Assembly (NCBI GenBank): GCA_011170375.1
Contig: DUEV01000002.1
Span: 263,052 to 327,051, forward strand
Direction of reading: 5' to 3'
DNA length: 64,000 nucleotides
Source of the DNA: Dehalococcoidia bacterium
GTDB taxonomy: Bacteria; Chloroflexota; Dehalococcoidia; Dehalococcoidales; Fen-1064
Part shown: positions 1 to 64,000 of the stretch, one piece after another
How the letters are laid out: each line of letters begins with the position of its first letter
How positions within the stretch are numbered: position 1 is the first letter of the stretch
Translations under genes and position numbers: made by a program
The notes under the pieces: model-generated
Told to the model about the DNA's origin: nothing
What the model saw: only the letters and a program-made list of their open reading frames with translations
Database searches by the model: none

Positions 1-489
1 GGCAGCTGCTCTCTCATATAGAGGATAAACCTCCTTGTCAGCAGGCAGGAAACCAGTGCTAGGATACAGTTTTAGTCCACGGGCACCAAACTCGGTGAAA
101 CACTTCTCAAAAAGGTCAACGGCATCGTCTCTTCTTGGGTCAATCCCGCAAAAGTAAATCAAGCGGTCCGGATGTTTACTGACTACCTCACTGATGTAGC
201 GGTTCTGTTCTACAACCGATGGTGCTCCCTCGCGTGGAAATAGAAAACCGAAATCAATATAGAGCAAAATACATTTCTCGATGCCCGCCTCGTCCATGCG
301 CCAGACATGTTCCAAACCATCGCGGTCCTCCCACCACGAGGGCAGGACGGTATTCCGTACCTCTTCCTCAGCCTCCTCTTGCGTTACCGTGGCGGGCCGC
401 CAGCTAGCGTTGAGGCGAGTGTAGCCATTCCACAGGCCTTCCCCATAGAACTCCCGAATGAACAGGTGAGCATGGGTGTCAATCGTCAT
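1..489 (-). CDS. Amidohydrolase-2 type (TIM-barrel metal-dependent hydrolase) protein, N-terminal 163 codons; 3' end lies beyond the window start
   Basis: Not in the ORF track because it is open at the window edge. My own minus-strand translation from the ATG at 489-487 gives MTIDTHAHLFIREFYGEGLW...GARGLKLYPSTGFLPADKEVYPLYERAAA with no stop to position 1. It has the N-terminal DxHxH metal motif (IDTHAHL). The + strand track ORFs 219-407 and 307-609 are shadows. Confidence 0.6.
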   Translation of the reverse strand, partial: MTIDTHAHLFIREFYGEGLWNGYTRLNASWRPATVTQEEAEEEVRNTVLPSWWEDRDGLEHVWRMDEAGIEKCILLYIDFGFLFPREGAPSVVEQNRYISEVVSKHPDRLIYFCGIDPRRDDAVDLFEKCFTEFGARGLKLYPSTGFLPADKEVYPLYERAAA

Positions 490-544
490 CTTGTGGCTCT
501 TCTGCTTAGAATTCTATTACGTCCAGACTACTGTTCGATACCTT

Positions 545-620
545 TGGTGGAGCTGAGGGGACTCGAACCCCTGACCTCCTCCGTGCAAAGGAGGCGCTCT
601 CCCAGCTGAGCTACAGCCCC
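545..620 (-). tRNA. tRNA-Ala (anticodon UGC), 76 nt with encoded 3' CCA
   Basis: Reverse complement: GGGGCTGTAGCTCAGCTGGGAGAGCGCCTCCTTTGCACGGAGGAGGTCAGGGGTTCGAGTCCCCTCAGCTCCACCA. It has a 7-bp acceptor stem with the G3:U70 alanine identity pair, a D arm GCTC/GAGC, an anticodon stem CCTCC/GGAGG with loop TTTGCAC, and a T arm AGGGG-TTCGAGT-CCCCT. Confidence 0.95.
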
Positions 621-789
621 GTAGTGAAAACATTATAGCAACAATGACCGCCCTTCTCAATTTGACGCATGTTATAAAATAAGGCCATCAGGGTAAGGCC
701 AAGATAGTTTACAGTCTGGCGCTCAATCGGCAGAAGATTTATAATGGGAAATCACCCCTAATTGGAGTAGGTAGCAAAGACTGGTTAAT

Positions 790-1614
790 ATGACAATTGC
801 CCACATAGTTATCCTGCTGGCAACCGGCGCCGTTACTGGTTTTGCCGGCAGTCTCCTGGGTCTGGGCGGCGCTTTCATTATGACCCCGGTGCAATATGCC
901 ATCTATTCCGATATGGGTATCCCAACAGATATAGCCATCAAGCTGGCCTTCGGGACTAATATGCTGGTCATTTTCCCCACCGCCATAAGCGGTACCTGGA
1001 GATATCACAGACAGGGAGCCGTGTTCTGGCAGGCTGCGGTTATCATGGGTGGTTGCAGTCTGGCCGGCAGCCTGGCCGGTGCAACCCTGGCCACTAATCT
1101 CCCCGGAGAAGCCCTAAAGATAACCTTTGGTGCTATCATCATCGTTAGTGGCATCAGGATGCTCACCGCCAAACAGCCTGATATTGAAGAGGCACCTGTG
1201 ACTAATCGCTGGCTGTGGGGCGTCTGGGCGCTGTTTATGAGCTTTGCTGCCGGGCTTCTGGGAATGGGAGGGGGAGTACTGGCTATCCCTATTATGACAC
1301 TGATACTCCGTTTTAAGATACACAACGCCGTGGCCACGTCATTGGCCATGATGATACTCACCAGCATCGGTGGTATTATCGGCTACATCAGCAACGGTAT
1401 CGGGGCCCCGGACCTGCCTGTCTATTCATTTGGTTATGTCAACCTACAAGCATGGCTGTTACTGGCTGTCCCCAGCATAGTCATGGCGCAGATCGGGGCA
1501 ACGATAGCTCGCCGTACACCTGACAGGCGGCTAGCCTACATCTTTATCCTCATCACCTTCTATTTGGGACTAAGGATGATTGGTCTCTTTGAATGGCTGG
1601 GCTGGCCGCTATAG
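790..1614 (+). CDS. TSUP/TauE-SafE family anion exporter (DUF81) membrane protein
   Basis: 274-aa polytopic ORF with a two-fold internal repeat. It carries the family-typical G-rich helices (GFAGSLLGLGGAFIMTPV and AAGLLGMGGGVLAIPIM). Confidence 0.8.
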   Translation: MTIAHIVILLATGAVTGFAGSLLGLGGAFIMTPVQYAIYSDMGIPTDIAIKLAFGTNMLVIFPTAISGTWRYHRQGAVFWQAAVIMGGCSLAGSLAGATLATNLPGEALKITFGAIIIVSGIRMLTAKQPDIEEAPVTNRWLWGVWALFMSFAAGLLGMGGGVLAIPIMTLILRFKIHNAVATSLAMMILTSIGGIIGYISNGIGAPDLPVYSFGYVNLQAWLLLAVPSIVMAQIGATIARRTPDRRLAYIFILITFYLGLRMIGLFEWLGWPL

Positions 1615-1625
1615 GCACTCTGACG

Positions 1626-2729
1626 CTAAATGCTAAACAGGAAGGTAATCACATCGCCGTCTTGTACTGTATAACTCTTACCCTCCGTCCTGAGCAGTCC
1701 CCTCTTACGGGCTTCGGCGAGACTGCCGCATTTGACGAGGTCATTGAAGCTGATGACCTCAGCCCGGATAAAACCACGCTCCATATCCGAATGAATCTTC
1801 CCGGCAGCCACCGGAGCTACCGTTCCACTCGGCACCGACCAGGCTCTGACCTCAGCCGAAGCGATGGTGAAAAATGAGACCAGCCCGAGTAGCTCATATG
1901 AGACCCGGATAATCCGGGCAAACCCGGACTCGGTCAGGCCAAATTCGGCCTGCCAGGTGGCAGCCGTCTCGCTATCAAGCTGGGACAGTTCCATCTCCAG
2001 CTTGCCACATAGCGCAACAACACGACACTTCGGCCGCGCGTAAGTAGCATTCAATTCAGTCTCCAGTGTCTCCGCCTCCGGCAGACGGTCTTCACCGATA
2101 TTAACAACAATCAGAAGTGGCTTGGCAGTGAGAAACTGGAAATTGTTGATGGCCTTTATCTCCTCCCCGGTCAACTCCTGCTCCCGGATAGGTACCTCTT
2201 CTTCCAGACCGGTCTTTACCTTCGCCAGTAGTTCCTTCTCATGGAGGAAAGGCTGGCGCTCAGCCGGCTTGGCCCCTTTCAGAGACTCCTCGATTCTGCC
2301 CAGCCTGCGCTCGATAATAATCAGGTCAGAAAAAGCCATCTCCAGGTTCATCGCCGCTATATCCCGGGCCACATCCAGGCTACCTTCACTATGAGGTATG
2401 CTATCATTCTGAAATTCGCGGACGACGTTAATCAGGGCATCGACTTTGCTCAACTGGGCCAGTAACTGGCCACCGATGCCCTTGCCTTCAACCAGTCCCT
2501 TAACCGATGCGCCGATATCTACGTATGATACCGTTATAGGTATGGTTTTATTGGGCTTGAGGATATCGGTCAATGTGTCAAGTCGCGGGTCGGCGAAACT
2601 GGCCACCCCCACGTGTGCTGCACCTGCCTGAGTGTGCTTGGCCGTGTCTGCTTCGCCTCTAGTCAGGGCATTAAAAAATGTCGTCCGACCACTCTGAGGC
2701 AACCCGATAATACCTATCTCAATATTCAT
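1626..2729 (-). CDS. ychF: Redox-regulated ATPase YchF (Obg-like GTPase family)
   Basis: 367 aa. N-terminal P-loop IGIIGLPQSGRTTFFNALT, a central coiled insertion and a C-terminal TGS-like end (GKSYTVQDGDVITFLFSI). Confidence 0.9.
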   Translation of the reverse strand: MNIEIGIIGLPQSGRTTFFNALTRGEADTAKHTQAGAAHVGVASFADPRLDTLTDILKPNKTIPITVSYVDIGASVKGLVEGKGIGGQLLAQLSKVDALINVVREFQNDSIPHSEGSLDVARDIAAMNLEMAFSDLIIIERRLGRIEESLKGAKPAERQPFLHEKELLAKVKTGLEEEVPIREQELTGEEIKAINNFQFLTAKPLLIVVNIGEDRLPEAETLETELNATYARPKCRVVALCGKLEMELSQLDSETAATWQAEFGLTESGFARIIRVSYELLGLVSFFTIASAEVRAWSVPSGTVAPVAAGKIHSDMERGFIRAEVISFNDLVKCGSLAEARKRGLLRTEGKSYTVQDGDVITFLFSI

Positions 2730-3061
2730 CGTCAGGCCAGCGTTACCACGCAGTTACCTGTGGCTATTTTACTCTCATCAGGACCATGTCTCAAGGCCGT
2801 GCTCTCATTCACATGATTCAGGAGGGTGAGAAAACGGATTATCCTGGGATTCACCTCTATTTGATTGTGTCGACCCCATCCCCTGCCCGCTTGCCTTCGC
2901 TGAAGCTTTAGCGCAAGCAGGCCGTCCCTTCGGCCTGCTCGCCGTACGACTTCGGCAGGCGAGGACTATGGCAGGCGGGCCTGTATCCCCTTCAGGGAGA
3001 ACCACTCGTTCGACTGAGCTCACGACGAAGTCAGGGTGAACCCTTCCCCAGAGGGGAAGGG

Positions 3062-3092
3062 GGAGAAAAAATTAGAGGGGCTACACCCCTCT
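3062..3092 (-). terminator. Rho-independent terminator downstream of the ABC-2 permease gene
   Basis: The minus strand reads AGAGGGG-TGTAG-CCCCTCT followed by AATTTTTTCTCCC. This is a 7-bp GC stem (3074-3080 / 3086-3092) with a T tract at 3066-3071. Confidence 0.5.
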
Positions 3093-3180
3093 TCGACTCC
3101 CCTTAACTTGTCTGCCTCATAGGAACCCTTACTGCCACTTAACATCTTCACGGATAAGAGGAGAGTGAAACCGCCGCCGG

Positions 3181-4398
3181 TTAGCTTTCTCTAAGATAGC
3201 GAATTATCTCACGTGGACTCGGTGTCTTACCATACATCAACAGGAAAATGCGGAAAGCCTTCGACACCAATAAAAGACTACCGATAATCCCGGCTATCAT
3301 CAATCCTATACCGACAAGCAGCTCCCATAAAGGAATTTCGGAAAGGCCAAGGCGAACAAAGACCGACATCGGGGCAGTGATTGGAATCAGTGTCAGTACT
3401 GTTCCAACAACATGGTCCGGATTGTCCCGGAGAAAGAAGATAAAGATGTACAAAGGCAAGACTGCGGGTAGCATCAGCGCCACCACCATCTGCTGGCTGT
3501 CCTTGGCGTTGGCTCCAACAGCTCCCATACCTGCCTGGATGACAGCAAAGAGGAGGTAACCAAGGATGAAATAAACGATTCCCAGTATTAGCATACTGCC
3601 CGATACCTGAAGCCCTTCCAGAACCCCACCAACAACATTTGAAGCCAACTGTGTCAGTATAACAAGTGAGCCCAGCCAGACAAGTACCTGCAACAATCCA
3701 CCAGCACCGAGCCCGAGGACCTTCCCAGTCAGCAACTGTTGAGGAGAGACGGACGAGAGCAGGACCTCCATGACCCGGTTCTCCTTCTCCTCACCCAGAC
3801 CCTGAAGAAGGTAGCCTGAAGAGCTACCGATGGCCATGACCAGTAGAAAGGCAAATATCGTCGGGACAACGAAGGCCGCAACTCCGCCCTGGTCTTCGGC
3901 AATGTTACCGCTCTCGTCAAGCCTGACACTCGCCAGCAGCATCGGCGACTTCACTCGCTCGGTTATCTCAGGGTTTATCTGCCCTTCGAGGAGATTGCTC
4001 TGCAAGAAGCTTATCATAGCCGAGCGGGTCTCACCCGGGACGTCCAGTTCTTTTTCGAGGACATACCTGTAAACTACCCCCTGCACCAGATAGTCCTCCG
4101 GAATAACAAAAAACTCGTCAATGTCCTCAATGAGCATGGCATCGGTGGCTTCCTCCTGTGAATTAAAGGGAATGAAGATAAGCTCTCCCTGTACTGTGTA
4201 TTCACCGAATCCACCAAACTCGTCCACGTAGCCAATAACGGGCAAATCCCGGTCGCCAGTACCAATACCCTGAACAATCATGTAAATACCGATAGCGCTG
4301 AAACCAATCACCGGAAACGCCACCAGCCAGATGATAAAGCCCTTCCGCCTTATAAGATTAAAGAATTCGTGCCTAAAAATCAGGAGCGTCTTATTCAC
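3181..4398 (-). CDS. ABC-2 type transporter permease (NatB/YhaP-like)
   Basis: 405 aa. One N-terminal TM helix (FIIWLVAFPVIGFSAIGIYMIV), a roughly 150-aa extracytoplasmic domain, then 5 C-terminal TM helices. This is the typical ABC-2 permease architecture. Confidence 0.75.
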   Translation of the reverse strand: MNKTLLIFRHEFFNLIRRKGFIIWLVAFPVIGFSAIGIYMIVQGIGTGDRDLPVIGYVDEFGGFGEYTVQGELIFIPFNSQEEATDAMLIEDIDEFFVIPEDYLVQGVVYRYVLEKELDVPGETRSAMISFLQSNLLEGQINPEITERVKSPMLLASVRLDESGNIAEDQGGVAAFVVPTIFAFLLVMAIGSSSGYLLQGLGEEKENRVMEVLLSSVSPQQLLTGKVLGLGAGGLLQVLVWLGSLVILTQLASNVVGGVLEGLQVSGSMLILGIVYFILGYLLFAVIQAGMGAVGANAKDSQQMVVALMLPAVLPLYIFIFFLRDNPDHVVGTVLTLIPITAPMSVFVRLGLSEIPLWELLVGIGLMIAGIIGSLLLVSKAFRIFLLMYGKTPSPREIIRYLRES

Positions 4399-4568
4399 TG
4401 GTACTTACCCATGAATAGTATCTAAGATTATTTCGTGGTAGTCAAGAAATTTGTCTGTACCACTCACTAAGCTCCACTGCTTTATTACATACATATATTT
4501 TGTAACAATGAGTGTGAGTGTAAAGAGCTATTGGCAGGGGATTACGGCGGGTGGCTTAACTGGACAAA

Positions 4569-4593
4569 AGAAGGCCAGCAGACCATTGGAGAC
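4569..4593. repeat. 25-nt box AGAAGGCCAGCAGACCATTGGAGAC, copy 1
   Basis: 22/25 identical to 6085-6109 in the same orientation. Both copies are intergenic. Confidence 0.6.
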
Positions 4594-4615
4594 CTGTTAG
4601 TACAACGGATTGTGA

Positions 4616-5212
4616 CTATGAATTCAATGTATAGGCTCGGCTGATTCTCGACAGTGGGTCAGTGTTATCATGATCAACAAATTCAAATCCCTTTCCAATA
4701 AAATTACTGATTCCTCTTCCCAAGGCAAGCAGATTATTAGTCTTGGGATTAGTATGTTCTTCAATTCTGATTTTCTCACTACCTGTATCAAGGTAGACGG
4801 ACATTCCTGCAATACTAGTATTGGGCCCAGAGCCACTTTCTGGGAAATATTCTACGACTACCCTCTGAATGGCTGAAAACGGTATAACCTGCTGTGTCTT
4901 AAACGAGATGAAGATTCGCCTCTCAGTTGTAATACTCTCAGTGGGCTTATCTACACTAATAGTCGTTCCATGTAGCCAAAGTAACCGCCATAAGAGAAAC
5001 CCCGAGTCGTAAGGAGGTACAATAACCAAATGGAACGGGTTGTGTTCCTTAATTCTTTTAGTAGTCTTCCAGAATTCCTGCTCCAGCGACTCCAGCCGAG
5101 CTTTTTCTTCTTCCTGCTCTGCTTTCAACTCAGAACGTTCTTCTTGCGCTCGTTCGCTCCACCTGGCTACCACTTCTTCCCTTGTTGGTTCACGGGCTTC
5201 ATTGTTTCGCAT
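4616..5212 (-). CDS. Hypothetical protein (charged coiled-coil N-terminus, beta-rich C-terminus)
   Basis: 198-aa ORF with an E/K-rich N-terminal helix (ERSELKAEQEEEKARLESLEQEF). No family recognised. By eye its GC is lower than the flanking genes. Confidence 0.5.
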   Translation of the reverse strand: MRNNEAREPTREEVVARWSERAQEERSELKAEQEEEKARLESLEQEFWKTTKRIKEHNPFHLVIVPPYDSGFLLWRLLWLHGTTISVDKPTESITTERRIFISFKTQQVIPFSAIQRVVVEYFPESGSGPNTSIAGMSVYLDTGSEKIRIEEHTNPKTNNLLALGRGISNFIGKGFEFVDHDNTDPLSRISRAYTLNS

Positions 5213-5270
5213 TCTTATAACCTCCTAACTACGCAAAAGAGTACCAGTCACCGCCATTTATCTGACGATT

Positions 5271-5420
5271 CTATCTACGCTGTCTCCTTTCACGTTCCTT
5301 CATCAACCCTTCTACGAATTCCTCCGTTGCCTCTTCACGAGTCTCTTCTTTTACTAACCCTGTTACTGGTTTCCTGAGGACATCAGCGACCTCTTGGCTG
5401 AGATTACGTATTCTCAGCAT
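5271..5420 (-). CDS. 49-aa micro-ORF with a ribbon-helix-helix (FitA/VapB-like) N-terminal motif; speculative
   Basis: My own translation: MLRIRNLSQEVADVLRKPVTGLVKEETREEATEEFVEGLMKERERRQRR. The IRNLSxEV start resembles RHH antitoxins. It is below the track cutoff, has no clear SD and has no adjacent toxin gene. Confidence 0.2.
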   Translation of the reverse strand: MLRIRNLSQEVADVLRKPVTGLVKEETREEATEEFVEGLMKERERRQRR

Positions 5421-5470
5421 ATCTGTATCATGGTCGAGGAATATCGCCTCGTCGCCTGTGTCAATGTTTG

Positions 5471-5908
5471 CTACCCAGCATTCGACACGTTGGTATCCAA
5501 TGCCACCAGCGACCCATTTTTTTCGCGAACCGCGTACACGCCCTTGACAACGGAAAACAGAATCTCACGCTTCCTGTGCACCAATAAGAACGGTCGTTTT
5601 GTGAATGTAACGGTCTGACTGATTTTGTCTATGGTTATCTTGCTACCGATGAATCTACCCAATATCCACAGTAGTACCGACAAACCAACCAGTCCAACCA
5701 ACACGAAAAGTAACAGGAACAATATAGAGAGCCCCGGGATTTCTAACTCGCCGAGAATGGATATTACCAAAATTATTAGCACAACAGATACAAGGATGCA
5801 GACTAGTGCAATCACCAAGTAGATAATCTCCCTAACCACCTCGCTGCGACTAGGTGCAACTACCATCCTTTGTTCATTCTGTTCTTTAATTTCCATTACT
5901 CCCTCCAA
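5471..5908 (-). CDS. Hypothetical membrane protein (two TM helices plus small C-terminal domain)
   Basis: 145 aa. Two long hydrophobic helices (IIYLVIALVCILVSVVLIILVISIL and LSILFLLLFVLVGLVGLSVLLWIL). Preceded by a strong minus-strand promoter (6044-6072). Confidence 0.55.
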   Translation of the reverse strand: MEGVMEIKEQNEQRMVVAPSRSEVVREIIYLVIALVCILVSVVLIILVISILGELEIPGLSILFLLLFVLVGLVGLSVLLWILGRFIGSKITIDKISQTVTFTKRPFLLVHRKREILFSVVKGVYAVREKNGSLVALDTNVSNAG

Positions 5909-6043
5909 ACCAAAAAGGCACTGTCCGCCTCATAGTAGCGATTCCAGTGCCTCTTCTGCCTTCCTCTCCCGCCTATCAACCAGAATCTTGCTAGTGTGGA
6001 GGTCGGGTTGGGTGGTACGTATCAGTATTGTACTGAAAGGTTG

Positions 6044-6072
6044 ATTGTAATGTTTCGAAAAGTTGTTGTCAA
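6044..6072 (-). promoter_or_regulatory. Sigma-70-like promoter TTGACA-N17-TACAAT for the 5908-5471 gene
   Basis: The minus strand reads TTGACAACAACTTTTCGAAACATTACAAT (-35 at 6072-6067, -10 at 6049-6044). Confidence 0.45.
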
Positions 6073-6084
6073 TGGAGTCCTAGA

Positions 6085-6109
6085 AGAAGGCCAGCAAACT
6101 ATTAGAGAC
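6085..6109. repeat. 25-nt box AGAAGGCCAGCAAACTATTAGAGAC, copy 2
   Basis: 22/25 identical to 4569-4593. It lies 13 nt upstream of the -35 of the 6044-6072 promoter. Confidence 0.6.
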
Positions 6110-6148
6110 TAACCAAAAAATTACACGCGTACAGACATACTGATGATG

Positions 6149-7147
6149 TCAGTTATGACTGAGTTGCCCTATCGCTTGCATCAATTCTTCAAACTGCTGA
6201 GGATAAAGAGATTGTGGCCCGTCAGAAAGTGCCTGTGATGGGTCATTATGGACTTCTACCAGCAGACCATCGGCACCCACGGCGATAGCGCCCTTTGATA
6301 AAGGTATTACATACTCTCTCTTCCCGGCAGCATGGCTGGGGTCAACAATGATAGGAAGATGACTTGCTTCTTTAATTGCAGGTATAGCACTCAAATCCAG
6401 AGTGTTTCTTGTGTTATCGGCAAAGGTTCGTATTCCTCTTTCACATAAAATGATCTGGCTATTCCCTTCTGACATGATATACTCAGCCGCCATTAGCAGC
6501 TCATCAATGGTAGCTGCGAAGCTTCTTTTTAATAAGACCGGCTTCGAGACATGACCGGCAAGTTTAAGCAAAGAATAGTTTTGCATATTCCTTGCGCCAA
6601 TTTGAATAATATCAGTGTATTCTTCGACGATTTTAAGATTTTCACTATCGGTAGCCTCAGTGACGATGTATAGACCCGTTTCTCTCCGGACTTTGTCCAA
6701 TATTCTCAAACCTTTTTCGCCCAGCCCCTGGAAGCTATAAGGAGACGTCCTTGGTTTGAAGGCACCACCCCGGAAAATCGTGGCACCATGCTCCTTAACA
6801 TGCCTCGCAATACTTAATGCCTGGTCTTCGCTTTCAACAGCACATGGGCCAGCCATGATTACTGGCTTTCCTGCCCCTATTTTTATGTCACCTACGGATA
6901 TTACTGTTGAATCTAGTCTTGTCTCCCTGCTAACCAGCTTATATTGCCTGGTAACTCTGATAGTCTCCTTCACCCCATCCAGTGACAGAAGTCGTGAATC
7001 TTCAACTGGCCCTTCATTTCCAACGATACAAACAGCGGTCCTCTGAGCACCCGGCATTGGAACTCCACGGTAACCCATCTTCTCGATTTCCTGGATAACC
7101 GCCTGAACCTGTTCTTCGGTAGCGTCAGCTTTCATCACGACTAGCAT
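6149..7147 (-). CDS. aroF: 3-deoxy-7-phosphoheptulonate (DAHP) synthase, type I-beta with N-terminal ferredoxin-like regulatory domain
   Basis: 332 aa. The N-terminal roughly 70-aa ACT/FL-like domain (MLVVMKADATEEQVQAVIQEIEKMGY) is followed by a KDO8PS-like TIM barrel (GPCAVES, FRGGAFKPRTSPYSFQGLG, IVDPSHA). Confidence 0.85.
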   Translation of the reverse strand: MLVVMKADATEEQVQAVIQEIEKMGYRGVPMPGAQRTAVCIVGNEGPVEDSRLLSLDGVKETIRVTRQYKLVSRETRLDSTVISVGDIKIGAGKPVIMAGPCAVESEDQALSIARHVKEHGATIFRGGAFKPRTSPYSFQGLGEKGLRILDKVRRETGLYIVTEATDSENLKIVEEYTDIIQIGARNMQNYSLLKLAGHVSKPVLLKRSFAATIDELLMAAEYIMSEGNSQIILCERGIRTFADNTRNTLDLSAIPAIKEASHLPIIVDPSHAAGKREYVIPLSKGAIAVGADGLLVEVHNDPSQALSDGPQSLYPQQFEELMQAIGQLSHN

Positions 7148-7255
7148 AGGTGCTTTACTCCTTAACCATCTTTCGTATTACCTTAGCTGTTAATCACACC
7201 CGTATAGTGTAACACGTAGTAGACATTCCCGTCTTTGTTTTTATGTCAACGGTAT

Positions 7256-8149
7256 TTACTGGCGCTCACCGACAACCTGAAGGAAAATATCGTGGAGGGG
7301 AGGGGTAGCCACCTCGAAACGATTAACCGTCACACCCTGACCAAGCAGTTGTGCCAATACCTGCTGGGGCGTCGTTTCGCTATCCAGAAAGAGCTCAGTA
7401 CGGCCATCGTGGTCCTGTCTCCGGATAACGCCGCTCACCTCTCCCAGTTCGCCCTCATGCTCCAGCAGAACCGAGTTGCTCCGGTAGCGCGATTTAATCT
7501 CAGCCAGGTCACCGTAAAGGACAGTACGCCCTTCGTTTATCATCAGGATGCGGTCGCACAGCTCCTCCACCTCGTTCATCCGATGTGTGCTGAGAATGAT
7601 GGCCGTACCCTGATTTCGCAGCTCAAACACCATATCTTTGATTAACTCGGTATTAACAGGATCCAGGTTAGCAAAGGGCTCGTCAAGGATAATGACTCTG
7701 GGTTCATGGATGATGGTGACGAGGAACTGGACAAACTGCCCCATGCCACGGCTCAGCTCCTTTATTTTCTTCTGCTTGTGAGGCAGCAGGTCTACCCGAG
7801 CGAGCAACTCATCAGCCCTAGTGGCCGCCCGATGAGCCTCCATACGTTTCAGGGAGGCGAAATAGGTGAGGGACTCGACCACAGTCAGATTGAGGTAGAG
7901 ACCCCTTTCTTCAGGCAGATAGCCAATGTCGTTTTTGGTGGCCTCACCAAGACGTTGGCCAAGGATTAACACATCTCCCGAGTCGGGCTTGATAAGGTCC
8001 ATCATTATCCTGATGGTCGTCGTCTTACCGGCGCCATTCGGGCCTATCAGACCGAATATCTCACCACCATTGACATCAAAGGAGAGGTCATTGACCACCG
8101 TCCTGTCACCGTAGGTCTTCGAAACGTGATTGACTTCGATAAAAGGCAT
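7256..8149 (-). CDS. ABC transporter ATP-binding protein (ABC-2/NatA-like, C-terminal DUF4162-type domain)
   Basis: Walker A GPNGAGKTT, signature LSRGMGQ, Walker B IILDEP, H-loop STH, plus a roughly 80-aa C-terminal extension. Confidence 0.9.
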   Translation of the reverse strand: MPFIEVNHVSKTYGDRTVVNDLSFDVNGGEIFGLIGPNGAGKTTTIRIMMDLIKPDSGDVLILGQRLGEATKNDIGYLPEERGLYLNLTVVESLTYFASLKRMEAHRAATRADELLARVDLLPHKQKKIKELSRGMGQFVQFLVTIIHEPRVIILDEPFANLDPVNTELIKDMVFELRNQGTAIILSTHRMNEVEELCDRILMINEGRTVLYGDLAEIKSRYRSNSVLLEHEGELGEVSGVIRRQDHDGRTELFLDSETTPQQVLAQLLGQGVTVNRFEVATPPLHDIFLQVVGERQ

Positions 8150-8476
8150 GGATTGCTACCTTCGGAGCGGTTTTAATTATATATCAGGAGTTGTACAGTC
8201 GCAAGGAACACCGAAAAGAACTCTGGGGCTTATAAAATCAAGCAAACCTTTCCGGAGAAGGCCATTATACTCCCCGGCATCGGGTATATTAGCCCGTTTA
8301 AGGCACGCCTACAGGCCTGCATAGATGGGGGGTTTTTGCAGTATTTGGTTCCCACAAGGACAGGTATTAAAAACGATTGCAGCTACCATTATGAATGCTA
8401 ATGTATATATAGAAAAAGGGCAAGGATAAAAAAGAAATTAACCGGGGTTTTGAAAATACATAAGGAGGTGAAATCA

Positions 8477-8641
8477 ATGGAGACCGCACTAACAATCTTA
8501 ATGGCACTGGGAATCTACGTAGTCGCCCCCCTGCTGATCGCCGCCGCTGTGTGTGGCATTGCAGTCTGGAGGGCCGGGAAAGCCAGAGCCCGGGCGGAAA
8601 CCAAGATCCAGGAAGCAGCCCATCAGCCCGCCAAGACGTAG
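8477..8641 (+). CDS. Small single-pass membrane protein (54 aa)
   Basis: The SD AAGGAGGTG lies 7 nt before the ATG at 8477. Sequence: METALTILMALGIYVVAPLLIAAAVCGIAVW followed by a basic tail. The track's 8450 start is less likely. Confidence 0.4.
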   Translation: METALTILMALGIYVVAPLLIAAAVCGIAVWRAGKARARAETKIQEAAHQPAKT

Positions 8642-8921
8642 TACCGATGACAGAACAAGAGATCAGCAACCAGAAGAAGCATTACTGGCTATCAAAAGAG
8701 TACAAAACCAAGGAGATAGCCAGTAATACTTTATTCAGCCATACATATATTAACAAAACGACCCGCTACTGATTAGTGTCTGACACAAGCATGTTTCACT
8801 TGGTACCACATAATTGTCGGCAAATGTAATTTGAACCCTTCGAACCCAACAAGAGATTGATTTATTACCTCTTCATACTATCTTGTGTCTTGCGCAATCA
8901 ACACTACGCTCAGGATATGTG

Positions 8922-8950
8922 TTGACAGAGCTCCAGCACAGGGCTATGCT
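8922..8950 (+). promoter_or_regulatory. Promoter TTGACA-N17-TATGCT upstream of the BNR lipoprotein gene
   Basis: -35 at 8922-8927 and -10 at 8945-8950, 49 nt before the ATG at 8999. Confidence 0.4.
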
Positions 8951-8998
8951 TAGTATTCTGTAGATAAACAGCGCGGGTAAAAAGAGGTACAACAGAAA

Positions 8999-10237
8999 AT
9001 GAAGGCGAAATTTTTGTGGCTACTTGTGTGCTGTCTTGTGGCACTGACTGTGGTGGTATGGTCTTGCGGTGGAACACAACCAGGTGAGCAGGAAGAAGAA
9101 GAGGAAGAAGAAGAGGAAGAAACACCAACCTACTCAGTGACATGGGAGAGCGAAGTACAAATCACAGCTACAGGCGCTCCGTCATTCTATCCTACTTTAG
9201 GGGTTAATGGCGGCACGATACACCTCGCCTGGGTTGACCAGCGGCTTGGAGGTGAGAATCGCGAAATCTTCTATAACCGTAGCAATGATAGCGGGGTAAC
9301 CTGGCAGGTTTCAGACACAATGATTTCAAACGACCCTCTTTATTCCATAAGGGCAGACTTTGCCGTAAACGGGGACACTGTGTACCTGTTCTGGCGCGAC
9401 AATCGTGACGGTAACTTTGAGGACTATTTTTCCAAGAGTACAAATGGAGGTGCTGACTGGGGACCTGAGACCAGAATCACTTACAACCCTGGCCTGTCGG
9501 GATGCCCGTTCCCCGTGGTAAATGGCAGCACTCTGAATCTTTTCTTTCGGGACAATCGCATGGGAACCTTTAAAATCTACCAGAAACACTCAGTTGACGC
9601 TGGTGTCACCTGGAGCGAGGATATTCTCCTAACGCCAGACGGCATCGATGCCGAATTTCCTTTCCCGGCTGTTAGCGGCAACACAATCCACCTAGTCTGG
9701 CAGGATGCTCGTGATGGGAATCTGGAGATTTACTATAAACGCAGCGTGGATGTTGGCGTCAGCTGGGCACCAGCTGAGCGGCTGACCAACAACCCTGGGG
9801 AATCAAAACACCCTAAAATCGTTGTGCAGAACGGCAACTTACACCTGGTATGGCGGGACAACAGGGATGGGAGCAATGAAGTCTACTACAAGAAAAGTAC
9901 CGATGGTGGACAGAACTGGTCGCAGGACCGGAGATTAACGCAGAATCCGGGGCAATCATTCTGGCCTGTTCTGGCAGCGAGTGACGAGCTTGTCCACCTA
10001 GTCTGGTGTGACGAACGTGATGGCAACCAATCCCTCTACTATATGTTCTCCTCGGATAACGGCGACACCTGGAGTGAAGAACACGTGCTCTCCGATTGTG
10101 TTCTCGCCCTTGGTGCTGACGTCATGGCCGCACACCCGATTATAGCAACAGGCCAGTATATCCACGTTGTTTACAATGACGAACACATCGGCGAAAATGA
10201 AATCTACTATAAGCGCGGAATTATATCTGAGCAGTAG
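8999..10237 (+). CDS. BNR/Asp-box repeat (sialidase-like beta-propeller) lipoprotein
   Basis: Signal peptide with a lipobox-like VVWSC, then a poly-Glu linker. Six SxDxGxTW boxes follow (SNDSGVTW, STNGGADW, SVDAGVTW, SVDVGVSW, STDGGQNW, SSDNGDTW), within seven roughly 50-aa W-RD-RDGN-EIYY repeats. Confidence 0.8.
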   Translation: MKAKFLWLLVCCLVALTVVVWSCGGTQPGEQEEEEEEEEEETPTYSVTWESEVQITATGAPSFYPTLGVNGGTIHLAWVDQRLGGENREIFYNRSNDSGVTWQVSDTMISNDPLYSIRADFAVNGDTVYLFWRDNRDGNFEDYFSKSTNGGADWGPETRITYNPGLSGCPFPVVNGSTLNLFFRDNRMGTFKIYQKHSVDAGVTWSEDILLTPDGIDAEFPFPAVSGNTIHLVWQDARDGNLEIYYKRSVDVGVSWAPAERLTNNPGESKHPKIVVQNGNLHLVWRDNRDGSNEVYYKKSTDGGQNWSQDRRLTQNPGQSFWPVLAASDELVHLVWCDERDGNQSLYYMFSSDNGDTWSEEHVLSDCVLALGADVMAAHPIIATGQYIHVVYNDEHIGENEIYYKRGIISEQ

Positions 10238-10298
10238 ATCGTTTTTTGCTGATAAACAGAAGTCCTCATAAAGACGACCCTCCAGATACCGTCTAGCA

Positions 10299-10853
10299 CT
10301 AACTGCTTCCGGCAGTTAGTATTTCTGCCATTTGCTTCGCCATAGTCTTAGCTTGCTCAATTAGCTCCGTTTGTGTCTTTGGGTCAATATCGGGCGAACC
10401 AGAATTTCCGCTCAGAGTCAGTATTTCTGATCCGGCCAGTCTGACAAGTTTTCTCAACTCCTCTACGGTCGCATCAGCGCCACGGCGTCCCGCAACCGCA
10501 ATCAGACCAGCACATTTAAAGTTCAGTGCCATACCATGACTGAAAAGGAAAAAACTCCTGTCCATGAAGGCTTTCATCTGCGCCGAGATAGAACCGAAAT
10601 AGACCGGACTGGCCAGAATAACCCCATCTGCCTGACTGAACTTTTCCAGTATCCACTGACCATCATCTTTCTGCTGGCACTCTGAAAATGAAGCACAGTT
10701 CTCATGGGCCTGGCAGGGCCCAACTTTGTACTCGTTCAATACAATCTTCTCGGTCTCAATTCCATGAGAAGCCAACTCATCAAGAGCCTGGTCAATCAGG
10801 TAGTTGGTGTTACCGTGTAATCTTGGACTGCCTCCGATGGCAACGACCTTCAT
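10299..10853 (-). CDS. Flavodoxin-like fold NAD(P)H-dependent FMN reductase family protein
   Basis: MKVVAIGGSPRLHGNTNYL is the typical FMN_red N-terminus. The SD GGAGG lies 6 nt before this ATG. The track start at 10877 adds 8 residues and is less likely. Confidence 0.75.
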   Translation of the reverse strand: MKVVAIGGSPRLHGNTNYLIDQALDELASHGIETEKIVLNEYKVGPCQAHENCASFSECQQKDDGQWILEKFSQADGVILASPVYFGSISAQMKAFMDRSFFLFSHGMALNFKCAGLIAVAGRRGADATVEELRKLVRLAGSEILTLSGNSGSPDIDPKTQTELIEQAKTMAKQMAEILTAGSS

Positions 10854-10976
10854 CTCAACCTCCGTATTATTCTCCACATCATTTAAGCAGAACAGGCTTT
10901 ATTGACCCGTTCTATGTGATTATAAGAAACACACGTCTTCATAATCAAATTATAACTTCTTCAATATCACTAGGTC

Positions 10977-11025
10977 TTGACAAAATATAGTTTAGGTACT
11001 ATACTATATCTGTCATGACAGATAT
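10977..11025 (+). promoter_or_regulatory. MarR promoter (TTGACA-N17-TATACT) plus a perfect 20-bp palindromic operator over the start codon
   Basis: -35 at 10977-10982 and -10 at 11000-11005. The palindrome ATATCTGTCA|TGACAGATAT spans 11006-11025 and is centred on the ATG at 11015. There is no SD, so the transcript is effectively leaderless. Confidence 0.5.
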
Positions 11026-11491
11026 AAATACAATCTACGAGGAAATTCTGCAGAAACTTGAGCAGGTGATTACAAAGATGGAGTCGATGCACACGCCATC
11101 ACTCAGTTTTGGTACCGGTGTATTAATGCACACGAAGGAAATACATACAGTTCAAGCTATTGGCAGGCACCCAGGAATTAATGTTACCAAACTAGCAGAG
11201 CATACAGGTGTCACCAAGGGAGCCGTATCACAGACTATCAATAAATTATTAAGAAAAGACCTGGTAAAAAAAACACACGCACCGGGTAACAATAAGGAGG
11301 TTGTACCAAAACTTACTGCGCTCGGTTGGACCGGCTTTCACAACCATGAAAAGTTCCATATGGATACTCTGGACATGGCCCGCGAATACTATGGAGACCA
11401 GCTTAGAAGTAAGCTCGAAAGAATAAATTCAGCAGTGGATGACATCTATCAAATGCTAGACGAATACGAGAAAAGAAGAAGAAAGGAGTAA
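11015..11491 (+). CDS. MarR family transcriptional regulator
   Basis: 158 aa with a winged-HTH core: HTVQAIGRHPGINVTKLAEHTGVTKGAVSQTINKLLRKDLVKK. Confidence 0.85.
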   Translation: MTDINTIYEEILQKLEQVITKMESMHTPSLSFGTGVLMHTKEIHTVQAIGRHPGINVTKLAEHTGVTKGAVSQTINKLLRKDLVKKTHAPGNNKEVVPKLTALGWTGFHNHEKFHMDTLDMAREYYGDQLRSKLERINSAVDDIYQMLDEYEKRRRKE

Positions 11492-11541
11492 TTTTTTTGA
11501 TGATTTATTGTTTAGTAGCTAAACTTTAAAGGAGATATGAC

Positions 11542-12129
11542 ATGAAAATCGAACATATTGACAGTTCAATTATCGAGAGGAAAAAGCTTGTTTGCCCATG
11601 GCAGCTGGCACCCATAATTGATAATCGCCTGCGTCCCCTTGTCCACAACCCTCAAAAAATCTTTGCCCCCTACGTGGAAACCGGAATGACTGTACTAGAC
11701 GTAGGTTGCGGCGCCGGTTTCACATCCTTAGGGCTTGCCAAACTTGTTGGCGAGGAAGGTCTGGTTATCGCTGCTGACCTGCAGCCCAAGATGCTCAGCA
11801 TCGTAAAAGAGAGAGCGGTGAGGGCAGGGTTATCGAACCGCATTCGCATCCACCTCTGCAGCCCCGAGCGTATCGGTCTGCAAGAAGAAGTGGACTTTGC
11901 GGTAGCCTTCTTCATGGTACATGAAGTACCAGATGTGAGGACTTTCCTCGAAGAGATTTATGAGCTACTTAAAAACGGAGGGCAATTTTTCGTTACGGAG
12001 CCGATAATTCATGTAGGCTTAAGAGCATTCCGGCAATTAATGCGAGAAGCTCGAGATGTTGGCTTTGAAATAACAGGAAGACCGAGCGTACGATTTGGTC
12101 GAACGGTGTTATTGGTCAAGCTTGAATAG
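11542..12129 (+). CDS. Class I SAM-dependent methyltransferase
   Basis: Motif I VLDVGCGAGF, motif II VIAADLQ, and the post-I acidic residue. SD AAAGGAG lies upstream. Confidence 0.85.
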   Translation: MKIEHIDSSIIERKKLVCPWQLAPIIDNRLRPLVHNPQKIFAPYVETGMTVLDVGCGAGFTSLGLAKLVGEEGLVIAADLQPKMLSIVKERAVRAGLSNRIRIHLCSPERIGLQEEVDFAVAFFMVHEVPDVRTFLEEIYELLKNGGQFFVTEPIIHVGLRAFRQLMREARDVGFEITGRPSVRFGRTVLLVKLE

Positions 12130-12310
12130 TCCTATTAGACTCCCCTATTGCTACGGAGAAGCCTTTATCATAGAATGGGTTCACGCTGGTAACATTGATG
12201 TATTATGGCAGGACAACCAAGACTCTTAACCAATTTCGCTAGGTGCAATTAGTTGCCGAGGCACTTCTTGTCACGACTGGAAGTAATATATAACGGAGGT
12301 TGGAAAGGCT

Positions 12311-12745
12311 ATGAAAGCGAACCCAGAGACAGAAGCTGCCGTGATTAATGTCGTGAACAGGTTTGCTGACGCATTCGCCAAGCAAGATCTAAATGCAATG
12401 CTGGAGCTGTATGCCCCAGACCCTGATGTGGTTGTCATTGGGACAGGAAGCGATGAGAAGCGCATCGGGCTGGTCGAGATAAAGGACCTTTTCAAACGTG
12501 ATTTTGCCCAATTCAGGGATGCATCCTTACAGGTTGATTGTCATACCGTTTCAGCTGCGGGTTCAGTAGCATGGGCGGCAGCCGATGCTACTGTTAACGC
12601 CAACACCGGCGACCAGGAACTCCTTTTGCAGGTACGATTGACTTTCGTGCTGGAGCGACGGGGAGACAAGTGGCTCATTGTACAATTCCACGGGTCCGCA
12701 CCAGCTGCCGGGCAAGAAGAAGGCGAAGCATTCCCAAAACAGTAG
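12311..12745 (+). CDS. NTF2-like / SnoaL-like (DUF4440-type) protein
   Basis: 144 aa. N-terminal helix VINVVNRFADAFAKQDLNAMLELYAPD and a C-terminal beta sheet ending WLIVQFHGS. SD GGAGG. Confidence 0.65.
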   Translation: MKANPETEAAVINVVNRFADAFAKQDLNAMLELYAPDPDVVVIGTGSDEKRIGLVEIKDLFKRDFAQFRDASLQVDCHTVSAAGSVAWAAADATVNANTGDQELLLQVRLTFVLERRGDKWLIVQFHGSAPAAGQEEGEAFPKQ

Positions 12746-12801
12746 TATAAATAGTAGTATAATGGGGACGCCGAATCAGGCCAGTAAAGGAGGGTTATCC
12801 G

Positions 12802-13593
12802 ATGGAATGGGGAATGGCAAACCGATTGGCACAGTTGATTCAAAAGGACGGACATGTCCTTGTCCTGCCGGTAGACCACGGCTACTTCCAGGGCCCCACC
12901 CGTAAGCTGGAAGAGCCCCGCAAGACAATCGAGCCACTCCTCCCCTACGCCGATGGTCTCTTCATCACCCGCGGCGTACTGCGCTCATCGGTTGACCCTG
13001 ACAACTCGAAACCCGTCATCCTCAGGGTATCCGGCGGCACCAGCATGGCTGGCGGGGACCTAGCCAACGAGGGCATCACCACCAGCATGGAGGAGGCAAT
13101 GCGCCTTAACGTCTCAGCGGTGGGTCTCTCCATCTTCGTCGGCAGTGATTACGAGAAGGACTCACTGCTCAACCTGTCACAGCTCGTCAACGAGGGCGAG
13201 AGGTACGGCATCCCAGTGATGGCCGTCACCGCCGTGGGACGAGAACTGGAAAAGCGCGATGCCCGTTACCTGGCGATGGCCTGCCGCATCGCCGCCGAGC
13301 TGGGGGCGCGGGTTGTCAAGACATACTGGTGCGAGGACTTCGAAAAGGTAACTACGGGCTGTCCTGTCCCCGTCATCCTGGCTGGCGGCCCTCAGGTCGA
13401 TACCGAGCGCGAGGTTTTCGACTTCGTCTATGACGGGCTGCAAAAAGGAGCCATCGGCGTCAATCTGGGTCGGAATATCTGGCAAAACGACCACCCGATA
13501 GCCATGATTAAGGCGATACGGGCGGTCGTCCATGAGAAGTCAACCCCACAGGAGGCCGAAGAACTATTCAATAAAGAAAAGCAGGGGAACTAA
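12802..13593 (+). CDS. Class I aldolase, DhnA/LsrF/AroA'-type (DeoC/LacD superfamily)
   Basis: 263 aa. VLPVDHGYFQGP N-terminal motif and a Schiff-base lysine context GARVVKTYW. SD AAAGGAGGG. Confidence 0.8.
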   Translation: MEWGMANRLAQLIQKDGHVLVLPVDHGYFQGPTRKLEEPRKTIEPLLPYADGLFITRGVLRSSVDPDNSKPVILRVSGGTSMAGGDLANEGITTSMEEAMRLNVSAVGLSIFVGSDYEKDSLLNLSQLVNEGERYGIPVMAVTAVGRELEKRDARYLAMACRIAAELGARVVKTYWCEDFEKVTTGCPVPVILAGGPQVDTEREVFDFVYDGLQKGAIGVNLGRNIWQNDHPIAMIKAIRAVVHEKSTPQEAEELFNKEKQGN

Positions 13594-13599
13594 GACAAT

Positions 13600-14640
13600 A
13601 TGAGCGAGACGATGCGGGTAGCAATGTGGTACAACAACCGGGACGTTCGCATCGAGGAGATGCCTGTCCCGGAAATTGGCCCCGGAGAGCTACTGGTACG
13701 AATCGAGGCCAGTGGTATCTGCGGTAGCGACGTCATGGAGTGGTACCGTCTTGACCGCGCCCCTCTAGTGCTGGGTCATGAGATTGGCGGGCAGATTGTC
13801 GAGGTGGGAGAGGGGGTATACAGCTACCAAGTGGGCGATCGCGTCACAGCCGCCCATCACGTCCCCTGCAATGTCTGTCATTACTGCCTCACCGGCCACC
13901 ATACCGCCTGCGAGACCCTGCGTCAAACGAACTTCTACCCCGGAGGTTTTAGCGAATACGTCCTCCTGCCGGAAATCAATGTCGACCGTGGCGTGTTCCT
14001 GCTACCCGATAACGTGTCCTACGAAGAGGCCGCCTTCGTGGAGCCGCTGGCCTGCGTCCTGCGCGGGCAACGAATAGCGAATGTAATGCCGGGCAGCAAC
14101 GTGCTGGTCATCGGCAGTGGGATTACCGGACTGCTCCACGTGATGCTGGCCCGCAGCCTGGGGGTGGGGCGGATAATAGCCACCGACATCAGCCAATATC
14201 GGCTGGAAGCAGCCAAGAGATTGGGGGCTGACGTCGCTATTCACTCTAGGGAGGACGTACCAACACGACTCCGTGAGGCCAATTCCGGACGCCTGGCCGA
14301 CACGGTAATTGTCTGCACCGGCGCCATTTCCGCCATTGACCAAGCCTTGAAATCGGTTGACCGGGGAGGGACCGTCCTCCTCTTTGCCCCCACCGACCCC
14401 GGAGTGACCATTCCGCTCTCAATAAACGACCTGCTCTTCCGCAACGACATTACCCTCACCACCTCTTACGCCGGAAGCCCGACCGACTACCAGACGGCCC
14501 TAGATCTGATTGTGGCCGGTACCGTACCAGTACGACAGATGATAACCAACCGTCTCGGGCTCGCCGAGACAGGGGAAGGGTTCAAGCTGGTCGTCGAAGC
14601 GGATGAGTCGATAAAGGTCATTATCGAGCCGCAGAGGTAG
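13600..14640 (+). CDS. Zinc-dependent medium-chain alcohol/polyol dehydrogenase
   Basis: Catalytic zinc motif GHEIGGQIVEVG, structural zinc Cys cluster CNVCHYCLTGHHTAC and Rossmann motif VIGSGITG. Confidence 0.85.
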   Translation: MSETMRVAMWYNNRDVRIEEMPVPEIGPGELLVRIEASGICGSDVMEWYRLDRAPLVLGHEIGGQIVEVGEGVYSYQVGDRVTAAHHVPCNVCHYCLTGHHTACETLRQTNFYPGGFSEYVLLPEINVDRGVFLLPDNVSYEEAAFVEPLACVLRGQRIANVMPGSNVLVIGSGITGLLHVMLARSLGVGRIIATDISQYRLEAAKRLGADVAIHSREDVPTRLREANSGRLADTVIVCTGAISAIDQALKSVDRGGTVLLFAPTDPGVTIPLSINDLLFRNDITLTTSYAGSPTDYQTALDLIVAGTVPVRQMITNRLGLAETGEGFKLVVEADESIKVIIEPQR

Positions 14641-15462
14641 TTAACCAGAGCGGCGGTGCCTTCTCAGGAAGTACGTGATTACATTATTAGCTTCTTCGGC
14701 TGCCTCAATAAAAAACCCATGCCCCATGCCTTCAAGGATGACAAGTTCGGCATCAGGTATTCTGGAGGCGAGTATCTTTGAGTTCTCCGCCGGGACTATC
14801 CGGTCGGCATCCCCGGTTATAACCAGGGTGGGTACCTTGATATCAGGCAGACGGTCATAGGTGTCATGACCCATGATTGCCTCGGCCTGCCTTGAATAAC
14901 TCTGAAGCGGCGTGACGTATTCCATCGAATTTTCTGTGAACTGCTTAATAACATCCGGGTTGTTATCAATAAACTCCTGGCTGCAAAGGAACGGCATTGT
15001 CTCCTTTATCATCTCTTCCGGTGTCAACTGCTGCATGCGTTCCATATCGAAAAGGAGAGTCATCGCCTCAGCATCGGGTGCGACACTATGCTGTTCACCA
15101 CCACACAGAGTGCAGCCCAGAACGAGACCGATTACCTTCTCCTGATAGTTAAGCGCAACATGCTGAGCAATCATACCACCCATGGAAACACCATAGACAT
15201 GAGCAGCGCCGATATCGAGAGCATCGAGTAACCCGGCAACATCACCGGCCATCATATCCATCGTGTAAGGTATATCCGACTTATCGCTTCGGCCAGTACC
15301 GCGATTGTCAAAGACAATAACTCGATACTCTTGTGAAAGACCAGGGATTTGCCGGAACCACTGTCCGGAGTTACCACCATAACCCATAATCAGAACCAGC
15401 GGCTCCCCCTCTCCGTGAACCTCATAGTAGATGTTGATGTCACCAACCTTTGTTGTGGGCAT
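14641..15462 (-). CDS. Alpha/beta hydrolase
   Basis: HG oxyanion motif VLIMGYGG, nucleophile elbow GVSMGG and a C-terminal GMGHGF histidine. The SD AAGGAGGG precedes MPTTKVGD, and the track start at 15483 is 7 codons longer. Confidence 0.85.
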   Translation of the reverse strand: MPTTKVGDINIYYEVHGEGEPLVLIMGYGGNSGQWFRQIPGLSQEYRVIVFDNRGTGRSDKSDIPYTMDMMAGDVAGLLDALDIGAAHVYGVSMGGMIAQHVALNYQEKVIGLVLGCTLCGGEQHSVAPDAEAMTLLFDMERMQQLTPEEMIKETMPFLCSQEFIDNNPDVIKQFTENSMEYVTPLQSYSRQAEAIMGHDTYDRLPDIKVPTLVITGDADRIVPAENSKILASRIPDAELVILEGMGHGFFIEAAEEANNVITYFLRRHRRSG

Positions 15463-15576
15463 TTCACCCTCCTTATAATACAAGTGGAAAGAGTCTATGT
15501 CACCAGTTTAGCACTGTCAAGACTACAATATATGTAAAAAATATACAAAAATGGGGTGATTTTACGGCATTTACTC

Positions 15577-15605
15577 TTGACATCAGCTTGAAGATGACTT
15601 ACTCT
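15577..15605 (+). promoter_or_regulatory. Promoter TTGACA-N17-TACTCT upstream of the zinc-ribbon micro-gene
   Basis: -35 at 15577-15582 and -10 at 15600-15605, 33 nt before the ATG at 15639. Confidence 0.4.
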
Positions 15606-15638
15606 AAGGAAGATTATCTCAGTTAGGGGGGAGCACCG

Positions 15639-15779
15639 ATGGAAGCATACTGCATGAAGTGTCGCAACAAGAGAGAGATGAAAGACACCAAAGCCATCAC
15701 CATGAAGAATGGCAAACCAGCCACCCAGGGAGTCTGCCCGGTCTGCGGCACAAAGATGTTCCGCATTGGCAAAGGCTAA
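15639..15779 (+). CDS. Small zinc-ribbon protein (DUF5679-like), 46 aa
   Basis: My own translation: MEAYCMKCRNKREMKDTKAITMKNGKPATQGVCPVCGTKMFRIGKG. It has a CxxC-N24-CxxC arrangement and sits behind its own promoter. It is below the track cutoff. The overlapping track ORF 15659-15871 (His/Gln-rich) looks spurious. Confidence 0.6.
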   Translation: MEAYCMKCRNKREMKDTKAITMKNGKPATQGVCPVCGTKMFRIGKG

Positions 15780-15818
15780 AGCGAGAACAGCATCAGCATA
15801 TCGCTGATTACGATTGCA

Positions 15819-15839
15819 GCGCCGGTATCCCGCCGGCGC
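15819..15839. terminator. GC hairpin between convergent genes (possible bidirectional terminator)
   Basis: GCGCCGG-TATCCCG-CCGGCGC, a 7-bp all-GC stem. The flanking T/A tracts are weak. Confidence 0.3.
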
Positions 15840-15878
15840 TGTCGATTCCCCGGAAAAACAACCTCGGATAGACGCTAT

Positions 15879-16289
15879 CTACTCTGGCTCCTTCTCCTCT
15901 TCACTAAAGTCGAGCGCCAGCGAGTTCATGCAATAGCGCCGCCCTTCCGGTAGCGGGCCGTCATCGAAAACATGACCCAGGTGAGCACCACACCGGGCAC
16001 ATCTGACCTCGGTGCGGGTCATGCCGAGGCTATTGTCCGGCGCTGTTTCAACCGACTCCTCTGAAATCGGCGACCGGAAGCTCGGCCAACCGGTGCCGGA
16101 ATCATATTTGGCCTCAGAGCTGAACAGCTGGTTGCCACAGCAGACACAGTAGTAGCCACCCCTGCCTTTGAAATTATAGTACTTGCCGGAGAACGCCGGC
16201 TCGGTACCTCCGCGGCGGGCAACCTCATACTGCTCCGGCGTTAGCTGCCGACGCCATTCCTCGTCGCTTTTTACTACTTTCTCCCCCAT
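15879..16289 (-). CDS. msrB: Peptide-methionine (R)-S-oxide reductase
   Basis: 136 aa. Two CxxC zinc motifs (CVCCG, CARCG) and the catalytic region GTGWPSF...[21 protein letters not shown]...RYCMNS. Confidence 0.95.
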
Positions 16290-16571
16290 TATACCTACAA
16301 ACCTCTTTCAGCCAACAGGCAACAGGTACAACTTGCCGCCTTCACCAACCCCCCTGACGTACCTTATTCATTTTACCATCATTAGAACCAGAACTGATAC
16401 AATGCTGAGCACGCGTACGACTTAACTACTTTCATCTTCCTACTCATGGATTTGCATTTTAGCGCCCTTAGTAGTATTATTTATCCGCTTCATTGCCTAT
16501 TCGGACGGCTGGCGGTACATTGATACTCCATGTACCAGCATACACCAGGAAAACGGAAAGAGCGGATATAA

Positions 16572-17816
16572 TTGAGAATCTGTCTTTTATCCTACAGGGG
16601 CAATCCGTATAGTGGTGGGCAGGGAATCTATGTCTATTACCTCTCCAGGGAACTCCAGAACCTGGGGCACGAGGTTCATGTGCTGTCAGGACCGCCTTAC
16701 CCCGAGGTCATTGACGGCGTAACGATACACAAGCTGGAAAGTCTAAACCTCTATGAATCAACAAACTCCGTCTGGCAGGAGTTGCCGCGCCTCCGCAACC
16801 CGCTCCGCTTTTACGAATTCTTAGCAGTGTCCCTCGGCACATTTCCCGAGCCCTTTACCTTCAGCATCCGGGCTTTCAACCGTCTTCGGGCCCTCCAGTC
16901 TGAAATTAAGTTCGATGTCATTCACGACAACCAGTCTCTCGGCTGGGGACTGCTCCTGATGAAACGCCTCAAGGTTCCGGTGGTCGCTACCATCCACCAC
17001 CCGATTCCTGTTGACCGACAACTGGCCCTGGCCCAGGCAGAAGGCCTCCGGGAGCAGTTCCGCTTGAGGAAGTTCTACTCATTCATCGGCATGCAAAAAC
17101 AGGTGGCACAGAGGCTGGACCGGGTAATAACCGTCTCTGAGAACTCCGCGCAAGATATCAATCGCATTCTCAACGTCCGGTGTGATGCAATCAGGATTGT
17201 ACTTAACGGTGTCGATACCGATTACTTCGATGGCAACGGGCATATCCCCAAAGAGGCTAACAGCCTGATTATGGTCAGCAGTGGCAACGGGCATATCAAA
17301 GGTCTACCCTTCCTGCTGGAAGCACTCCATATAGTGAGGCAGGAAACCCCGGCAAAGCTAACCGTGGTTGGCAACGGAACATCGGACGATCAACCAAACC
17401 ACCTCGTACAAAAATACGGCCTCGAGGACGCGGTTACCTTTACCGGTAAGATAGAGAAGGATGAGCTGGCCAAGCTATACGCCAGCTCTGAAATTGCCGT
17501 TGTCCCATCACTCTACGAAGGCTTTGGGCTTCCTGCAGCCGAGGCAATGTCCTGCGGTCTACCAATCGTGTCAACAAGCGCCGGTGCCCTACCAGAGGTA
17601 GTAGGGGAAGACGGCAAAGCCGGCTTCCTGGTACCGCCGGCGGACCCGGACAACCTGGCGGTTGCCCTCAAGCGTCTACTCAGTGACAAACAACTGGGGA
17701 AAAGCATGGGTGATGCTGGTAGGAAGCGAGTCCTGGAGAATTTCTCCTGGCAGCAGACAGCTTTAAATACCGTCCGGGTGTACGAGGAGCTCCTAGATGC
17801 TCACGGTAGACTATGA
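16572..17816 (+). CDS. GT-B fold glycosyltransferase, family 4
   Basis: 414 aa with a TTG start. N-terminal MRICLLSYRGNPYSGGQGIYVYYLSREL and the C-terminal EX7E region PSLYEGFGLPAAEAMSCGLPIV. Confidence 0.85.
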   Translation: MRICLLSYRGNPYSGGQGIYVYYLSRELQNLGHEVHVLSGPPYPEVIDGVTIHKLESLNLYESTNSVWQELPRLRNPLRFYEFLAVSLGTFPEPFTFSIRAFNRLRALQSEIKFDVIHDNQSLGWGLLLMKRLKVPVVATIHHPIPVDRQLALAQAEGLREQFRLRKFYSFIGMQKQVAQRLDRVITVSENSAQDINRILNVRCDAIRIVLNGVDTDYFDGNGHIPKEANSLIMVSSGNGHIKGLPFLLEALHIVRQETPAKLTVVGNGTSDDQPNHLVQKYGLEDAVTFTGKIEKDELAKLYASSEIAVVPSLYEGFGLPAAEAMSCGLPIVSTSAGALPEVVGEDGKAGFLVPPADPDNLAVALKRLLSDKQLGKSMGDAGRKRVLENFSWQQTALNTVRVYEELLDAHGRL

Positions 17817-18519
17817 CCTCCTGGCTATCAACAAAGGCGAGCGGGTGCTCGATGTTGGTTGCGGCGAGGGAAGGCATACTACACAGGCATGCAAGGAGAT
17901 CGAGTGCACGGTCTACGCCGTAGACATCGACCCGGAAAACGTGAACAAGACGAGCTACATGCTTGGCCTTATGGAGCAGGCAGGCGAGTCCCGGGCCAGC
18001 TGGGCGGTATTCAGGGGAGATGTCCTGCGGCTTCCCTTCAAAGATACCCATTTCGATAAAGTGATCTGCTCCGAGGTCCTAGAACACATCCCTGACGATA
18101 ACCAGGCAGTACGGGAACTGACCCGTGTTCTCAAGGACGACGGTACACTGGCTATCAGCGTACCTACCTACTTCAGCGAAGCCATTTACTGGAAAATTTC
18201 ACGGGACTACCGCCACCAACCAGGAGGACACGTCCGCAAATACCGACTCCGGGAGCTCGTCTCCCTGTTACAACAGAATGGGCTCCATGTTTACACCACC
18301 CGCCGCAAGCATGGCCTTCACTTTTTCTACTGGCTGCTCCGTTGCCTCTTCGGGATAAACCGGCAAGAGGCACGGGTTCCGGCCCTCTATCACCGATTCC
18401 TCGTGTGGGACATCATGACCAATACAAGACCGATTCGTCTGCTCGAAAACCTGCTCAATCCCATTGTAGCCAAGAGTGTAGTCCTATACGCTCGCAAGAA
18501 CAGCCAGGGGGCACACTGA
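17797..18519 (+). CDS. Class I SAM-dependent methyltransferase (Methyltransf_11-like)
   Basis: VLDVGCGEGRHT motif I, DKVICSEVLEHIPD. Overlaps the GT4 gene end by 20 nt. Confidence 0.85.
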   Translation: MLTVDYDLLAINKGERVLDVGCGEGRHTTQACKEIECTVYAVDIDPENVNKTSYMLGLMEQAGESRASWAVFRGDVLRLPFKDTHFDKVICSEVLEHIPDDNQAVRELTRVLKDDGTLAISVPTYFSEAIYWKISRDYRHQPGGHVRKYRLRELVSLLQQNGLHVYTTRRKHGLHFFYWLLRCLFGINRQEARVPALYHRFLVWDIMTNTRPIRLLENLLNPIVAKSVVLYARKNSQGAH

Positions 18520-19529
18520 TGCTTAGCTCCAAAATGACGGACTCACAATTGCGGCGCCTCGTCGATAAAATAGGAGGGTTCATCGCTGCTCATCAGTTAC
18601 CCTCCGGTGCCATTCCCTATTACCAGGACGGTGTTACCGACCCCTGGGACCATGTCGAGTGCGCCATCGCCCTCGACCTGTGCGGGATGAACGACTCCGC
18701 GGTAAAAGCTTACCGCTGGCTGGCCAAAATACAAAATCCTGATGGGAGCTGGTGGTACACTTATCAGGACGGCCAAAGAAAAGAGGCAGCCAAAGATACC
18801 AATCATAGCGCCTACGTGGCCACCGGTGTATGGCTCCATCACTTAGTAACCAGAGAAAAGCGTTTTCTCCGTGAGATGTGGCCGGTCGTGGAGAAGGGTA
18901 TTGGTTTTAGTCTTAGCTTGCAACAACCGACCGGTGAGATCTACTGGTCGCTCGATTATAAAGACGACCCCTGGACAAGTGCCCCACTATCAGGGTCAAG
19001 CTGCGTCTACCAGAGCATCACCAGCGGGGTGAAAATTGCGCAAACTCTGGGTCTTGACCGACCGGACTGGGAGAAGGCCGCCACGAAATTGGCAGAGGCT
19101 GTCAGGGGACAGCCAGAGCTTTTCGACGGTCACGGCGACAATCATCGGGGCTACGCGATGAACTGGTACTATCCTGTTCTTACCGGGGTGGTCTCTGGAA
19201 AAGAAGCCGGAGAACGTCTCGCTGAACAGTGGCCGGAGTTCGTCGTCGATGGCTGGGGGTGCAAGTGCTCCCTTGACCAGCCCTGGGTAACCGTCGCCGA
19301 GACCTGTGAACTGGCAATGGCCCTGGTAGGCATCGGTGAAATAAAAGCCGCCGATACCCTGCTTGAGTGGGTGCTCCCATTGCAGGATTCCGACGGTGGC
19401 TTCTGGACTGGCATCAGGCTGCCAGAGGAAATAATCTACCCCCCGGACGAGAAGACTACCTGGACCGCGGCCGGCGTGATACTGGCACTACTTGCTGACT
19501 CGGAACTGGCCCTAACTAATCTCCCCTAA
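18519..19529 (+). CDS. Prenyltransferase / squalene-oxidase-repeat (alpha/alpha toroid) protein
   Basis: The start ATG overlaps the upstream TGA (cacTGATGc). There are three QxxDG(S/G)W-type repeats (QNPDGSWW, QQPTGEIYW, QDSDGGFW). The track's upstream extension from 18342 is P/S/Q-rich, overlaps the methyltransferase gene and is rejected. Confidence 0.7.
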   Translation: MLSSKMTDSQLRRLVDKIGGFIAAHQLPSGAIPYYQDGVTDPWDHVECAIALDLCGMNDSAVKAYRWLAKIQNPDGSWWYTYQDGQRKEAAKDTNHSAYVATGVWLHHLVTREKRFLREMWPVVEKGIGFSLSLQQPTGEIYWSLDYKDDPWTSAPLSGSSCVYQSITSGVKIAQTLGLDRPDWEKAATKLAEAVRGQPELFDGHGDNHRGYAMNWYYPVLTGVVSGKEAGERLAEQWPEFVVDGWGCKCSLDQPWVTVAETCELAMALVGIGEIKAADTLLEWVLPLQDSDGGFWTGIRLPEEIIYPPDEKTTWTAAGVILALLADSELALTNLP

Positions 19530-19539
19530 GGCAGGCTTG

Positions 19540-20187
19540 ATGCAGACTCTAAGGCGATTTCTAAGAAGCCTCTGGCTACAGAAACCTCTCACCACTGATT
19601 TCGTCGGCTACGAGGTCTTGCTTGATTTTATCAAGGCACGTGCTCTGCACAGGCTGGAGGGGGACCTGATTGAAATCGGCTGCTTTATGGGCGGCGGCAC
19701 TGTCAAGCTGGCCAGGTATGCCAGTAAGTACGGCAAACGTGTTTTCGCCATCGATGTTTTCGACCCAACTGCTGATGTAACTGCCACCCCCGACGGCACT
19801 AGGATGTGCGATATCTACCTGGCATTCCTCGAGGGACGTTCCCAGCTTGAGGTCTATGAGCAAGCAGTCCGCGGTCTGGACAACGTGGTGACCATCAAGC
19901 AGGACTCGAAGACAGTCTCCTTCCCCGCAGAGCAAAAATTCATCTTCGGCTTTATCGATGGTAACCATCAGCCAGACTACGTCCGTAACGACTTCAACAT
20001 CATCTGGCCTAATCTCGTCGCCAGTGGTGTCCTTGGCTTCCATGACTATAACACAGAGCTGCCCGAGGTGACCGACTGTATCGATGCTTTGATAGCCGAG
20101 CACACCGACGAGATAAGTGAGACAAAGGAGATAAAACCACAGCACATCATCCTGATGGTGAAGGGACAGGGAGTAGGCAAGGTCTAA
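19540..20187 (+). CDS. Class I SAM-dependent methyltransferase (Methyltransf_24 / O-MT-like)
   Basis: LIEIGCFMGGGTVKLA motif I, FAIDVFD, FIDGNHQPDYVRNDF. The ATG at 19540 is the second codon of the track ORF, which starts at a TTG at 19537. Confidence 0.7.
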   Translation: MQTLRRFLRSLWLQKPLTTDFVGYEVLLDFIKARALHRLEGDLIEIGCFMGGGTVKLARYASKYGKRVFAIDVFDPTADVTATPDGTRMCDIYLAFLEGRSQLEVYEQAVRGLDNVVTIKQDSKTVSFPAEQKFIFGFIDGNHQPDYVRNDFNIIWPNLVASGVLGFHDYNTELPEVTDCIDALIAEHTDEISETKEIKPQHIILMVKGQGVGKV

Positions 20188-21026
20188 AGGCTATCGGAAA
20201 CACAACGGCGGCAGACCTCGCAGCTGCTGAGTATCCCACGGCTGATGTCGTCGCGCAGACTCCTGTATTCCGTAGAGTTCCAGATAGACTGCAGCGAGTT
20301 TATGTTCACGTCACCAAGCACGGTATAGCCCGCCCAGTCCTTGCAGCAGGCAACCACCGAGCCGTCTGAGAGGATGTACGTGCTCTCAGTTGCCTGAAAA
20401 CAACCCAGTTTCTGCGCATCCTTGAAGGCCGGTAGCCGCCCTTCCCCTCCCCGACCATCACAAGGTAATATGTCCACGGTATCAACCAACCCCTCCCAGA
20501 ACTGGCGAAAGGCTGGAACCTCGCCTTCATTATCAGGCGTCATAGTGAAGACCACCCGCGTGCCCACCTTCACAGTATGGTTTTCGAGATGGGCAAGGAA
20601 TCCCTTGACATTGGCGATTACCCTTTCATAGATCAGTCCGCGGCGGTGCTGCTCATAGACCTGCTTGGAGAACCCGTCGATAGAGAAGTGGACCTCGCAC
20701 ACGTTATACCGAAGCAGCATCTCGGTGGTTGAGTCATCAAGGAGATAACCATTGGTGTAGATATGAATGGCTGCTTCAGGTAGAGTCCGGGAAATGTAGG
20801 CAAGGGCATCCTCAAGGCAAGGACTGGCCAGTGGCTCCCCGTTGATAAAGGGATGGAATCCGGCTACTCCTTTTCCACGGCAATCATCGACTATCTTGAT
20901 GAATAGCTCCCAGGGCATGTCGATGGGACGACCGCTAATCTTCTTGTTGGGGCAGAAGATACAATCGGCCGGGCACCGCAGGGTAGTCTCTACCAAAACG
21001 CTTCTGGGAAAACTCAGCGGGGGCAT
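20184..21026 (-). CDS. Radical SAM protein with C-terminal SPASM-type Cys-rich domain
   Basis: CPADCIFC (CxxxCxxC) 20 residues after MPPLSF. GGE-like FINGEPL. C-terminal cysteines ...PCDGRG...GCFQA...VVACCKDW...SCEVCRRC. The start is chosen at the ATG at 21026 with GAGG upstream, because a TTGCGT-N17-TATAAT promoter (21074-21046) overlaps the longer track start at 21164. Confidence 0.8.
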   Translation of the reverse strand: MPPLSFPRSVLVETTLRCPADCIFCPNKKISGRPIDMPWELFIKIVDDCRGKGVAGFHPFINGEPLASPCLEDALAYISRTLPEAAIHIYTNGYLLDDSTTEMLLRYNVCEVHFSIDGFSKQVYEQHRRGLIYERVIANVKGFLAHLENHTVKVGTRVVFTMTPDNEGEVPAFRQFWEGLVDTVDILPCDGRGGEGRLPAFKDAQKLGCFQATESTYILSDGSVVACCKDWAGYTVLGDVNINSLQSIWNSTEYRSLRDDISRGILSSCEVCRRCVSDSL

Positions 21027-21085
21027 AACATCTAACCTCACGCTCATTATACGTCTCTTGATTTGGGCACGCAACACTGCTCTAA

Positions 21086-21155
21086 TTGACAGGATAGCAA
21101 GGGTATGCAATAATAGTTGGCTAAGTGAACTATTATCAAAAGCAACTATTTGCTT
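21086..21155 (+). promoter_or_regulatory. Promoter TTGACA-N17-AATAAT plus AACTATT-type inverted repeats (candidate MarR operators)
   Basis: -35 at 21086-21091 and -10 at 21109-21114. IR AATAGTT-N9-AACTATT at 21112-21134. IR AAGCAA-CTAT-TTGCTT at 21140-21155. The region lies in the divergent rSAM/MarR intergenic space. Confidence 0.4.
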
Positions 21156-21189
21156 CAGATACACACCTCGCCTACAGGAACAATCTTAA

Positions 21190-21645
21190 ATGAAAACTGA
21201 AATCCTGGACATCATCGCTGAAGACCTGTTCACCATTCCACCTCTCATCGGCAGGAGTATCCGTAGGAAATTATTAAGGACGGCACTGGCACATATCAGG
21301 GAAGATATTTCACCACCTCACTTTGAGATTATGAGGACGCTGGATGAAACCGGGACGCTGCACGTTACCGAAATCGGGGAGCGGCTACAGATACCCAAGC
21401 CACAGATGACCCACCTGATAGACAAACTGGTGAGTCTGGAGATGGTTGAAAGGCAAACGGATGTCAGGGACAGGAGAATAATCAATATAGCCCTTACCAG
21501 CAAGAGCAAAACTCTCCTCAAAAAACACAAAAGGATAATGGAGAGTGCCATAAAAGAGACCTTATCATCTCTGACCGATAAAGAGTTGGAAGAGCTATCG
21601 ACTTCACTGAGAAAACTGAGAGACATACTCCAAAAGCTACAATAG
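21190..21645 (+). CDS. MarR family transcriptional regulator
   Basis: 151 aa with a winged HTH: HFEIMRTLDETGTLHVTEIGERLQIPKPQMTHLIDKLVSLEMVERQTDVRDRR. Confidence 0.85.
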   Translation: MKTEILDIIAEDLFTIPPLIGRSIRRKLLRTALAHIREDISPPHFEIMRTLDETGTLHVTEIGERLQIPKPQMTHLIDKLVSLEMVERQTDVRDRRIINIALTSKSKTLLKKHKRIMESAIKETLSSLTDKELEELSTSLRKLRDILQKLQ

Positions 21646-21681
21646 AAATTCATCTACAGCATATTCAATAGGTGGGGTAAT

Positions 21682-22656
21682 ATGGACAACGGGACAAACA
21701 TCATAGAAATACATGATTTGACGAAGAAATTCGGCCAGATAACGGCAGTTGATTCCATTTCTTTCAATGTATATAAAGGGGAGATATTCGGTTTTCTCGG
21801 TCCTAACGGGGCCGGCAAGACAACCACCATAAACATGCTGTGCACACTGCTAACACCCACCAGCGGCAGAGCGACTGTCAGCGGATACGACACATCGAAG
21901 CAACGCCGGCAGGTACAGCGAATCATCGGCCTAGTATTCCAGGACCCTACTCTGGATGACTATCTGACGGCTGAACAAAACCTGCGTTTCCATGCCTATG
22001 CTTACGGTGTCCCCAAGAACATACGAGAGGAACGCCTGGACCAGCTACTGGAACTAGTAGAGCTTTCTGACCGCCGTAAGGGTAAAGTAAGCACCTACTC
22101 AGGCGGTATGAAAAGACGCCTTGAGATTGCGCGGGGCCTGCTGCATCACCCGCAGATTCTGTTTCTGGACGAGCCCACCCTCGGACTGGATCCTCAGACA
22201 CGACACTATGTCTGGGAGCATATTCATGCCTTACGGAAGCAGGAAGACCTCACCATCTTCATGACCACTCACTACATGGACGAAGCGGAGAACTGCGACC
22301 GCATCGCTGTTATTGACCAGGGTAAGATAATAGCCCTGGATACCCCCGACAACCTTAAAGACTCTCTGGGTGGCGACGTCGTAATCCTGGAAGCGGAAGA
22401 CTCTCAAAAGGCCATGCTTGAACTGGAGGGAAAATACAACCTGTCACCTCAGCTTCAAGACCAGACGATTACCTTCAGTGTCCCGCATGGCGAGACCTTT
22501 TTACCCGAGTTAATGCGCAGCTTCCAGAGTAAAATAGTTTCTATTAGCGTACACGGCCCGACCCTGGATGACGTGTTCCTGAAACTGACCGGGCATGCCA
22601 TTCGAGACCAGGAAGCCGATGCCTGGGCACAATTCAGAAGGATGATGCCGCACTGA
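21682..22656 (+). CDS. ABC transporter ATP-binding protein (DrrA-like, ABC-2 exporter type)
   Basis: Walker A GPNGAGKTT, signature YSGGMKRR, Walker B LFLDEPT and an H-loop TTHYMDEAE. Confidence 0.9.
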   Translation: MDNGTNIIEIHDLTKKFGQITAVDSISFNVYKGEIFGFLGPNGAGKTTTINMLCTLLTPTSGRATVSGYDTSKQRRQVQRIIGLVFQDPTLDDYLTAEQNLRFHAYAYGVPKNIREERLDQLLELVELSDRRKGKVSTYSGGMKRRLEIARGLLHHPQILFLDEPTLGLDPQTRHYVWEHIHALRKQEDLTIFMTTHYMDEAENCDRIAVIDQGKIIALDTPDNLKDSLGGDVVILEAEDSQKAMLELEGKYNLSPQLQDQTITFSVPHGETFLPELMRSFQSKIVSISVHGPTLDDVFLKLTGHAIRDQEADAWAQFRRMMPH

Positions 22657-22663
22657 GGAAACG

Positions 22664-23485
22664 ATGGAAACAGTATTAAGAGCAACATGGGTTATCGCCT
22701 ACCGGGACCTGCTTCGGTTTATACAGGACCGCCCCCGTCTATTTGGCTCGTTCGCCATGCCACTATTATTCCTGATTATCTTTGGGGCAGGTTTTAACCG
22801 TATTATCGGTTCCCTGGCACCCGGAGTCGACTTCGTACAATTCATGTATCCCGGTATTATCGCCATGACGGTACTCATGAACTCCCTGATGTCAGGGCTT
22901 TCAATAGTCTGGGACCGCGAGTTCGGATTCCTGAGAGAGGTCCTGGTAGCGCCGCTGAGCCGGACCGGTATCGTACTGGGTAAGGTAGCCGGCAACAGTG
23001 TGATAGCCATTGGTCAAGGGCTCATCATGCTGGCACTGGCACCAATCATCGGGGTCAAGATTGACTTCATTCTGGTACTCAAGCTGATACCTTTACTTTT
23101 TGTAATATCAATCTCCCTTTCGGGGCTGGGTATCCTGATGGCCTCACGGATGCGCTCCCAGCAGGGATTTCAGGTGCTGATGCAGATAATCATCATGCCC
23201 CTTATCTTCCTGTCCGGCGTATTCTTCCCGGTCAACAATGTGCCGGTATGGCTGGAGGTTGTCTCCAAGTTCAATCCTCTAACCTATGGTGTGGATACCA
23301 TCCGGCAGGTTTTTCTAAATGGTAATTTATCGGCTGTGGCCGATGCTTCCAGCGACAGCAGCTATGCTCTTGGCGTAACGGTATTCGGTCACACGATGGG
23401 CATAATCGAGGATACGCTTGTCATGGCAGTCCTGGGCATCATACTCCTGTCACTGGCGATATGGTCTTTCAGCCGACAGGAATGA
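22664..23485 (+). CDS. ABC-2 type transporter permease
   Basis: 273 aa with six TM helices. N-terminal AYRDLLRFIQDRPRLF is typical of ABC-2 membrane proteins. It starts 7 nt after the ATPase gene. Confidence 0.85.
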   Translation: METVLRATWVIAYRDLLRFIQDRPRLFGSFAMPLLFLIIFGAGFNRIIGSLAPGVDFVQFMYPGIIAMTVLMNSLMSGLSIVWDREFGFLREVLVAPLSRTGIVLGKVAGNSVIAIGQGLIMLALAPIIGVKIDFILVLKLIPLLFVISISLSGLGILMASRMRSQQGFQVLMQIIIMPLIFLSGVFFPVNNVPVWLEVVSKFNPLTYGVDTIRQVFLNGNLSAVADASSDSSYALGVTVFGHTMGIIEDTLVMAVLGIILLSLAIWSFSRQE

Positions 23486-23560
23486 ACCGCCTACCGCAAG
23501 AACACAGATTAAATAACAAGATGAGACCACACAAACCTGAAAGGACACGCTCCCAGGCTC

Positions 23561-24925
23561 ATGGATAGACGCCGTGCCAGCGCACTTGACGACGACCGGG
23601 TCGGCCGATTGATGCTGAGATTATCAGCTCCTGCCTTTTTCGGCATGTTCGTCATGACCCTGTACAATGTAATAGATACCATTTTTATTGGCCATTACGT
23701 CGGCCCCCTTGGTATCGCCGGACTTTCCATCGTTTTCCCGTTTCAAATGCTGTCGATGGGTCTCGGGCAAATGTTCGGCATGGGTGGTGCGTCGGTAATC
23801 TCGAGACTAATCGGGAGTGGCGATGTCCCCAGGGCAGAGCGTGCCCTTGGTAACGCTATTACCTCAATCGTGGTACTATCGGCCATACTCACCATAGCTG
23901 GCCTGTCCAATGCAAATTTCTGGCTCAGGCTTATGGGAGCCTCGGAGAATATCCTACCCTACGCCAGAGATTACATGACAATTATTCTTATCGGCACCGT
24001 TCTCCGTACCCTCGCCATGGCCTCAAATGCCCTGATAAGGTCCGAAGGGAATGCCCGTGTCCCCATGATAGGCATGATTATGGGGGCAGTAGCCAACATC
24101 ATACTTGACGCGATATTTATCATACCGCTGGACATGGGTATAAAGGGAGCAGCACTGGCTACCGTGTTAGCCCAGCTGCTTCCGACTGCTTACTTCATCA
24201 GGTATTTCTTCTCTGGAAAGAGCTATCTCAAAATCCATTTGCAGAACCTGATTCTTGAATTCAGTATTATGCGAGCGATTCTTGCCATAGGAGTTGCGTC
24301 GTTTGCCAGGACGGTGGCTACCAGTCTGTCCGCAATTTTCGTAAACAGGGTACTTGTTAGCTATGGTGGCGACCTTGCCGTATCTGCCTATGGCGTCATT
24401 AACCGGATAATGATGTTTGCCATGATGCCGGGCATGGTTACCGGCCAGGGTCTTCAGCCGGTGCTGGGTTTCAACTACGGGGCGAAGCATTATGATAGAG
24501 CACTGAGAGCTATGAAACTCGCTTTTATTGCCTCAACAGGCCTTTGCCTTATATCGTTCATGGTTCTCTATTTCGCTCCGGAACCCATAATCCGTATTTT
24601 CACCAACGACAGTGAGCTTATTGCCCTGGCTTCTCATGCTGCAAAACGCATCTTCCTGGCTCTGTACCTGATGGGTTTTATCATGGTTGGCTCACTGATA
24701 TTCCAATCAGTCGGGAAAGCTACACAGTCATTTGTTACCGCTATATCAAGGCCTTTTCTGTTCTTGATCCCCCTGATATTTACATTGCCCCGATATTTAG
24801 ATGTAGACGGAGTTTGGCTGGCATTCCCGATATCTGACGGGCTCACTTTCATACTGACAGTCATATTGCTTATCCCCCAGATACGTGAACTGAGAAAAGC
24901 AGACGTGTCAGCGATATTGCAGTAA
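23561..24925 (+). CDS. MATE family efflux transporter
   Basis: 454 aa with about 12 TM helices. N-terminal LSAPAFFGMFVMTLYNVIDTIFIGHYVG matches the MatE repeat, which is duplicated in the C-terminal half. Confidence 0.85.
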   Translation: MDRRRASALDDDRVGRLMLRLSAPAFFGMFVMTLYNVIDTIFIGHYVGPLGIAGLSIVFPFQMLSMGLGQMFGMGGASVISRLIGSGDVPRAERALGNAITSIVVLSAILTIAGLSNANFWLRLMGASENILPYARDYMTIILIGTVLRTLAMASNALIRSEGNARVPMIGMIMGAVANIILDAIFIIPLDMGIKGAALATVLAQLLPTAYFIRYFFSGKSYLKIHLQNLILEFSIMRAILAIGVASFARTVATSLSAIFVNRVLVSYGGDLAVSAYGVINRIMMFAMMPGMVTGQGLQPVLGFNYGAKHYDRALRAMKLAFIASTGLCLISFMVLYFAPEPIIRIFTNDSELIALASHAAKRIFLALYLMGFIMVGSLIFQSVGKATQSFVTAISRPFLFLIPLIFTLPRYLDVDGVWLAFPISDGLTFILTVILLIPQIRELRKADVSAILQ

Positions 24926-24963
24926 AGACAGTGCGCCTCTCTATAGCTCGCAGTATACCTACG

Positions 24964-25875
24964 TTATCCTTCTCCTGTCCTCACGGCGTGGCCACCAAAC
25001 TCCTTACGCATCGCTGCCATCAACCGACCGCTAAAGGGACTTTCCTGACGGGAGCGAAACCGTACCTGGACCGAGTCGATGATGGCCGGGATTGGTACCC
25101 CCAGATTTACTGCCTCCTCAACGGTCCACCGCCCCTCACCGGTATCTTCCACGTAGGCCTGAATATTATGTAAATCAGGGTCTTCCTGTAAAATAGCAGA
25201 TGTTAAATCCAGCAGCCATGAACGAACCACACTGCCGTACCGCCATATCTGAGATATCTGGGCAAGATTCAGGGAGAAGTCCTGCTTGGCTCGCATCAGT
25301 TCAAGGCCCTCAGCATAGGCCTCCATCAGCGCATATTCGACGCCGTTATGGACCATTTTTACAAAATGACCGGCCCCGCTTGGCCCGACATGGCCGTACC
25401 CATCCTGAGGTGAAGGCGCCAGCGTTTGAAAGATAGGCTCCAGGCGCTGATAGACCCCAGAATCACCGCCGACCATCAGACAGTAACCCCCCTCAAGTCC
25501 CCAGATGCCTCCGCTGGTACCAACATCAAGAAAGTGAATCCCACGCTCTGCCACAGCGGTTCCCCGCCGCATGCTGTCCTTATAGTTGGAATTCCCGCCG
25601 TCAATAATCGTGTCCCCGGCAGTCAGTTCTGCTGCCAGGGTATTGATGGCGTTCTCAGCAGCTTCACCAGCCGGCACCATCACCCAGACAACGCGAGGGG
25701 CCGATAGCTTGCCCACCAATTCAGCCACAGAGCCAGCTCCACTGGCACCCTCTTTGGCAAGATATTTCACCGATTCTTCTATTGGGTCATAAACGACGAC
25801 TTCATGGCCACCTCGCAGCAGACGAAGTGTCATGTTGCTGCCCATACGGCCAAGACCAATCATCCCGAGTTCCAT
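24964..25875 (-). CDS. gnd: 6-phosphogluconate dehydrogenase, decarboxylating, short (YqeC/Gnd-like) form
   Basis: MELGMIGLGRMGSNM Rossmann start preceded by SD GAAGGAGGAG. GGNSNY and GTSGGIWG motifs. The track start at 25968 overlaps rpiB and is rejected. Confidence 0.85.
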   Translation of the reverse strand: MELGMIGLGRMGSNMTLRLLRGGHEVVVYDPIEESVKYLAKEGASGAGSVAELVGKLSAPRVVWVMVPAGEAAENAINTLAAELTAGDTIIDGGNSNYKDSMRRGTAVAERGIHFLDVGTSGGIWGLEGGYCLMVGGDSGVYQRLEPIFQTLAPSPQDGYGHVGPSGAGHFVKMVHNGVEYALMEAYAEGLELMRAKQDFSLNLAQISQIWRYGSVVRSWLLDLTSAILQEDPDLHNIQAYVEDTGEGRWTVEEAVNLGVPIPAIIDSVQVRFRSRQESPFSGRLMAAMRKEFGGHAVRTGEG

Positions 25876-25876
25876 A

Positions 25877-26380
25877 CTATGCTCCTCCTTCTTTGCCCTT
25901 GTCTCTTGAAAGCGCCTGCTTCTCAATTGACAACGTCTTATCAAGGCGACGGCGATAACGTTCATCACCGAAAAAACGCGCTTCGAGGAAGGCGGTCACC
26001 AATTCCGCAGCCAGTTCGGTACCGATGACACTTGCTCCCAGGCAGAGGACATTCATATCATCATGCTCAACACCCTGGTGTGCCGAGTAAACATCGTGGC
26101 AGATAGCAGCACGGATGCCAGGTATCTTGTTAGCGACAACACAGGCACCAACACCGCTACCACAAATAATGACACCACGTTGTGCCCTGCCAGAGACAAC
26201 AGCCTCGGCAACCGGCACCACGAAATCAGGATAGTCATCATCCGGCTCAAACGAATCGGCACCGACATCCAGTATCTCATAGCTGTCCTTCAGCCTGGCG
26301 ACCATCTCCTGTTTCAGGTAAAATCCACCGTGGTCGGCCCCAAAAGCTACTCGCAGTTTTCTTTCCTCAGAAGGACTCAT
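25877..26380 (-). CDS. rpiB: Ribose-5-phosphate isomerase B (RpiB/LacA/LacB family)
   Basis: VAFGADHGG, ICGSGVGACVVANKIPGIRAA, HDDMNVLCLG. It carries a roughly 20-aa C-terminal extension. Confidence 0.9.
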   Translation of the reverse strand: MSPSEERKLRVAFGADHGGFYLKQEMVARLKDSYEILDVGADSFEPDDDYPDFVVPVAEAVVSGRAQRGVIICGSGVGACVVANKIPGIRAAICHDVYSAHQGVEHDDMNVLCLGASVIGTELAAELVTAFLEARFFGDERYRRRLDKTLSIEKQALSRDKGKEGGA

Positions 26381-26409
26381 GTCTTCCTCCGCAATCGTCT
26401 TGCTGTCAA

Positions 26410-26438
26410 ACTCTAACCCGTTTCCACAAGGCTGTCAA
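26410..26438 (-). promoter_or_regulatory. Promoter TTGACA-N17-TAGAGT for rpiB-gnd
   Basis: The minus strand reads TTGACAGCCTTGTGGAAACGGGTTAGAGT (-35 at 26438-26433, -10 at 26415-26410), 30 nt before the rpiB ATG. Confidence 0.45.
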
Positions 26439-26556
26439 GATAAGAGGACATCACTTTCTGTGTCCAAATACAGGCTTCACAACCTGAAGGTTCATCAATA
26501 TCTGTATCTCGCTTGACATCACTTTAGTTTACACGTAGATTTTGGACAGGCAACCA

Positions 26557-26589
26557 GAAGAGAAAAGGGAGCCTTAATAAAGGCTCCCT
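26557..26589 (-). terminator. Rho-independent terminator after the 26655-27212 gene
   Basis: The minus strand reads AGGGAGCC-TTTATTAA-GGCTCCCT followed by TTTCTCTTC, an 8-bp stem. Confidence 0.55.
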
Positions 26590-26654
26590 ATATCGTGGGG
26601 GTGGGTCACAATATTAATCAGTAGTCAAAACACCCCACGAGATTATTAGGAGGT

Positions 26655-27212
26655 CTAAGGATTATACCAATCCCAGTCCATGTCTACTTCAAAATATTCT
26701 TCAGGTGCCCCAGTCTCATAAACAACATCCCCGCCTACTATAAGCCAAACCCCGGGATAAGCGGGCGCCATGGAAGTCTTAGTATACCAAGTATTCTCTT
26801 CTATGAATAACACCCTAAAGTGCAGAGTAGGCTCGGGGTAGACATTCCTCCCCACAACATCCGGAGAAAACTTGACGTGAAGGTTTCCGTTGCCATTCTT
26901 ATCGGTTTGAATAATCTCGCCTTCGTTATACACTGTGTATGGGTATATTGCTCCCATTTCGAGAATCTCCCAACAGATATAATACGTAGTGTTAGGTTCG
27001 GCTCCATTCAGGATGTATGACATCAATAAATAATTGACCGGACCTTCGGTATGAGTTCTTATCACCATGCCATTCCTCAGTTCATGACCTTCTGTCGGGC
27101 TTAGAGGCAGGCGTATGGTGTGGAAGTCCTTGTCAGCCAAGGCAGCTCCCACCGGGATAACAAGTATAGAGATAAGAACTGCAGTCAAGATAAGAGCTAG
27201 AATCTTTTTCAT
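26655..27212 (-). CDS. Secreted hypothetical protein (185 aa)
   Basis: The SD AAGGAGG precedes MKKILALILTAVLISILVIPVGAALA (signal peptide). The mature part is beta-rich and aromatic, and no family is recognised. The track start at 27353 is rejected. Confidence 0.6.
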   Translation of the reverse strand: MKKILALILTAVLISILVIPVGAALADKDFHTIRLPLSPTEGHELRNGMVIRTHTEGPVNYLLMSYILNGAEPNTTYYICWEILEMGAIYPYTVYNEGEIIQTDKNGNGNLHVKFSPDVVGRNVYPEPTLHFRVLFIEENTWYTKTSMAPAYPGVWLIVGGDVVYETGAPEEYFEVDMDWDWYNP

Positions 27213-27425
27213 TTTGTCCTCCTTATGTTTTTTGTGACCCAGTCCTAGCTTAACAGGCATAGATTTTCGTTCAACACGCACGGAGGTTAGCAAAGGATGC
27301 TCAAAAGGTAGCAGAAGACCAGCACATGAGGTAGCTGGATACCTTGAAAACACGTCTTGCCCGTTATATACTTGTTGCGACCTGAGATAGCTATTTTCAC
27401 AACATTTCTATAGCTACCTCACACA

Positions 27426-30400
27426 ATGGAGGAGCCACGATTGGCGAAGCCGTCCAGGACCCTAACAGCCTTCGGTAAGGATCTTGATGCCCTGCTTAAA
27501 CGGTCAGGAAACCTCAGCATCCGTGAATACGCTGACCAAGCCAACGTAAGCTACAAGTATGTGCTTCAGTTGCGAACAATGTCGGCCAGACAGCCAGGGA
27601 GGCTATACCCAAACCTCTTGAAACCATTTGTCCAGCTTAAGGTCATTGATCTGGTCGACAGCCATCGACTCTCCCTTCGCCACCGTAACAGACCTTTGTC
27701 CATTGCCGAGTGCCAGGAGCTATTTCCCGACATTCCGGAGCAAGAGCTCACAGAGTCAATCAGACAGGCACTTGAATCTGATGACAGCCACGACACGATT
27801 CTTAAAACAGTAGCCTCTCCACCAATTACCTATAGTCCGCTTAACCACCGTGTTTTCATCGGCCGTGAAGCAGAACTGGACATACTACAGTCCGCGTTTG
27901 ATAATGCTGTATCGGGCAAGGGCAGTCTTGTGATGGTAGTCGGTGAACCAGGCATCGGTAAAACTGCGCTTTGTGAAAGGCTCTCTACTTACGTTTCATC
28001 ACGTGGTGGAAAAACTCTTGTCGGACACTGCTATTCAGAGAAGTCGCTGTCTCTCCCTTACCTTGCTTTTATGGAAGTCTTACGCTCTGATATCCAGATG
28101 GAAAATATAAGCGAGTTAAGAGAAGAACTCGGCAATACTGCTATGGTTTTAGGGCGCATCGTCCCTGAAATTGCAGAGAAGTTGAAAATTTACCCGAGGC
28201 GTGAAGCAGACTCCGAAGAAGATAGATACAGGCTGATGGAGGCTGTTACCAATTTTCTAAGTAGAATTGCTACCGTACAGCCCCTGCTGGTTATCCTGGA
28301 GGACCTGCACAACGCCGATAAGGATACCCTGGAGATGCTGACCCACATCTCCCGGTACCTGGAAGAAAAGCTTCTCTTACTAGTTGGTACCTACCGGGAT
28401 GTGGAAGTCGACAGGACCCACCCACTATCGGCTACCCTGGCGGAATTGAGAAGGTTACCCAACTTCGGGAGAATCCTTGTTAAGGGTCTCAATGCTGATG
28501 AGGTGAGGCAGATGATATCAAGTATCACCAGCCAGGACGTGCCTCGTAGACTTTCTGAGTTAATCCACCACCAGACAGAAGGGAACCCCCTTTTCATACA
28601 GGAAGTAACCCGGTACTTGGTTGAAGAGGGGCTCTTCAGTCTACAGGGTGAAACCCAGCAATCAGCCAAAGATGTATCTGTTGAGATGAGATTACCGGAC
28701 GGACTGAGGGATGTCATCGGTAAACGTCTTTCCGGTCTTAGTGAACCATGCAACAAGGTGCTAGCGGTAGCTGCGGTCATTGGTAGGGACTTCTCATTGG
28801 AGGTATTGCAGAAGGTTGCAGGGATGACCGACGAAGAAATATTTAAAGCACTTGAAGAAGCCAGAAAGGCAGCAGTAATCGAGGAGAGGACGGATGTAGG
28901 AGCGACTGTAGACTATCATTTTACCCATGCCTTCTTCCGACAGATTCTTTATGAAGAGATTATTGCCCCAAGAAGAAACAGACTGCACCAGCAGGTGGCG
29001 CAGGCACTGGAGGAGGTATACAAGACTCGATTGGATGAACATGCAGCAGAGCTCGCAGAGCACTTTTCCTATTCCTCCGATGCAGCCGACCTAAGGAAAG
29101 CGGTGAGTTATGGTGAGATGGCTGCTCAACGAGCGATGGATATCTACGCCTATAGAGAGGCAGTGAGGTTACTGGAGCAAGCGCTCAAGGTACAGGGCGT
29201 GCTTGACCCCGACGACAGGAGTAAGCGGTGTGATATACTTCTGGCGCTCAGTGAAGCACATATACTAGCTGGCGAAGCACGGCGTGCTCTTGATGCGGAG
29301 TTACCCGAAGCTTTCTCGCTCGCCGAGGCTATACAGGATAGCTCACGTGCAACACAAGCCAGTTCGCGGGCTATCAGGGCGCTTTATGCATACGGAGCTG
29401 CGACCGCGTATGCGGCACCTGAAGCGTCTGAATGGGCTGAGCGTTTCAACCGATACGCGTCTCCTGAAACGTCGGATCGAGTTCTCGCTGACACTGCACT
29501 TGGGAGTGTCAGGTGTCAGACTGGTCATCCAGAGGAGGGCATCCCATTGCTTCAGAGAGCATTGGAGCTTAGTCGCCATTTGAGTGATCATCAGGCATTT
29601 CGGCGGGCAGCAATAGGATGGCTGGGCAACGCGATGACACCTCGGCACACCGACGAATGGATGCCCGTAGTTGAGGAATTGATACATACACCACGGTTTG
29701 GCTTAAGTCCGGAAGCACTCGCGATGGACTTGTTCATTCAAGGAAATGTGTTTCTGCATCTCGGTGAACGTGAGCGGGCCGAAGAGGTCTGGGGTGAAAT
29801 AACGGACATAGCTGAACGCACCAGACAACCTGCCGTGCAACTTATGGCGATGGCTACCGAAGCCCGTATCTGCGCTATGGACGGGCGATTGGAAGAGGCT
29901 ATTCAGATAACACACCGCCTGACAGTAACTGGTCGGGAATTTGGAATGCCTGAGCGTGCAGGTACAATGGTAGCTACTACCGGGCTAAGACCACGTCTAC
30001 AGCTCGGTGGCGGTAGTAACGCGCTTCGACGTAATGCGGAGTTTGCTGAGATGGTCTCTGATAAGCCATTGAAGACTTTCTGCTTGGCGCACCTCGGACA
30101 TGCCGCTGAAGTTATGGAAGAACTGTGGCTGATGACCACAATGCGCTCCAATATCGATCCCGATCAGGATGAGACCTCGGCATCTCAAGATGTCCTTATG
30201 CTGGAAGCAGCCGTCTTAGTGAATCATCAAGAGGCTGCTGATTTTTTACTAAAGCGACTTTCCGGAAGTAGAATTCATACAACTGGTATTTGGCATAACA
30301 CATGCATGGATCGCCACCTGGGAGCCGCTGCTGCACTCCTCGGTAGACCTGATGATGCTCTCAAACACTACCAAGAAGCAATCAAGGTATGTACAGATAT

Positions 30401-30584
30401 GAGGTTCCGTCCCGAGCTGGCCCTCACCCGCCTCCAGCTTGCGGAGCTGCTCCTAGAGCACTACCCGGATGAAGAGTCTGAGGCGCTGGAACACCTAGAC
30501 TTCGCCATCAACGAATTCCGAGAGATGAAGATGCAGCCCTCGCTGGAAAGGGCACTGAGGCATAAGGAGATTCTGGGGGCGTAG
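27426..30584 (+). CDS. STAND-class NTPase: N-terminal HTH, AAA_16-type P-loop, C-terminal TPR/helical-repeat sensor domain
   Basis: 1052 aa. HTH-like LSIREYADQANVSYKYVLQLR, then FIGREAELDIL, Walker A VVGEPGIGKTAL and Walker B LLVILEDLHNAD. A roughly 600-aa alpha-repeat region ends in the paralog-typical tail MKMQPSLERALRHKEILGA. Confidence 0.8.
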   Translation: MEEPRLAKPSRTLTAFGKDLDALLKRSGNLSIREYADQANVSYKYVLQLRTMSARQPGRLYPNLLKPFVQLKVIDLVDSHRLSLRHRNRPLSIAECQELFPDIPEQELTESIRQALESDDSHDTILKTVASPPITYSPLNHRVFIGREAELDILQSAFDNAVSGKGSLVMVVGEPGIGKTALCERLSTYVSSRGGKTLVGHCYSEKSLSLPYLAFMEVLRSDIQMENISELREELGNTAMVLGRIVPEIAEKLKIYPRREADSEEDRYRLMEAVTNFLSRIATVQPLLVILEDLHNADKDTLEMLTHISRYLEEKLLLLVGTYRDVEVDRTHPLSATLAELRRLPNFGRILVKGLNADEVRQMISSITSQDVPRRLSELIHHQTEGNPLFIQEVTRYLVEEGLFSLQGETQQSAKDVSVEMRLPDGLRDVIGKRLSGLSEPCNKVLAVAAVIGRDFSLEVLQKVAGMTDEEIFKALEEARKAAVIEERTDVGATVDYHFTHAFFRQILYEEIIAPRRNRLHQQVAQALEEVYKTRLDEHAAELAEHFSYSSDAADLRKAVSYGEMAAQRAMDIYAYREAVRLLEQALKVQGVLDPDDRSKRCDILLALSEAHILAGEARRALDAELPEAFSLAEAIQDSSRATQASSRAIRALYAYGAATAYAAPEASEWAERFNRYASPETSDRVLADTALGSVRCQTGHPEEGIPLLQRALELSRHLSDHQAFRRAAIGWLGNAMTPRHTDEWMPVVEELIHTPRFGLSPEALAMDLFIQGNVFLHLGERERAEEVWGEITDIAERTRQPAVQLMAMATEARICAMDGRLEEAIQITHRLTVTGREFGMPERAGTMVATTGLRPRLQLGGGSNALRRNAEFAEMVSDKPLKTFCLAHLGHAAEVMEELWLMTTMRSNIDPDQDETSASQDVLMLEAAVLVNHQEAADFLLKRLSGSRIHTTGIWHNTCMDRHLGAAAALLGRPDDALKHYQEAIKVCTDMRFRPELALTRLQLAELLLEHYPDEESEALEHLDFAINEFREMKMQPSLERALRHKEILGA
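30525..30584 (+). repeat. 60-nt direct repeat, copy 1 (last 19 codons plus stop of the STAND gene)
   Basis: ATGAAGATGCAGCCCTCGCTGGAAAGGGCACTGAGGCATAAGGAGATTCTGGGGGCGTAG is 56/60 identical to 31878-31937. Confidence 0.9.
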
Positions 30585-30708
30585 ATGAATTAATGGAACT
30601 CACTTAACATTTTACCATGTCGAGTCTTAAAGCCATACACGTGCCAAAAACACGCCCACGTAAGTTCTACACCAGATACCAATAGATGGAAAGAGCAAGG
30701 AGGAAATT

Positions 30709-31851
30709 ATGAATTGTGTCTATGCAAAGACTATATACACAGGTAAATCAGTCGTGAGGAATGCCTATCTTGTTATCGATGGTCAGAATGTCGTCAGGGT
30801 CTCCAAATCGGAAGAGGGAGCGTTACTGGGAACATTCGCCGTATTGACACCTGCCTTCATCGATGCACACAGTCACATCGGGATGAATCGTGCGGGAGAA
30901 CCTACAGCGGAAGCGGAGGGAAATGAGCACATGGCCCCAATTCTTGCTCTTACTGATGCACTTGATTCGGTGCAAATAGACGATGCTGCTCTCCGTGAGG
31001 CAGTCGAAATGGGGGTACTGTACTCGTGTGTTGTTCCTGGCAGTGGAAACATCATTGGCGGACTCTCAGCGGTGATCAGGAATTATGCAAAAAACAGCAC
31101 TGAGGCTTTAATTGCCCGCGCAGGTGTTAAGGCTGCCTTCGGTTTTAACCCTATGTCGACACAAAGCTGGAAAGGTGAGCGTCCATCTACACGAATGGGG
31201 GCGATAGCTATGCTCCGTTCGAAGCTCGATGAAGTGCAACAGAAGGTTGAGAGATTTCGGAAAGCGAAGGGTGAAAAAAAGCAGGAAATCACCTTTTCGG
31301 CTGCAGAGGTCGTGCTACGAGACGTACTAGCCGGCAAGCATATCCTGCGTGTTCATGCTCATAAGATCGACGATATTGCGGCACTGCTGCGTTTGGTAGA
31401 TGAATTCAAGCTGAAGGTCACAGTCGAGCACGCTATGGATGTGCACCAACCGGAGATTTTTCTGGAACTGAGGAAACGAGGAATCCCAGTCACTTATGGT
31501 CCGGTTGATGCATTTGCCTATAAGGTGGAGCTCAAGCACGAGAGTTGGCGAAATATTCATCATCTCCTGGAATCTGGAGTCGAGTATGGCCTCATGAGTG
31601 ATCATCCGGTTACTCCATCCAGGCAACTACTCCTGCAGACTCGCTGGTTCCTACGGGCAGGACTCTCGAAACAGCAGGCTATCGAGTTGCTTTCACGCAA
31701 GAACGCTGAGATTCTTGGTATCAATAAAATACTCGGCACACTCGAAGAAGGCAAATGGGCTTCGTTTACTTGCTGGAACGGAGACCCGTTCGATCTCACG
31801 GCATACCCTGTCGCCGTGTATGGAGAGGGAGAATTACTCTTCTCCGAGTGA
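30709..31851 (+). CDS. Amidohydrolase family metal-dependent hydrolase
   Basis: 380 aa. The N-terminal beta sandwich is followed by TPAFIDAHSHIGM (HxH), later HA...H and a C-terminal D-containing strand. SD AAGGAGGAA. Confidence 0.85.
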   Translation: MNCVYAKTIYTGKSVVRNAYLVIDGQNVVRVSKSEEGALLGTFAVLTPAFIDAHSHIGMNRAGEPTAEAEGNEHMAPILALTDALDSVQIDDAALREAVEMGVLYSCVVPGSGNIIGGLSAVIRNYAKNSTEALIARAGVKAAFGFNPMSTQSWKGERPSTRMGAIAMLRSKLDEVQQKVERFRKAKGEKKQEITFSAAEVVLRDVLAGKHILRVHAHKIDDIAALLRLVDEFKLKVTVEHAMDVHQPEIFLELRKRGIPVTYGPVDAFAYKVELKHESWRNIHHLLESGVEYGLMSDHPVTPSRQLLLQTRWFLRAGLSKQQAIELLSRKNAEILGINKILGTLEEGKWASFTCWNGDPFDLTAYPVAVYGEGELLFSE

Positions 31852-31877
31852 GGCAGGCACCCTTTAGCTAAAAGACC

Positions 31878-31937
31878 ATGAAGATGCAGCCCTCGCTGGA
31901 GAGGGCACTGAGGCATAAAGAGATACTGGGGGTGTAG
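31878..31937 (+). repeat. 60-nt direct repeat, copy 2 (orphan 3' tail of a STAND/TPR paralog)
   Basis: ATGAAGATGCAGCCCTCGCTGGAGAGGGCACTGAGGCATAAAGAGATACTGGGGGTGTAG. Three of its 4 differences from copy 1 are synonymous in the STAND frame. There is no homology on either side of the 60 nt. Confidence 0.9.
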
Positions 31938-32066
31938 TCAGCCACCCACCAGGGAATGAACAAAACGCCATTGTGTGAAGTCTATTCCATCTTGTTATGC
32001 AGTGGCTCAGCATACAGCCCAGAGCGCCTGAGTATTTATTCTGCAAGTGCGCTTCTATGGATGCAA

Positions 32067-32894
32067 TCATTGCCCCGTTGCAGCCGGGACAATCACTGGC
32101 CTGGGGTTCACTACTTTATGGTCAAAAAATAGTGTCATCAACTGCACACATAGTTTGGCAAACTCAGGTAATGCATCAAAGGCGTGAGGTGCACCGTCAA
32201 ACACATGCAATTCAACGCTGGCGCCGGCTTTATTCAGCGCATGATACATGTTAAAGCTTTCACTGTTTGGGACAACCTGGTCGGCATTTCCATGAATCAA
32301 AATCGTTGGCGGAAAACTACTATTTGCGTAACTAATCGGGCTTGCTTTGGTAGCGATTTCGTCACTCCCAGCTGCACCCAGCAGACTGTTTTCCGCATCA
32401 TTTTTATTGAAACGTAGCGTTGTTGGTGGGTAGATTGCTGAAATGGCGGCACACTTCGAACTTACGTTTATGTTGCCACCTTCTCCCTCAAACGCATCTG
32501 TATCACAACCCATCATCAGGGCCAGATGGGCGCCTGCTGAGTTTCCGGTTACACATATTTTCCCCTCATCGATACCCAATTTGTTTGCGTTTGCACGCAT
32601 CCACCTAAGAGCCGCTTTAGCATCATGAATCTGCGCAGGCCAATGTGCCTCACCTGACAAACGATACTCGCAGGCTACCCCGACAAAATCATACCTGGCA
32701 AGCTGGATGCCGTAATACCTTAGCTGGCTCCGGTCTCCGGACCGCCAGGCGCCACCGTGAACAATCAGCACACCAGGACGACGACCTCCATCTGATGGTG
32801 GATGATAAATATCGCACTTTAAGTCACGATTTCCAGTAGTTCCAAACACCACGTCATTTTCAACAGTAACCCTACCTGGTAACAGCTGTAGCAT
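32067..32894 (-). CDS. Alpha/beta hydrolase (esterase/lipase, HGG-type)
   Basis: HGGAW oxyanion motif (VLIVHGGAWRSGD), nucleophile elbow GNSAGAH and a C-terminal HGNADQVV / APHAF. Confidence 0.85.
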   Translation of the reverse strand: MLQLLPGRVTVENDVVFGTTGNRDLKCDIYHPPSDGGRRPGVLIVHGGAWRSGDRSQLRYYGIQLARYDFVGVACEYRLSGEAHWPAQIHDAKAALRWMRANANKLGIDEGKICVTGNSAGAHLALMMGCDTDAFEGEGGNINVSSKCAAISAIYPPTTLRFNKNDAENSLLGAAGSDEIATKASPISYANSSFPPTILIHGNADQVVPNSESFNMYHALNKAGASVELHVFDGAPHAFDALPEFAKLCVQLMTLFFDHKVVNPRPVIVPAATGQ

Positions 32895-33066
32895 AATTTC
32901 TCCTTCTAGATTGTATTCCGAACGTTATGATTTGGGCACAAAATGGGTGCCCTCTAGTGTGCTTATTCTACACCTGATTATGGTTTGTCAACAAGGAAGG
33001 AAATTCTGGGAGCGTAGGCTACTGCTGCTATGTATCGTTAAGTATTTGGATACCCGGCAATCTATA

Positions 33067-33148
33067 TCACCCAGTCTTGACAAAACCCATTCAGCCCCTA
33101 GAGCATCATCTAGACCAGTACATTTACTACAGTCATTCCTTTCAGGTG
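33067..33148 (+). repeat. Promoter/leader module, copy A (degenerate -10)
   Basis: About 75% identical by eye to 33811-33890. It contains TTGACA (33077-33082), a 16-nt spacer and TAGAGC, and ends in CTTTCAGGTG. Confidence 0.6.
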
Positions 33149-33264
33149 AAAAGGTGCACGCTGACATCATGGCTGAGCATATTTACATATTGTAATCGCT
33201 ATCGAAATTATGATATTATAATGGTAAGGCACAAGTAATCCTCCCTAAGGAACATTTTTTGAGC

Positions 33265-33705
33265 ATGATACGGCGCATGATAACTAAAATAACCTTTTCC
33301 TGCGGAATAGTAGGCAGTGTCTGGACTATTCTGTGTACCACACTGATAATATCATTCATCCCTGGACAGGGAGAGGTAATCGTGATAGAAATTACCGAAG
33401 GGCAAACAGTGCGACAGGTATCCAGTGCGATAGTATCAACTATGAATATTGGTGACCTTACACTGCTTGTTCTGGCAGGCTTATCTCTCGTGATGGGCGT
33501 GCTGGCACTTGTGGCCGTACTATCACTGAAAAAGAGGCCTTACCTGAGAAACGCTCTTATGTGGTTTAGCACTTCTGTCATACTGGTAGTCGGACTCTTT
33601 GGCATAGGCATACTACTCCCCGCTGCGATTTTGCTGGTAATAGCAGCTATAGGAATGCGAGAAGGTAGTGAAGTTCCGGGTGAGATAGCGGCAATAGAAG
33701 GGTGA
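33265..33705 (+). CDS. Hypothetical membrane protein (4 TM)
   Basis: The ATG at 33265 is the third codon of the TTG-initiated track ORF. Hydrophobic helices run throughout and no family is recognised. Confidence 0.5.
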   Translation: MIRRMITKITFSCGIVGSVWTILCTTLIISFIPGQGEVIVIEITEGQTVRQVSSAIVSTMNIGDLTLLVLAGLSLVMGVLALVAVLSLKKRPYLRNALMWFSTSVILVVGLFGIGILLPAAILLVIAAIGMREGSEVPGEIAAIEG

Positions 33706-33810
33706 ATTCAGCAGAAGATACTCAAGCCGGTCTTCTACCATCGAATAGCTTTTAAAACCTCTCCAGTTACTACCTCTCAGACTGCCTGATGGCTTATGTC
33801 ACCCATAATC

Positions 33811-33890
33811 TCACCAGCTTGACAAAACCCTTTCAGCCTCCTAGAGTATCCTTATACCGGTACCTGTACTAAAGCTCTTTCTTTCAGGTG
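33811..33890 (+). promoter_or_regulatory. Promoter/leader module, copy B: TTGACA-N17-TAGAGT driving the lipase-like gene
   Basis: -35 at 33819-33824 and -10 at 33842-33847. The SD GGTGG lies just before the ATG at 33896. Confidence 0.5.
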
Positions 33891-33895
33891 GCGAG

Positions 33896-35356
33896 ATGTT
33901 TGCAGGCATTGTGGGGCGGCTTTTACTGACGACGGTCATTGGATTGTGCCTTCAGACTACCCTACCCGCATCAGCACAGTCCGCAGCGGAAGTCCTCACT
34001 CAGGTCAAGGAACTGAACTTCCTTTTTCTGCACGGTATGGGCGGCAGCAGCTGCTCCATGCAGCTCCTGTCTGACCACATTACTGAGCAGCTGCCAGCCT
34101 TCGCTGCCATCTACGAACGAGACAACCCTGACATCGAAATCAGGATGAATAAGCTAATAAGATGCTATCCGGGTTATGAAGACATTGAAACCTGGGCCCA
34201 GAATATCACCGGTAGCATCGACGAGCATTTCGGTGACAAGCAAGACCTCATCATTGTTGGACATAGTATGGGAGGCAAAGCGGCGCTCTATGCAGTAGCC
34301 CAGAACATCAATAATCTCGCTGACAAGACGGCCGCAGTCATCACTATAAACAGTCCTATAAAGAGTCTGGGTGAGTACTATATCCCTGGTGGCGGAGAGG
34401 TAGTGGATTACTGTCGGACCGTTATGCTGGGTACTGACGAAGGAATCTGTGAGTCTGTAACCTTACGGGACAGCTCTCAAGACGGGGAATGGGTAAGCCA
34501 GAACAAACACTGGCTGGCCTTCATAGCAGCGGAAGGCGCCCCACTCAGCGAGCAATTTGACCGCGCTGGTGTCGACATATGGCCGAGAGATATGGACGAT
34601 GGCGCGATACCACTCTCCGCGCAGTATTCTGACGCAGCCGATGTCTTCTACTATGGACAGCACGGCCACAGTGACTTCGGTAGCATCGACGAGGTGGCTG
34701 CATTGATTGCCGACCGGACTCTCCGTTATATCTTCGGGATGCCCATCGAATATTCCGTTCTTTACAAAGAAGGCAACCTCGAGCACAAAGCTGACTGGCT
34801 ACTGGGCACTGACCACTGGACTGATGTCGTCGGCGAAGTTGTCATCAGCAGTGGCCGGCTTGAGCACAGCAACAAGTATTGGACCAGGTGGCTACAGTGG
34901 GAAGATGTGCTTGGGGAATGCCCTCCTCAGAGTCAGCGGAGCAGCATACTGGTTACTCGATTGTCCATACCAATTTTAACAAGCATCAAGGAAGTGCGCT
35001 GGTACAACCCTGACGACCCTGAAGACTGTCGGCTCTATATACGAACGGGGGCCGCACCAAGAACCACAGTCCGGCTGGACTGGACTATCTATCAGCAGGA
35101 CCTGCTACCCGAGGAAACACCACGCTCCCATTATGAAGTCGAAATAACAGATGGCACCCCTCTGGCTGCCATCAGGCAGGTTTCATGGATGACTGTGGAC
35201 CCTAGTGATATCAGACTACGAATATGGTCTGAAGCACAAAGTCCCTTCCGCTGGTTCAAGGCGGCATTGAGAACTTACCACAGAGAAAGTCGCCAGAGGC
35301 AGGTCATCGATGAGATTTCAACAAAGGTGATAATAGAGAGCATACCAGGCAACTAA
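33896..35356 (+). CDS. Secreted alpha/beta hydrolase (lipase/esterase-like) with an uncharacterised roughly 250-aa C-terminal domain
   Basis: Signal peptide ...LQTTLPASAQS. FLFLHGMGGSS oxyanion region and GHSMGG nucleophile elbow. The C-terminal half has no recognised family. Confidence 0.75.
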   Translation: MFAGIVGRLLLTTVIGLCLQTTLPASAQSAAEVLTQVKELNFLFLHGMGGSSCSMQLLSDHITEQLPAFAAIYERDNPDIEIRMNKLIRCYPGYEDIETWAQNITGSIDEHFGDKQDLIIVGHSMGGKAALYAVAQNINNLADKTAAVITINSPIKSLGEYYIPGGGEVVDYCRTVMLGTDEGICESVTLRDSSQDGEWVSQNKHWLAFIAAEGAPLSEQFDRAGVDIWPRDMDDGAIPLSAQYSDAADVFYYGQHGHSDFGSIDEVAALIADRTLRYIFGMPIEYSVLYKEGNLEHKADWLLGTDHWTDVVGEVVISSGRLEHSNKYWTRWLQWEDVLGECPPQSQRSSILVTRLSIPILTSIKEVRWYNPDDPEDCRLYIRTGAAPRTTVRLDWTIYQQDLLPEETPRSHYEVEITDGTPLAAIRQVSWMTVDPSDIRLRIWSEAQSPFRWFKAALRTYHRESRQRQVIDEISTKVIIESIPGN

Positions 35357-36132
35357 CTGCCCGGCATCTGTACATCCGAGACAAGGCTCTCCTGGCCCCG
35401 TCGGCGGCTGTAGGTAGCTGCGTTCTGTAAGAGGATCCCGGTAACTACAAGTAATATCCCGGCAAACAACTCTCGTGTCATGACCAGTAACACGATGGCA
35501 CCAGCCGTGGTAGCCAAACCGATAGCCCAGCCAGTCCAGCCAGCGATGCGCGTTGCCTTCTCATAGCCGATGTGTAATCTCCACAGCACTGCCCGCAACA
35601 CCCTGCCCCCATCCAAGGGCAGACCGGGGACAAAGTGCAGTATCGCCAGCATAAACCAGATAAACGCCAGCCATTGCATGAGCACCTGCACCATAATATG
35701 CTCGGTGTCCTTCAGGACAAAGTAGATCACAGAGAAGACCCCGGCGACCATTACATTGAATAACTGTCCGGAGACGGCGAGCAGCAGTTCAACGGAGGGG
35801 GAAGTCGTTTCCTTGTCAGCTTGAGACAACCCCCCAAAGACAAACAGGGTAACATTGTCCACTTTGACACCTCTCCTGACAGCGATGAAGTTGATGACGA
35901 GTTCACGAAGAGTAATCGCCACGAAGAACAGAAAGCTGGCAAACACTCCAAGAACTGCCCTCTGCCACAGGGGGTAAGTTGCAGAAAACTGAGTTATCAC
36001 GGCAACGGGTATCAGGATAATGGCAAAAAGCCAGGTATAGTGTATCCGGAAACGAATCCTGAAAAGTCTGACCAAAGCAGCGATGCTTCTCATCCTTCTC
36101 TCGGCGATAACAGTCCATCCATAGCGACTCAA
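35353..36132 (-). CDS. Site-2 protease (peptidase M50) family homolog lacking the HExxH zinc site
   Basis: 259 aa and collinear with M50 proteins (IRFRIHYTWLF..., ...VTLFVFGGLSQ, ...FVPGLPLDGGRVLRAVLW). However, the position of HELGH reads RELVI. Confidence 0.75.
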   Translation of the reverse strand: MSRYGWTVIAERRMRSIAALVRLFRIRFRIHYTWLFAIILIPVAVITQFSATYPLWQRAVLGVFASFLFFVAITLRELVINFIAVRRGVKVDNVTLFVFGGLSQADKETTSPSVELLLAVSGQLFNVMVAGVFSVIYFVLKDTEHIMVQVLMQWLAFIWFMLAILHFVPGLPLDGGRVLRAVLWRLHIGYEKATRIAGWTGWAIGLATTAGAIVLLVMTRELFAGILLVVTGILLQNAATYSRRRGQESLVSDVQMPGS

Positions 36133-36262
36133 CAGTCAGACACAATCATGGACGGGCAGTTAAGAATCCCCCGTTGCTACTACTAACCTCACTAGTCAGC
36201 CACTGCTATCCATGTAAAGCAAAGTATACAATTTCCAGTCTACTTAGATAACCACCCTATAA

Positions 36263-37153
36263 TCATGTGCTGATCTGAAGTATCCTGACTCTCTGACCGA
36301 TACCCCGATTTATGAGACCAAACCAGAACGTCTCCGCTACATTGGTCCCGTGCAACATAACCTTCACGGTGTATAGCCCTTGTCCTAGCTTTCTCTTCTC
36401 GTCTCTCCAGTCAGCCGGGGCACGAACAGCGGTATCATTATTGATACCGTAGCACTCTTCATCTACATCATACTTCAGCACCAGATTCAGGTAATACGGC
36501 GTGGCATCAGACGAGATATCAATCTGACTCACAGCTATAGTATCAGTTTCTCCTTCCACATCACTCGACCATTGACCCACCATCCCGAAAAAAAAGCTAT
36601 CGCGAGAAGCATCGTAAAACTCGACATGACCAGCCACTTTGTGAGCCATCAGGTCAGACGTCGGCAGGTCAGGCTCATTGGCAAAGGTCAGCCGTGTCAG
36701 CCAGGGTCGCTCTGTGATCTGCATCTCTCTACCTTGAGGTGAAATCAGCGGGGCTTCTGTTGCCTCCCATCCCAAAAAACGGATACACGGTCTGGCACCG
36801 CTCGGTAACCCGGAGGCCACTCTTGTTACCCCAGATCCACGTTCATCTTGTGATAGCAGAGAGTAAGTCGCGTAGCAGAAACCGACAATGGCAGACGTAA
36901 CAAGTATTGTCAGAGGCACCATCCACACCAAGAGCTTAGCTGCACCACTCAACTCAAAGTACCAGGAGACTATCCAGCCAACAAGTACCAGTACGGCGGC
37001 CACTAGTTCAACGTATACCAAAGGACTGGTGAAAGCCAGCGACAACCACTTAGAAAAAGCTGACCCTTTCATCGTACCTAATTCTAGCACTTTTACAGCC
37101 ACCATCCAATTGTCTTTATGATTAATAACCACAGTATTAAATGACGGCAGCAC
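36263..37153 (-). CDS. Hypothetical membrane-anchored protein
   Basis: 296-aa ORF with three N-terminal TM helices and a roughly 190-aa soluble domain. The start is uncertain (internal Met at residues 17 or 28). No family recognised. Confidence 0.5.
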   Translation of the reverse strand: MLPSFNTVVINHKDNWMVAVKVLELGTMKGSAFSKWLSLAFTSPLVYVELVAAVLVLVGWIVSWYFELSGAAKLLVWMVPLTILVTSAIVGFCYATYSLLSQDERGSGVTRVASGLPSGARPCIRFLGWEATEAPLISPQGREMQITERPWLTRLTFANEPDLPTSDLMAHKVAGHVEFYDASRDSFFFGMVGQWSSDVEGETDTIAVSQIDISSDATPYYLNLVLKYDVDEECYGINNDTAVRAPADWRDEKRKLGQGLYTVKVMLHGTNVAETFWFGLINRGIGQRVRILQIST

Positions 37154-37268
37154 TTACTTTATGAAAACTTAATGCCTTCTTTACAGAATCTTTACGTTCT
37201 TTATCCTTCCCTTTACACTAGCATGGTACATTTCAACTATAGCGAGATAACCGGGAAGGAAAACACCG

Positions 37269-37472
37269 ATGGAGTACACCACGTGGTATGAGTTCAAAAA
37301 GGAATGTGAAAAGCGACTGGGCCACAGTTTACTTAACAGCACCTGGTTGAAGGTGAAACCAATCGATCACCTTCCCTGGGATGAAGCCGATGCCGAGACA
37401 GTCATCTCCACAATAGCCAACCTCAGAGCAGCCGCCCAGCATGCTGAAATGGAAGCCGTGGAAAGACGCTAG
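37269..37472 (+). CDS. Hypothetical small protein (67 aa)
   Basis: The SD AAGGAA lies 10 nt before the ATG. The sequence is helical and charged. No family recognised. Confidence 0.4.
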   Translation: MEYTTWYEFKKECEKRLGHSLLNSTWLKVKPIDHLPWDEADAETVISTIANLRAAAQHAEMEAVERR

Positions 37473-37690
37473 TCTGCCAGCGGTTGATACTTCCCTATCC
37501 CGAATACAACATCGTCACCCACAGTGTACGCCCGCGCATTGACAACCAGAGCTCTTATTCCGACCATTATGACGTCTATAACCGTCTGCGGCCAGACCAA
37601 AGGCGATAAAAATACTCCATATTTCCCACCCTCTATCCAACTCCCACGACTGGTGTTATCGTAAGGACTGCGATATACTCTAGACAACAA
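37469..37690 (-). pseudogene. Relic of a DUF4157 (zincin-like, eCIS/toxin-associated) domain
   Basis: The ORF ends ...VVNARAYTVGDDVVFGIGKYQPLAD*. This matches the hallmark ArAfTvGxdIvFgxGxYxP segment of DUF4157, but it stops before the expected LLAHELxHV metal motif. Confidence 0.35.
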
Positions 37691-37723
37691 CAGGACACCT
37701 CTTCCTGTAATTAAAAAAACATC

Positions 37724-38533
37724 ATGCTTAAGTTACCTAGAATTCCACTGGGTCAGACCCCTGATTCCGTGGGACTGGCTTATGAGAATGTCTGTTTTCC
37801 GAGCCGTATTGATGGCACCCTCTTGAAAGGCTGGTACATCCCCGGGAAACGAGCCTTCACGCTAGTTATCGTTAATGGTGGCGCGCAGAACCGGGTCGAC
37901 CTCGAGACAGGGACACTGGAGATTAGTCAAGACCTGGTGGAGAAGGGCTACAATACACTGCTGTTCGACCTCCGTGGTCGGGGAGAGTCGGAAGGGCAAG
38001 GGTACCACCTGGTCCACTCCGAAAGAGACCTGGGCGGTGCAGTTGACTACCTGAAGCAGAGGTTTCCGTCGAGTAACATCGGCCTCATGGGATTTTCGAC
38101 AGGTGCCGCTGCTGCTATTATCTTCGCCAGCCGGGAGAAAGTCGCGGCAGTGATATCAGACAATTGCTTTGCCAGCGTTACTGACAGTCTGACAACCAAG
38201 CTCGCCACAGACTGGGGGGTGCCCCGCCTCATTGTCAGAATGATTGCCCCCATGCTGTTCCTGACAGCCAGGATACTACATGGTTACAAGAAGGTTGACC
38301 CGGTTGGTAGGGTAGCCGATATTACATGCCCCATACTCTTCATCCAGGGAGATGCCGATGACCTGGTACCTATATCTGAAGCTTATGAGTTGCATAAGGC
38401 ATCGGGTAATGCCCTCGATGACCTGTGGATAGTGCCCAACACCGGCCACACTCAGGCTTATCATACCAACCCTGCCCTATACATCGAGAGAGTAACCGGA
38501 TTCCTCGAAAAGACTGAGGTCAAGTCTGGTTAG
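37724..38533 (+). CDS. Alpha/beta hydrolase (S9/dienelactone-hydrolase-like)
   Basis: Nucleophile elbow GFSTGA, acid GDADDLVP and histidine NTGHTQAY. Confidence 0.8.
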   Translation: MLKLPRIPLGQTPDSVGLAYENVCFPSRIDGTLLKGWYIPGKRAFTLVIVNGGAQNRVDLETGTLEISQDLVEKGYNTLLFDLRGRGESEGQGYHLVHSERDLGGAVDYLKQRFPSSNIGLMGFSTGAAAAIIFASREKVAAVISDNCFASVTDSLTTKLATDWGVPRLIVRMIAPMLFLTARILHGYKKVDPVGRVADITCPILFIQGDADDLVPISEAYELHKASGNALDDLWIVPNTGHTQAYHTNPALYIERVTGFLEKTEVKSG

Positions 38534-38595
38534 GCACTTCCCTCTGGTAGCAAAATACACCCGTCCTGAGCTATATTGGTAGAGGGTGATACCGT

Positions 38596-40029
38596 TTGCC
38601 ACAGCCAGTCCTGCTTATCAATACCAACTTAGCACGACCTCCAGTTAGTCCAGTAGGTCTGGAGTATGTCGGCGAGGCCCTCGTAGAAGCCGGTCTGCCA
38701 GTCCGCATCCTCGACCTAGCGCTAGAAAACGACTGGCAGACAGCGCTAGCCAGAGAATTAGCACGAGAAGAGCCTCTTCTGGTGGGACTAACAGTACGAA
38801 ACACCGACGATTGCTCCTTTGCTACCAGAAAATCCTTCCTGCCATGGATTACTGAAATCACCGCCGAAGCAAAGCATCTCACCAGTGCGCCCGTTCTCCT
38901 CGGTGGTGTCGGGTTCTCCATAATGTCTGAAGCTGTCCTCAGGCTCACGGGAGCGGATATCGGTATCGCTGGTGATGGAGAAGAGGTCGTACCAGCCCTG
39001 CTCAAATGCCTGATAAATAATGAAGACATCAGACACCTGCCCAACCTTGTTTACCGGCAGAATGAAAAAATCATCTGTAACAGAAGAATAGACGTCAACC
39101 CCGAACTCTTCCCGATACCACGCCGCCGTCTCTTTGACAACCGGAGATATGAGGAACTGGGAGCGCTAGTAGGCATAGAGACGAAACGGGGCTGCCCCCA
39201 GCAGTGCATTTACTGCGCCGACCCCGTGGCGAAGGGGGCCAATGCACGACTCCGGCCACCTGGCAGGGTGGTACAGGAGTTCCGAGACCTGCTAACCAGC
39301 GGAGTATCATGGTTTCACCTGTGCGACAGTGAATTTAACCAGCCGCTTAACCACGCCAAGGCGATATGCCGTGCTATCATAGAAGCCAACCTGGGAGACA
39401 GGTTGCACTGGTACACCTACTGCTCGCCGGTGCCATTCGACCTCGAACTAGCCATGCTGATGAAACAGGCTGGCTGCAACGGCATCAACTTTGGAGTTGA
39501 CTCCCTTTGTGACGAGCAGCTATCGAGGCTGGGGCGCAGCTACTCCGTGGATAACATCCGGCAGCTAACACGCATCCTGGAGCAGACTGGACTGGACTAT
39601 ATTTTCGACCTGCTTATCGGCGGCCCCGGTGAGACACAGACCACCGTCACAACAACCATCGAGACCGCAAAAAAGCTCGATGTCCCTCTGGTTGGAATAG
39701 CCGCCGGTGTACGATTATACCCCGGGACACCGCTCAGCCGTGATATAGCCAGTGGCATTATCAGAGAAGGACTGCACCCTGAGGGGGCTTCTGAGTTCCA
39801 CGAACCAGCATTTTATCTGTCCCCTCATCTCGGTAATGACCCTTTCCAGCTAGTTCATGAGCTTGTAGGTAGTGACCCCCGCTTCCTATTGCTCGTATCT
39901 CCCGATGAAGAAGAGAGCTACAACTACACGGATGACCAGGCACTTTGCCGGATGATAGATGAGGGTGCCAGAGGCGCCTACTGGCACATCCTCAGTAAGA
40001 ACCGAGGGCAGACAGAAGCTACGCCATAG
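38596..40029 (+). CDS. Cobalamin(B12)-binding-domain radical SAM protein
   Basis: 477 aa with a TTG start. The N-terminal Rossmann-like B12-binding region (VLLINTNLARPPVSPVGLEYVGEAL...) is followed by ETKRGCPQQCIYCADP (CxxxCxxC). Confidence 0.8.
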   Translation: MPQPVLLINTNLARPPVSPVGLEYVGEALVEAGLPVRILDLALENDWQTALARELAREEPLLVGLTVRNTDDCSFATRKSFLPWITEITAEAKHLTSAPVLLGGVGFSIMSEAVLRLTGADIGIAGDGEEVVPALLKCLINNEDIRHLPNLVYRQNEKIICNRRIDVNPELFPIPRRRLFDNRRYEELGALVGIETKRGCPQQCIYCADPVAKGANARLRPPGRVVQEFRDLLTSGVSWFHLCDSEFNQPLNHAKAICRAIIEANLGDRLHWYTYCSPVPFDLELAMLMKQAGCNGINFGVDSLCDEQLSRLGRSYSVDNIRQLTRILEQTGLDYIFDLLIGGPGETQTTVTTTIETAKKLDVPLVGIAAGVRLYPGTPLSRDIASGIIREGLHPEGASEFHEPAFYLSPHLGNDPFQLVHELVGSDPRFLLLVSPDEEESYNYTDDQALCRMIDEGARGAYWHILSKNRGQTEATP

Positions 40030-40187
40030 CTCATCTCAATCATATATTTAATGGCACCACGACTACCCTGCCCGAATCTACGAAGAATACCAGCAAAATA
40101 TAGAAAATTCTCTCTTTCTGTGATTACACTGGAGCTAGTCACAACCCCCGTCTGATAGCCCGTTCTCATTGGTTGAGGAGGGATTAT

Positions 40188-40394
40188 ATGGGACAAAAGG
40201 GGTTCAGTGACAAATACCATAAACCCCATAATAGGGGCAGGTATATAGTTCAGCATTGGACAAAGGGGGCCAAACATGGTAACCTGCATCCAGTAATTCT
40301 AGGAGGAGGCTTAGCCATGACGAATAGAATTACCAATTGGGGGGAGTACTTCTCACACACAATGTCCTTTATCCGCAAGCTCCTATTCGAGTGA
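40188..40394 (+). CDS. Hypothetical basic small protein (68 aa); doubtful
   Basis: The SD GAGGAGGG lies 5 nt before the ATG at 40188. A second strong SD (AGGAGGAGG) precedes an in-frame ATG at 40316 (25 aa). No family recognised. Confidence 0.25.
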   Translation: MGQKGFSDKYHKPHNRGRYIVQHWTKGAKHGNLHPVILGGGLAMTNRITNWGEYFSHTMSFIRKLLFE

Positions 40395-40651
40395 GGGAGT
40401 TCACTCACAATCATCGGAGCTAGTTAGGAAGTATCCTCCCCTAGAAACCAACTCCTGACTAGGCACAAGTACCTGACCTGCGTATTCCGTAGCTTTTCTC
40501 ACGCTTTTCCAGTCAATTACGTAGATACCCCAAGACCTAGCTCATTTCCGATGAATGACAAGACGTCTGTGAAGGCGTATGAAGAGGGGAATCTCTTGTT
40601 ATAAACAATAGCATATGTGAATATGAGTCTGGAGCGAAGGAAGAAGTTGAT

Positions 40652-41329
40652 ATGACGACTATAGGTGAGCAGATTCTGATTAATATAGATGAGAAACAGG
40701 TCTTACGCGATGTCGGGTACTGTGCTACTTGTAAACCGCCGGCTCGCGTAACAGCACTAGCACGTGACTACGCAGCAAACGTAAATCAGCTGATTAATCC
40801 CGCATTTTCATATGTCATCAAAGATATTGACTTCGTCATTAATTCAAGTGTTTTTATTGAAGGCGGAGCTATTTTCCAAAGCCAGGTTATCTCTGAATTA
40901 CTCAAAAAGTGTGAGAAAGTGGCCGTATTTGCCCTGACTATAGATGGTTATCTTGAGGACACTGTTGCCCAGCTTGCAGAAGATGGGCTCATCGTACAGG
41001 CCAGGTTACTTGACGCCATAGGCTCAAACGCGGTTGAGCGGGTGGCTGACTATGTGCAGTATATAATAAAACAGAGGGTTAGCACTCAGGGGCTTCAAAT
41101 TAGTCGGCGCTTTAGCCCAGGTTATTGCGATTGGGAAGTAAACCAACAGCAGACGCTTTTCCGTACCCTTAATGGCAGTATCATCAGTATTCAATTGACT
41201 GAAGAGAACCTGATGATTCCCCGCAAATCAATATCGGGCATCATTGGTATCGGAACCCTTGCAAGCGAGATAGTGAGCTACAATCCGTGTTTATCCTGCC
41301 AAAAGCACGATTGTGTCGGCAGGAGATAG
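40652..41329 (+). CDS. Stand-alone protein resembling the MetH (B12-dependent methionine synthase) activation domain
   Basis: 225 aa. ...ISRRFSPGYCDWEVNQQQTLFRTL...LTEENLMIPRKSISGIIGIG resembles the RxSPGYxxW...LTExxxMxPxKSVSG core of the Met_synt_B12 domain. This is recalled from memory and not verified. Confidence 0.6.
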   Translation: MTTIGEQILINIDEKQVLRDVGYCATCKPPARVTALARDYAANVNQLINPAFSYVIKDIDFVINSSVFIEGGAIFQSQVISELLKKCEKVAVFALTIDGYLEDTVAQLAEDGLIVQARLLDAIGSNAVERVADYVQYIIKQRVSTQGLQISRRFSPGYCDWEVNQQQTLFRTLNGSIISIQLTEENLMIPRKSISGIIGIGTLASEIVSYNPCLSCQKHDCVGRR

Positions 41330-41335
41330 ACATTA

Positions 41336-42781
41336 ATGAAACCTATTCGTAAAGGTGTTATTGGAGGTAGATACAAGCCACTTTCCGAGGAGTCAGTAAA
41401 AAAAGTTCATGAGACCGCCATGCGGTTGATTGAGGAAGTAGGCTTCCAGGTAAACTCAGAAACAGCCTTGGGGCTTTTTCAGAAAGCTGGAGCCCAGGTA
41501 GACAGAGAAAGGCGGCTGGTACGTCTACCTCATGAAAAAGTAATAGAACTGATAAATACAGCTCCCTCCGAAGTCAGGTTTTGCGGGCAAGAAGAAGAGC
41601 ATGACATACTCCTTGGAGGGAGCCGTGTATATGCCGGTACCGGTGGAACCGCCCTCAATATCTATGAGCCAGACACAGGCCAAAGACGCCTCGCCACTCT
41701 GGAAGATATAAGGCGAATTGCCAAACTGGTCAATAGTCTAGACAATATCCATCTTTTTATGTTAGCTACCTATCCCAATGAACTACCTGTGGAGCAAGTA
41801 GACGTAAACCGCTTTTTTGCCGGGCTGGACAACAGCACCAAGCACATCATGGGTGGTGTCTACACAGCCGAGGGAGTGAAACAGGTAGTACGCATGGCCG
41901 AGATAGTGGCTGGCTCCGCAGAAGCTCTCCGGGAACGCCCAATTATCTCGATGATAGCCTGTAGCATGAGTCCCATGAAGCTGGATGCTCACTACGGTGA
42001 CCTGGTGGTTGTCATTGCCGAGAGCGGTATCCCGCTTGTATGCCCGGCCGAGCCTCTATGCGGGGCTACTTCACCGGTTACGCTGGCCGGTAATCTAGTA
42101 ATACAGACAGTTGATTCACTGATGGGTGTTATGCTCGCCCAGATTGTAAACCCGGGAACACCGACTATCTTCGGCTCAGTAGCCACCAGCACGGACTTGT
42201 CTAACCTTGGCTATCTGGCCGGTTCAATTGAGATGGGACTGATTAATGCCGCCGGTGCTCAGATGGCGCAATTTTACAAGCTCCCCTTTTATGCCACTGG
42301 CGGTATGACAGACTCCAAGGTACTGGATGCCCAGAGCGGTTATGAATCAGCCCTGACCGGTCTGCTCTGTGCACTGGCAGGCTCCAATTTTATCCACGAC
42401 GCCGCCGGGCTCATGGAATTCGCCATGACAGTATGCTATGAGAAGCTCGTTATCGACAATGAAATACTGGGAATGGTGATGAGAGCAGTCGAAGGCATCA
42501 GAGTGGACGACGAGACGCTGGCATTCGACCTCATCAAAGAGGTGGGGCCGGGGGGTAATTTTGCCACCGCCAAGCACACCAGGCGTTTCATGCGCACTGA
42601 GCACTACCTGCCTACTCTGACTGACAGAGACAGCCGGGCTGACTGGGAAACGAAGGGGAGCAAGGCCACCTGGCAGCGAGCCGGAGAAATCGCAAGGCAG
42701 CTTATAGCCGATAGTAACTACCATCTCCCTGAGACAGTCAGACAGCAAATACTCTCTGAAATGAAAGGTATAGTAGAATAA
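41336..42781 (+). CDS. MttB (trimethylamine methyltransferase) superfamily protein, non-pyrrolysine, paralog 1
   Basis: 481 aa. N-terminal YKPLSEESVKKVHETAMRLIEEVGFQV...FQKAGAQVD is typical of MttB. The frame is uninterrupted with no in-frame TAG. Confidence 0.9.
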   Translation: MKPIRKGVIGGRYKPLSEESVKKVHETAMRLIEEVGFQVNSETALGLFQKAGAQVDRERRLVRLPHEKVIELINTAPSEVRFCGQEEEHDILLGGSRVYAGTGGTALNIYEPDTGQRRLATLEDIRRIAKLVNSLDNIHLFMLATYPNELPVEQVDVNRFFAGLDNSTKHIMGGVYTAEGVKQVVRMAEIVAGSAEALRERPIISMIACSMSPMKLDAHYGDLVVVIAESGIPLVCPAEPLCGATSPVTLAGNLVIQTVDSLMGVMLAQIVNPGTPTIFGSVATSTDLSNLGYLAGSIEMGLINAAGAQMAQFYKLPFYATGGMTDSKVLDAQSGYESALTGLLCALAGSNFIHDAAGLMEFAMTVCYEKLVIDNEILGMVMRAVEGIRVDDETLAFDLIKEVGPGGNFATAKHTRRFMRTEHYLPTLTDRDSRADWETKGSKATWQRAGEIARQLIADSNYHLPETVRQQILSEMKGIVE

Positions 42782-42785
42782 ATAT

Positions 42786-43595
42786 ATGCTGGTAATCGGA
42801 GAAAAAATTAACGCTTCCAACAGGCTCGTTGCTGAGGCTATTATTGCTAGGAACGAAGGGTACATAGCGGGACTAGCCAAAGCGCAGGCTGACGCCGGGG
42901 CCGATTTCATTGACGTGAATGTTGGCACAGCCAAACAGACCAGGCAGGAACAGATGGCAGCCATGGAGTGGGCGGTAGAAGCTGTACAAACGGCCACTGA
43001 CAAGCCACTGGCAATTGATAGTGATATCCCTGAAGTCATAGAAACAGGTATGCGAAAATATGGCAAGGAAGAACTGGTAATTAACTCCGTCAATGCCGAA
43101 CCAGAAAAGTTGGAAGCAATAGGTCACCTTGCTGGCGGGCGTCAGGTGCGGCTGGTAGCACTGGCAATGAGTGCCGAGGGAATACCCCCCACCGCAGAAG
43201 AGAGACTGGCAACCTGCGAAACAATAATGACATACCTGACACGGCTCGGTGTTAGTGAAGAGCAGGTCTATTTTGACCCGCTGGTGCTTCCTGTAAGTGT
43301 CGATTCAGGACAAGCACTGACAACACTGAAGACTCTTGAACGAATCAAAGTGCGGTATCCACAAGCAAAAACAGTAATGGGCCTGAGCAACGTCTCCTAT
43401 GGTCTACCCAACCGAAAGCTAATAAACCGGGCATTCCTGCTAATGGCAGCCTATGTCGGACTGGATGCTGCCATACTCGACCCTCTCGACGCCAAAGCAA
43501 TGAGCCTCATTAAAGCCGCTGACATTCTCGTTGCAAAGGACCCGCAATGCCGGCGGTACATCAGAGCCTACCGAAACGGCACTCTGATGGCTTAG
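42786..43595 (+). CDS. Pterin-binding methyltetrahydrofolate:corrinoid methyltransferase (MtgA/MtqA/AcsE-like)
   Basis: 269 aa. MLVIGEKINAS..., GADFIDVNVG, and LSNVSYGLPNR, typical of the DHPS-like pterin-binding barrel. Confidence 0.85.
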   Translation: MLVIGEKINASNRLVAEAIIARNEGYIAGLAKAQADAGADFIDVNVGTAKQTRQEQMAAMEWAVEAVQTATDKPLAIDSDIPEVIETGMRKYGKEELVINSVNAEPEKLEAIGHLAGGRQVRLVALAMSAEGIPPTAEERLATCETIMTYLTRLGVSEEQVYFDPLVLPVSVDSGQALTTLKTLERIKVRYPQAKTVMGLSNVSYGLPNRKLINRAFLLMAAYVGLDAAILDPLDAKAMSLIKAADILVAKDPQCRRYIRAYRNGTLMA

Positions 43596-43605
43596 GAGAG
43601 ATACG

Positions 43606-45123
43606 ATGGGAAGAAACGGAGTGCTCGTAGAGCCATACCAACGACTGAATGAAGTGCAGATAGAGAAGATACATCAGGCTTCACTGAGTATCCTACTTGA
43701 TCCAGGTATTATCTGCTTTAACAAAGACGCAGCTCAGGTCTTTGGTGATAACGGCGCTGAGGTTGAGCCGGGCGCTCAGGAAGATAGCTGGCTAGTCAGG
43801 ATACCCGAAAAAATCATATCAGAAGCAGTATCAGCGGCACCGAAGGTAGTGAAACTGGGAGCCCGCGACGAGGACAACTGCCTTGTTCTTGACGGGAGTG
43901 AGCCTAGGATACACTTTGCCTCTGGCTCCGAGGCCAATAATTGGCTCGACGTGGATATAGAGCCGTTTATCAGCAAACGAGACCCCAGTAAAGAGATGGC
44001 TTTTCCTGTGTTCACTATCCGGAAGGGCACGGTGGATAGACTGGCGCAAGCAGCACACCTCTGCGAGCACCTGGACTCGTGGGACAGCTTCCTGCGCACA
44101 GTCAATATCCAAGACGACGATATTGACGATACCAACAAGGATGTCAACAAGTTCTTTGCCTCTCTGAACAATACCACCAAGCACGTCATGTCCGGACTGA
44201 CCGACCTCAGCCAGCTCGAAAACGTGCTCAAGATGGCGGAGATTATTGCGGGGGGTCAAGACAAGCTCAGAGATAATCCCATTATTTCTTTTATCACCTG
44301 CACAATTAAGAGCCCTCTTCAGCTTGTAGACGATACTTCACAGAAAGCCATAGAAGTAGCCAGGAGAAAGATTCCGCTAGTAATTTCGAGTTCCCCTCAG
44401 GGTGGCTCGACTGCCCCAATAACGGAAGAAGGTATGGTATCCCAGATAAACGCCGAGATTCTGGTGGGAATAGCCCTGGCCCAGCTGGTTAGTAAAGGGG
44501 CACCGGTGCTATATGGCAGCGTGCCTGTTAGAACCCGCCTGGATGACCTTAATGACTCCTACGGAGTCCCCGAGTTCAGCCAGTACAACATAGACTGCGT
44601 CCAAATGGCACGTTACTATGGCCTGCCGTGCTATTCTACAGCCGGCGTCTCTGATGTGGAGGTACCCGGCATACAGGCCCTGGTGGAGAGGCTATTCTCG
44701 CACATCCTGGTAGCTCTATCTGGTGCACAATACATCCACTATGCCTTCGGTTTACTGGAACGGACGAATACCTTTTGCCCCGTTCAAGCCATACTCGACA
44801 ATACACACATCGAAATGGTCAAGAGATTTGTTCAAAAGTCGGATTTTACAGACGACTCGATTACGGAATGTCTGGAGCAGGTACGGAGAGTCATGGGTAC
44901 GTCACACAAGCTGTATATGCGCTTTGTTCGTAAAGCCCTGCGCTCCGGTGAGATAGCCCCCCCTTATCCCTTCGAAAGCAAAGGAATGACAGACGAGACC
45001 ATGCTACGTGCCAGGGAACGGATGGACGAAATACTATCATTGCCATCCTGCCATATGGACAAAGCAACGGTAGATATGATATATCAACAAGTACCTGGCC
45101 TGTTACCTAGGCTGCGCAGCTAG
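43606..45123 (+). CDS. MttB superfamily protein, non-pyrrolysine, paralog 2
   Basis: 505 aa. YQRLNEVQIEKIHQASLSILLDPGI...FGDNGAEVE. It has no in-frame TAG and is clearly diverged from paralog 1. Confidence 0.9.
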   Translation: MGRNGVLVEPYQRLNEVQIEKIHQASLSILLDPGIICFNKDAAQVFGDNGAEVEPGAQEDSWLVRIPEKIISEAVSAAPKVVKLGARDEDNCLVLDGSEPRIHFASGSEANNWLDVDIEPFISKRDPSKEMAFPVFTIRKGTVDRLAQAAHLCEHLDSWDSFLRTVNIQDDDIDDTNKDVNKFFASLNNTTKHVMSGLTDLSQLENVLKMAEIIAGGQDKLRDNPIISFITCTIKSPLQLVDDTSQKAIEVARRKIPLVISSSPQGGSTAPITEEGMVSQINAEILVGIALAQLVSKGAPVLYGSVPVRTRLDDLNDSYGVPEFSQYNIDCVQMARYYGLPCYSTAGVSDVEVPGIQALVERLFSHILVALSGAQYIHYAFGLLERTNTFCPVQAILDNTHIEMVKRFVQKSDFTDDSITECLEQVRRVMGTSHKLYMRFVRKALRSGEIAPPYPFESKGMTDETMLRARERMDEILSLPSCHMDKATVDMIYQQVPGLLPRLRS

Positions 45124-45149
45124 GAGCTGTACTAGAGAGGAAAAGCGAA

Positions 45150-45848
45150 ATGACTGAAGATATTATCGCACTAATAAAGGAAAACGTTATCCAGGGAAGG
45201 GTAACTGCAGATGACGAAGGTATGGATGAAGGATGGGTGGGCAAACCGGGAGTTACCGAACTGGTGGAACAGGCCCTCGCCGAGAATGTCAGTGTGGCAG
45301 ATATTATCAACAAGGGCCTTACCGACGGCATGAGCGTGGTCGGTGAGAAATTCGAGTCCAAGGAGTACTTTATTCCCGACATGCTCGCTTCGGCGGAAGC
45401 GGTTGGTAGTGCCATGGAAATACTAGAGCCGCACCTGAGCAAGAGTGGCATAGAAGCCAAAGGTAAAATCATTGTGGCCACTGTAAAAGGTGACCTCCAT
45501 GACATTGGCAAGAATATCGTGTCGATACTACTTCGAGGTTCCGGTTACATAGTAAAAGACCTCGGGAACGATGTTGAGCCTCAGGCTATCGTGGATGCGG
45601 TGAAAAAAGAAAATCCACAGTTTGTCGGCCTATCAGCGCTACTTACCAGCACCATGGTGAATATGGGTGAGACGATACAGGCCCTCAAGGACAACGGGCT
45701 GAGAGACAAGGTGAAAGTAATCATCGGTGGCGCGCCAGTCTCGGAAGAGTTTGCCCAGAGTATTGGCGCTGATGGCTACGGCGCCGACGGATTCCAAGCA
45801 GTAGCCATAGTCGAGTCCCTGGCCTCAGGCAGCGGTGGGAACAGCTAA
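45150..45848 (+). CDS. Corrinoid (cobalamin-binding) protein, MtgC/MttC-like
   Basis: 232 aa. An N-terminal helical cap, then DxHxxG (GDLHDIGKNIV), SxL (LSALLT) and GG (IIGGAPV). This is the complete base-off/His-on B12 motif set. Confidence 0.9.
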   Translation: MTEDIIALIKENVIQGRVTADDEGMDEGWVGKPGVTELVEQALAENVSVADIINKGLTDGMSVVGEKFESKEYFIPDMLASAEAVGSAMEILEPHLSKSGIEAKGKIIVATVKGDLHDIGKNIVSILLRGSGYIVKDLGNDVEPQAIVDAVKKENPQFVGLSALLTSTMVNMGETIQALKDNGLRDKVKVIIGGAPVSEEFAQSIGADGYGADGFQAVAIVESLASGSGGNS

Positions 45849-47077
45849 TGGCTCAGGAAATAGACGCATATAATGAGGCACTGAGCAGTGGCCAGTATGA
45901 GAAGCCCGGCGGCCTCATTGGCAAATACGACAACGCACGCCGCTTCTGGGAGGACGAGCAACTCGGCCTTTACCTGCGTCCATACCTGGAACGGATGGTA
46001 GCCCGCAAACAGAACCGCCGGGAAAAGCTGCATATCATGGATATTGGCTGCGGTAGCGGGGACGGCTTTGAGTTTATCACCAGCATTGACAAAAGCCAGT
46101 CTCCAATTTCGCAGCACGACAGTCGACTTATCACGCCATCCACAGTTGAGCTCTACACAGGGGTTGACATCAACGATGGACTGGTAAAACAGGCACAGGG
46201 CACATACGGGAACCGGGACAATATGGAATTCATCGTTTCGGACTTCAACGACTACCCGTTTACTGAGGGACCACCCTATGATGTCTATCTTGCCAACTAT
46301 GGCACCTTTTCCCACAACACGGATGAACAAACGACAAAAATCCTGAATAAACTCGCCAGACATTCCGATAACGGTGCCATAATCGCTATCGACTGGTTGG
46401 GGCGCTATTCATACGAGTGGCAGTCGCTATGGACCAGGGACTTGAAGAATAACCAGTGGATGGATTATGTCATCTCCTACATTTATACTGAAGACGAGAG
46501 GGAGACACAGGACCTGACCGCCTTTGCACTAAGAATAGTCGGGCGGGCAGAGGTGCAGCACATCTACCATCAGGCGAAAAAGATGGGAGGAGGGGCTCTC
46601 GTGCTACGCAAGCTGGTTGACCGCTCCTCATTTGTCGGCCGGCACATGGACACGAAACAATATAATCCTCATGCCCAACCCCTCCGTGGGTTAGTAAACT
46701 CGCTCTTCGAACCCAACGTTTCCACCAATCTGGATGAACTAATGATAGACTATGTCCCTATGGAAGGCTTTGATGAAGTAAACGCCTACCACCGTGAACT
46801 GACCAGGTGGTGGAACTACCTCATAGCTTGCATCAAGGCACTGCTGGAGAAAAAGGCTACCCCGGAAGCCCCGGCAAGGACACCCGGTGTTGTCACGAGG
46901 GCACTCAGCGCTATGAAGAAAACAATCAGAAGTGCTGACAGAATCAAAATTGGCAACCCACGGAGCAGCCTGATTGAGCCACAGCTTGGCTACTGTCTCA
47001 GGGAGCTCGAGATAGGCCTACAAAAAGGACTCGGCTGCGGTCACGGACTGGTAGCCATTTTCGAGATTGTGAAATAG
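45848..47077 (+). CDS. Large class I SAM-dependent methyltransferase (409 aa) with an uncharacterised C-terminal half
   Basis: Motif I IMDIGCGSGDGFEF, then GVDINDGLV. The ATG overlaps the corrinoid protein's TAA (TAATG). Confidence 0.65.
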   Translation: MAQEIDAYNEALSSGQYEKPGGLIGKYDNARRFWEDEQLGLYLRPYLERMVARKQNRREKLHIMDIGCGSGDGFEFITSIDKSQSPISQHDSRLITPSTVELYTGVDINDGLVKQAQGTYGNRDNMEFIVSDFNDYPFTEGPPYDVYLANYGTFSHNTDEQTTKILNKLARHSDNGAIIAIDWLGRYSYEWQSLWTRDLKNNQWMDYVISYIYTEDERETQDLTAFALRIVGRAEVQHIYHQAKKMGGGALVLRKLVDRSSFVGRHMDTKQYNPHAQPLRGLVNSLFEPNVSTNLDELMIDYVPMEGFDEVNAYHRELTRWWNYLIACIKALLEKKATPEAPARTPGVVTRALSAMKKTIRSADRIKIGNPRSSLIEPQLGYCLRELEIGLQKGLGCGHGLVAIFEIVK

Positions 47078-47116
47078 GTCCCGCACAGGCCAAGACTTCA
47101 GGAGGACCCCCATTAG

Positions 47117-48634
47117 ATGAGCGGACTGGCTGTTGCCTTTGGCGACTCAGGTCGAAATGAAATAAACGCCATCATGCGCAAGATTGCCCACCGAGGTCCG
47201 TATACCTCAGGGGTATACGAAAACGGTCGTATTATCATGGCCCAGAACTACCTCCAGGCGGACGGCACCACTGCCGATGGCAGCAATATCCCCGTCCGGA
47301 GTAGCCACAATACAGACCTGGCAATCTGTTACGATGGACAAATCGGCAACTGGCCCGAGCTTACCCAACGATATGACATACCAGATGGTGCCTATAAAGA
47401 AGAACGATTACTGCTAGCCCTTTATGAAAAATACGGTCTGGATATGCTCCGGCATCTGAATGATGCCATTTTTACCTTTGTTATTTCTGATGGAAAAGAC
47501 CTTTTTGCCGCTCGTGACCTGCTCGGTATAAAAACCATGTTCTACGGCCGTAAAGACGATACCCTGTATCTTGCCTCGGAACTCAAGGCCATATTAGCAG
47601 TAACCGATGAGGTCTACGAGTTCCCCAACGGGCACTACCTTGACCAGAGCGAGCGGTTTACCCGATTCGCTGGGCTGCCACAAAGTCCGCCCAGGTTCTG
47701 GGACTACGACGTCGAGAAGATGGCGGCGGACATCCGCGAAATCATCGAGCGCAGCTTCCGAAACCGGATTGATTTCTCAGTACCCACCGGGGGTCTGCTC
47801 AGTGGTGGGATGGACAGCAGCGTCATCAACTATCTCGCCAGCAAAGCCTATAAGAAGAAGCATGGGCAGACAGCCAGACTAAAGACATTTGCTCTCGGCG
47901 TCGGAGAGAGTAGCGACATCCTGTCTGCCCGCATCATGGCCGAACATATAGATTCCGAGCACCATGAATTACTTGTTGACCTCAAGCAGATACTGGAAGT
48001 CCTTCCCGAGGTAATCTACTACCTGGAGAGCTTCGACCCGTCGCTGGTCAGAAGTGCCGTGTCCAACTACCTCATCTCACGATATGCCAGGGACCACGGT
48101 ATCCAGATACTACTCTCTGGAGAGGGCGGGGACGAGATATTCTGCGGGTATAAGTACCTGGAAAATTACCCTGCCGATGAACTGTTTGCCAAGCAGATGG
48201 AATGCCTCGGTTTCCTGCACAATAATGCTTCACTTCGGCTCGACCGCATGAATATGTGCAATTCTGTCCGTGTTGTCGCCCCGTTGATATCGGGAGAGCT
48301 GCTGCAGTACGCCATGTCGATACCCCCACAGTACAAGCAGAAGCCTGAGGGAAGCGGGAAGATGGAGAAATGGATTTTCCGCAAGGCCTACGAAGCCCTG
48401 CTGCCCGAATCTATCTTATGGCGGGGCAAGCAGGAATTCTCCCAGGGCTCAGGCTCTGCCGGTGTCCTGCCAGCCCACTTTGAAAAACAGTTCTCCGACC
48501 AGGAACTTACCGAGGCCCAGGCCAGATATCCCATAATCCGCAGCAAAGAAGAGCTCTACTATTTCAATGTCTTCACCGAGCACTTCGGGACAGACCATAC
48601 TGTGGCAACCGTGGGACAGTGGATATCTCTTTAA
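47117..48634 (+). CDS. Asparagine synthetase B-like PP-loop enzyme with Ser in place of the N-terminal nucleophile Cys
   Basis: 505 aa. Starts MSGLAVAF rather than the canonical MCG. It retains HRGP, YDGQIGN, RDLLGIK and the PP-loop SGGMDSS. SD CAGGAGGA. Confidence 0.85.
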   Translation: MSGLAVAFGDSGRNEINAIMRKIAHRGPYTSGVYENGRIIMAQNYLQADGTTADGSNIPVRSSHNTDLAICYDGQIGNWPELTQRYDIPDGAYKEERLLLALYEKYGLDMLRHLNDAIFTFVISDGKDLFAARDLLGIKTMFYGRKDDTLYLASELKAILAVTDEVYEFPNGHYLDQSERFTRFAGLPQSPPRFWDYDVEKMAADIREIIERSFRNRIDFSVPTGGLLSGGMDSSVINYLASKAYKKKHGQTARLKTFALGVGESSDILSARIMAEHIDSEHHELLVDLKQILEVLPEVIYYLESFDPSLVRSAVSNYLISRYARDHGIQILLSGEGGDEIFCGYKYLENYPADELFAKQMECLGFLHNNASLRLDRMNMCNSVRVVAPLISGELLQYAMSIPPQYKQKPEGSGKMEKWIFRKAYEALLPESILWRGKQEFSQGSGSAGVLPAHFEKQFSDQELTEAQARYPIIRSKEELYYFNVFTEHFGTDHTVATVGQWISL

Positions 48635-48685
48635 CGTGCGACGCGTGTCATCAGTTATCGGGCACCGGATACCTTCAAAATTAGC

Positions 48686-48713
48686 TTGACAAACGGCAGG
48701 TAACGGCATAATG
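48686..48713 (+). promoter_or_regulatory. Promoter-like TTGACA-N15/16-CATAATG upstream of the glycyl radical enzyme gene
   Basis: -35 at 48686-48691. The spacing to CATAAT (48707-48712) is only 15 nt, or 16 nt to ATAATG. Confidence 0.35.
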
Positions 48714-48762
48714 TTTGTGGTATAGGGAACTCACCAGAATGACCTGGCTAAAGGAGACAGTC

Positions 48763-51237
48763 ATGGTTATTGCAGAAAAACCGAAATTGAAGGAAGACCG
48801 GATAACTAAGGAGATGAGGAAAGACCTTGCCTACCAGAGCAAGAGCGGACGGGGGGCGGGGAGAATTGAGGCATCCGAAGGAAAGGTTGAGAGAGTTATC
48901 GAAGAAGGACGGATGCCTTATCGCCCGGAAATAAGACTCTGCATTGAGCGGGCCCGGTTAATAACCGAAGGCTATAAGCAGGCGGAAGAAGACCCCATAA
49001 TCCTGAGACGGGCCAAGGCCCTGGCACATTATCTGGACAACCGGACGCTGTATATCCTTCCCCACCAGAGAATCGTGGGCAATAGCGCCAGTGAGCCCTG
49101 CTCACTGATTACCTTCCCGGAGAAGTGGAGCAACTGGCTGGAAAAGGCCGTCGATGGTGAGTATCAGATGCTCTTGCCCGATGAGAAAGACAGGCAGGAG
49201 TTGCATGAGATTCACAAGTACTGGCGTAACAGATCTGTCCACGGCATGGAGCGACGCCTGCTCCCTGAGGATGTACTGGAATACTGGTACTACAACAACC
49301 AGGGGGTATTTATGTGGCTTCATGGCGGCCATGTCGGCACACCGAACTATGAAAGGATGTTTAAGACGGGGCTGAGAGGGGTGGTGGAGGAGGCTAAGGC
49401 CAAACTGGAAGAAACATCCTCGGATCCGGAGCTCTACCTCCATCCCGGAGACTACCTCAACAAAAAGCGCTTCTATGAGGCTGTAATAATAATCACGGAG
49501 GCGGTCATTAACCAGGGCAAGAGGTTCTCCCAGCTATGCCAGCAGGAGGCAGCCGCGGAAAAGGATGAAAAGAGGAAGGCCGAACTGGTGGAGATGGCCG
49601 AGATATGCGAATGGGTGCCAGAGAACCCACCCCGCACCCTCCACGAGGCGTTGCAGTCCTTCTGGTTCATCAACTTGATTGCCAGAGTGCTCGACCTGCA
49701 GACTTCGGGAAATGGTGAGAGAATCGACCAGATATTCTATCCCTTCTACAAGAAGGATAAGGAGGAGGGGAGGCTTACCTATGAGGAGGCCGAGGAACTG
49801 GTAGAGCACCTGGTGCTCATGTTCAACGAGGAAGGGGCACTGATTCCCCCGTCCCAACCAAAGGCCGGTCCCCTGATCACGCGCGTCACTACCATTGGCG
49901 GCGTGACCCGTGAGGGGGCAGACGCTACCAACGAGATGACTTTCATGTTCATGGACGCCAAAAACGAAATGGGGCTTAATCAGCCGGCGCTGGCGGTCAG
50001 GCTACACCCCCAGACCCCCCAGGCACTATACGAAAAGATATTGGAGTCTGTGCTGAAGCAGCCAGGCGTCTATTCTTTCTTCAACGATAGCATGATGATT
50101 CCCTTCCTGATGAACCTGGGCATACCTCTGGAGGATGCCCGTGATTACACCACTGATGGCTGCATGAGGTGGATTATCCCGGGCAAAGCCATGAGCCAGC
50201 GGGCCCTCGGTGGCAGGGTCGCTCTGCCAAAGTGCCTGGAATATGCCCTATACCAGGGAGTGGACAAGTTCAGCGGCAAGCAGGTGGGACCCCGCACCTC
50301 CGACCCCCTGACCTGGACATCCGTTGAGGACGCGATGCAAGGATACGAGGAACAGCTAAGATTCTTCATGCACAAGCTGTTCACCATATACAATCTGGTG
50401 GACATGCTTGACGGAGAATGGCTGCCGCAGCCTTTCCTTTCTGCCGTGGTGGATGACTGTATTGAGCAGGGGAAGGATGTCCGCGAATATAAATATTACC
50501 CCAACACCATCATTCAGCCGGTCGGTCAGGTGACCATAATCAACTCCTTGGCAGCCATGAGAAAGCTGGTATTCGACGATAAGAAAGTGTCCATGGCAGA
50601 GCTGCTCGATGCCCTCAGGAACAACTGGGAAGGCAAGGAAGACCTGCGTCAGATGTTCCTCAATGAGCCCCCCAAGTGGGGTAACGATGATGACTACGTC
50701 GACCTCATCGGACGTGACTTCTACACGAGGACGAACAGGGTGGTAAAGAGCTTTAAGAACATCTGGGGCGTCTCCCATAACGAGGACGGGACCGGAGCCT
50801 CAACCTACTTCGACTACAGCGGGATGACCGGCGCCACGCCTGACGGCAGAAAAGACCTCGACCTGTTCAATGACGGCACGGTATCCCCAGCCGTCGGTAC
50901 AGATTTGAAGGGGCCGCTGGCAACCATGAAGTCGGTGAGTAAAATTGACCATGCCGGCACCTTCACCCACCTGTTCAATCAGAAGTTTACCCCGGCTGAG
51001 GTGAAGAGGAACGACGGGGCCAACTTCATTGCCCTGCTCAGGACGTTCGTTGACCTCGGCATCCATCATACCCAGTTTAACGTGAGTGACCGGGAGACAC
51101 TGCTGGATGCCCAGAAGCACCCAGAGAAGTACGGTGACCTGGTGGTCAGGGTGGCTGGACTGGCCGCCTACTTCGTCGACCTGACCAAACCGGTGCAGGA
51201 CCAGATTATCGCCCGGACGGAGCTGAGCTTCGGTTGA
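48763..51237 (+). CDS. Glycyl radical enzyme, PFL2/eliminase-like clade, atypical active-site loops
   Basis: 824 aa from the ATG at 48763 (SD AAAGGAG); the track start at 48715 is 16 codons longer. N-terminal RARLITEGYKQAE...RIVGN. Cys loop LEDARDYTTDGCMRW (TGC at 50161). C-terminal glycine radical motif VVRVAGLAAYFVDL...QDQIIARTE (GGA at 51157). Confidence 0.9.
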   Translation: MVIAEKPKLKEDRITKEMRKDLAYQSKSGRGAGRIEASEGKVERVIEEGRMPYRPEIRLCIERARLITEGYKQAEEDPIILRRAKALAHYLDNRTLYILPHQRIVGNSASEPCSLITFPEKWSNWLEKAVDGEYQMLLPDEKDRQELHEIHKYWRNRSVHGMERRLLPEDVLEYWYYNNQGVFMWLHGGHVGTPNYERMFKTGLRGVVEEAKAKLEETSSDPELYLHPGDYLNKKRFYEAVIIITEAVINQGKRFSQLCQQEAAAEKDEKRKAELVEMAEICEWVPENPPRTLHEALQSFWFINLIARVLDLQTSGNGERIDQIFYPFYKKDKEEGRLTYEEAEELVEHLVLMFNEEGALIPPSQPKAGPLITRVTTIGGVTREGADATNEMTFMFMDAKNEMGLNQPALAVRLHPQTPQALYEKILESVLKQPGVYSFFNDSMMIPFLMNLGIPLEDARDYTTDGCMRWIIPGKAMSQRALGGRVALPKCLEYALYQGVDKFSGKQVGPRTSDPLTWTSVEDAMQGYEEQLRFFMHKLFTIYNLVDMLDGEWLPQPFLSAVVDDCIEQGKDVREYKYYPNTIIQPVGQVTIINSLAAMRKLVFDDKKVSMAELLDALRNNWEGKEDLRQMFLNEPPKWGNDDDYVDLIGRDFYTRTNRVVKSFKNIWGVSHNEDGTGASTYFDYSGMTGATPDGRKDLDLFNDGTVSPAVGTDLKGPLATMKSVSKIDHAGTFTHLFNQKFTPAEVKRNDGANFIALLRTFVDLGIHHTQFNVSDRETLLDAQKHPEKYGDLVVRVAGLAAYFVDLTKPVQDQIIARTELSFG

Positions 51238-51268
51238 ACGGCATAGGGTTATCGTACTGTCTCGGCCT

Positions 51269-52183
51269 GTGAGCGGCATGGAAGAAGAGCGCGGTCTGGT
51301 ATTCCTCATCCAGAGGTACAGCGTCCAGGACGGCCCCGGCCTGAGGACTACCATATTCATGAAGGGGTGCCCGCTGCGGTGTCAGTGGTGCCAGAACCCC
51401 GAGTCTCTTAGTCTTCACCCCGACCTCATGACCCACGACACGAAGTGTATGCTGCTCGGTAAATGCGCTGATGCTTGTCCCCTGGGGGCGATTACTATCG
51501 ACCGGAAGAGCCGGAAGATTGACCGTGCCAAGTGCGACCTCTGCTTTCACTGTGTCGACACCTGCCCCACTAAAGCCCTGAGCAAGGTGGGGGAATACAT
51601 GACAGTGGCAGAGGTAATGGCGGAAATCGAGCGGGACGAGCTCTTCTATCGTCGGTCGGGTGGGGGGGTAACAGTCTCGGGTGGCGAGCCGCTGCTTCAA
51701 TGGCAATTCGTCCATAGGCTATTAGAGGCGTGCAAGCAGAGACACCTGCACACTGCTCTGGACACCTGCGGATACGCCCAATGGCCCATACTGGAAAAAG
51801 TCTTAGAGCATGTCGACCTCGTTCTCTACGACATCAAGCACATTGACCCGGAGCTTCACAAGAAAGCCACCGGCAAGAGCAACCAGCGCATTCTGCGTAA
51901 TCTGCACCTGATACCTCCCCACAAAAAGGTTTGGCTCAGGCTCCCCCTCATCCCCGGATTCAACGATTCCAGAGAGAATCTAACGGAACTCGGCAAACTG
52001 GGGCAGGAAATCGGGGTGGAGAAGGTGAGTATCCTCCCCTATCACAAGCTGGCGGAGGAGAAATACCGGCAACTAGGCATGCAGCGTAAGATGTCCCCCC
52101 TCAAGCCCCCGACCAAAAGGCAGCTCCAGAAGGTGCAGCCACTTATCGAGAGCTTTGGCCTGCAGGTGACTATTGGGAGTTAG
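51269..52183 (+). CDS. Glycyl-radical enzyme activating protein (radical SAM with two auxiliary ferredoxin-like clusters)
   Basis: IQRYSVQDGPGLRTTIFMKGCPLRCQWCQNPE (CxxxCxxC), plus CMLLGKCADACP and CDLCFHCVDTCP. The track start is a GTG at 51269, with an alternative ATG at 51278. Confidence 0.9.
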   Translation: MSGMEEERGLVFLIQRYSVQDGPGLRTTIFMKGCPLRCQWCQNPESLSLHPDLMTHDTKCMLLGKCADACPLGAITIDRKSRKIDRAKCDLCFHCVDTCPTKALSKVGEYMTVAEVMAEIERDELFYRRSGGGVTVSGGEPLLQWQFVHRLLEACKQRHLHTALDTCGYAQWPILEKVLEHVDLVLYDIKHIDPELHKKATGKSNQRILRNLHLIPPHKKVWLRLPLIPGFNDSRENLTELGKLGQEIGVEKVSILPYHKLAEEKYRQLGMQRKMSPLKPPTKRQLQKVQPLIESFGLQVTIGS

Positions 52184-52225
52184 GGGTTATATATAGTAGC
52201 CTCAGGAGTATATCGGTACGGGTGT

Positions 52226-52444
52226 TCATCTGTGGGAGCCACTCAAGCACTTGGCACAATTGTCATATCCCTGACTGTGGGCTTCAAATAATATATCAGG
52301 TTCGAAGGTCACGGCATGACCAGCCCTGATAATCTCGTCGATTTGACACCCACTCCCTGAGGTATCTTCGTTATCCAGGTCATGCACTTCTTTCGACTTG
52401 ATGTTGCCGAGGAATCTTTTACCAGGATACTGAGGTCTACGCAT
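52226..52444 (-). CDS. Small Cys-containing protein (72 aa), possibly metal-binding
   Basis: ...SKEVHDLDNEDTSGSGCQIDEI...AHSQGYDNCAKCL resembles the xKxYHxxxC...GYxPCxxC small-domain pattern. SD AAGGGAGG. Confidence 0.45.
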   Translation of the reverse strand: MRRPQYPGKRFLGNIKSKEVHDLDNEDTSGSGCQIDEIIRAGHAVTFEPDILFEAHSQGYDNCAKCLSGSHR

Positions 52445-52658
52445 AACGTCACCTCCCTTGGCCGAATGTGGTCGGCCAGTGCAGGGATTATGACATAAAA
52501 GAAGGGTAAAGTAAATGACCCAAACGAACGTTGACCATGCTTGGGGTTTCAGTGAAGGGCAAAATGGTGTATACTTACCTCTTTAAAAGGCCTAAATATT
52601 CACTCGCCTGAGCTATATTCTTAGGCTATCCGGCGAAGAAAAATGGACTGTTTGATAC

Positions 52659-52836
52659 TTGACGGGTAGAGTCTTTGTGATATGATAGGGCTGAAGGTGG
52701 GGGAGGGGATGATAGTCTAGGTGGACCTTCAGAAAGGAGATGAGCCTATGTATGATGATAAATGGAGGTCTTCTGCCTAGATAGAAGACCTTCGCATTAA
52801 GAGCGGGGCCATCGTTTGGTGGTCCCGTTCTTATTT
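52659..52836 (+). ncRNA. Candidate small RNA / leader unit: promoter, two hairpins, a 10-codon micro-ORF and an intrinsic terminator
   Basis: TTGACG-N16-TATGAT (52659-52686). 8-bp helix CTGAAGGT/ACCTTCAG (52691-52732). SD AAAGGAG plus ATG at 52748 (MYDDKWRSSA*). 9-bp hairpin 52766-52791. Terminator CGGGGCCA-N8-TGGTCCCG followed by TTCTTATTT (52804-52836). No + strand gene follows. Confidence 0.3.
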
Positions 52837-52859
52837 ATGCTTCCCAGCAAGCAGGAAAT

Positions 52860-52964
52860 CTACCTGGTAGATACCACGAGTATCGCTATGGCAGAGAAAA
52901 GTATTACAATAGCAGCCAATGCCAGTGCCAGAAGTCCCCACCATGTTTTGTACCAATTGTGCAT
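52860..52964 (-). CDS. 34-aa hydrophobic micro-ORF (single TM); speculative
   Basis: My own translation: MHNWYKTWWGLLALALAAIVILFSAIAILVVSTR. A G-rich SD-like GGGGGGA lies 7 nt upstream. It is convergent with the 52659-52836 unit. Confidence 0.2.
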   Translation of the reverse strand: MHNWYKTWWGLLALALAAIVILFSAIAILVVSTR

Positions 52965-53031
52965 TGGTCGTCCCCCCAATAACAGGCAGGTCAAGCGGCG
53001 GGTATCAGCTAGCAGGAGAAAGACCCGAGTC

Positions 53032-53274
53032 TCATTTATCAGCGTAGTGCAAGAAAGCTAACCAGGCGTTGCGGTATCTGGTCCATGCCTTGTCCAAATT
53101 CTCCAAACGCTCCACGAACTGACGCGATGTAAGGGGCGCGATAACTGCCTGAAGGGATTTGCCTTCTATGATAGCCTCAGGCAGAGATTCTATCGTCTTA
53201 AGTTCATCCAGTGCCGCAGTGTATGTTTTAGCTGCTTCTATCAACTCCCAACGAGCTTCATCTTTTGTGACCAT
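53032..53274 (-). CDS. Hypothetical helical protein (80 aa)
   Basis: The SD GGAGGAG lies 3 nt before the ATG of MVTKDEARWELIEAAK...; the track start is 4 codons upstream. No family recognised. Confidence 0.45.
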   Translation of the reverse strand: MVTKDEARWELIEAAKTYTAALDELKTIESLPEAIIEGKSLQAVIAPLTSRQFVERLENLDKAWTRYRNAWLAFLHYADK

Positions 53275-53699
53275 TGTCTCCTCCACGATGCCCGGGTTCT
53301 TGCAGTAATTGTATCACAGTATCGGTATTCCTAGTAGGAAAAAGCAGATAGAAAGCGCTAGCAGAAATGTTAGCAATAACAATGTAAAGATGAGTATAAT
53401 AATCTGATAGGAATGTGGTATCGACAACCTCACACTCTCCTAAAGGAAAAATCGGTCAACCCTCTGTTAATCTTGAAAATTGTCATCTTAAAGTATATAT
53501 GTTACATTCATAAGATAGAATGTGCACGCACTCATCAACAACAATAACCACCTGCTACCAGCCCACGAGATGGCATGCTATTACCATTGATTCGGGATAA
53601 CTATATTACGTGATGATGGTGGTCAACAAATAGCAATTGCAGCCAGATGGCCGCTGAGATTAAGGCAGAAAATTCAATAATACCTGAAAGGAGTTTGGC

Positions 53700-54938
53700 A
53701 TGGTCTCAAGTGAACCAGAAAAATTGGAGGCACTAAGAGAGGAAGTCCGGGCTTTTCTACGTGAGAACCTTCCCGAGAAATGGGGAACACCGGCGTATGA
53801 GCCGCTAGAAGCAGGTAGCGAGGAACAAGTTGCACTGAGCAAATCGTTCACGAAGAAGCTATACGACGCCGGCTATACCGCATTCGGTGTTCCCGCTGAG
53901 TATGGCGGCATAGAACGCCCACGGGAGGAGATAGCCGTCATCCGTGAAGAGCTCAGGCGCCAGGGAACACCGATGCCATTCGTCGGTCTGGGACGATTGG
54001 TTGTCGACACACTACTGCAGTGGGGTACGGAAGAGCAAAAGAAACGCTTCCTTCCCCCGATACTGAGAGGTGAAGTCTACTGGATTGAGGGCTTCTCCGA
54101 ACCCAATGCCGGTTCGGACCTGGCTGGTGTCCAGACCACCGCCGTCAGGGACGGCGATGAATGGGTAATTAACGGGCAGAAATGCTGGACCAGTGGCTGG
54201 GACTATGGCGAATGGGGCTTCCTGCTGTGCCGAACGGACGTGAATGCCCCGCGGCACCGCAACCTAGGCTTCTTTCTCTTCGACTGCAACACACCCGGCT
54301 TCAGTCGAAGACCGTTGTACCAGATAACTGCCGAAGCCCATGCCCAATATGGTGAACTCTTCTTCGACGATATGCGCGTCCCCCACGAGAACCTGGTAGG
54401 TGAAGAAGGCAGAGGCTGGTATATCGCCATGACGACGCTGATTGCCGAGAGGGGTGGAGGCCAGGTATCCGCAGCCAGCGGTGAGACCGGTGGAATGGGC
54501 CTGGGCCTGTTTGGTACAAGGACCATAGGCGGTGTTGACAGTCTGATTGAACTCGCCAGGAAGACCAAGCACTATGGTCAGACCGCCTGGGACGATAGTA
54601 GTTTCCGCAGGAGAATAGCCCAGATTGCCATTGAGAACGAGGCAATGAGGGCTTACGGCATGCGCCTCGGCAAGATGATTATGAGTGGGTCTGCCTCCGG
54701 AAATGAAGCCTCGATGGCGAAATTGACCTGGACCGAACAGGGCAAACGACGGGGAGACATGGTGTGTGAAATGATTGGGGCCTACTCCCAGCTGATGAGG
54801 GGTGACCCAAGGGCAGTAGATAATGGTGACCTTGTTTTCAGTATGCTCATGTCACGAGGTACCACTATATTTATGGGTACCTCGGAGATATGCCGCAACA
54901 TTCTCTCCGAAAGGATACTGGGACTGCCCAGGGGATAG
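53700..54938 (+). CDS. Acyl-CoA dehydrogenase family protein (FadE-like)
   Basis: 412 aa. GFSEPNAGSDLAG, WVINGQKCWTSG and a C-terminal GTSEICRNILSERILGLPR. SD AAAGGAG. Confidence 0.85.
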   Translation: MVSSEPEKLEALREEVRAFLRENLPEKWGTPAYEPLEAGSEEQVALSKSFTKKLYDAGYTAFGVPAEYGGIERPREEIAVIREELRRQGTPMPFVGLGRLVVDTLLQWGTEEQKKRFLPPILRGEVYWIEGFSEPNAGSDLAGVQTTAVRDGDEWVINGQKCWTSGWDYGEWGFLLCRTDVNAPRHRNLGFFLFDCNTPGFSRRPLYQITAEAHAQYGELFFDDMRVPHENLVGEEGRGWYIAMTTLIAERGGGQVSAASGETGGMGLGLFGTRTIGGVDSLIELARKTKHYGQTAWDDSSFRRRIAQIAIENEAMRAYGMRLGKMIMSGSASGNEASMAKLTWTEQGKRRGDMVCEMIGAYSQLMRGDPRAVDNGDLVFSMLMSRGTTIFMGTSEICRNILSERILGLPRG

Positions 54939-54995
54939 TCCGACGAGAAAACAGCACAGCATATTAGTTAAGAAGGAATATAAGGAGCATTAGTC

Positions 54996-56150
54996 ATGGC
55001 GATAGAACTCGGTCTCAATGAAGAACAGTCGATGTTAAAGACGATGGCAAGGGATTTTCTAGCCACTGAAGCCCCGAAGACGTTTGTCCGGCAGATGATG
55101 GATGACGAGGTAGGGCATTCCCCGGAACTGTGGCAGAAGATGGCCGAACTCGGGTGGCAAGGGCTCGTTTTCCCCGAGGAGTACGGCGGAGCGGCAATGA
55201 ATTTCAGAGACCTGACGATACTCTGTGAGGAGATGGGGCGGGCTGTAATGCCCGGTCCCTTCTACTCGACCGTTATTCTCGTCGGGCTACCTATTCTCGA
55301 TTTCGGTACTGACGAACAAAAAGCGGAATTCCTCCCCAAAATAGCTAATGGCGAGATTGTCTGCACTCTCGCCGCCCTCGAGGAAAGTGGTGACCTGTGG
55401 GCAGATGATTTGCATTTCAGGGCATTACCGCGTGGCGATGGTTATGCCCTCAGTGGCACCAAAATGTTTGTCACCGATGCCAAGGCAGCCGATTACATGC
55501 TCGTCGCTGCCCGCACTAGGCGTACCCAGGACCCTGAAGACGGAGTCACTCTTTTTATGGTCAATGCCAATGATTTCGGAATATACATAGATAATATGAC
55601 TGTCATGGACCTGACCCGGAAGCAATATGAAGTGCGGTTCACCGATGTGCCGGTATCTGCCAGCAATATTATCGGTGAATTACATGGAGGCTGGCCTATC
55701 CTGCAGCAGATTGCCCTCAAAGCATCAGCGGTACTTAGCGCCGAGATGGTCGGAGCAGGTGAGATGGCAATGGAAATGACCGTAGCCTACCTGAAGGACA
55801 GGATGCAGTTCGGCGTGGTCATCGGTACGTTCCAGGCACTAAAGCACAAGGCAGCCGACATGTACGCTGCCATGGAGTATTCCCGCTCACTCATGGAATG
55901 GGCAGCCGAGTGTGTCAAGGAAGACGACCGCGATGCCCCTATGGCTGTCGCTATGGCCAAGAGCTACTGCGGTGACGCCGTCAAGTTCGTCACGGATGCG
56001 GGGATCCAGTTGCATGGTGGCATTGGCTTCACATGGGACCACGATATGCACCTGTACTTCAAGAGGGGCAGGTACAACGACACCACCTTCGGTGACAGCA
56101 ACTACCAGAAAGAGTGGATAACCAGGAAACTTGAAGCCAACCTTATGTAA
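54996..56150 (+). CDS. Acyl-CoA dehydrogenase family protein (second subunit-like)
   Basis: 384 aa. ...LHGGIGFTWDHDMHLYFKRGR, typical of the actinobacterial-type FadE C-terminus. SD TAAGGAG. Confidence 0.85.
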   Translation: MAIELGLNEEQSMLKTMARDFLATEAPKTFVRQMMDDEVGHSPELWQKMAELGWQGLVFPEEYGGAAMNFRDLTILCEEMGRAVMPGPFYSTVILVGLPILDFGTDEQKAEFLPKIANGEIVCTLAALEESGDLWADDLHFRALPRGDGYALSGTKMFVTDAKAADYMLVAARTRRTQDPEDGVTLFMVNANDFGIYIDNMTVMDLTRKQYEVRFTDVPVSASNIIGELHGGWPILQQIALKASAVLSAEMVGAGEMAMEMTVAYLKDRMQFGVVIGTFQALKHKAADMYAAMEYSRSLMEWAAECVKEDDRDAPMAVAMAKSYCGDAVKFVTDAGIQLHGGIGFTWDHDMHLYFKRGRYNDTTFGDSNYQKEWITRKLEANLM

Positions 56151-56245
56151 ACAGCATCAATAGTTCCACGCAGGTAGCGTAAGTAGAAAATTCTGCAGGT
56201 CTACAGTGGGAAAGCGAATTCAGAATAGTCCTGCAGGAGGGATGA

Positions 56246-57292
56246 ATGCTCGAGGTTAAGAACTTATCAGCCAAGCGAGAGGAATTTTATCTCAAGGATG
56301 TATCCTTCGCTGTTCAGGATGGGGAGTACTTTGTGCTCTTGGGGCCTACAGGTGCCGGTAAGACCGTTCTACTGGAGTCTATTGCCGGCATAACCGGGAT
56401 TCGCGGCGGCCAGGTATGGATTAATGGCAAAGACGTGACTTCACTCACGGTCCTGGAAAGACAAATAGGCTTTGCCTATCAAAAATATGCTCTCTATCGC
56501 CACCTGCCAGTCCGTGACAACATATCATTCGGGCTGACGTGGAGATTCAAATCACAGAAAGAGATCAACAAAGCCGTCGACCAGGTGATTGAGCTACTCA
56601 ATCTTCAGAACCTAATCGATAAGAGGCCCTGGGCCCTGAGCGGAGGCGAAAGCCAGAAGATATGCCTGGCTAGAGCAATCGCAGTAAGACCTGACCTTCT
56701 TATTCTTGACGAGCCGTTGGGTTCCGTTGATCCCGAATCAAGGGAAAGTACTGAGCGAGAGCTGAAGGATACGCATAGGCGTCTTGGCCTGACGACCATT
56801 CATGTCACACATGACTTTGAAGAAGCGATTGCTTTGGGCGACCGCATAGCGGTAATGATTAATGGCAGCATTATGCAGATAGGCACCCCCGATGAAGTGT
56901 TTCGCCACCCGAATTCGGAGGCCGTGGCCCGATTTTTGATGACGAGAAACATATTCGACGGAGAAGTAGAAGACGGCCCTGATGGCCAGAGTGTCTTTTG
57001 CCTTGACGGAACGAAGTTAAATGTGGCTACGACCCTACGGGGCAGGCGACATGCCTCAGTTAGGCCAGAAGACATTACGATTCTGGTTGATGCGCCTGAC
57101 TCCGGCACTGATAATACATTTCAGGGTACCATCACACGCATATCCGACCGTGGTGCAATCGCTCATGTATGGGTAGATGTACCACCGGAATTCACCTGTC
57201 TTGTACTTCACCCCGTACTTGAGAAGATGGGCCTGAAGGAAGGACAGCAGATAAGCATCAGGTTCAACGCCTCAGCAGTTAATATTTTCTGA
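56246..57292 (+). CDS. ABC transporter ATP-binding protein with C-terminal TOBE/MOP-like domain (ModC/WtpC/CysA-type importer ATPase)
   Basis: Walker A GPTGAGKT, signature LSGGESQ, Walker B LILDEP and an H-loop VTHDFEEA. The C-terminal beta domain reads FQGTITRISDRGAIAHVWV...ISIRFNASAVNIF. Confidence 0.85.
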   Translation: MLEVKNLSAKREEFYLKDVSFAVQDGEYFVLLGPTGAGKTVLLESIAGITGIRGGQVWINGKDVTSLTVLERQIGFAYQKYALYRHLPVRDNISFGLTWRFKSQKEINKAVDQVIELLNLQNLIDKRPWALSGGESQKICLARAIAVRPDLLILDEPLGSVDPESRESTERELKDTHRRLGLTTIHVTHDFEEAIALGDRIAVMINGSIMQIGTPDEVFRHPNSEAVARFLMTRNIFDGEVEDGPDGQSVFCLDGTKLNVATTLRGRRHASVRPEDITILVDAPDSGTDNTFQGTITRISDRGAIAHVWVDVPPEFTCLVLHPVLEKMGLKEGQQISIRFNASAVNIF

Positions 57293-57322
57293 AGAGGCCA
57301 GAAGCAGCGGTGACCAGACAAT

Positions 57323-57574
57323 TTGAGATGGTGGGGCATTCTACTGTCGAACCAGCTGCTACCTGAAGTTAAGAAGCTGGCGATAGTGACCAACGGGGGT
57401 GGATCTGGCATAATTGCCGCCGTTGCTTCAGCACGTAATAGTCTACTGCTCCCGGAGTTCTCAGAAGACGCTATCGATAAACTGAAATATATCTCGAAAC
57501 GGGACGTTCGCCTTAATGATCCCCTCGATAGACCGTCGGCGTACGCAGTAGCAGTACTGAATACGCCTCCCTAG
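57323..57574 (+). pseudogene. Relic of an ADP-forming acetyl-CoA synthetase / CoA-ligase flavodoxin-like domain
   Basis: KKLAIVTNGGGSGIIAAVASARNSLLLPEFSEDAIDKLKYI...NDPLD matches the internal xVAIITNxGGPGVLAAD...LxxLSxETxxxL...NPxD segment of roughly 700-aa AcdA-type proteins. Only about 80 codons remain. Confidence 0.5.
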
Positions 57575-57724
57575 TTCGTTTTCCCCACGCAGAATGCAGG
57601 TACCACGAAGTCGCACATCCACCAATTTCACCGCATAGAGAGGTTACTAATTAAAGTTAAGTAAAGTATAATGTAACCGCATATAAGTACCCAACATCAG
57701 GAAGAATTACTTGTATGGATATCT

Positions 57725-59707
57725 ATGATGGAGTGTGAAAGAAGAACGACTCGAATAATCATTGAGGGAGTAACCCCTGAGATTGATGGTGGTCGCTTCC
57801 CTATCAAACGGATCATCGGCGACAGGGTGATTATAGAGGCCGATATATTCGCCGATGGTCATGACGCTCTGTCTGCTGTGCTCCTTCACCGCACGGAAGA
57901 CAACCCGAATTGGAGCGAAGTGCCCATGGAGTCTCTGGTCAATGACCGCTGGCGCGGCTCCTTTGTGGTCACCAAACTAGGGCGCTATCGGTATACATGC
58001 GTGGCCTGGGTTGACCGCTTCAGGACCTGGCAGCAGGACATGTTGAAGAGGGTCGAGGCGAAGCAAGATGTTTCTGTTGATTTCCTGATAGGTGCCCAAC
58101 TGATTGAGGAAGCAATCCAGCGTGCCGGAAAAACTGATGCGGGCAATATGAAGAAATGGGTAGAGTCACTACGTTCGAGTCAGGTGTCGCCCTCGGCAAA
58201 AGCCAGGCTGGTACTAGGTAAAAAGGTGGCCGCAGTCATGGCCAAGTACTCAGATAGAAGATTTTCTGTTACTTATCCCGAAGAACTTGTCGTGGTCGTT
58301 GACCGCGAGAAGGCACGTTTTAGCACCTGGTATGAGATGTTCCCCCGTTCCTGCATGTCTGAGCCTGGTCGTCACAGCACCTTCAAGGATTGCGAGACGC
58401 GCCTTCCCTACATCTCAGAGATGGGCTTTGATGTGCTGTATTTCCCCCCAATCCACCCCATCGGCCACACCAGCCGGAAGGGTAAGAATAACAATCCCAC
58501 GGCCAAAGCGGGTGACCCTGGCACCCCCTGGGCTATCGGGTCACAAGAAGGGGGGCACAAATCAGTCCATCCTCAGCTCGGTACTTTAGAAGACTTCCGA
58601 GGCTTCATTAATAAGGCGCGAGAGTATGGAATTGAGATAGCCCTTGACCTGGCTTTCCAGTGCTCACCCGACCATCCCTACGTTAAAGAACACCCGGAAT
58701 GGTTCAGGTGGCGTCCGGATGGGACGGTGCAGTATGCCGAAAACCCACCCAAGAAGTATCAGGATATTTACCCGCTGGAATTCGAGACCGATAACCAGCA
58801 GGAACTCTGGGAGGAGCTTAAGAGCATTATCCTTTTCTGGATAGAGCAGGGAGTACGCATCTTCCGGGTGGATAATCCCCATACCAAGCCCTTCGTTTTT
58901 TGGGAGTGGTTGATTAACGAGGTCAAAAGGGACTACCCCGAAGTCATCTTCCTGTCCGAGGCCTTTACCCGGCCCAAGATAATGTACCGTCTGGCCAAGC
59001 TGGGTTTCACCCAGTCTTATACCTATTTCACCTGGCGCAATGTCAAGTGGGAGCTCACCGAGTACTTCACCGAGCTCACTCAGACCGATGTTCAGGAGTT
59101 CTTCCACCCTAACCTCTGGCCAAATACCCCTGACATTCTGAGCGACTACCTTTGTGACGGCGGGTGGCCGGCATTCATGACACGGCTTGTGCTGGCGGCG
59201 ACTCTGGGAGCTAGTTACGGGATTTATGGTCCTGCCTTTGAGCTCTGCGAAAACCGCCGAAAAGACAAGGAAAGTGAAGAGTATCTGGACTCAGAAAAAT
59301 ACGAGCTCAAGCAGTGGGATATCAAGAGCCCCGACAGCCTCAAGGATTTCATTGCCCGGGTAAATAGCATCCGCAGGCAAAATCCAGCCCTGCAGAGTGA
59401 CCTTAGTCTGTGTTTTCACTCAGTAGATAACGACCAGCTTATTTGCTATAGCAAGCATACGGAAGACCTTTCTAACGTAATACTGGTTGTTGTGAATCTG
59501 GATTATCGGTATAAGCAGTTGGGGTGGGTAGACCTTTCCCTTGATGAACTGGGGATTGACCTCAGCAAGCCGTATAAAGTACGTGATCTGTTAACGGATG
59601 CTACCTATCAGTGGCAAGGCTCTCGAAACTACGTGGAACTGGATCCTGGAAAGATACCTGCCCATATCTTTCGGATAGACCAGGGGATTACTGAGAGCAA
59701 GAATTAG
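57725..59707 (+). CDS. glgE: Alpha-1,4-glucan:maltose-1-phosphate maltosyltransferase
   Basis: 660 aa. N-terminal IEGVTPEIDGGRFPIKRIIGDRV, then YFPPIHPIG..., RVDNPHTKP, and LSEAFTRPK, typical of GlgE (GH13_3). Confidence 0.9.
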   Translation: MMECERRTTRIIIEGVTPEIDGGRFPIKRIIGDRVIIEADIFADGHDALSAVLLHRTEDNPNWSEVPMESLVNDRWRGSFVVTKLGRYRYTCVAWVDRFRTWQQDMLKRVEAKQDVSVDFLIGAQLIEEAIQRAGKTDAGNMKKWVESLRSSQVSPSAKARLVLGKKVAAVMAKYSDRRFSVTYPEELVVVVDREKARFSTWYEMFPRSCMSEPGRHSTFKDCETRLPYISEMGFDVLYFPPIHPIGHTSRKGKNNNPTAKAGDPGTPWAIGSQEGGHKSVHPQLGTLEDFRGFINKAREYGIEIALDLAFQCSPDHPYVKEHPEWFRWRPDGTVQYAENPPKKYQDIYPLEFETDNQQELWEELKSIILFWIEQGVRIFRVDNPHTKPFVFWEWLINEVKRDYPEVIFLSEAFTRPKIMYRLAKLGFTQSYTYFTWRNVKWELTEYFTELTQTDVQEFFHPNLWPNTPDILSDYLCDGGWPAFMTRLVLAATLGASYGIYGPAFELCENRRKDKESEEYLDSEKYELKQWDIKSPDSLKDFIARVNSIRRQNPALQSDLSLCFHSVDNDQLICYSKHTEDLSNVILVVVNLDYRYKQLGWVDLSLDELGIDLSKPYKVRDLLTDATYQWQGSRNYVELDPGKIPAHIFRIDQGITESKN

Positions 59708-59736
59708 CGTATAATGCATGAGAGAGGTTGACTAAT

Positions 59737-62700
59737 ATGGCAACCAGTGATAGGACGTACTTCTGGCGGGATAGTGATCCCCTCTGGTACAAGGATGCCG
59801 TAATCTACGAGCTTCACGTCCGGGCCTTCCACGACAGTGATGGTGACGGAATGGGCGATTTCCCGGGACTGACGGAAAAACTGGACTACCTTCAGGACTT
59901 GGGAGTTACTGCGATTTGGCTTCTCCCCTTCTACCCTTCTCCATTCAGGGACGACGGCTACGATGTTTCAGACTACACCGCTGTCCATCCCACATACGGG
60001 ACGCTTCGTGACCTCCGGGTCCTACTTAGGGAAGCTAATTATAGAGGTCTCCGCGTTATTACTGAGATGATTCTTAACCACACGTCAGACCAGCATTCGT
60101 GGTTCCAGCGGGCACGGCGGGCCGAGGCGGGAAGTCCAGGGCGGAATTTCTATGTCTGGAGTAATACCGCAGAAGAATTTAAAGAGGCCCGTATAATTTT
60201 CAAGGATTTCGAGTCATCGAACTGGACATGGGACACTGCGGCCAGAGCCTATTACTGGCACCGTTTCTACTCGCACCAGCCTGACCTCAACTTTCACAAT
60301 CCACTAGTACGACAGGCTGTACTTCGGGCCATTGATTTCTGGCTTTCCATGGGAGTGTCTGGGCTTCGCCTGGATGCAGTGCCCTATCTCTACGAGCGAG
60401 CAGGTACAAACTGCGAGAACCTGCCGGAGACGCACAGCTTTCTGAGGGAACTGCGTCGCCATGTAGATGAACGGTTTACAAACCGTATGCTTCTGGCAGA
60501 GGCAAATCAGTGGTCTGAGGACGCCGTCGCTTACTTTGGCGAAGGCGATGAGTGCCACATGGCCTATCACTTTCCTCTTATGCCACGCATGTTTATGGCT
60601 ATTCGTATGGAGGACCGCTTCCCCATTAATGATATCCTCCAGCATACACCTCTGATTCCTGAGAATTCCCAGTGGGCTCTTTTCCTCCGTAACCACGATG
60701 AGCTTACTCTGGAAATGGTCACTGATGAAGAAAGAGACTATATGTACCGGGTGTATGCCTATGATACTCAAGCCCGGCTTAACCTCGGCATCCGTCGTCG
60801 CCTAGCCCCACTCCTCAACAATGACCGCAAGAAAATCGAGCTTATGAACGGGCTGCTGTTTTCGCTCCCCGGAACGCCGGTTATTTACTATGGTGATGAG
60901 ATTGGCATGGGCGACAATTTCTATCTGGGCGACCGTAACGGCGTGCGCACCCCAATGCAGTGGAGTGCTGACCGTAACGCGGGCTTTTCTCGCACCAATC
61001 CACAGCGTCTATACCTGCCTGTTAATATTGACCCTGAGTACCACTATGAAGCCGTCAACGTGGAAGCCCAGCAGAACAACTCGGACTCTCTCCTCTGGTG
61101 GATGAAACGCCTTATCGCTATGAGAAAGCGCTTCAAAGCCTTTGGTCGCGGGAGCCTTGAGTTCCTTTACCCGGAGAATCGGAAGGTACTGGCTTTCGTC
61201 CGCCGCTACGAGGACGAGACCATCTTGGTGGTGGCCAACCTTTCGCGTTCAGTACAGCATACCAGCCTTAATCTAGCTGAATTTGATGGGAGGGTACCCG
61301 TCGAGGCTTTTGGGCAGGCTGAGTTCCCTCGAATCGGAGAAGCACCGTACTTTTTTACTCTCAGCCCCTACGCTTTCTACTGGTTTTCCTTGAAATCCAG
61401 GCAACCGGAGCTGATTGATTTGCAGACCAGACCAGTAGAGGTTTCAGTACCAACTCTTACGCTCACCAGCGAATGGAAGGACCTGTATAATCGCAGGACG
61501 AGACCAGCTTTAGAAGCGGCGCTATCAGACTATATCAGGCAACGCCGTTGGTTTGGTAGCAAAGCACGACACACCCGTTCAGTGGAGATAGAGGACACTA
61601 TCGCTATGCCCTACAATACTTCAGTGGCTCATCTGGTGCTGGTCAGGATAGAGTACACCGAAGGTGAACCCGAGACTTACCTTCTCCCCATCACCTTTGC
61701 TACGGGGGAGTGGGCGGTTCAGGTCCTTGATAACTCGCCTCAAGCTATCATCGCCCGTCTGAAACTGGGGCGAAAGGGTAGTGAGAAGGAGGGGGTCATT
61801 TACGATGCCATGATAGAGCAGGGTTTTCGCGATACCCTACTCAAGGCCATGACTCGGCGCCGCCGCTTCAAGGGAGAACAAGGAGAACTCGTAACCTCTA
61901 ATATCCCTGCCGTATTTCGCAAGATAGGTGAATCATCACAACAAACCCTGGAATCTGCAGTCCTGCCAGGAGAGCAGAGTAACACTTCGGTAGTCTACGA
62001 CGATAAATTCAAGCTTAAGCTGTTTCGTCGCCTAGAGGAAGGGATCAGCTCCGAACTGGAGATTGGACGCTTTCTCACAGAGAAAGAGCCCTTTCCAAAT
62101 GCCCCTCCGGTAGCCGGATTTCTCGAGTACCGCAGTCATAGGTTGCGTGAGCCAGTAACACTGGGCATCCTTCACGGGTATGTGGACAACGAGGGCAATG
62201 GCTGGGATTACTCACTGGATTCTCTCAAACATTACTTCGAAAGGGTCCTAACGCATCCAGGAGTAGAAGCACCGCTACCGCAGGGAGATTCTTTTGTGGA
62301 TATGAGTGACGATAGTCTCCCAACGATAGCCGAAGAGACTATCGGTCCATACCTGGTCTCGGCTGAGCTTTTAGGCCAACGTACCGCCGAACTCCATATG
62401 ACACTTGCTTCAGCTATTGACGACCCGAACTTCGTTCCTGAGCCGTTCTCAGTAACCTACCAGCGTTCTCTTTATCATGGGATGAGGGGCTTCGCTTTTC
62501 AAGTCCTTCAATTGCTACGCCAGCGCCTGAACCAGTTGCCAGAGGAGGTAAAAGCAGACGCACGTAAGGTACTCAGCCTGGAGGATGCCATCATGGGGCG
62601 TTTCCAGGATTTAACTGGCCGAAGAATTACGGGGATGCGTGTACGCTGCCACGGTGACTACCATCTGGGACAGGTACTCTATACCGGTAACGACTTTGTC

Positions 62701-63162
62701 ATCATCGACTTTGAGGGGGAACCAGCACGGCACCTGGGAGAGCGAAGGATAAAGCGCTCACCCCTCAGGGACGTTGCCGGCATGATACGTTCGTTTCAAT
62801 ACGCTGCCTATGCTGCCCTGCGTGGTCAGGTATCGACCGCACTGAGGCCTGAGGACCTCCCGGTGCTGGAAGAGTGGGCACGGTTCTGGCACCTCTGGGT
62901 CTCCACCACCTACTTGAAGTCCTACCTGCAATTCATGGCAGATATCCCCGTATTGCCCCAGAGCCGAGAAGGTATGAAAGTTATTCTGGACGCCTATCTC
63001 CTTGACAAGGCCATATACGAAGTGAACTACGAACTCAACAATCGTCCGGACTGGGTCGGATTACCGCTTCAGGGGATACTGCAGATGCTGGAGACCCAGG
63101 CAAAGCCTGAGGAGATGGCGGAAGAGGGTCGGGCAAAAGCCGAGCAGAAGGCCGAAAAATGA
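59737..63162 (+). CDS. treS: Trehalose synthase (maltose alpha-D-glucosyltransferase) fused to maltokinase
   Basis: About 1141 aa. The N-terminal GH13 TreS part reads WYKDAVIYELHVRAFHDSDGDGMGDFPG, GLRLDAVPYL, and FLRNHDELTLE. The C-terminal kinase part reads RCHGDYHLGQVLYTGNDFVIIDFEGEP. I prefer the ATG at 59737 over the track TTG at 59728. Confidence 0.9.
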   Translation: MATSDRTYFWRDSDPLWYKDAVIYELHVRAFHDSDGDGMGDFPGLTEKLDYLQDLGVTAIWLLPFYPSPFRDDGYDVSDYTAVHPTYGTLRDLRVLLREANYRGLRVITEMILNHTSDQHSWFQRARRAEAGSPGRNFYVWSNTAEEFKEARIIFKDFESSNWTWDTAARAYYWHRFYSHQPDLNFHNPLVRQAVLRAIDFWLSMGVSGLRLDAVPYLYERAGTNCENLPETHSFLRELRRHVDERFTNRMLLAEANQWSEDAVAYFGEGDECHMAYHFPLMPRMFMAIRMEDRFPINDILQHTPLIPENSQWALFLRNHDELTLEMVTDEERDYMYRVYAYDTQARLNLGIRRRLAPLLNNDRKKIELMNGLLFSLPGTPVIYYGDEIGMGDNFYLGDRNGVRTPMQWSADRNAGFSRTNPQRLYLPVNIDPEYHYEAVNVEAQQNNSDSLLWWMKRLIAMRKRFKAFGRGSLEFLYPENRKVLAFVRRYEDETILVVANLSRSVQHTSLNLAEFDGRVPVEAFGQAEFPRIGEAPYFFTLSPYAFYWFSLKSRQPELIDLQTRPVEVSVPTLTLTSEWKDLYNRRTRPALEAALSDYIRQRRWFGSKARHTRSVEIEDTIAMPYNTSVAHLVLVRIEYTEGEPETYLLPITFATGEWAVQVLDNSPQAIIARLKLGRKGSEKEGVIYDAMIEQGFRDTLLKAMTRRRRFKGEQGELVTSNIPAVFRKIGESSQQTLESAVLPGEQSNTSVVYDDKFKLKLFRRLEEGISSELEIGRFLTEKEPFPNAPPVAGFLEYRSHRLREPVTLGILHGYVDNEGNGWDYSLDSLKHYFERVLTHPGVEAPLPQGDSFVDMSDDSLPTIAEETIGPYLVSAELLGQRTAELHMTLASAIDDPNFVPEPFSVTYQRSLYHGMRGFAFQVLQLLRQRLNQLPEEVKADARKVLSLEDAIMGRFQDLTGRRITGMRVRCHGDYHLGQVLYTGNDFVIIDFEGEPARHLGERRIKRSPLRDVAGMIRSFQYAAYAALRGQVSTALRPEDLPVLEEWARFWHLWVSTTYLKSYLQFMADIPVLPQSREGMKVILDAYLLDKAIYEVNYELNNRPDWVGLPLQGILQMLETQAKPEEMAEEGRAKAEQKAEK

Positions 63163-64000
63163 GTCCTCCTTCGAGTGTTCGCCTCCGTCAACTGGCCCGC
63201 CTCTACGGTGTTCAGACGGCTTACTACGATGTGAATCGCCATCGGCAACAGGCCTCTGAGGAGTCTTTATTGGCGGTACTCCACTCACTGGGAGCTTCAG
63301 TGGCGAGCCTTCAGGATGTACTCTCGGCATGGCGCGAACGAAAACAGGCGCTGTGGCAACGAGTGATGGAGCCGGTTATTGTGGCCTGGACAGGTGAACT
63401 GCCGTTGGTAGTAGTTAGACTTCCCCACAGTAAAGCCAATACCGTCATGAATTGCCATTTGAAGCTGGAAAATGGCGAAGAAAAGCAGTGGCAATGGTTT
63501 GGTTCTGAGGGGAAATTGCTTGAGACGGATGATGTGGAGGGGACAAGGCACGTTGTAAAACAAATGCGGCTGCCAGATGGCCTGCCCCTGGGATATCACC
63601 GGCTCACCGTGGAACTACGAGGTAGACAGGAAGAGAGTCTGGTAATTTCAGCGCCAGTAAAGGCGTATGGTTCATCGACGGGGCTGCGAGAGCGGCAGTG
63701 GGGTGTCTTTATACCTCTGTATGCACTGCACAGCCAAAGAAGCTGGGGGGCCGGCGATTACTCAGACTTAATAGAGCTAACGGAATGGACGGCGGATATG
63801 CGAGGACAGGTGATAGCTACGTTACCTCTGTTACCTACCTTCGTTGACAATATCTCTGGACCCAGCCCTTATCTCCCGGTGAGCCGCCTGTTATGGAACG
63901 AATTCTTTCTGGATATAAACAGGGTCCCAGAGTTGCAGGATTGTCCTCCTGCACAGGCCCTCTTGAAGTCAGCGCCATTTCGAGATGATATTGGAGTGCT
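63159..64000 (+). CDS. malQ: 4-alpha-glucanotransferase (amylomaltase), N-terminal part; continues beyond the window
   Basis: Not in the track because it is open at the window edge. The ATG overlaps the treS-mak stop (ATGA). My own translation: MSPPSSVRLRQLARLYGVQTAYYD...RQWGVFIPLYALHSQRSWGAGDYSDL...PSPYLPVSRLLWNEFFLD, which is typical of MalQ. Confidence 0.8.
   Translation, partial: MSPPSSVRLRQLARLYGVQTAYYDVNRHRQQASEESLLAVLHSLGASVASLQDVLSAWRERKQALWQRVMEPVIVAWTGELPLVVVRLPHSKANTVMNCHLKLENGEEKQWQWFGSEGKLLETDDVEGTRHVVKQMRLPDGLPLGYHRLTVELRGRQEESLVISAPVKAYGSSTGLRERQWGVFIPLYALHSQRSWGAGDYSDLIELTEWTADMRGQVIATLPLLPTFVDNISGPSPYLPVSRLLWNEFFLDINRVPELQDCPPAQALLKSAPFRDDIGV

Follow-up and report, generated by a model that had tools for sequence, protein, structure and literature searches.

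Organization of the locus

The window, a 64,000-nucleotide stretch of a Dehalococcoidia genome, contains nine open reading frames (ORFs) on the + strand between positions 40652 and 52183, separated by gaps of 6, 4, 10, 26, -1 (a TAATG overlap at 45848), 39, 128 and 31 nt. The first seven, genes A to G, encode a MetH-activation-like protein (A), two members of the MttB family (B, MttB-1, and D, MttB-2), a pterin-binding methyltransferase (C), a corrinoid protein (E), a 409-aa methyltransferase (F) and an AsnB-like enzyme (G). The last two encode a glycyl radical enzyme (GRE) and its activating enzyme. An initial annotation, made from the letters alone, had described this block with the same gaps, and the ORF coordinates bear it out. 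Its nine protein annotations were all correct: Pfam and NCBIfam profile searches agreed with it on every domain.

The same annotation had reported one promoter-like site inside the block, no terminator, and no genes for microcompartment shell proteins, RamA or a transporter. We likewise found no shell, RamA or transporter genes within 40652-52183 and no convincing terminator between gene G and the GRE gene. The promoter-like site upstream of the GRE gene (48686..48714, +; TTGACA, 17 nt, TAATGT) is real, and it is kept in two related loci, L001 and L002, where the genes upstream are different. It was not listed by our consensus scan, however, which instead returned weak + strand matches at 41718 and 50917. 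Counts of promoter-like and terminator-like elements in the region equal the shuffle expectation.

The corrinoid cassette and the GRE genes occur independently

Blastn comparisons divided the block in two. Homology to the cassette loci L081, L087 and L088 stopped at 48628-48642, while homology to the GRE loci L001 and L002 began at 48677 and 48686, respectively. The breakpoint (48637..48677) therefore falls inside the 128-nt gap between gene G and the GRE gene. We refer to the sequence before it (40162-48637) as module 1, or the cassette, and to the sequence after it, with the GRE and activase genes (48677-52575), as module 2. The same arrangement of AsnB-like gene, 128 nt and GRE gene is present in five independent assemblies of one population (L166-L170), and we rejected an assembly artefact as the origin of the junction on that ground.

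To find the cassette elsewhere, the 409-aa methyltransferase served as the query. It recovered 85 other loci with the order A-B-(C)-D-E-F fixed, and this GRE clade was present at none of them, including the 30 with at least 4 kb of downstream sequence. Conversely, the cassette was found at 0 of 80 other GRE loci, 51 of which have more than 5 kb of upstream sequence. The two closest GRE orthologues, in L001 and L002, are 93% identical to that of the window and have different neighbors; all that the window and these loci have in common is the GRE, the activase and the upstream promoter-like site, plus a 72-aa ORF in L002. The hosts of the GRE clade are Desulfobacterota, Syntrophomonadaceae, Nitrospinae and Dehalococcoidia, and the named matches to the cassette are almost all Chloroflexota.

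The initial annotation had suggested that the products of all nine genes process a single N-methylated compound, with demethylation via the corrinoid protein and cleavage by the GRE as steps of one pathway. This could hold at least in this lineage, with the GRE unit recruited beside the cassette: the genes share a strand, only 128 nt without a clear terminator separate G from the GRE gene, and the junction is reproducible in five assemblies. Other loci show weak echoes of such a pairing. L171 and L172 have a GRE operon of another kind at 8 kb from the cassette, a MetH-activation-like ORF adjoins a 45%-identical GRE in L021, and in L033 a GRE of 43% identity has an MttB fragment about 7-10 kb upstream. 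On the other hand, the GRE of L172 is only 37% identical, has GCVS in its Cys loop, and is encoded on the opposite strand with protease and sigma-factor genes in between. The homology breakpoint and the GRE's own kept promoter-like site speak for separate units. The Glu found in the enzymes that eliminate across C-N, C-O and C-S bonds is missing from the GRE, and the cassette and this GRE clade were together in 0 of 165 other loci. The neighborhood survey placed relatives of the GRE beside unrelated genes, and all 80 of their loci and all 85 cassette loci lack the partner module. We consider it very unlikely that a single compound passes through both modules.

In the best explanation, to which we assign a probability of about 0.7, two autonomous modules have come to lie side by side in a single lineage; for each of them we propose a function below. 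The modules abut only in this one Dehalococcoidia lineage, and on the sequence comparisons the GRE does not appear to be part of the methyl-transfer pathway. With no evident terminator between them, read-through transcription from G into the GRE gene may occur in this lineage. As the junction is stable in five assemblies, selection for adjacency is possible.

A conserved operon for probable corrinoid-dependent methyl transfer

Module 1 recurs in Dehalococcoidia as a conserved operon, and its probable function is corrinoid-dependent methyl transfer. Gene B (41336..42781) encodes MttB-1, a non-pyrrolysine MttB family protein (PF06253, 363 bits; TIGR02369, 456.7, under the cut-off of 525). It has Met324 at the pyrrolysine position, and a PYLIS_3 match at 42305-42404 aligns an AUG to the UAG of the model. 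MttB-2, encoded by gene D (43606..45123), is a divergent paralog (PF06253, 192 bits) about 30% identical to MttB-1. Gene E (45150..45848) encodes the cognate corrinoid protein, with cap and B12-binding domains (PF02607, B12-binding_2; PF02310, B12-binding) and DLHDIG at residue 115; its TIGR02370 score of 190.5 is under the cut-off of 215.3. The pterin-binding methyltransferase of gene C (42786..43595; PF00809) is of the MtgA/AcsE type and scores 287.1 bits with NF005719, over the cut-off of 259. Gene C is missing from about half of the cassette loci, and in about 15 loci B is followed directly by D. Gene A (40652..41329, 225 aa) heads the cassette wherever upstream sequence is present. Its product has a C-terminal CxxCxxxxC motif and a PF02965 match that is weak (28.7 bits) and covers profile positions 121-246 only.

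Homology to L081 begins at 40162, well ahead of gene A. A promoter-like site (40256..40285, +) lies about 370 nt upstream of this gene, with TGGACA at 40257-40262, a 17-nt spacer and TAACCT at 40280-40285, and boxes of the TGGACA-N17-TAnAAT type align across 24 cassette loci. It is followed by an upstream ORF of 25 codons (40317..40394, +) with the Shine-Dalgarno sequence GGAGGAGG. At this position most other loci have a strong Shine-Dalgarno sequence, then a start codon, one sense codon and a stop. The leader had no Rfam match, and RNAalifold returned no consensus base pairs in it.

By its gene content, module 1 appears to be an uncharacterized variant of the MtgBCA/MthBCA-type systems, which transfer methyl groups from quaternary amines to tetrahydrofolate (THF); MtgBCA and MthBCA with the kinase MthK are its precedents (PMC13080624, PMC12155760). 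Like MtgBCA of Desulfitobacterium hafniense (MtgB structures 2QNE and 9YCE), it encodes an MttB-family TIM-barrel, a DxHxxG corrinoid protein and a pterin enzyme, and MtgB is the closest solved structure to MttB-1 (307 bits). Unlike MtgBCA, module 1 has a second, divergent MttB, has a MetH-activation-like protein where RamA would be, is obligately linked to two further enzymes (the class I methyltransferase and the AsnB-like protein without Cys1), and can dispense with the pterin enzyme. The MtgB residues that contact glycine betaine (Y97, R312, H348 and F356) are all replaced in both paralogs: these positions hold G, Y, D and A in MttB-1 (invariant in 32 orthologues) and S, Y, Y and T in MttB-2 (invariant in 44). 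As the residues for the betaine carboxylate are absent from both proteins, glycine betaine is predicted not to be the substrate.

We propose that an N-methylated amine, probably a quaternary one, would be demethylated by one or both MttB enzymes, that Co(I) of the corrinoid protein would receive the methyl group, and that the gene C product would pass it to THF. In the loci without gene C, a pterin-binding enzyme encoded elsewhere would carry out the THF step. The gene A product would take the place of RamA and reactivate the corrinoid protein by reductive methylation, re-methylating oxidized Co(II) with SAM. In MetH and the split methionine synthases, too, pterin, cap plus B12 and activation are distinct modules, which are separate proteins in module 1; here, however, MttB-family barrels stand in for the homocysteine-binding module. 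Thermotoga maritima has a separate methionine synthase reactivation protein. The PF02965 match, weak and partial as it is, would imply reactivation of this type in module 1. The MtgC/MtgD proteins of Ruegeria and Phaeobacter form a comparable split system (PMC12478193).

Genes F and G belong to the cassette

Gene F (45848..47077, +) overlaps the stop codon of gene E by 1 nt and encodes a 409-aa class I SAM methyltransferase (Methyltransf_25/31/11). A search with it at E <= 1e-5 gave 920 homologues; identity was at least 62% throughout the best 120, and no characterized member was among them. There is no sequence relative in the PDB, and an AF2 model (pLDDT 65) matched only generic class I methyltransferases. 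The gene F product represents an orphan family.

Gene G (47117..48634, +) encodes an AsnB-like PP-loop adenylating enzyme (PF00733 and GATase_6/7; PRK09431, 393.7, under the cut-off of 499). A Dehalococcoidia metagenome-assembled genome has the identical protein (NCBI protein P0241). It has SGGMDS at residue 229 and begins with MSG, and so is without the Cys1 glutaminase nucleophile, as are all orthologues in which the N-terminus is present. An AsnB-like gene comes next after F in 54 of the 66 loci with at least 1 kb of downstream sequence, spanning 57-90% identity. A second AsnB-like type, about 31% identical and beginning with MAG or MSA, can fill the same slot. In the other 12 loci neither type directly follows F. 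An HDAC-family amidohydrolase gene follows F in six loci, substituting for G in five; in the sixth, L113, it is followed by a type-2 AsnB-like gene. With gene C missing from about half of the loci and these amidohydrolase variants, the pathway is not uniform.

It could be speculated that F and G are housekeeping passengers, an unrelated methyltransferase and an ammonia-dependent asparagine synthetase, outside the methyl-transfer pathway. Gene G nearly reaches the cut-off for asparagine synthase (TIGR01536, 266.3 against 267.1), its product retains the PP-loop and KMEK region, and neither type directly follows F in 12 of the 66 loci. This is nevertheless quite improbable. The slot is fixed in 54 of 66 loci, the E stop and F start overlap, the two AsnB-like types that share the slot both lack Cys1, and a corrinoid gene lies upstream of F in every one of the 85 loci where sequence is available. 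Furthermore, the glutamine-site residues Arg49, Asn74 and Glu76 appear to be replaced in gene G, as judged by eye against E. coli AsnB rather than from a computed alignment. The association of F and G with the corrinoid module, noted in the initial annotation, is upheld by their fixed order at most of the 85 loci.

The gene G product has the two-domain architecture and intact PP-loop of asparagine synthetase B, and its sequence is far more similar to that of true AsnB (1CT9, 223 bits) than to those of beta-lactam synthetase and carbapenam synthetase (CarA) (53 and 38 bits). Like these two enzymes and the lasso-peptide cyclases, it is without the N-terminal Cys and should therefore make an amide from an adenylated carboxylate with no hydrolysis of glutamine. 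F and G are probably accessory enzymes that would tailor the substrate or what demethylation leaves of it, with amidation of a carboxylate as one example, although their roles are guessed and this is a weaker part of our proposal. There is a precedent for such tailoring in an MttB-family system with a clustered ATP-using enzyme: in the choline/phosphocholine cluster of Eubacterium limosum, the choline kinase MthK modifies the substrate of MthB before demethylation (PMC12155760). The accessory enzyme of MthBCA is a kinase, whereas the candidates in module 1 are a SAM methyltransferase and an adenylating enzyme of AsnB type.

Another possibility is that module 1 is biosynthetic, with a methyl group moving from methyl-THF, or from amine to amine via the two MttBs, onto an acceptor that the SAM methyltransferase and the AsnB-like ligase help to build, for instance a tailored cofactor or a methylated amide osmolyte. 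Amide formation at the expense of ATP and methylation with SAM are typical of biosynthesis, most cassette loci, the window included, contain no transporter, and where gene C is absent two MttBs and one corrinoid protein are left. However, methyl transfer from methyl-cobalamin to a tertiary amine is energetically unfavorable, and Opu-type uptake genes adjoin the cassette in three loci: an OpuC/ProV-type ABC transporter (ATPase with CBS domains) in L113 and L128, and a matching permease in L106. The pterin enzyme of the Ruegeria split MetH/MtgBCD system does work in both directions (PMC12478193), but every characterized member of the MttB family demethylates quaternary amines or trimethylamine (PMC13080624, PMC12155760). 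A biosynthetic role is therefore unlikely, and demethylation of an amine is the function that we favor.

An atypical GRE of a clade with CoA-ester neighbors

The GRE gene (48763..51237, +) encodes an 824-aa protein of the PFL2 family (PF02901 and PF01228). The mechanical ORF starts at a TTG at 48715; the 824-aa orthologues support the ATG at 48763, which is preceded by the Shine-Dalgarno sequence AAAGGAG at about 48750. The catalytic Cys467 lies in TDGCMRW and Gly799 in RVAGLA. The activating enzyme (51269..52183, +) is a radical SAM protein (359 bits with TIGR02494, whose cut-off is 174) with CPLRCQWC at residue 34 and a ferredoxin-like insert, and most related loci have it together with the GRE. 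Convergent with the activase gene is the 72-aa ORF (52226..52444, - strand), which was called as a gene in L166 and L167. It is 89% identical at the amino-acid level in L002, to which homology extends as far as 52575, and it travels with module 2.

The initial annotation had considered this GRE atypical. This holds, and no characterized enzyme groups closely with it. Less well founded was the chemistry that the annotation implied, that of a 1,2-eliminase (dehydratase or lyase) cleaving a C-N, C-O or C-S bond of a small polar, osmolyte-like substrate, as do CutC, HypD, glycerol dehydratase and IslA. The best matches were to glycerol dehydratase (445 bits), chain 5ymr_B (443 bits) and HypD (419 bits), where 5ymr_B, deposited as 'formate acetyltransferase', is what we take to be isethionate sulfite-lyase. 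The GRE also matched the PFL2 subfamily model TIGR01774, at 578.9, under the cut-off of 678. With the PFL2 eliminases (glycerol/propanediol dehydratase, CutC, HypD, IslA/IseG and HpsG) it has in common the fold, the RVAG glycyl radical site, the catalytic Cys and an activase with extra Fe-S clusters. In contrast, where PflD, glycerol dehydratase and HypD have GCVE, the GRE has GCMR, so that the catalytic Glu at Cys+2 is replaced by Arg; G466, C467, R469 and W470 are invariant in 24 members of the clade. No equivalog model in NCBIfam came near its cut-off, all scoring about half, and the neighboring genes encode enzymes of CoA esters rather than aldehyde dehydrogenases, shell proteins of microcompartments or transporters. 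We therefore regard 1,2-elimination as quite unlikely. The GRE belongs to an uncharacterized PFL2 subclade with Arg where the 1,2-eliminases carry their catalytic Glu.

The neighborhoods of the clade point to a different chemistry. In 281 kb around 19 members (at least 49% identity) we counted 8 enoyl-CoA hydratase (ECH), 7 acyl-CoA dehydrogenase (ACAD) and 8 family-III CoA-transferase genes, the last in pairs. Control loci totaling 768 kb gave 3, 0 and 1, respectively. In L014 and L016 the GRE gene is followed by two CoA-transferase genes and then an ACAD gene. These sets resemble BbsEF, BbsG and BbsH, and the best family matches of the CoA-ester neighbors are of dicarboxylate type (succinate/glutarate, mesaconate and pimeloyl-CoA). 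By analogy with this bbs-like context, the substrate or product of the GRE is probably a carboxylic acid, with one or two carboxyl groups, that is processed in the form of its CoA ester. Unlike the X-succinate synthases (BssA/TutD, AssA/MasD), the GRE of the window has no adjoining genes for small beta or gamma subunits, and its scores with MasD, BSS and TutD (388, 373 and 347 bits) are no higher than with the dehydratases (445 bits).

The window itself contains two PimC/PimD-like ACAD genes (53700-54938 and 54996-56150, both +; Pfam Acyl-CoA_dh). Their best NCBIfam matches are the large and small subunits of pimeloyl-CoA dehydrogenase, at 188 and 228 bits, far under cut-off. They lie beyond a 1.5-kb gap downstream of the GRE unit and form a separate transcription unit; the same ACAD family occurs near this GRE clade in 5-6 other loci, and the pair may be linked to the GRE. 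No CoA-transferase or ECH gene was found near the GRE in the window or in its closest relative L001, and in L002 two paired CoA-transferase genes lie about 5 kb upstream of the GRE. These genomes are rich in ACAD and ECH genes.

The combination of genes at this locus would thus be accidental, yet both of the modules that it brings together are unstudied: a candidate amine-demethylating system in the Dehalococcoidia and a GRE subclade that probably works on carboxylic acids.

Domain content of the nine genes

The block consists of nine open reading frames on the + strand at 40652-52183, and the spacing in the initial annotation, including the TAATG stop/start overlap at 45848, was correct. Pfam and NCBIfam searches of the nine proteins reproduced all of its domain assignments. 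Gene A encodes a MetH-activation-like protein with a weak match to PF02965 (28.7 bits). Genes B and D encode MttB-1 and MttB-2, both with full-length matches to the MttB superfamily model PF06253 (363 bits over residues 12-465 and 192 bits over residues 9-426, respectively). Gene C encodes a pterin-binding methyl-THF:corrinoid methyltransferase of the MtgA/AcsE type (NF005719, 287.1 bits, above the cut-off of 259). Gene E encodes a methyltransferase cognate corrinoid protein with a cap domain (PF02607) and a B12-binding domain (PF02310) in which the DxHxxG motif reads DLHDIG at residue 115; against the NCBIfam model TIGR02370 it scored 190.5 bits, slightly under the cut-off of 215.3. Gene F encodes a 409-aa class I methyltransferase by its Pfam match. 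The gene G product is AsnB-like, with GATase_6/7 and Asn_synthase domains and the PP-loop SGGMDS. This protein, from a Dehalococcoidia metagenome-assembled genome (MAG), is 100% identical to one named “asparagine synthase-related protein” at NCBI.

The last two genes encode an 824-aa glycyl radical enzyme (GRE, 48763-51237), which matched PF02901 (PFL-like, 567 bits) and PF01228 (Gly_radical, 93 bits), and a GRE activase (51269-52183) whose CxxxCxxC motif reads CPLRCQWC at residue 34 (TIGR02494, 359 bits against a cut-off of 174). As had been reported, the block contains no shell protein, RamA or transporter gene: none of the nine proteins matched a RamA-type ATP-dependent corrinoid activase in Pfam or NCBIfam, and the weakly matching MetH-activation-like protein is there instead.

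The nine genes are two units

The initial annotation had suggested that the genes of the block act in one pathway. Comparison of the window with related loci by blastn revealed a sharp homology breakpoint between the cassette (genes A to G) and the GRE at 48637-48677. Homology on the cassette side begins at 40162 (locus L081) and stops at 48628-48642 (L081, L087 and L088), a few bases from the AsnB-like stop codon at 48634. On the GRE side, homology begins at 48677 and 48686 and ends at 52183 and 52575 in L001 and L002, the two closest GRE orthologues (93% protein identity); what these loci have in common with the window is limited to the GRE, the activase and short flanks. The promoter-like site that had been noticed ahead of the GRE (TTGACA-N17-TAATGT, 48686-48714) is kept in both, together with the Shine-Dalgarno sequence AAAGGAG, behind different genes.

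Two locus surveys gave the same picture. A genome scan with the GRE alignment yielded 80 loci, 51 of them with more than 5 kb of upstream sequence, and the cassette was absent from all 80. Searching with the 409-aa methyltransferase, by look-up and in a metagenome scan, gave 85 cassette loci, 30 of them with at least 4 kb of downstream sequence, and none had the GRE clade of the window nearby. Gene order in these 85 loci is constant (MetH-activation-like, MttB-1, the pterin methyltransferase where present, MttB-2, corrinoid protein, methyltransferase), usually with the AsnB-like gene next, and the genes that follow elsewhere are mutually unrelated (Usp, DUF5679, MaoC, an ECF sigma factor). Among the surveyed loci, the cassette plus GRE arrangement is confined to the window's own population (L166-L170).

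An assembly chimera at the junction was considered. This was ruled out, since five independent assemblies (L166-L170) have an identical layout of AsnB-like gene, 128 nt and GRE; the junction is therefore real in this population. A second apparent co-localization (L141, L171 and L172) was also rejected: the GRE there belongs to another clade (37% identical, with a GCVS Cys loop) and, in L171 and L172, lies in an operon 8 kb from the cassette on the opposite strand, with protease and sigma-factor genes between.

A GRE clade found beside unrelated genes in its relatives had been named at the outset as grounds for giving up the single pathway. This is what the neighborhood survey found in place of co-occurrence and, given the breakpoint, the two surveys and the GRE's own upstream region, we therefore give it up. 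The nine genes are two units, and corrinoid and GRE genes have come together by accident in the gene order of a single lineage. Transcription may read through from the cassette into the GRE. A hybrid corrinoid and glycyl radical pathway would have been a new metabolic logic; we found no support for it, and rejecting it spares effort on a misleading adjacency.

The MttB paralogs lack the glycine betaine-binding residues of MtgB

MtgBCA and MthBCA are three-component systems in which a quaternary amine is the methyl donor and THF the acceptor; an MttB-family enzyme works there with a corrinoid protein and a pterin enzyme (PMC13080624, PMC12155760). The core of the cassette matches these systems in all three components. 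It differs in what is added: in module 1, as we call the cassette, the MttB/corrinoid system is joined by a second MttB paralog, a putative reactivation protein of the MetH type and two putative accessory enzymes that have no precedent. The pterin methyltransferase itself is absent from about half of the cassettes, and MttB-2 then directly follows MttB-1.

Neither paralog is a pyrrolysine enzyme. Against TIGR02369, the pyrrolysine trimethylamine methyltransferase MttB, MttB-1 and MttB-2 scored 456.7 and 279.6, both under the cut-off of 525, and the pyrrolysine position of MttB-1 is Met324 (AUG) with no in-frame UAG. Rfam did report a PYLIS_3 match (59.9 bits) at 42305-42404 inside MttB-1. We rejected it as a pyrrolysine signal because the UAG of the model aligns to AUG; the match recurs in all ten orthologous loci scanned and looks like conserved coding sequence, not a recoding signal.

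We aligned both paralogs to Desulfitobacterium hafniense MtgB, the best solved match (307 bits for MttB-1). Glycine betaine is bound in MtgB by Y97, R312, H348 and F356 (PMC13080624). At the corresponding positions MttB-1 has G, Y, D and A, without variation among 32 orthologues, whereas MttB-2 has S, Y, Y and T, again without variation among 44. With all four binding residues replaced, neither can be assigned as a glycine betaine enzyme. The loss of both basic residues that hold the carboxylate points to a module 1 substrate that probably has no free carboxylate.

Accessory enzymes and variants of the cassette

Gene G is not a glutamine-hydrolyzing asparagine synthetase: it scored under the cut-offs of both asparagine synthetase equivalogs (393.7 against 499 and 266.3 against 267.1), and the Cys1 nucleophile is missing from every copy for which the N-terminus is available. 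Type-1 orthologues begin MSG, and a second AsnB-like type, about 31% identical and found in the same slot in 18 loci, begins MAG or MSA. The absence of Cys1 together with an intact PP-loop leads to the prediction that the enzyme activates a carboxylate by adenylation and converts it to an amide, with no use of glutamine.

The gene F methyltransferase is an orphan: it has many well-conserved homologues, with 62-93% identity among the best 120, and no characterized one. Profile and single-sequence searches against the PDB gave no meaningful match, and a Foldseek search with an AF2 model of mediocre quality (pLDDT 65) returned generic class I methyltransferases only.

In six loci (L113, L117, L121, L124, L127 and L128) the methyltransferase gene is followed by one for an HDAC-family amidohydrolase. 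Three further ORFs come next in at least three of them (L117, L121 and L128), which in L128 encode a CobW-type GTPase, a URO-D/MtaA-like methyltransferase and a second corrinoid protein; in L113 a type-2 AsnB-like gene comes after the amidohydrolase. An OpuC/ProV-type ABC transporter, with CBS domains in its ATPase, flanks the cassette in L113 and L128, and a permease matching this transporter type does so in L106. The presence of Opu-type transporters beside the cassette supports the uptake and catabolism of a quaternary amine. L113 also carries an insertion between the pterin methyltransferase and MttB-2 (3802-7440 of that locus) with integrase fragments, a NucS-like nuclease and a DUF3795 gene. 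We rejected these as pathway genes, as they are integrase and nuclease debris; the operon evidently tolerates mobile-element insertion at this position.

Judged by its protein families, module 1 would carry out corrinoid-dependent demethylation of an N-methyl compound. In the MthBCA system the kinase MthK supplies phosphocholine to MthB (PMC12155760), and by analogy we conjecture that F and G could be accessory tailoring enzymes. A bolder reading, which we put at roughly a one in five chance, is that Dehalococcoidia of marine sediments use module 1 as an undescribed corrinoid-dependent route for some N-methylated compound other than a carboxylate betaine. The Cys-less AsnB-type ligase (or, in some lineages, the HDAC-type amidohydrolase) and the orphan SAM methyltransferase would make or unmask the MttB substrate, for example a betaine amide, and the two MttBs would perhaps be the donor and acceptor sides of a methyl relay independent of the pterin enzyme.

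The leader and upstream region of the cassette

A promoter-like site (TGGACA-N17-TAnAAT, 40257-40285 in the window) is conserved ahead of module 1, followed by a leader of about 370 nt. In most cassette leaders (L083-L160) AAGGAGG precedes a minimal reading frame with a single sense codon between start and stop (for example GTG ATC TGA). The window (40256-40394 region), L081 and L084 have instead an upstream ORF of 23-25 codons ending in ...FE*. A riboswitch was considered and rejected. Rfam gave nothing in the window leader at E ≤ 1, nor in ten related loci at the gathering threshold, and RNAalifold found 0 consensus pairs in 16 leaders. Conservation is limited to the promoter-like site and the small upstream ORF.

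Just upstream of the cassette the window encodes a 477-aa B12-binding radical SAM enzyme (38596-40029), preceded by an alpha/beta hydrolase gene (37724-38533). Neither gene is conserved beside the cassette in the other loci.

The GRE belongs to a distinct clade with a Cys-x-Arg active site

The clade of the window GRE is well populated. Twenty-four aligned members are 58-93% identical, and Dehalococcoidia, Desulfobacterota, Syntrophomonadaceae and Nitrospinae are among the sources that have names. Both the glycine of the RVxG motif (G799) and the mid-barrel catalytic cysteine (C467) are invariant, as expected of a GRE. The enzyme had been called atypical, and indeed it has no close characterized relative: the best solved structures scored about 445 bits, compared to 1812 bits for the closest homologue, and every NCBIfam equivalog score was near half of the cut-off (at best 533 against 1000, 521 against 1100 and 452 against 1050).

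An osmolyte-type cleavage had also been suggested. The known 1,2-eliminases (CutC, the glycerol and propanediol dehydratases, HypD, IslA and HpsG) have a Cys-x-Glu dyad in which the Glu is the general base. The Cys loop of the clade is an invariant TDGCMRW, and the chains of PflD, glycerol dehydratase and HypD have GCVE aligned where the window GRE has GCMR. Replacement of the general base by Arg argues against osmolyte-cleaving chemistry and, as there was no equivalog-level score to any of these enzymes either, we rejected assignment of the GRE as a 1,2-eliminase.

Two loci have unusual arrangements. In L010 (5045-14900), from the Dehalococcoidia MAG UBA2777, four paralogs of the clade, 57-65% identical to the window GRE, lie in tandem on the same strand. 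In L021 (6090-12400) a MetH-activation-like ORF (PF02965, 29% identical to gene A) is directly upstream of a 45%-identical GRE and is itself preceded by an aldehyde:ferredoxin oxidoreductase gene and a ThiF-family gene, with no corrinoid gene nearby. Small PF02965-like proteins may not be limited to corrinoid systems.

CoA-ester genes around the GRE clade

Clustering of the neighboring genes showed three families to recur around the clade: enoyl-CoA hydratases (ECH), whose genes often separate the GRE from its activase, acyl-CoA dehydrogenases (ACAD), and family-III CoA-transferases, which come in pairs. Together they numbered 23 genes in 281 kb around members at least 49% identical, compared to 4 in 768 kb around the cassette loci that we used as a control. 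In L014 and L016 the GRE gene is followed by two CoA-transferase genes and then by an ACAD gene. By best family match the neighbors are of dicarboxylate type: the CoA-transferases resemble those for succinate/glutarate and mesaconate, and the ACADs, including the pair at 53700-56150 in the window, resemble subunits of pimeloyl-CoA dehydrogenase.

These neighbors resemble the bbs genes, which follow fumarate-adding enzymes. One possibility, then, is that the GRE is an X-succinate synthase. The GRE gene is only 128 nt from gene G and 31 nt from the activase gene, too little for the small Fe-S subunit genes of that type, and the sole small conserved ORF near the GRE, at 52226-52444, is on the opposite strand. 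By whole-sequence score the GRE is also less similar to MasD, BSS and TutD (388, 373 and 347 bits) than to the dehydratases. Since small-subunit genes do not adjoin it and it is no closer to MasD, BSS or TutD, we limit our proposal to a carboxylic acid: to judge from its neighbors, the GRE would transform or produce an acid, probably a dicarboxylic one, that the cell handles in the form of its CoA ester.

The 1.5 kb after the activase (52184-53700) has few ORFs and a lower GC content. It includes a hairpin of 16 bp and its T-rich tail (52798-52833). The convergent small ORF, also in this stretch, encodes 72 aa; its conservation in L002 is 89%, and gene calls in L166 and L167 include it. Further downstream are genes for an ABC ATPase with TOBE domains (56246-57292) and, at 57725-63162, for GlgE (maltosyltransferase) and a TreS-maltokinase fusion, of the trehalose-to-alpha-glucan pathway.

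Significance

A full-text search of the literature found no description of either the cassette or the GRE clade. Among uncultured Dehalococcoidia of sediments the cassette is widespread, with 406 confirmed matches from a single metagenome scan, and its putative accessory enzymes F and G have never been reported with MttB systems. It bears on the use by abundant subsurface Chloroflexota of methylated nitrogen compounds, which would otherwise feed methanogens. Module 2, the GRE and its activase, is an uncharacterized subclade of a known family. With its Cys-x-Arg active site, its spread across Dehalococcoidia and Desulfobacterota and its link to dicarboxylate-type CoA enzymes, this clade is a separate target for new anaerobic radical chemistry.

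Follow-up and report, generated by a model that had tools for sequence, protein, structure and literature searches.

A conserved glycyl radical enzyme family with arginine at the position of the Cys-loop glutamate

The reaction classes of glycyl radical enzymes (GREs) are each recognised largely through residues of the Cys loop and the substrate pocket. The gene at 48763..51237 (+ strand, as are all features given below) encodes a GRE whose Cys loop reads GCMRW and whose Gly loop reads RVAGL. It lies in a 64,000-nucleotide stretch of a Dehalococcoidia genome, which we refer to as the window. Does this protein perform a known GRE reaction with unusual residues, or does it act on something else? 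A sequence-only reading of the window had proposed a distinct substrate class or chemistry. We consider this a fair inference, because the Arg two residues after the catalytic Cys (Cys+2) is invariant, the protein falls in no characterised clade and no BssB/BssC-like genes accompany it.

The product of 48763..51237 is a genuine GRE of the PFL-like branch with the full GRE fold. The frame had been described as intact, and it does translate without a stop into 824 aa, the length of the closest homologs. A ribosome-binding site read from the sequence (AAGGAG, 48751..48756, 6 bases 5' of the ATG at 48763) supports the same start. The protein has PFL-like (PF02901, E 5.5e-170) and Gly_radical (PF01228, E 2.6e-26) Pfam domains. 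Its top match among PDB sequences is 1r8w (E 4.5e-132), and its identity to solved GREs is 29-34%, none higher. The AF2 model (pLDDT 81.9, pTM 0.85, with low confidence at residues 472-482) superimposes on solved GREs with TM-scores of 0.84-0.89. The 129-base gap 5' of the gene contains a TTGACA-17-TAATGT site. We rejected it as a sigma-70 promoter, as it scored below the promoter-scan threshold and the scan overall was at chance level.

The Cys loop spans D458-K475 (DARDYTTDGCMRWIIPGK, 50134..50187), and LEDARDYTTDGCMRWIIPGK is found in the translation. The Cys of G-C-M-R-W, placed by the earlier reading at codon 50161, is indeed there. It is the thiyl residue Cys467 (50161-50163), which is invariant in the family and aligns with GDH C433, BSS C493 and MASS C477. 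It is followed by Arg469 at Cys+2 (50167-50169) and Trp470 at Cys+3 (50170-50172). The CXE motif is kept in every characterised GRE eliminase and isomerase, and its Glu hydrogen-bonds the substrate (PMC13450708, PMC12358834). In phmmer alignments with GDH (1r8w), IseG (5ymr), HypD (6vxc), PflD and CutC, Arg469 lies opposite this Glu throughout. We asked whether proper gapping would restore a Glu at Cys+2 and rejected this, since the pairwise alignments of the full-length protein and of a 70-aa loop fragment were all ungapped from DARDY through PGK, leaving no alternative placement of a Glu. Cys+2 is therefore neither the Glu of 1,2-eliminases and isomerases nor, as the sequence-only reading had also stated, a second Cys; the loop is C-M, not the C-C pair of PFL/TdcE.

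Is the Arg a chance substitution? GCMRW is present in 119 of 121 aligned homologs (58-93% identity), with the Arg at Cys+2 invariant in the clade, and CMRW or CMRH is still found in relatives at 47-50% identity. This conservation is far beyond chance, and the Cys-loop variant is not drift.

The Gly loop (R796-F804, RVAGLAAYF, 51148..51174) behaves differently. The radical Gly had been assigned to the codon at 51157, which we identify as Gly799 (51157-51159), and VVRVAGLAAYF is found in the translation. The GRE fingerprint is RVxG[FWY]x6-8[FL]x4Qx2[IV]x2R with the radical Gly (PMC13450708). Our protein reads RVAG-L-AAYFVD-L-TKPV-Q-DQ-I-IA-R, a match everywhere except at the [FWY] position, occupied by Leu800. 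Within the GCMRW family, however, Gly+1 is Leu in 69 members, Phe in 31 and Tyr in 19, and Gly-2 is variable too (V/I/T/Q/L). Leu at Gly+1 is a subclade polymorphism and not a clade hallmark. The argument that both loops deviate together thus fails, because Leu, Phe and Tyr alternate beside a constant GCMRW; of the two variants, only the Cys-loop one is conserved among homologs. Gly799 itself is invariant in the family, rather than replaced by Ala, Ser or Thr as in aminoacyl radical enzymes (AAREs).

Score comparisons did not place the protein in a characterised clade. It falls below all NCBIfam equivalog cut-offs, including those of HypD (521 vs 1100), CutC (452 vs 1050), HpsG (533 vs 1000) and HpfG (431 vs 1000). 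It is also below the cut-offs of the TIGR01774 subfamily (579 against 678) and of TIGR01255 for PFL/TdcE (103 bits against 994). In a neighbor-joining tree, which is a rough guide to the separation of the Glu-less group, the GRE lies within about 22 representative clusters, all without Glu at Cys+2, apart from eliminases (GDH) and X-succinate synthases (BSS, MASS). Among the 150 nearest GRE representatives (50%-identity clusters), roughly half have a residue other than Glu at Cys+2, and a few others carry Arg there. The variant is thus less unusual than the sequence-only reading had implied. None of the closest representatives of the Glu-less group (39-45% identity) has Glu at Cys+2, and most keep Asp675, a residue discussed below. 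A search of the library of 1.84 billion representatives yielded none above 45% identity and none with CMRW, and is informative about sister clusters only. Generic-GRE-pattern scans of genome and metagenome contigs gave few true CMRW members among the matches listed.

The sister families of the Glu-less group have CMSW, CASY/CAVY, CVY[LIM], CMVP, CMIP, CMFP and CVRW loops and are 39-50% identical to the GRE. Like the GRE, they close the loop with ...PGK and have the Asp-Gly-Ser/Thr strand; they come from similar sediment taxa and occur as tandem paralog arrays. They differ from one another at Cys+2 and Cys+3, as expected of a specificity determinant. Judged by these comparisons, the CMRW family belongs to no characterised GRE clade, and its Glu-less sister families are likewise uncharacterised. 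Literature searches on Dehalococcoidia or Guaymas GREs, novel fumarate-addition clades, and clusters of GREs with ECH and carboxyltransferase genes gave no description of the CMRW clade. Two papers on anaerobic benzene degradation were set aside, as they deal with unrelated flavoprotein clusters.

We then compared pocket positions by alignment, taking the residue roles from PMC13450708 and PMC12358834. Alignment A1 (23 sequences, 58-82% identity to the query GRE) has a mean column identity of 70%; over 150 of its columns are invariant, among them Cys467, Gly799 and every position of the Cys loop. C467, R469, W470, R374, R480, H187, Q585, D675, G676 and T677 are all invariant in it. Asp675-Gly676-Thr677 (50785..50793) aligns with the active-site beta strand. 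R469 occupies the position of GDH E435 and BSS S495, Thr677 that of GDH Tyr640, BSS Gln707 and MASS Glu690, and H190 that of GDH H164. If the strand register is the aligned one, Arg374 may point away from the active site.

The isethionate sulfite-lyases IseG/IslA (5ymr, 7kq3), the second-best PDB match (443 bits), hold their anionic substrate by arginines (PMC13450708). In our protein the charges are exchanged: Arg469 takes the place of IseG Glu468 and Asp675 that of the sulfonate-binding IseG Arg676, while His187 and Val191 stand at the positions of IseG Arg187 and Gln191. This swap suggests a differently oriented substrate. A carboxylate may be supplied from elsewhere than Cys+2, as Asp675 on the active-site strand is the residue that most Glu-less GREs keep.

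The sequence-only reading had also assigned a cognate two-ferredoxin activase downstream, and our searches agree. The gene at 51269..52183 starts 32 bases 3' of the GRE and encodes a 304-aa GRE-activating radical SAM enzyme that carries a CX3CX2C motif and an insert for two ferredoxin clusters. It scores 359 bits against TIGR02494 (cut-off 174), and Pfam detects Radical_SAM plus Fer4 families at residues 56-105. Eight of the 19 family loci have an ortholog 3' of the GRE, and the one in the nearest genome is 88% identical. The GRE thus has the dedicated radical SAM activase of its superfamily, by which it is predicted to be activated.

We profiled the gene neighborhood in the window and over 19 CMRW GRE loci. 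Upstream, a co-directional methyltransferase/AsnB-like cluster (40652..48634; Pfam and NCBIfam) ends 129 bases before the GRE. It encodes a RamA-like activator, two non-Pyl MttB-family methyltransferases, a pterin-binding methyltransferase, a corrinoid protein, a SAM-methyltransferase-like protein and an AsnB-like protein. By tblastn, none of these genes was found beside the GREs of 93% and 90% identity (L006, L092) or at any other locus. We rejected them as family-level functional context; a local association in the source genome is possible, and this quaternary-amine methyltransferase cluster could hint at another substrate in that organism. Downstream, at 53700..56150, is a PimC/PimD-like acyl-CoA dehydrogenase (ACAD) pair of 412 and 384 aa with Pfam ACAD domains. 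In NCBIfam its best matches, neither of which reaches the cut-off, are to the large and small subunits of pimeloyl-CoA dehydrogenase. These two proteins are probable pathway partners of the GRE. The 64-kb window contains no ECH, carboxyltransferase or OYE homolog.

Across the family, the neighborhood is heterogeneous, and members at 58-60% identity are often solitary or in tandem arrays that lack the activase. Genes for acyl-CoA chemistry recur. ECH genes occur in 11/19 loci (directly adjoining the GRE in 3), and this partner is PaaG-like and lacks both hydratase glutamates. ACADs occur in 6/19 loci (16 genes), with pairs beside the GRE at L001, L091, L097, L099 and L103. MmdA-like carboxyltransferase pairs are also found in 6/19 (directly upstream in 3), FadH/BaiCD-like reductases in 4/19, thiolases in 4/19 and family III CoA-transferases at L006, L086, L097 and L098. 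At L086 and L007 the GRE has as neighbors a 2-hydroxyacid dehydrogenase of the FAD-linked type and a 2-oxoacid:ferredoxin oxidoreductase.

From these data we favor, with a probability of about one half, an activase-dependent CMRW-family GRE that acts on a polar carboxylate-bearing substrate, probably a dicarboxylate or a CoA-linked compound. We consider three reactions unlikely for it: cleavage of pyruvate, 1,2-elimination assisted by a Glu, and the addition of a hydrocarbon to fumarate. The activase would install the radical on Gly799, from where it would move to Cys467. Arg469, with Trp470, would sit at the site of the eliminase/isomerase Glu that binds the substrate hydroxyl. There it would anchor an anionic group, most likely the carboxylate of the substrate, next to the thiyl radical. 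Asp675 on the facing beta strand is a candidate acid/base, with its side-chain orientation predicted from homology only, and His187 and His190 may assist it. The polarity of the active site would then be reversed relative to isethionate lyase. The family-wide acyl-CoA-enzyme neighbors point to a polar carboxylic acid, probably CoA-linked or similar to a dicarboxylate, as substrate or product. This acid would feed a beta-oxidation-like route of PaaG-like enoyl-CoA isomerase, PimCD-like ACADs, MmdA/GcdA-like carboxyltransferases and family III CoA-transferases.

More tentatively, and at odds that we consider rather long, the CMRW family, perhaps with the whole Asp-bearing Glu-less group, would form an additional class of GRE reaction, with dicarboxylyl- or acyl-CoA-type intermediates as substrates. 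The reaction could be a radical rearrangement independent of B12, or a C-C lyase step, that supplies the neighboring carboxyltransferases and the PaaG-like isomerase. If true, this would be the first GRE family to use a CoA-linked substrate directly.

The alternative that survives best, though we think it improbable, is a Glu-independent 1,2-eliminase or isomerase of a hydroxy- or amino-substituted acid. Arg469 would hold the carboxylate (or sulfonate), and Asp675 would deprotonate the hydroxyl, followed by a spin-centre shift and loss of water, amine or sulfite. The B12-independent glycerol dehydratase (GDH) of Clostridium butyricum (1r8w), PD, HypD, CutC, IslA/IseG, HpsG, HplG, YbiW and PflD share the fold, and eliminases and isomerases give the best sequence matches (E ~1e-98 to 1e-132). 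Their activases have the same two extra ferredoxin clusters, and their Cys-loop flanks match (LEDARDY..GC...PGK); the flanks are closest to PflD, CutC and GDH, not to X-succinate synthases. Our protein keeps GDH His164 and Ser282 (its His190 and Ser315), and Asp675 stands at an active-site position. The 2-hydroxyacid dehydrogenase and 2-oxoacid:ferredoxin oxidoreductase genes at L086 and L007 would suit such a reaction. The co-directional cluster 129 bases upstream also speaks for it; in this genome, the substrate could be a relative of the betaine-type compounds that its MttB/corrinoid genes handle. However, even GREs at 90-93% identity do not have that cluster beside them, and most GRE neighbors use CoA esters, not keto-acids. 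In contrast to the eliminases and isomerases, the protein has Arg for the CXE Glu that every characterised one keeps, is only 30-34% identical to them and reaches about half of their equivalog cut-offs. GDH Tyr339, Asp447 and Tyr640 are Thr, Ala and Thr. Neither microcompartment genes nor genes for aldehyde processing, such as aldehyde dehydrogenase, lie near the GRE.

A small-subunit-free hydroalkylase is less probable still. It would link fumarate, or some other unsaturated dicarboxylate, with a polar co-substrate, or else catalyze C-C cleavage in the reverse direction, with Arg469 and Arg480 binding the two carboxylates. X-succinate synthases (BSS, 4pkc/5bwe; MASS, 9o8u) resemble the GRE in having no Glu at Cys+2, Met at Cys+1 where eliminases have Val, and an Arg shortly after the Cys loop. 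That Arg binds fumarate and is at Cys+15 (BSS R508, MASS R492; PMC13450708, PMC12358834). Arg480 of our protein (Cys+13, 50200..50202), invariant in the family, lies within 1-2 alignment positions of it, in a segment where the model is of low confidence (residues 472-482). The neighborhoods are also alike: both groups have CoA-transferase, ACAD, ECH, thiolase and carboxyltransferase-type genes, and the family III CoA-transferase pairs and an SDR pair add to a bbs/alkylsuccinate-like picture. Hydrocarbon-rich sediments of Guaymas and of vents are the source of many family members. However, BSS and MASS are only 29-30% identical to the GRE and separate from it in the tree. Their loop reads CMSPG and includes three inserted residues that bear the fumarate-binding Arg, whereas the GRE has CMRWI, and the insertion is without counterpart. 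The hydrophobic hydrocarbon pocket of BSS (Y197, L391, W613, Q707, V709) corresponds to a predicted polar one (G189, T373, I583, T677, A679), with Asp, His and Gln alongside. No B12 mutase gene is adjacent.

X-succinate synthases also have beta, gamma or delta subunits, and the GRE does not. Clustering of 746 small ORFs within 2.5 kb of the GRE revealed no conserved one over the 19 loci, and no accessory beta and gamma [4Fe-4S] subunits. We rejected BssB/BssC-like candidates, as every small-ORF cluster proved to be a shadow on the strand opposite an activase or carboxyltransferase gene. The lack of such genes noted earlier for this one locus thus extends to the family.

Very unlikely, in our view, is a GRE decarboxylase of a carboxylic or dicarboxylic acid, in which Arg469 would position the carboxylate beside the thiyl radical for Kolbe-type or hydrogen-atom-transfer-initiated CO2 loss. 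The substrate carboxylate of HPAD adjoins the catalytic Cys, where an Arg would suit carboxylate binding. The characterised phenylacetate decarboxylase (PAD/PhdB) also lacks Glu at Cys+2 and has an essential Gln484 instead, so this position is not universally Glu. However, PAD belongs to another clade and acts on an aromatic substrate, and the decarboxylase equivalogs score the GRE far below their cut-offs (IAD 376 vs 1100; HPAD 301 vs 1150). No HPAD-type gamma (small) subunit was found among the small ORFs of the 19 loci. Biotin-type carboxyltransferase/decarboxylase genes already adjoin many members, and a second decarboxylase would therefore be redundant.

A decaying or non-catalytic paralog with drifted motifs, suggested by the departure of both motifs from published fingerprints and by the several GRE paralogs of Dehalococcoidia (four in tandem at L088), is scarcely credible and already contradicted by the conservation pattern in A1, the intact frame, the strong ribosome-binding site and the dedicated activase at a 32-base spacer with its close ortholog.

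The CMRW family is a well-defined target for a new anaerobic reaction, because it combines an invariant Arg, a candidate relocated carboxylate in Asp675 and reproducible acyl-CoA neighbors. Its value is tempered by the many GRE clades without assigned function that the field already acknowledges, and by the Glu-less half of the nearest clusters. The hosts, which belong to Dehalococcoidia, other Chloroflexota and Desulfobacterota, are bacteria abundant in sediments. Public annotation pipelines give CMRW genes the labels 'formate C-acetyltransferase', 'pyruvate formate lyase family' or even 'choline trimethylamine-lyase'. The defining residues of all three are missing, so formate or trimethylamine production inferred from these genes is unsupported.

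The GRE gene (48763-51237, forward strand) reads through to 824 aa. The closest homologs also have this length, which favours the ATG at 48763 over the TTG at 48715 as the start, and a ribosome-binding site, AAGGAG, can be read six bases 5' of this ATG. The protein contains PFL-like (E 5.5e-170) and Gly_radical (E 2.6e-26) Pfam domains. Both loop strings quoted in the sequence-only reading were found in it, with codons for Cys467 in the Cys loop at 50161 and for the radical Gly799 at 51157 (both forward strand). The downstream gene that was proposed to encode a cognate two-ferredoxin activase (51269-52183, forward strand) scored 359 bits with TIGR02494 (cut-off 174), and residues 56-105 of its product carry ferredoxin-type cluster motifs. 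The GRE is thereby shown to be intact, with both Gly799 and Cys467 in place and a cognate activase beside it. That Arg replaces the Glu at Cys+2 was borne out by phmmer pairwise alignments to glycerol dehydratase (GDH), isethionate sulfite-lyase (IseG), HypD, PflD and CutC. They run without gaps from DARDY to PGK and set Arg469 opposite the CXE Glu, and no alternative gap placement in them restores it.

Among the matches listed in a search of 5.8 billion proteins were 120 homologs at 58-93% identity, hosted by Dehalococcoidia, other Chloroflexota, Desulfobacterota and a few archaeal bins. Samples of Guaymas, hydrothermal or marine sediment account for many of them. The names on these homologs were all generic or wrong. 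In a MAFFT alignment, 119 of 121 sequences carry GCMRW (of the others, one has GCVRW and one MCMRW), and relatives at 47-50% identity have GCMRW, ACMRW, SCMRW or DCMRH, so orthologs do retain the Cys loop. The RVAGL variant is not retained in the same way: the residue at Gly+1 alternates between Leu (69), Phe (31) and Tyr (19), and Gly-2 varies as well (Val, Ile, Thr, Gln, Leu). A scan of 1.84 billion cluster representatives, run without a profile (E ≤ 1e-30), recovered 1906 GRE-like clusters, and none of the best 150 representatives has Leu at Gly+1. Judged from these alignments, this Leu is unusual, but a derived polymorphism inside the family rather than a hallmark that goes with the Cys loop. 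The argument that both loops deviate together therefore fails; the argument from the Cys loop alone stands. The CMRW family (the query and its homologs with a Cys-Met-Arg-Trp loop) is a well-defined, experimentally tractable target, and its public annotations need correcting.

The nearest GRE cluster representatives were only 39-45% identical to the query. None of them has Glu at Cys+2, where Trp, Ser, Gly, Thr, Tyr, Gln, Arg, Ile and Val were found instead, and CxE occurred in only about half of the best 150 of the 1906 representatives. Glu-less Cys loops are thus frequent among uncharacterised GREs, which makes the Arg of the query less surprising. A rough neighbour-joining tree placed the query and 22 Glu-less clusters apart from everything else, including GDH and the benzylsuccinate (BSS) and 1-methylalkylsuccinate (MASS) synthases. 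Sister families from metagenome loci carry CMSW, CASY/CAVY, CVY[LIM], CMVP, CMIP and CMFP loops. Because the residues at Cys+2 and Cys+3 differ among these families, they seem, on alignment evidence, to determine specificity in an unstudied GRE group that is radiating. Tandem arrays of four GRE paralogs without an adjacent activase were found at two loci, L088 (2528-12439, all with CMRW loops) and L126 (4050-14827, three CVY loops read), and point to a lineage-specific expansion of the Glu-less group.

The representative library was clustered at 50% identity, and no representative was more than 45% identical to the query or had CMRW. The family seems to be either absent from this library or stood for by a divergent sequence. 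Within the best 150, the radical glycine position is replaced in P0151, P0159, P0178, P0190, P0211, P0223, P0227 and P0134, by Ala or Thr (VRVAAY, VRVSTW, VRVATY) and in one by Asp (VRVCDY). The representatives with Ala or Thr match the aminoacyl radical enzymes described recently.

We rebuilt the GDH, BSS (TutD) and MasD sequences from printed alignments and aligned them with family members, assigning residue roles according to the 2026 review of GREs and the paper on the MASS structure (PMC13450708, PMC12358834). Arg469 corresponds to GDH Glu435 and to a Ser in BSS/MASS, and Met468 to the BSS/MASS Met (Val in eliminases). GDH His164 and Ser282 are both retained, as His190 and Ser315; Thr373, Ala481 and Thr677 align with GDH Tyr339, Asp447 and Tyr640. 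The BSS residues Tyr197, Leu391, Trp613, Asn615, Gln707 and Val709 correspond to Gly189, Thr373, Ile583, Gln585, Thr677 and Ala679. The pocket is predicted to be polar and cation-rich, unlike the hydrophobic pocket of the hydrocarbon-activating enzymes. In a pairwise alignment with IseG (SEQRES offsets: IseG 20, query 19), the sulfonate-binding Arg187, Gln191 and Arg676 match His187, Val191 and Asp675. Compared with isethionate lyase, the charges have thus changed places: Glu becomes Arg469 in the Cys loop, and Arg becomes Asp on the strand facing it. Within the CMRW family Asp675-Gly-Thr677 does not vary, and most sister families retain the Asp.

To profile the neighbourhood, ORFs were clustered across 19 family loci and Pfam domain calls were added. 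A crotonase-fold protein was present in 11 of the 19. Its gene is directly adjacent to and co-directional with the GRE gene in three (L003, 9101-9892; L089, 12598-13395; L091, 857-1645), and in L089 it sits between the GRE and the activase. In this partner the two glutamates of the hydratases are replaced (by Ser and Trp, versus 5zai), and the Asp of PaaG-type enoyl-CoA isomerases is kept. Activases occurred in 8/19 loci, acyl-CoA dehydrogenases in 6/19 (16 genes), and FadH/BaiCD-like flavoenzymes and thiolases in 4/19 each. Pairs of ~520-aa carboxyltransferases, most like MmdA but below cut-off, were found in 6/19 (directly upstream in L001, L095 and L096). Family III CoA-transferases occur as pairs in L006 and L097, and also in L086 and L098. 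In L006 (3164-9751; Dehalococcoidales bin10, CP070842, the closest genome), two family III CoA-transferases, an ornithine cyclodeaminase/mu-crystallin protein, a radical SAM-HHH protein and a 338-aa protein without a Pfam match precede the GRE, which is followed by an activase ortholog (88% identical).

These recurrent acyl-CoA-enzyme neighbours suggest a polar carboxylic acid as substrate or product, probably dicarboxylate-like or CoA-linked, that would enter a beta-oxidation-like route. The activated Gly799 radical would generate a Cys467 thiyl radical, to which the substrate would lose a hydrogen. At the place where eliminases form a hydrogen bond to a hydroxyl, Arg469, with Trp470 behind it, would bind an anionic group (most likely carboxylate), and Asp675 would be available as acid/base, perhaps with His187 and His190. 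We give this general model a probability of about 50%. Direct action on an acyl-CoA, for example a B12-independent rearrangement or a C-C lyase step linked with the neighbouring carboxyltransferases, is a rather doubtful reading.

The query scored about half the cut-off or far less with the NCBIfam equivalogs for HpsG, HypD, CutC, HpfG, PflD-type, IAD, HPAD and PFL, and also missed the generic PFL2/glycerol-dehydratase subfamily model TIGR01774 (579 vs 678); membership of a CHARACTERISED clade was accordingly not found. The AF2 model (pLDDT 81.9, pTM 0.85) gave TM-scores of 0.84-0.89 to the best solved relatives, which at 29-34% identity are spread evenly over eliminases, isomerases, X-succinate synthases and arylacetate decarboxylase; the distant HPAD and PFL alone have far lower scores. 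A reading as a Glu-independent eliminase or isomerase on a substituted acid would agree with the retained His and Ser, but the CXE that defines these enzymes is absent, and we consider it unlikely. The CC of formate-lyases is absent too. A subunit-free hydroalkylase or retro-hydroalkylase on an unsaturated dicarboxylate is less likely still. Arg480 (Cys+13), invariant in the family, falls 1-2 alignment positions from the fumarate-binding Arg (Cys+15) of X-succinate synthases, whose 3-residue insertion carrying that Arg is missing from the query; given the low AF2 confidence at 472-482, it is a possible counterpart. The subunits, CMSPG loop and hydrophobic pocket of those synthases are missing as well. 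The absence of BssB/BssC-like small subunits noted earlier holds across the 19 family loci, where no conserved small ORFs lie beside the GRE. A decarboxylase is improbable, given that the query fails the curated models of GRE decarboxylases, and a dead paralog, contradicted by the conservation pattern, is scarcely credible. The query is best described as a superfamily member that works like a GRE and belongs to an uncharacterised family, with a function that is predicted only; entire GRE clades are still unassigned, as the 2026 review says explicitly.

In the window, a co-directional run ends 129 bases 5' of the GRE. Not one gene of this run is beside the GRE in L006 (93% identical GRE), L092 (90%) or any other locus. 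The run includes a compact quaternary-amine-type methyltransferase cluster (40652-45848, forward strand) encoding a RamA-like activation-domain protein, an MttB-family protein of 481 aa, a pterin-binding methyltransferase, a more divergent MttB-family protein of 505 aa and an MtgC-like corrinoid protein. Both MttB-family proteins are of the non-pyrrolysine type, the 481-aa ORF having no in-frame stop. Just upstream is a 477-aa B12-binding radical SAM protein (38596-40029, forward strand). The start codon of the next gene (45848-47077, forward strand; 409 aa, a weak SAM-methyltransferase domain only at residues ~50-180, no NCBIfam match) overlaps the corrinoid gene stop, which suggests translational coupling. 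The gene that immediately precedes the GRE (47117-48634, forward strand) is AsnB-like and scored 394 against the AsnB equivalog cut-off of 499. Its product starts MSGLAV, with Ser where glutamine-dependent asparagine synthases have the nucleophile Cys (MCG), and may be ammonia-dependent or perform a different amidation/adenylation.

Convergent with the activase is a 72-aa ORF (52226-52444, reverse strand) with a C...CxxC pattern (GCQIDE, NCAKCLSG), which is not conserved beside the GRE at other loci. A very long hairpin that looks perfect (52798-52833, forward strand; 16-bp stem with 8 G-C pairs, 4-nt loop, followed by TTTATGCTTC) lies ~600 bases 3' of the activase and may be a terminator or a structured element of another kind. 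It precedes two acyl-CoA dehydrogenases (53700-56150, forward strand) most like PimC and PimD of pimeloyl-CoA dehydrogenase, below cut-off. No ECH, carboxyltransferase or OYE homolog was found in the 64-kb window. Further along, a GlgE-type maltosyltransferase and a 1144-aa alpha-amylase/maltokinase-cap fusion (TreS-Mak-like; 57725-63162, forward strand) form a GlgE alpha-glucan pathway unrelated to the GRE.
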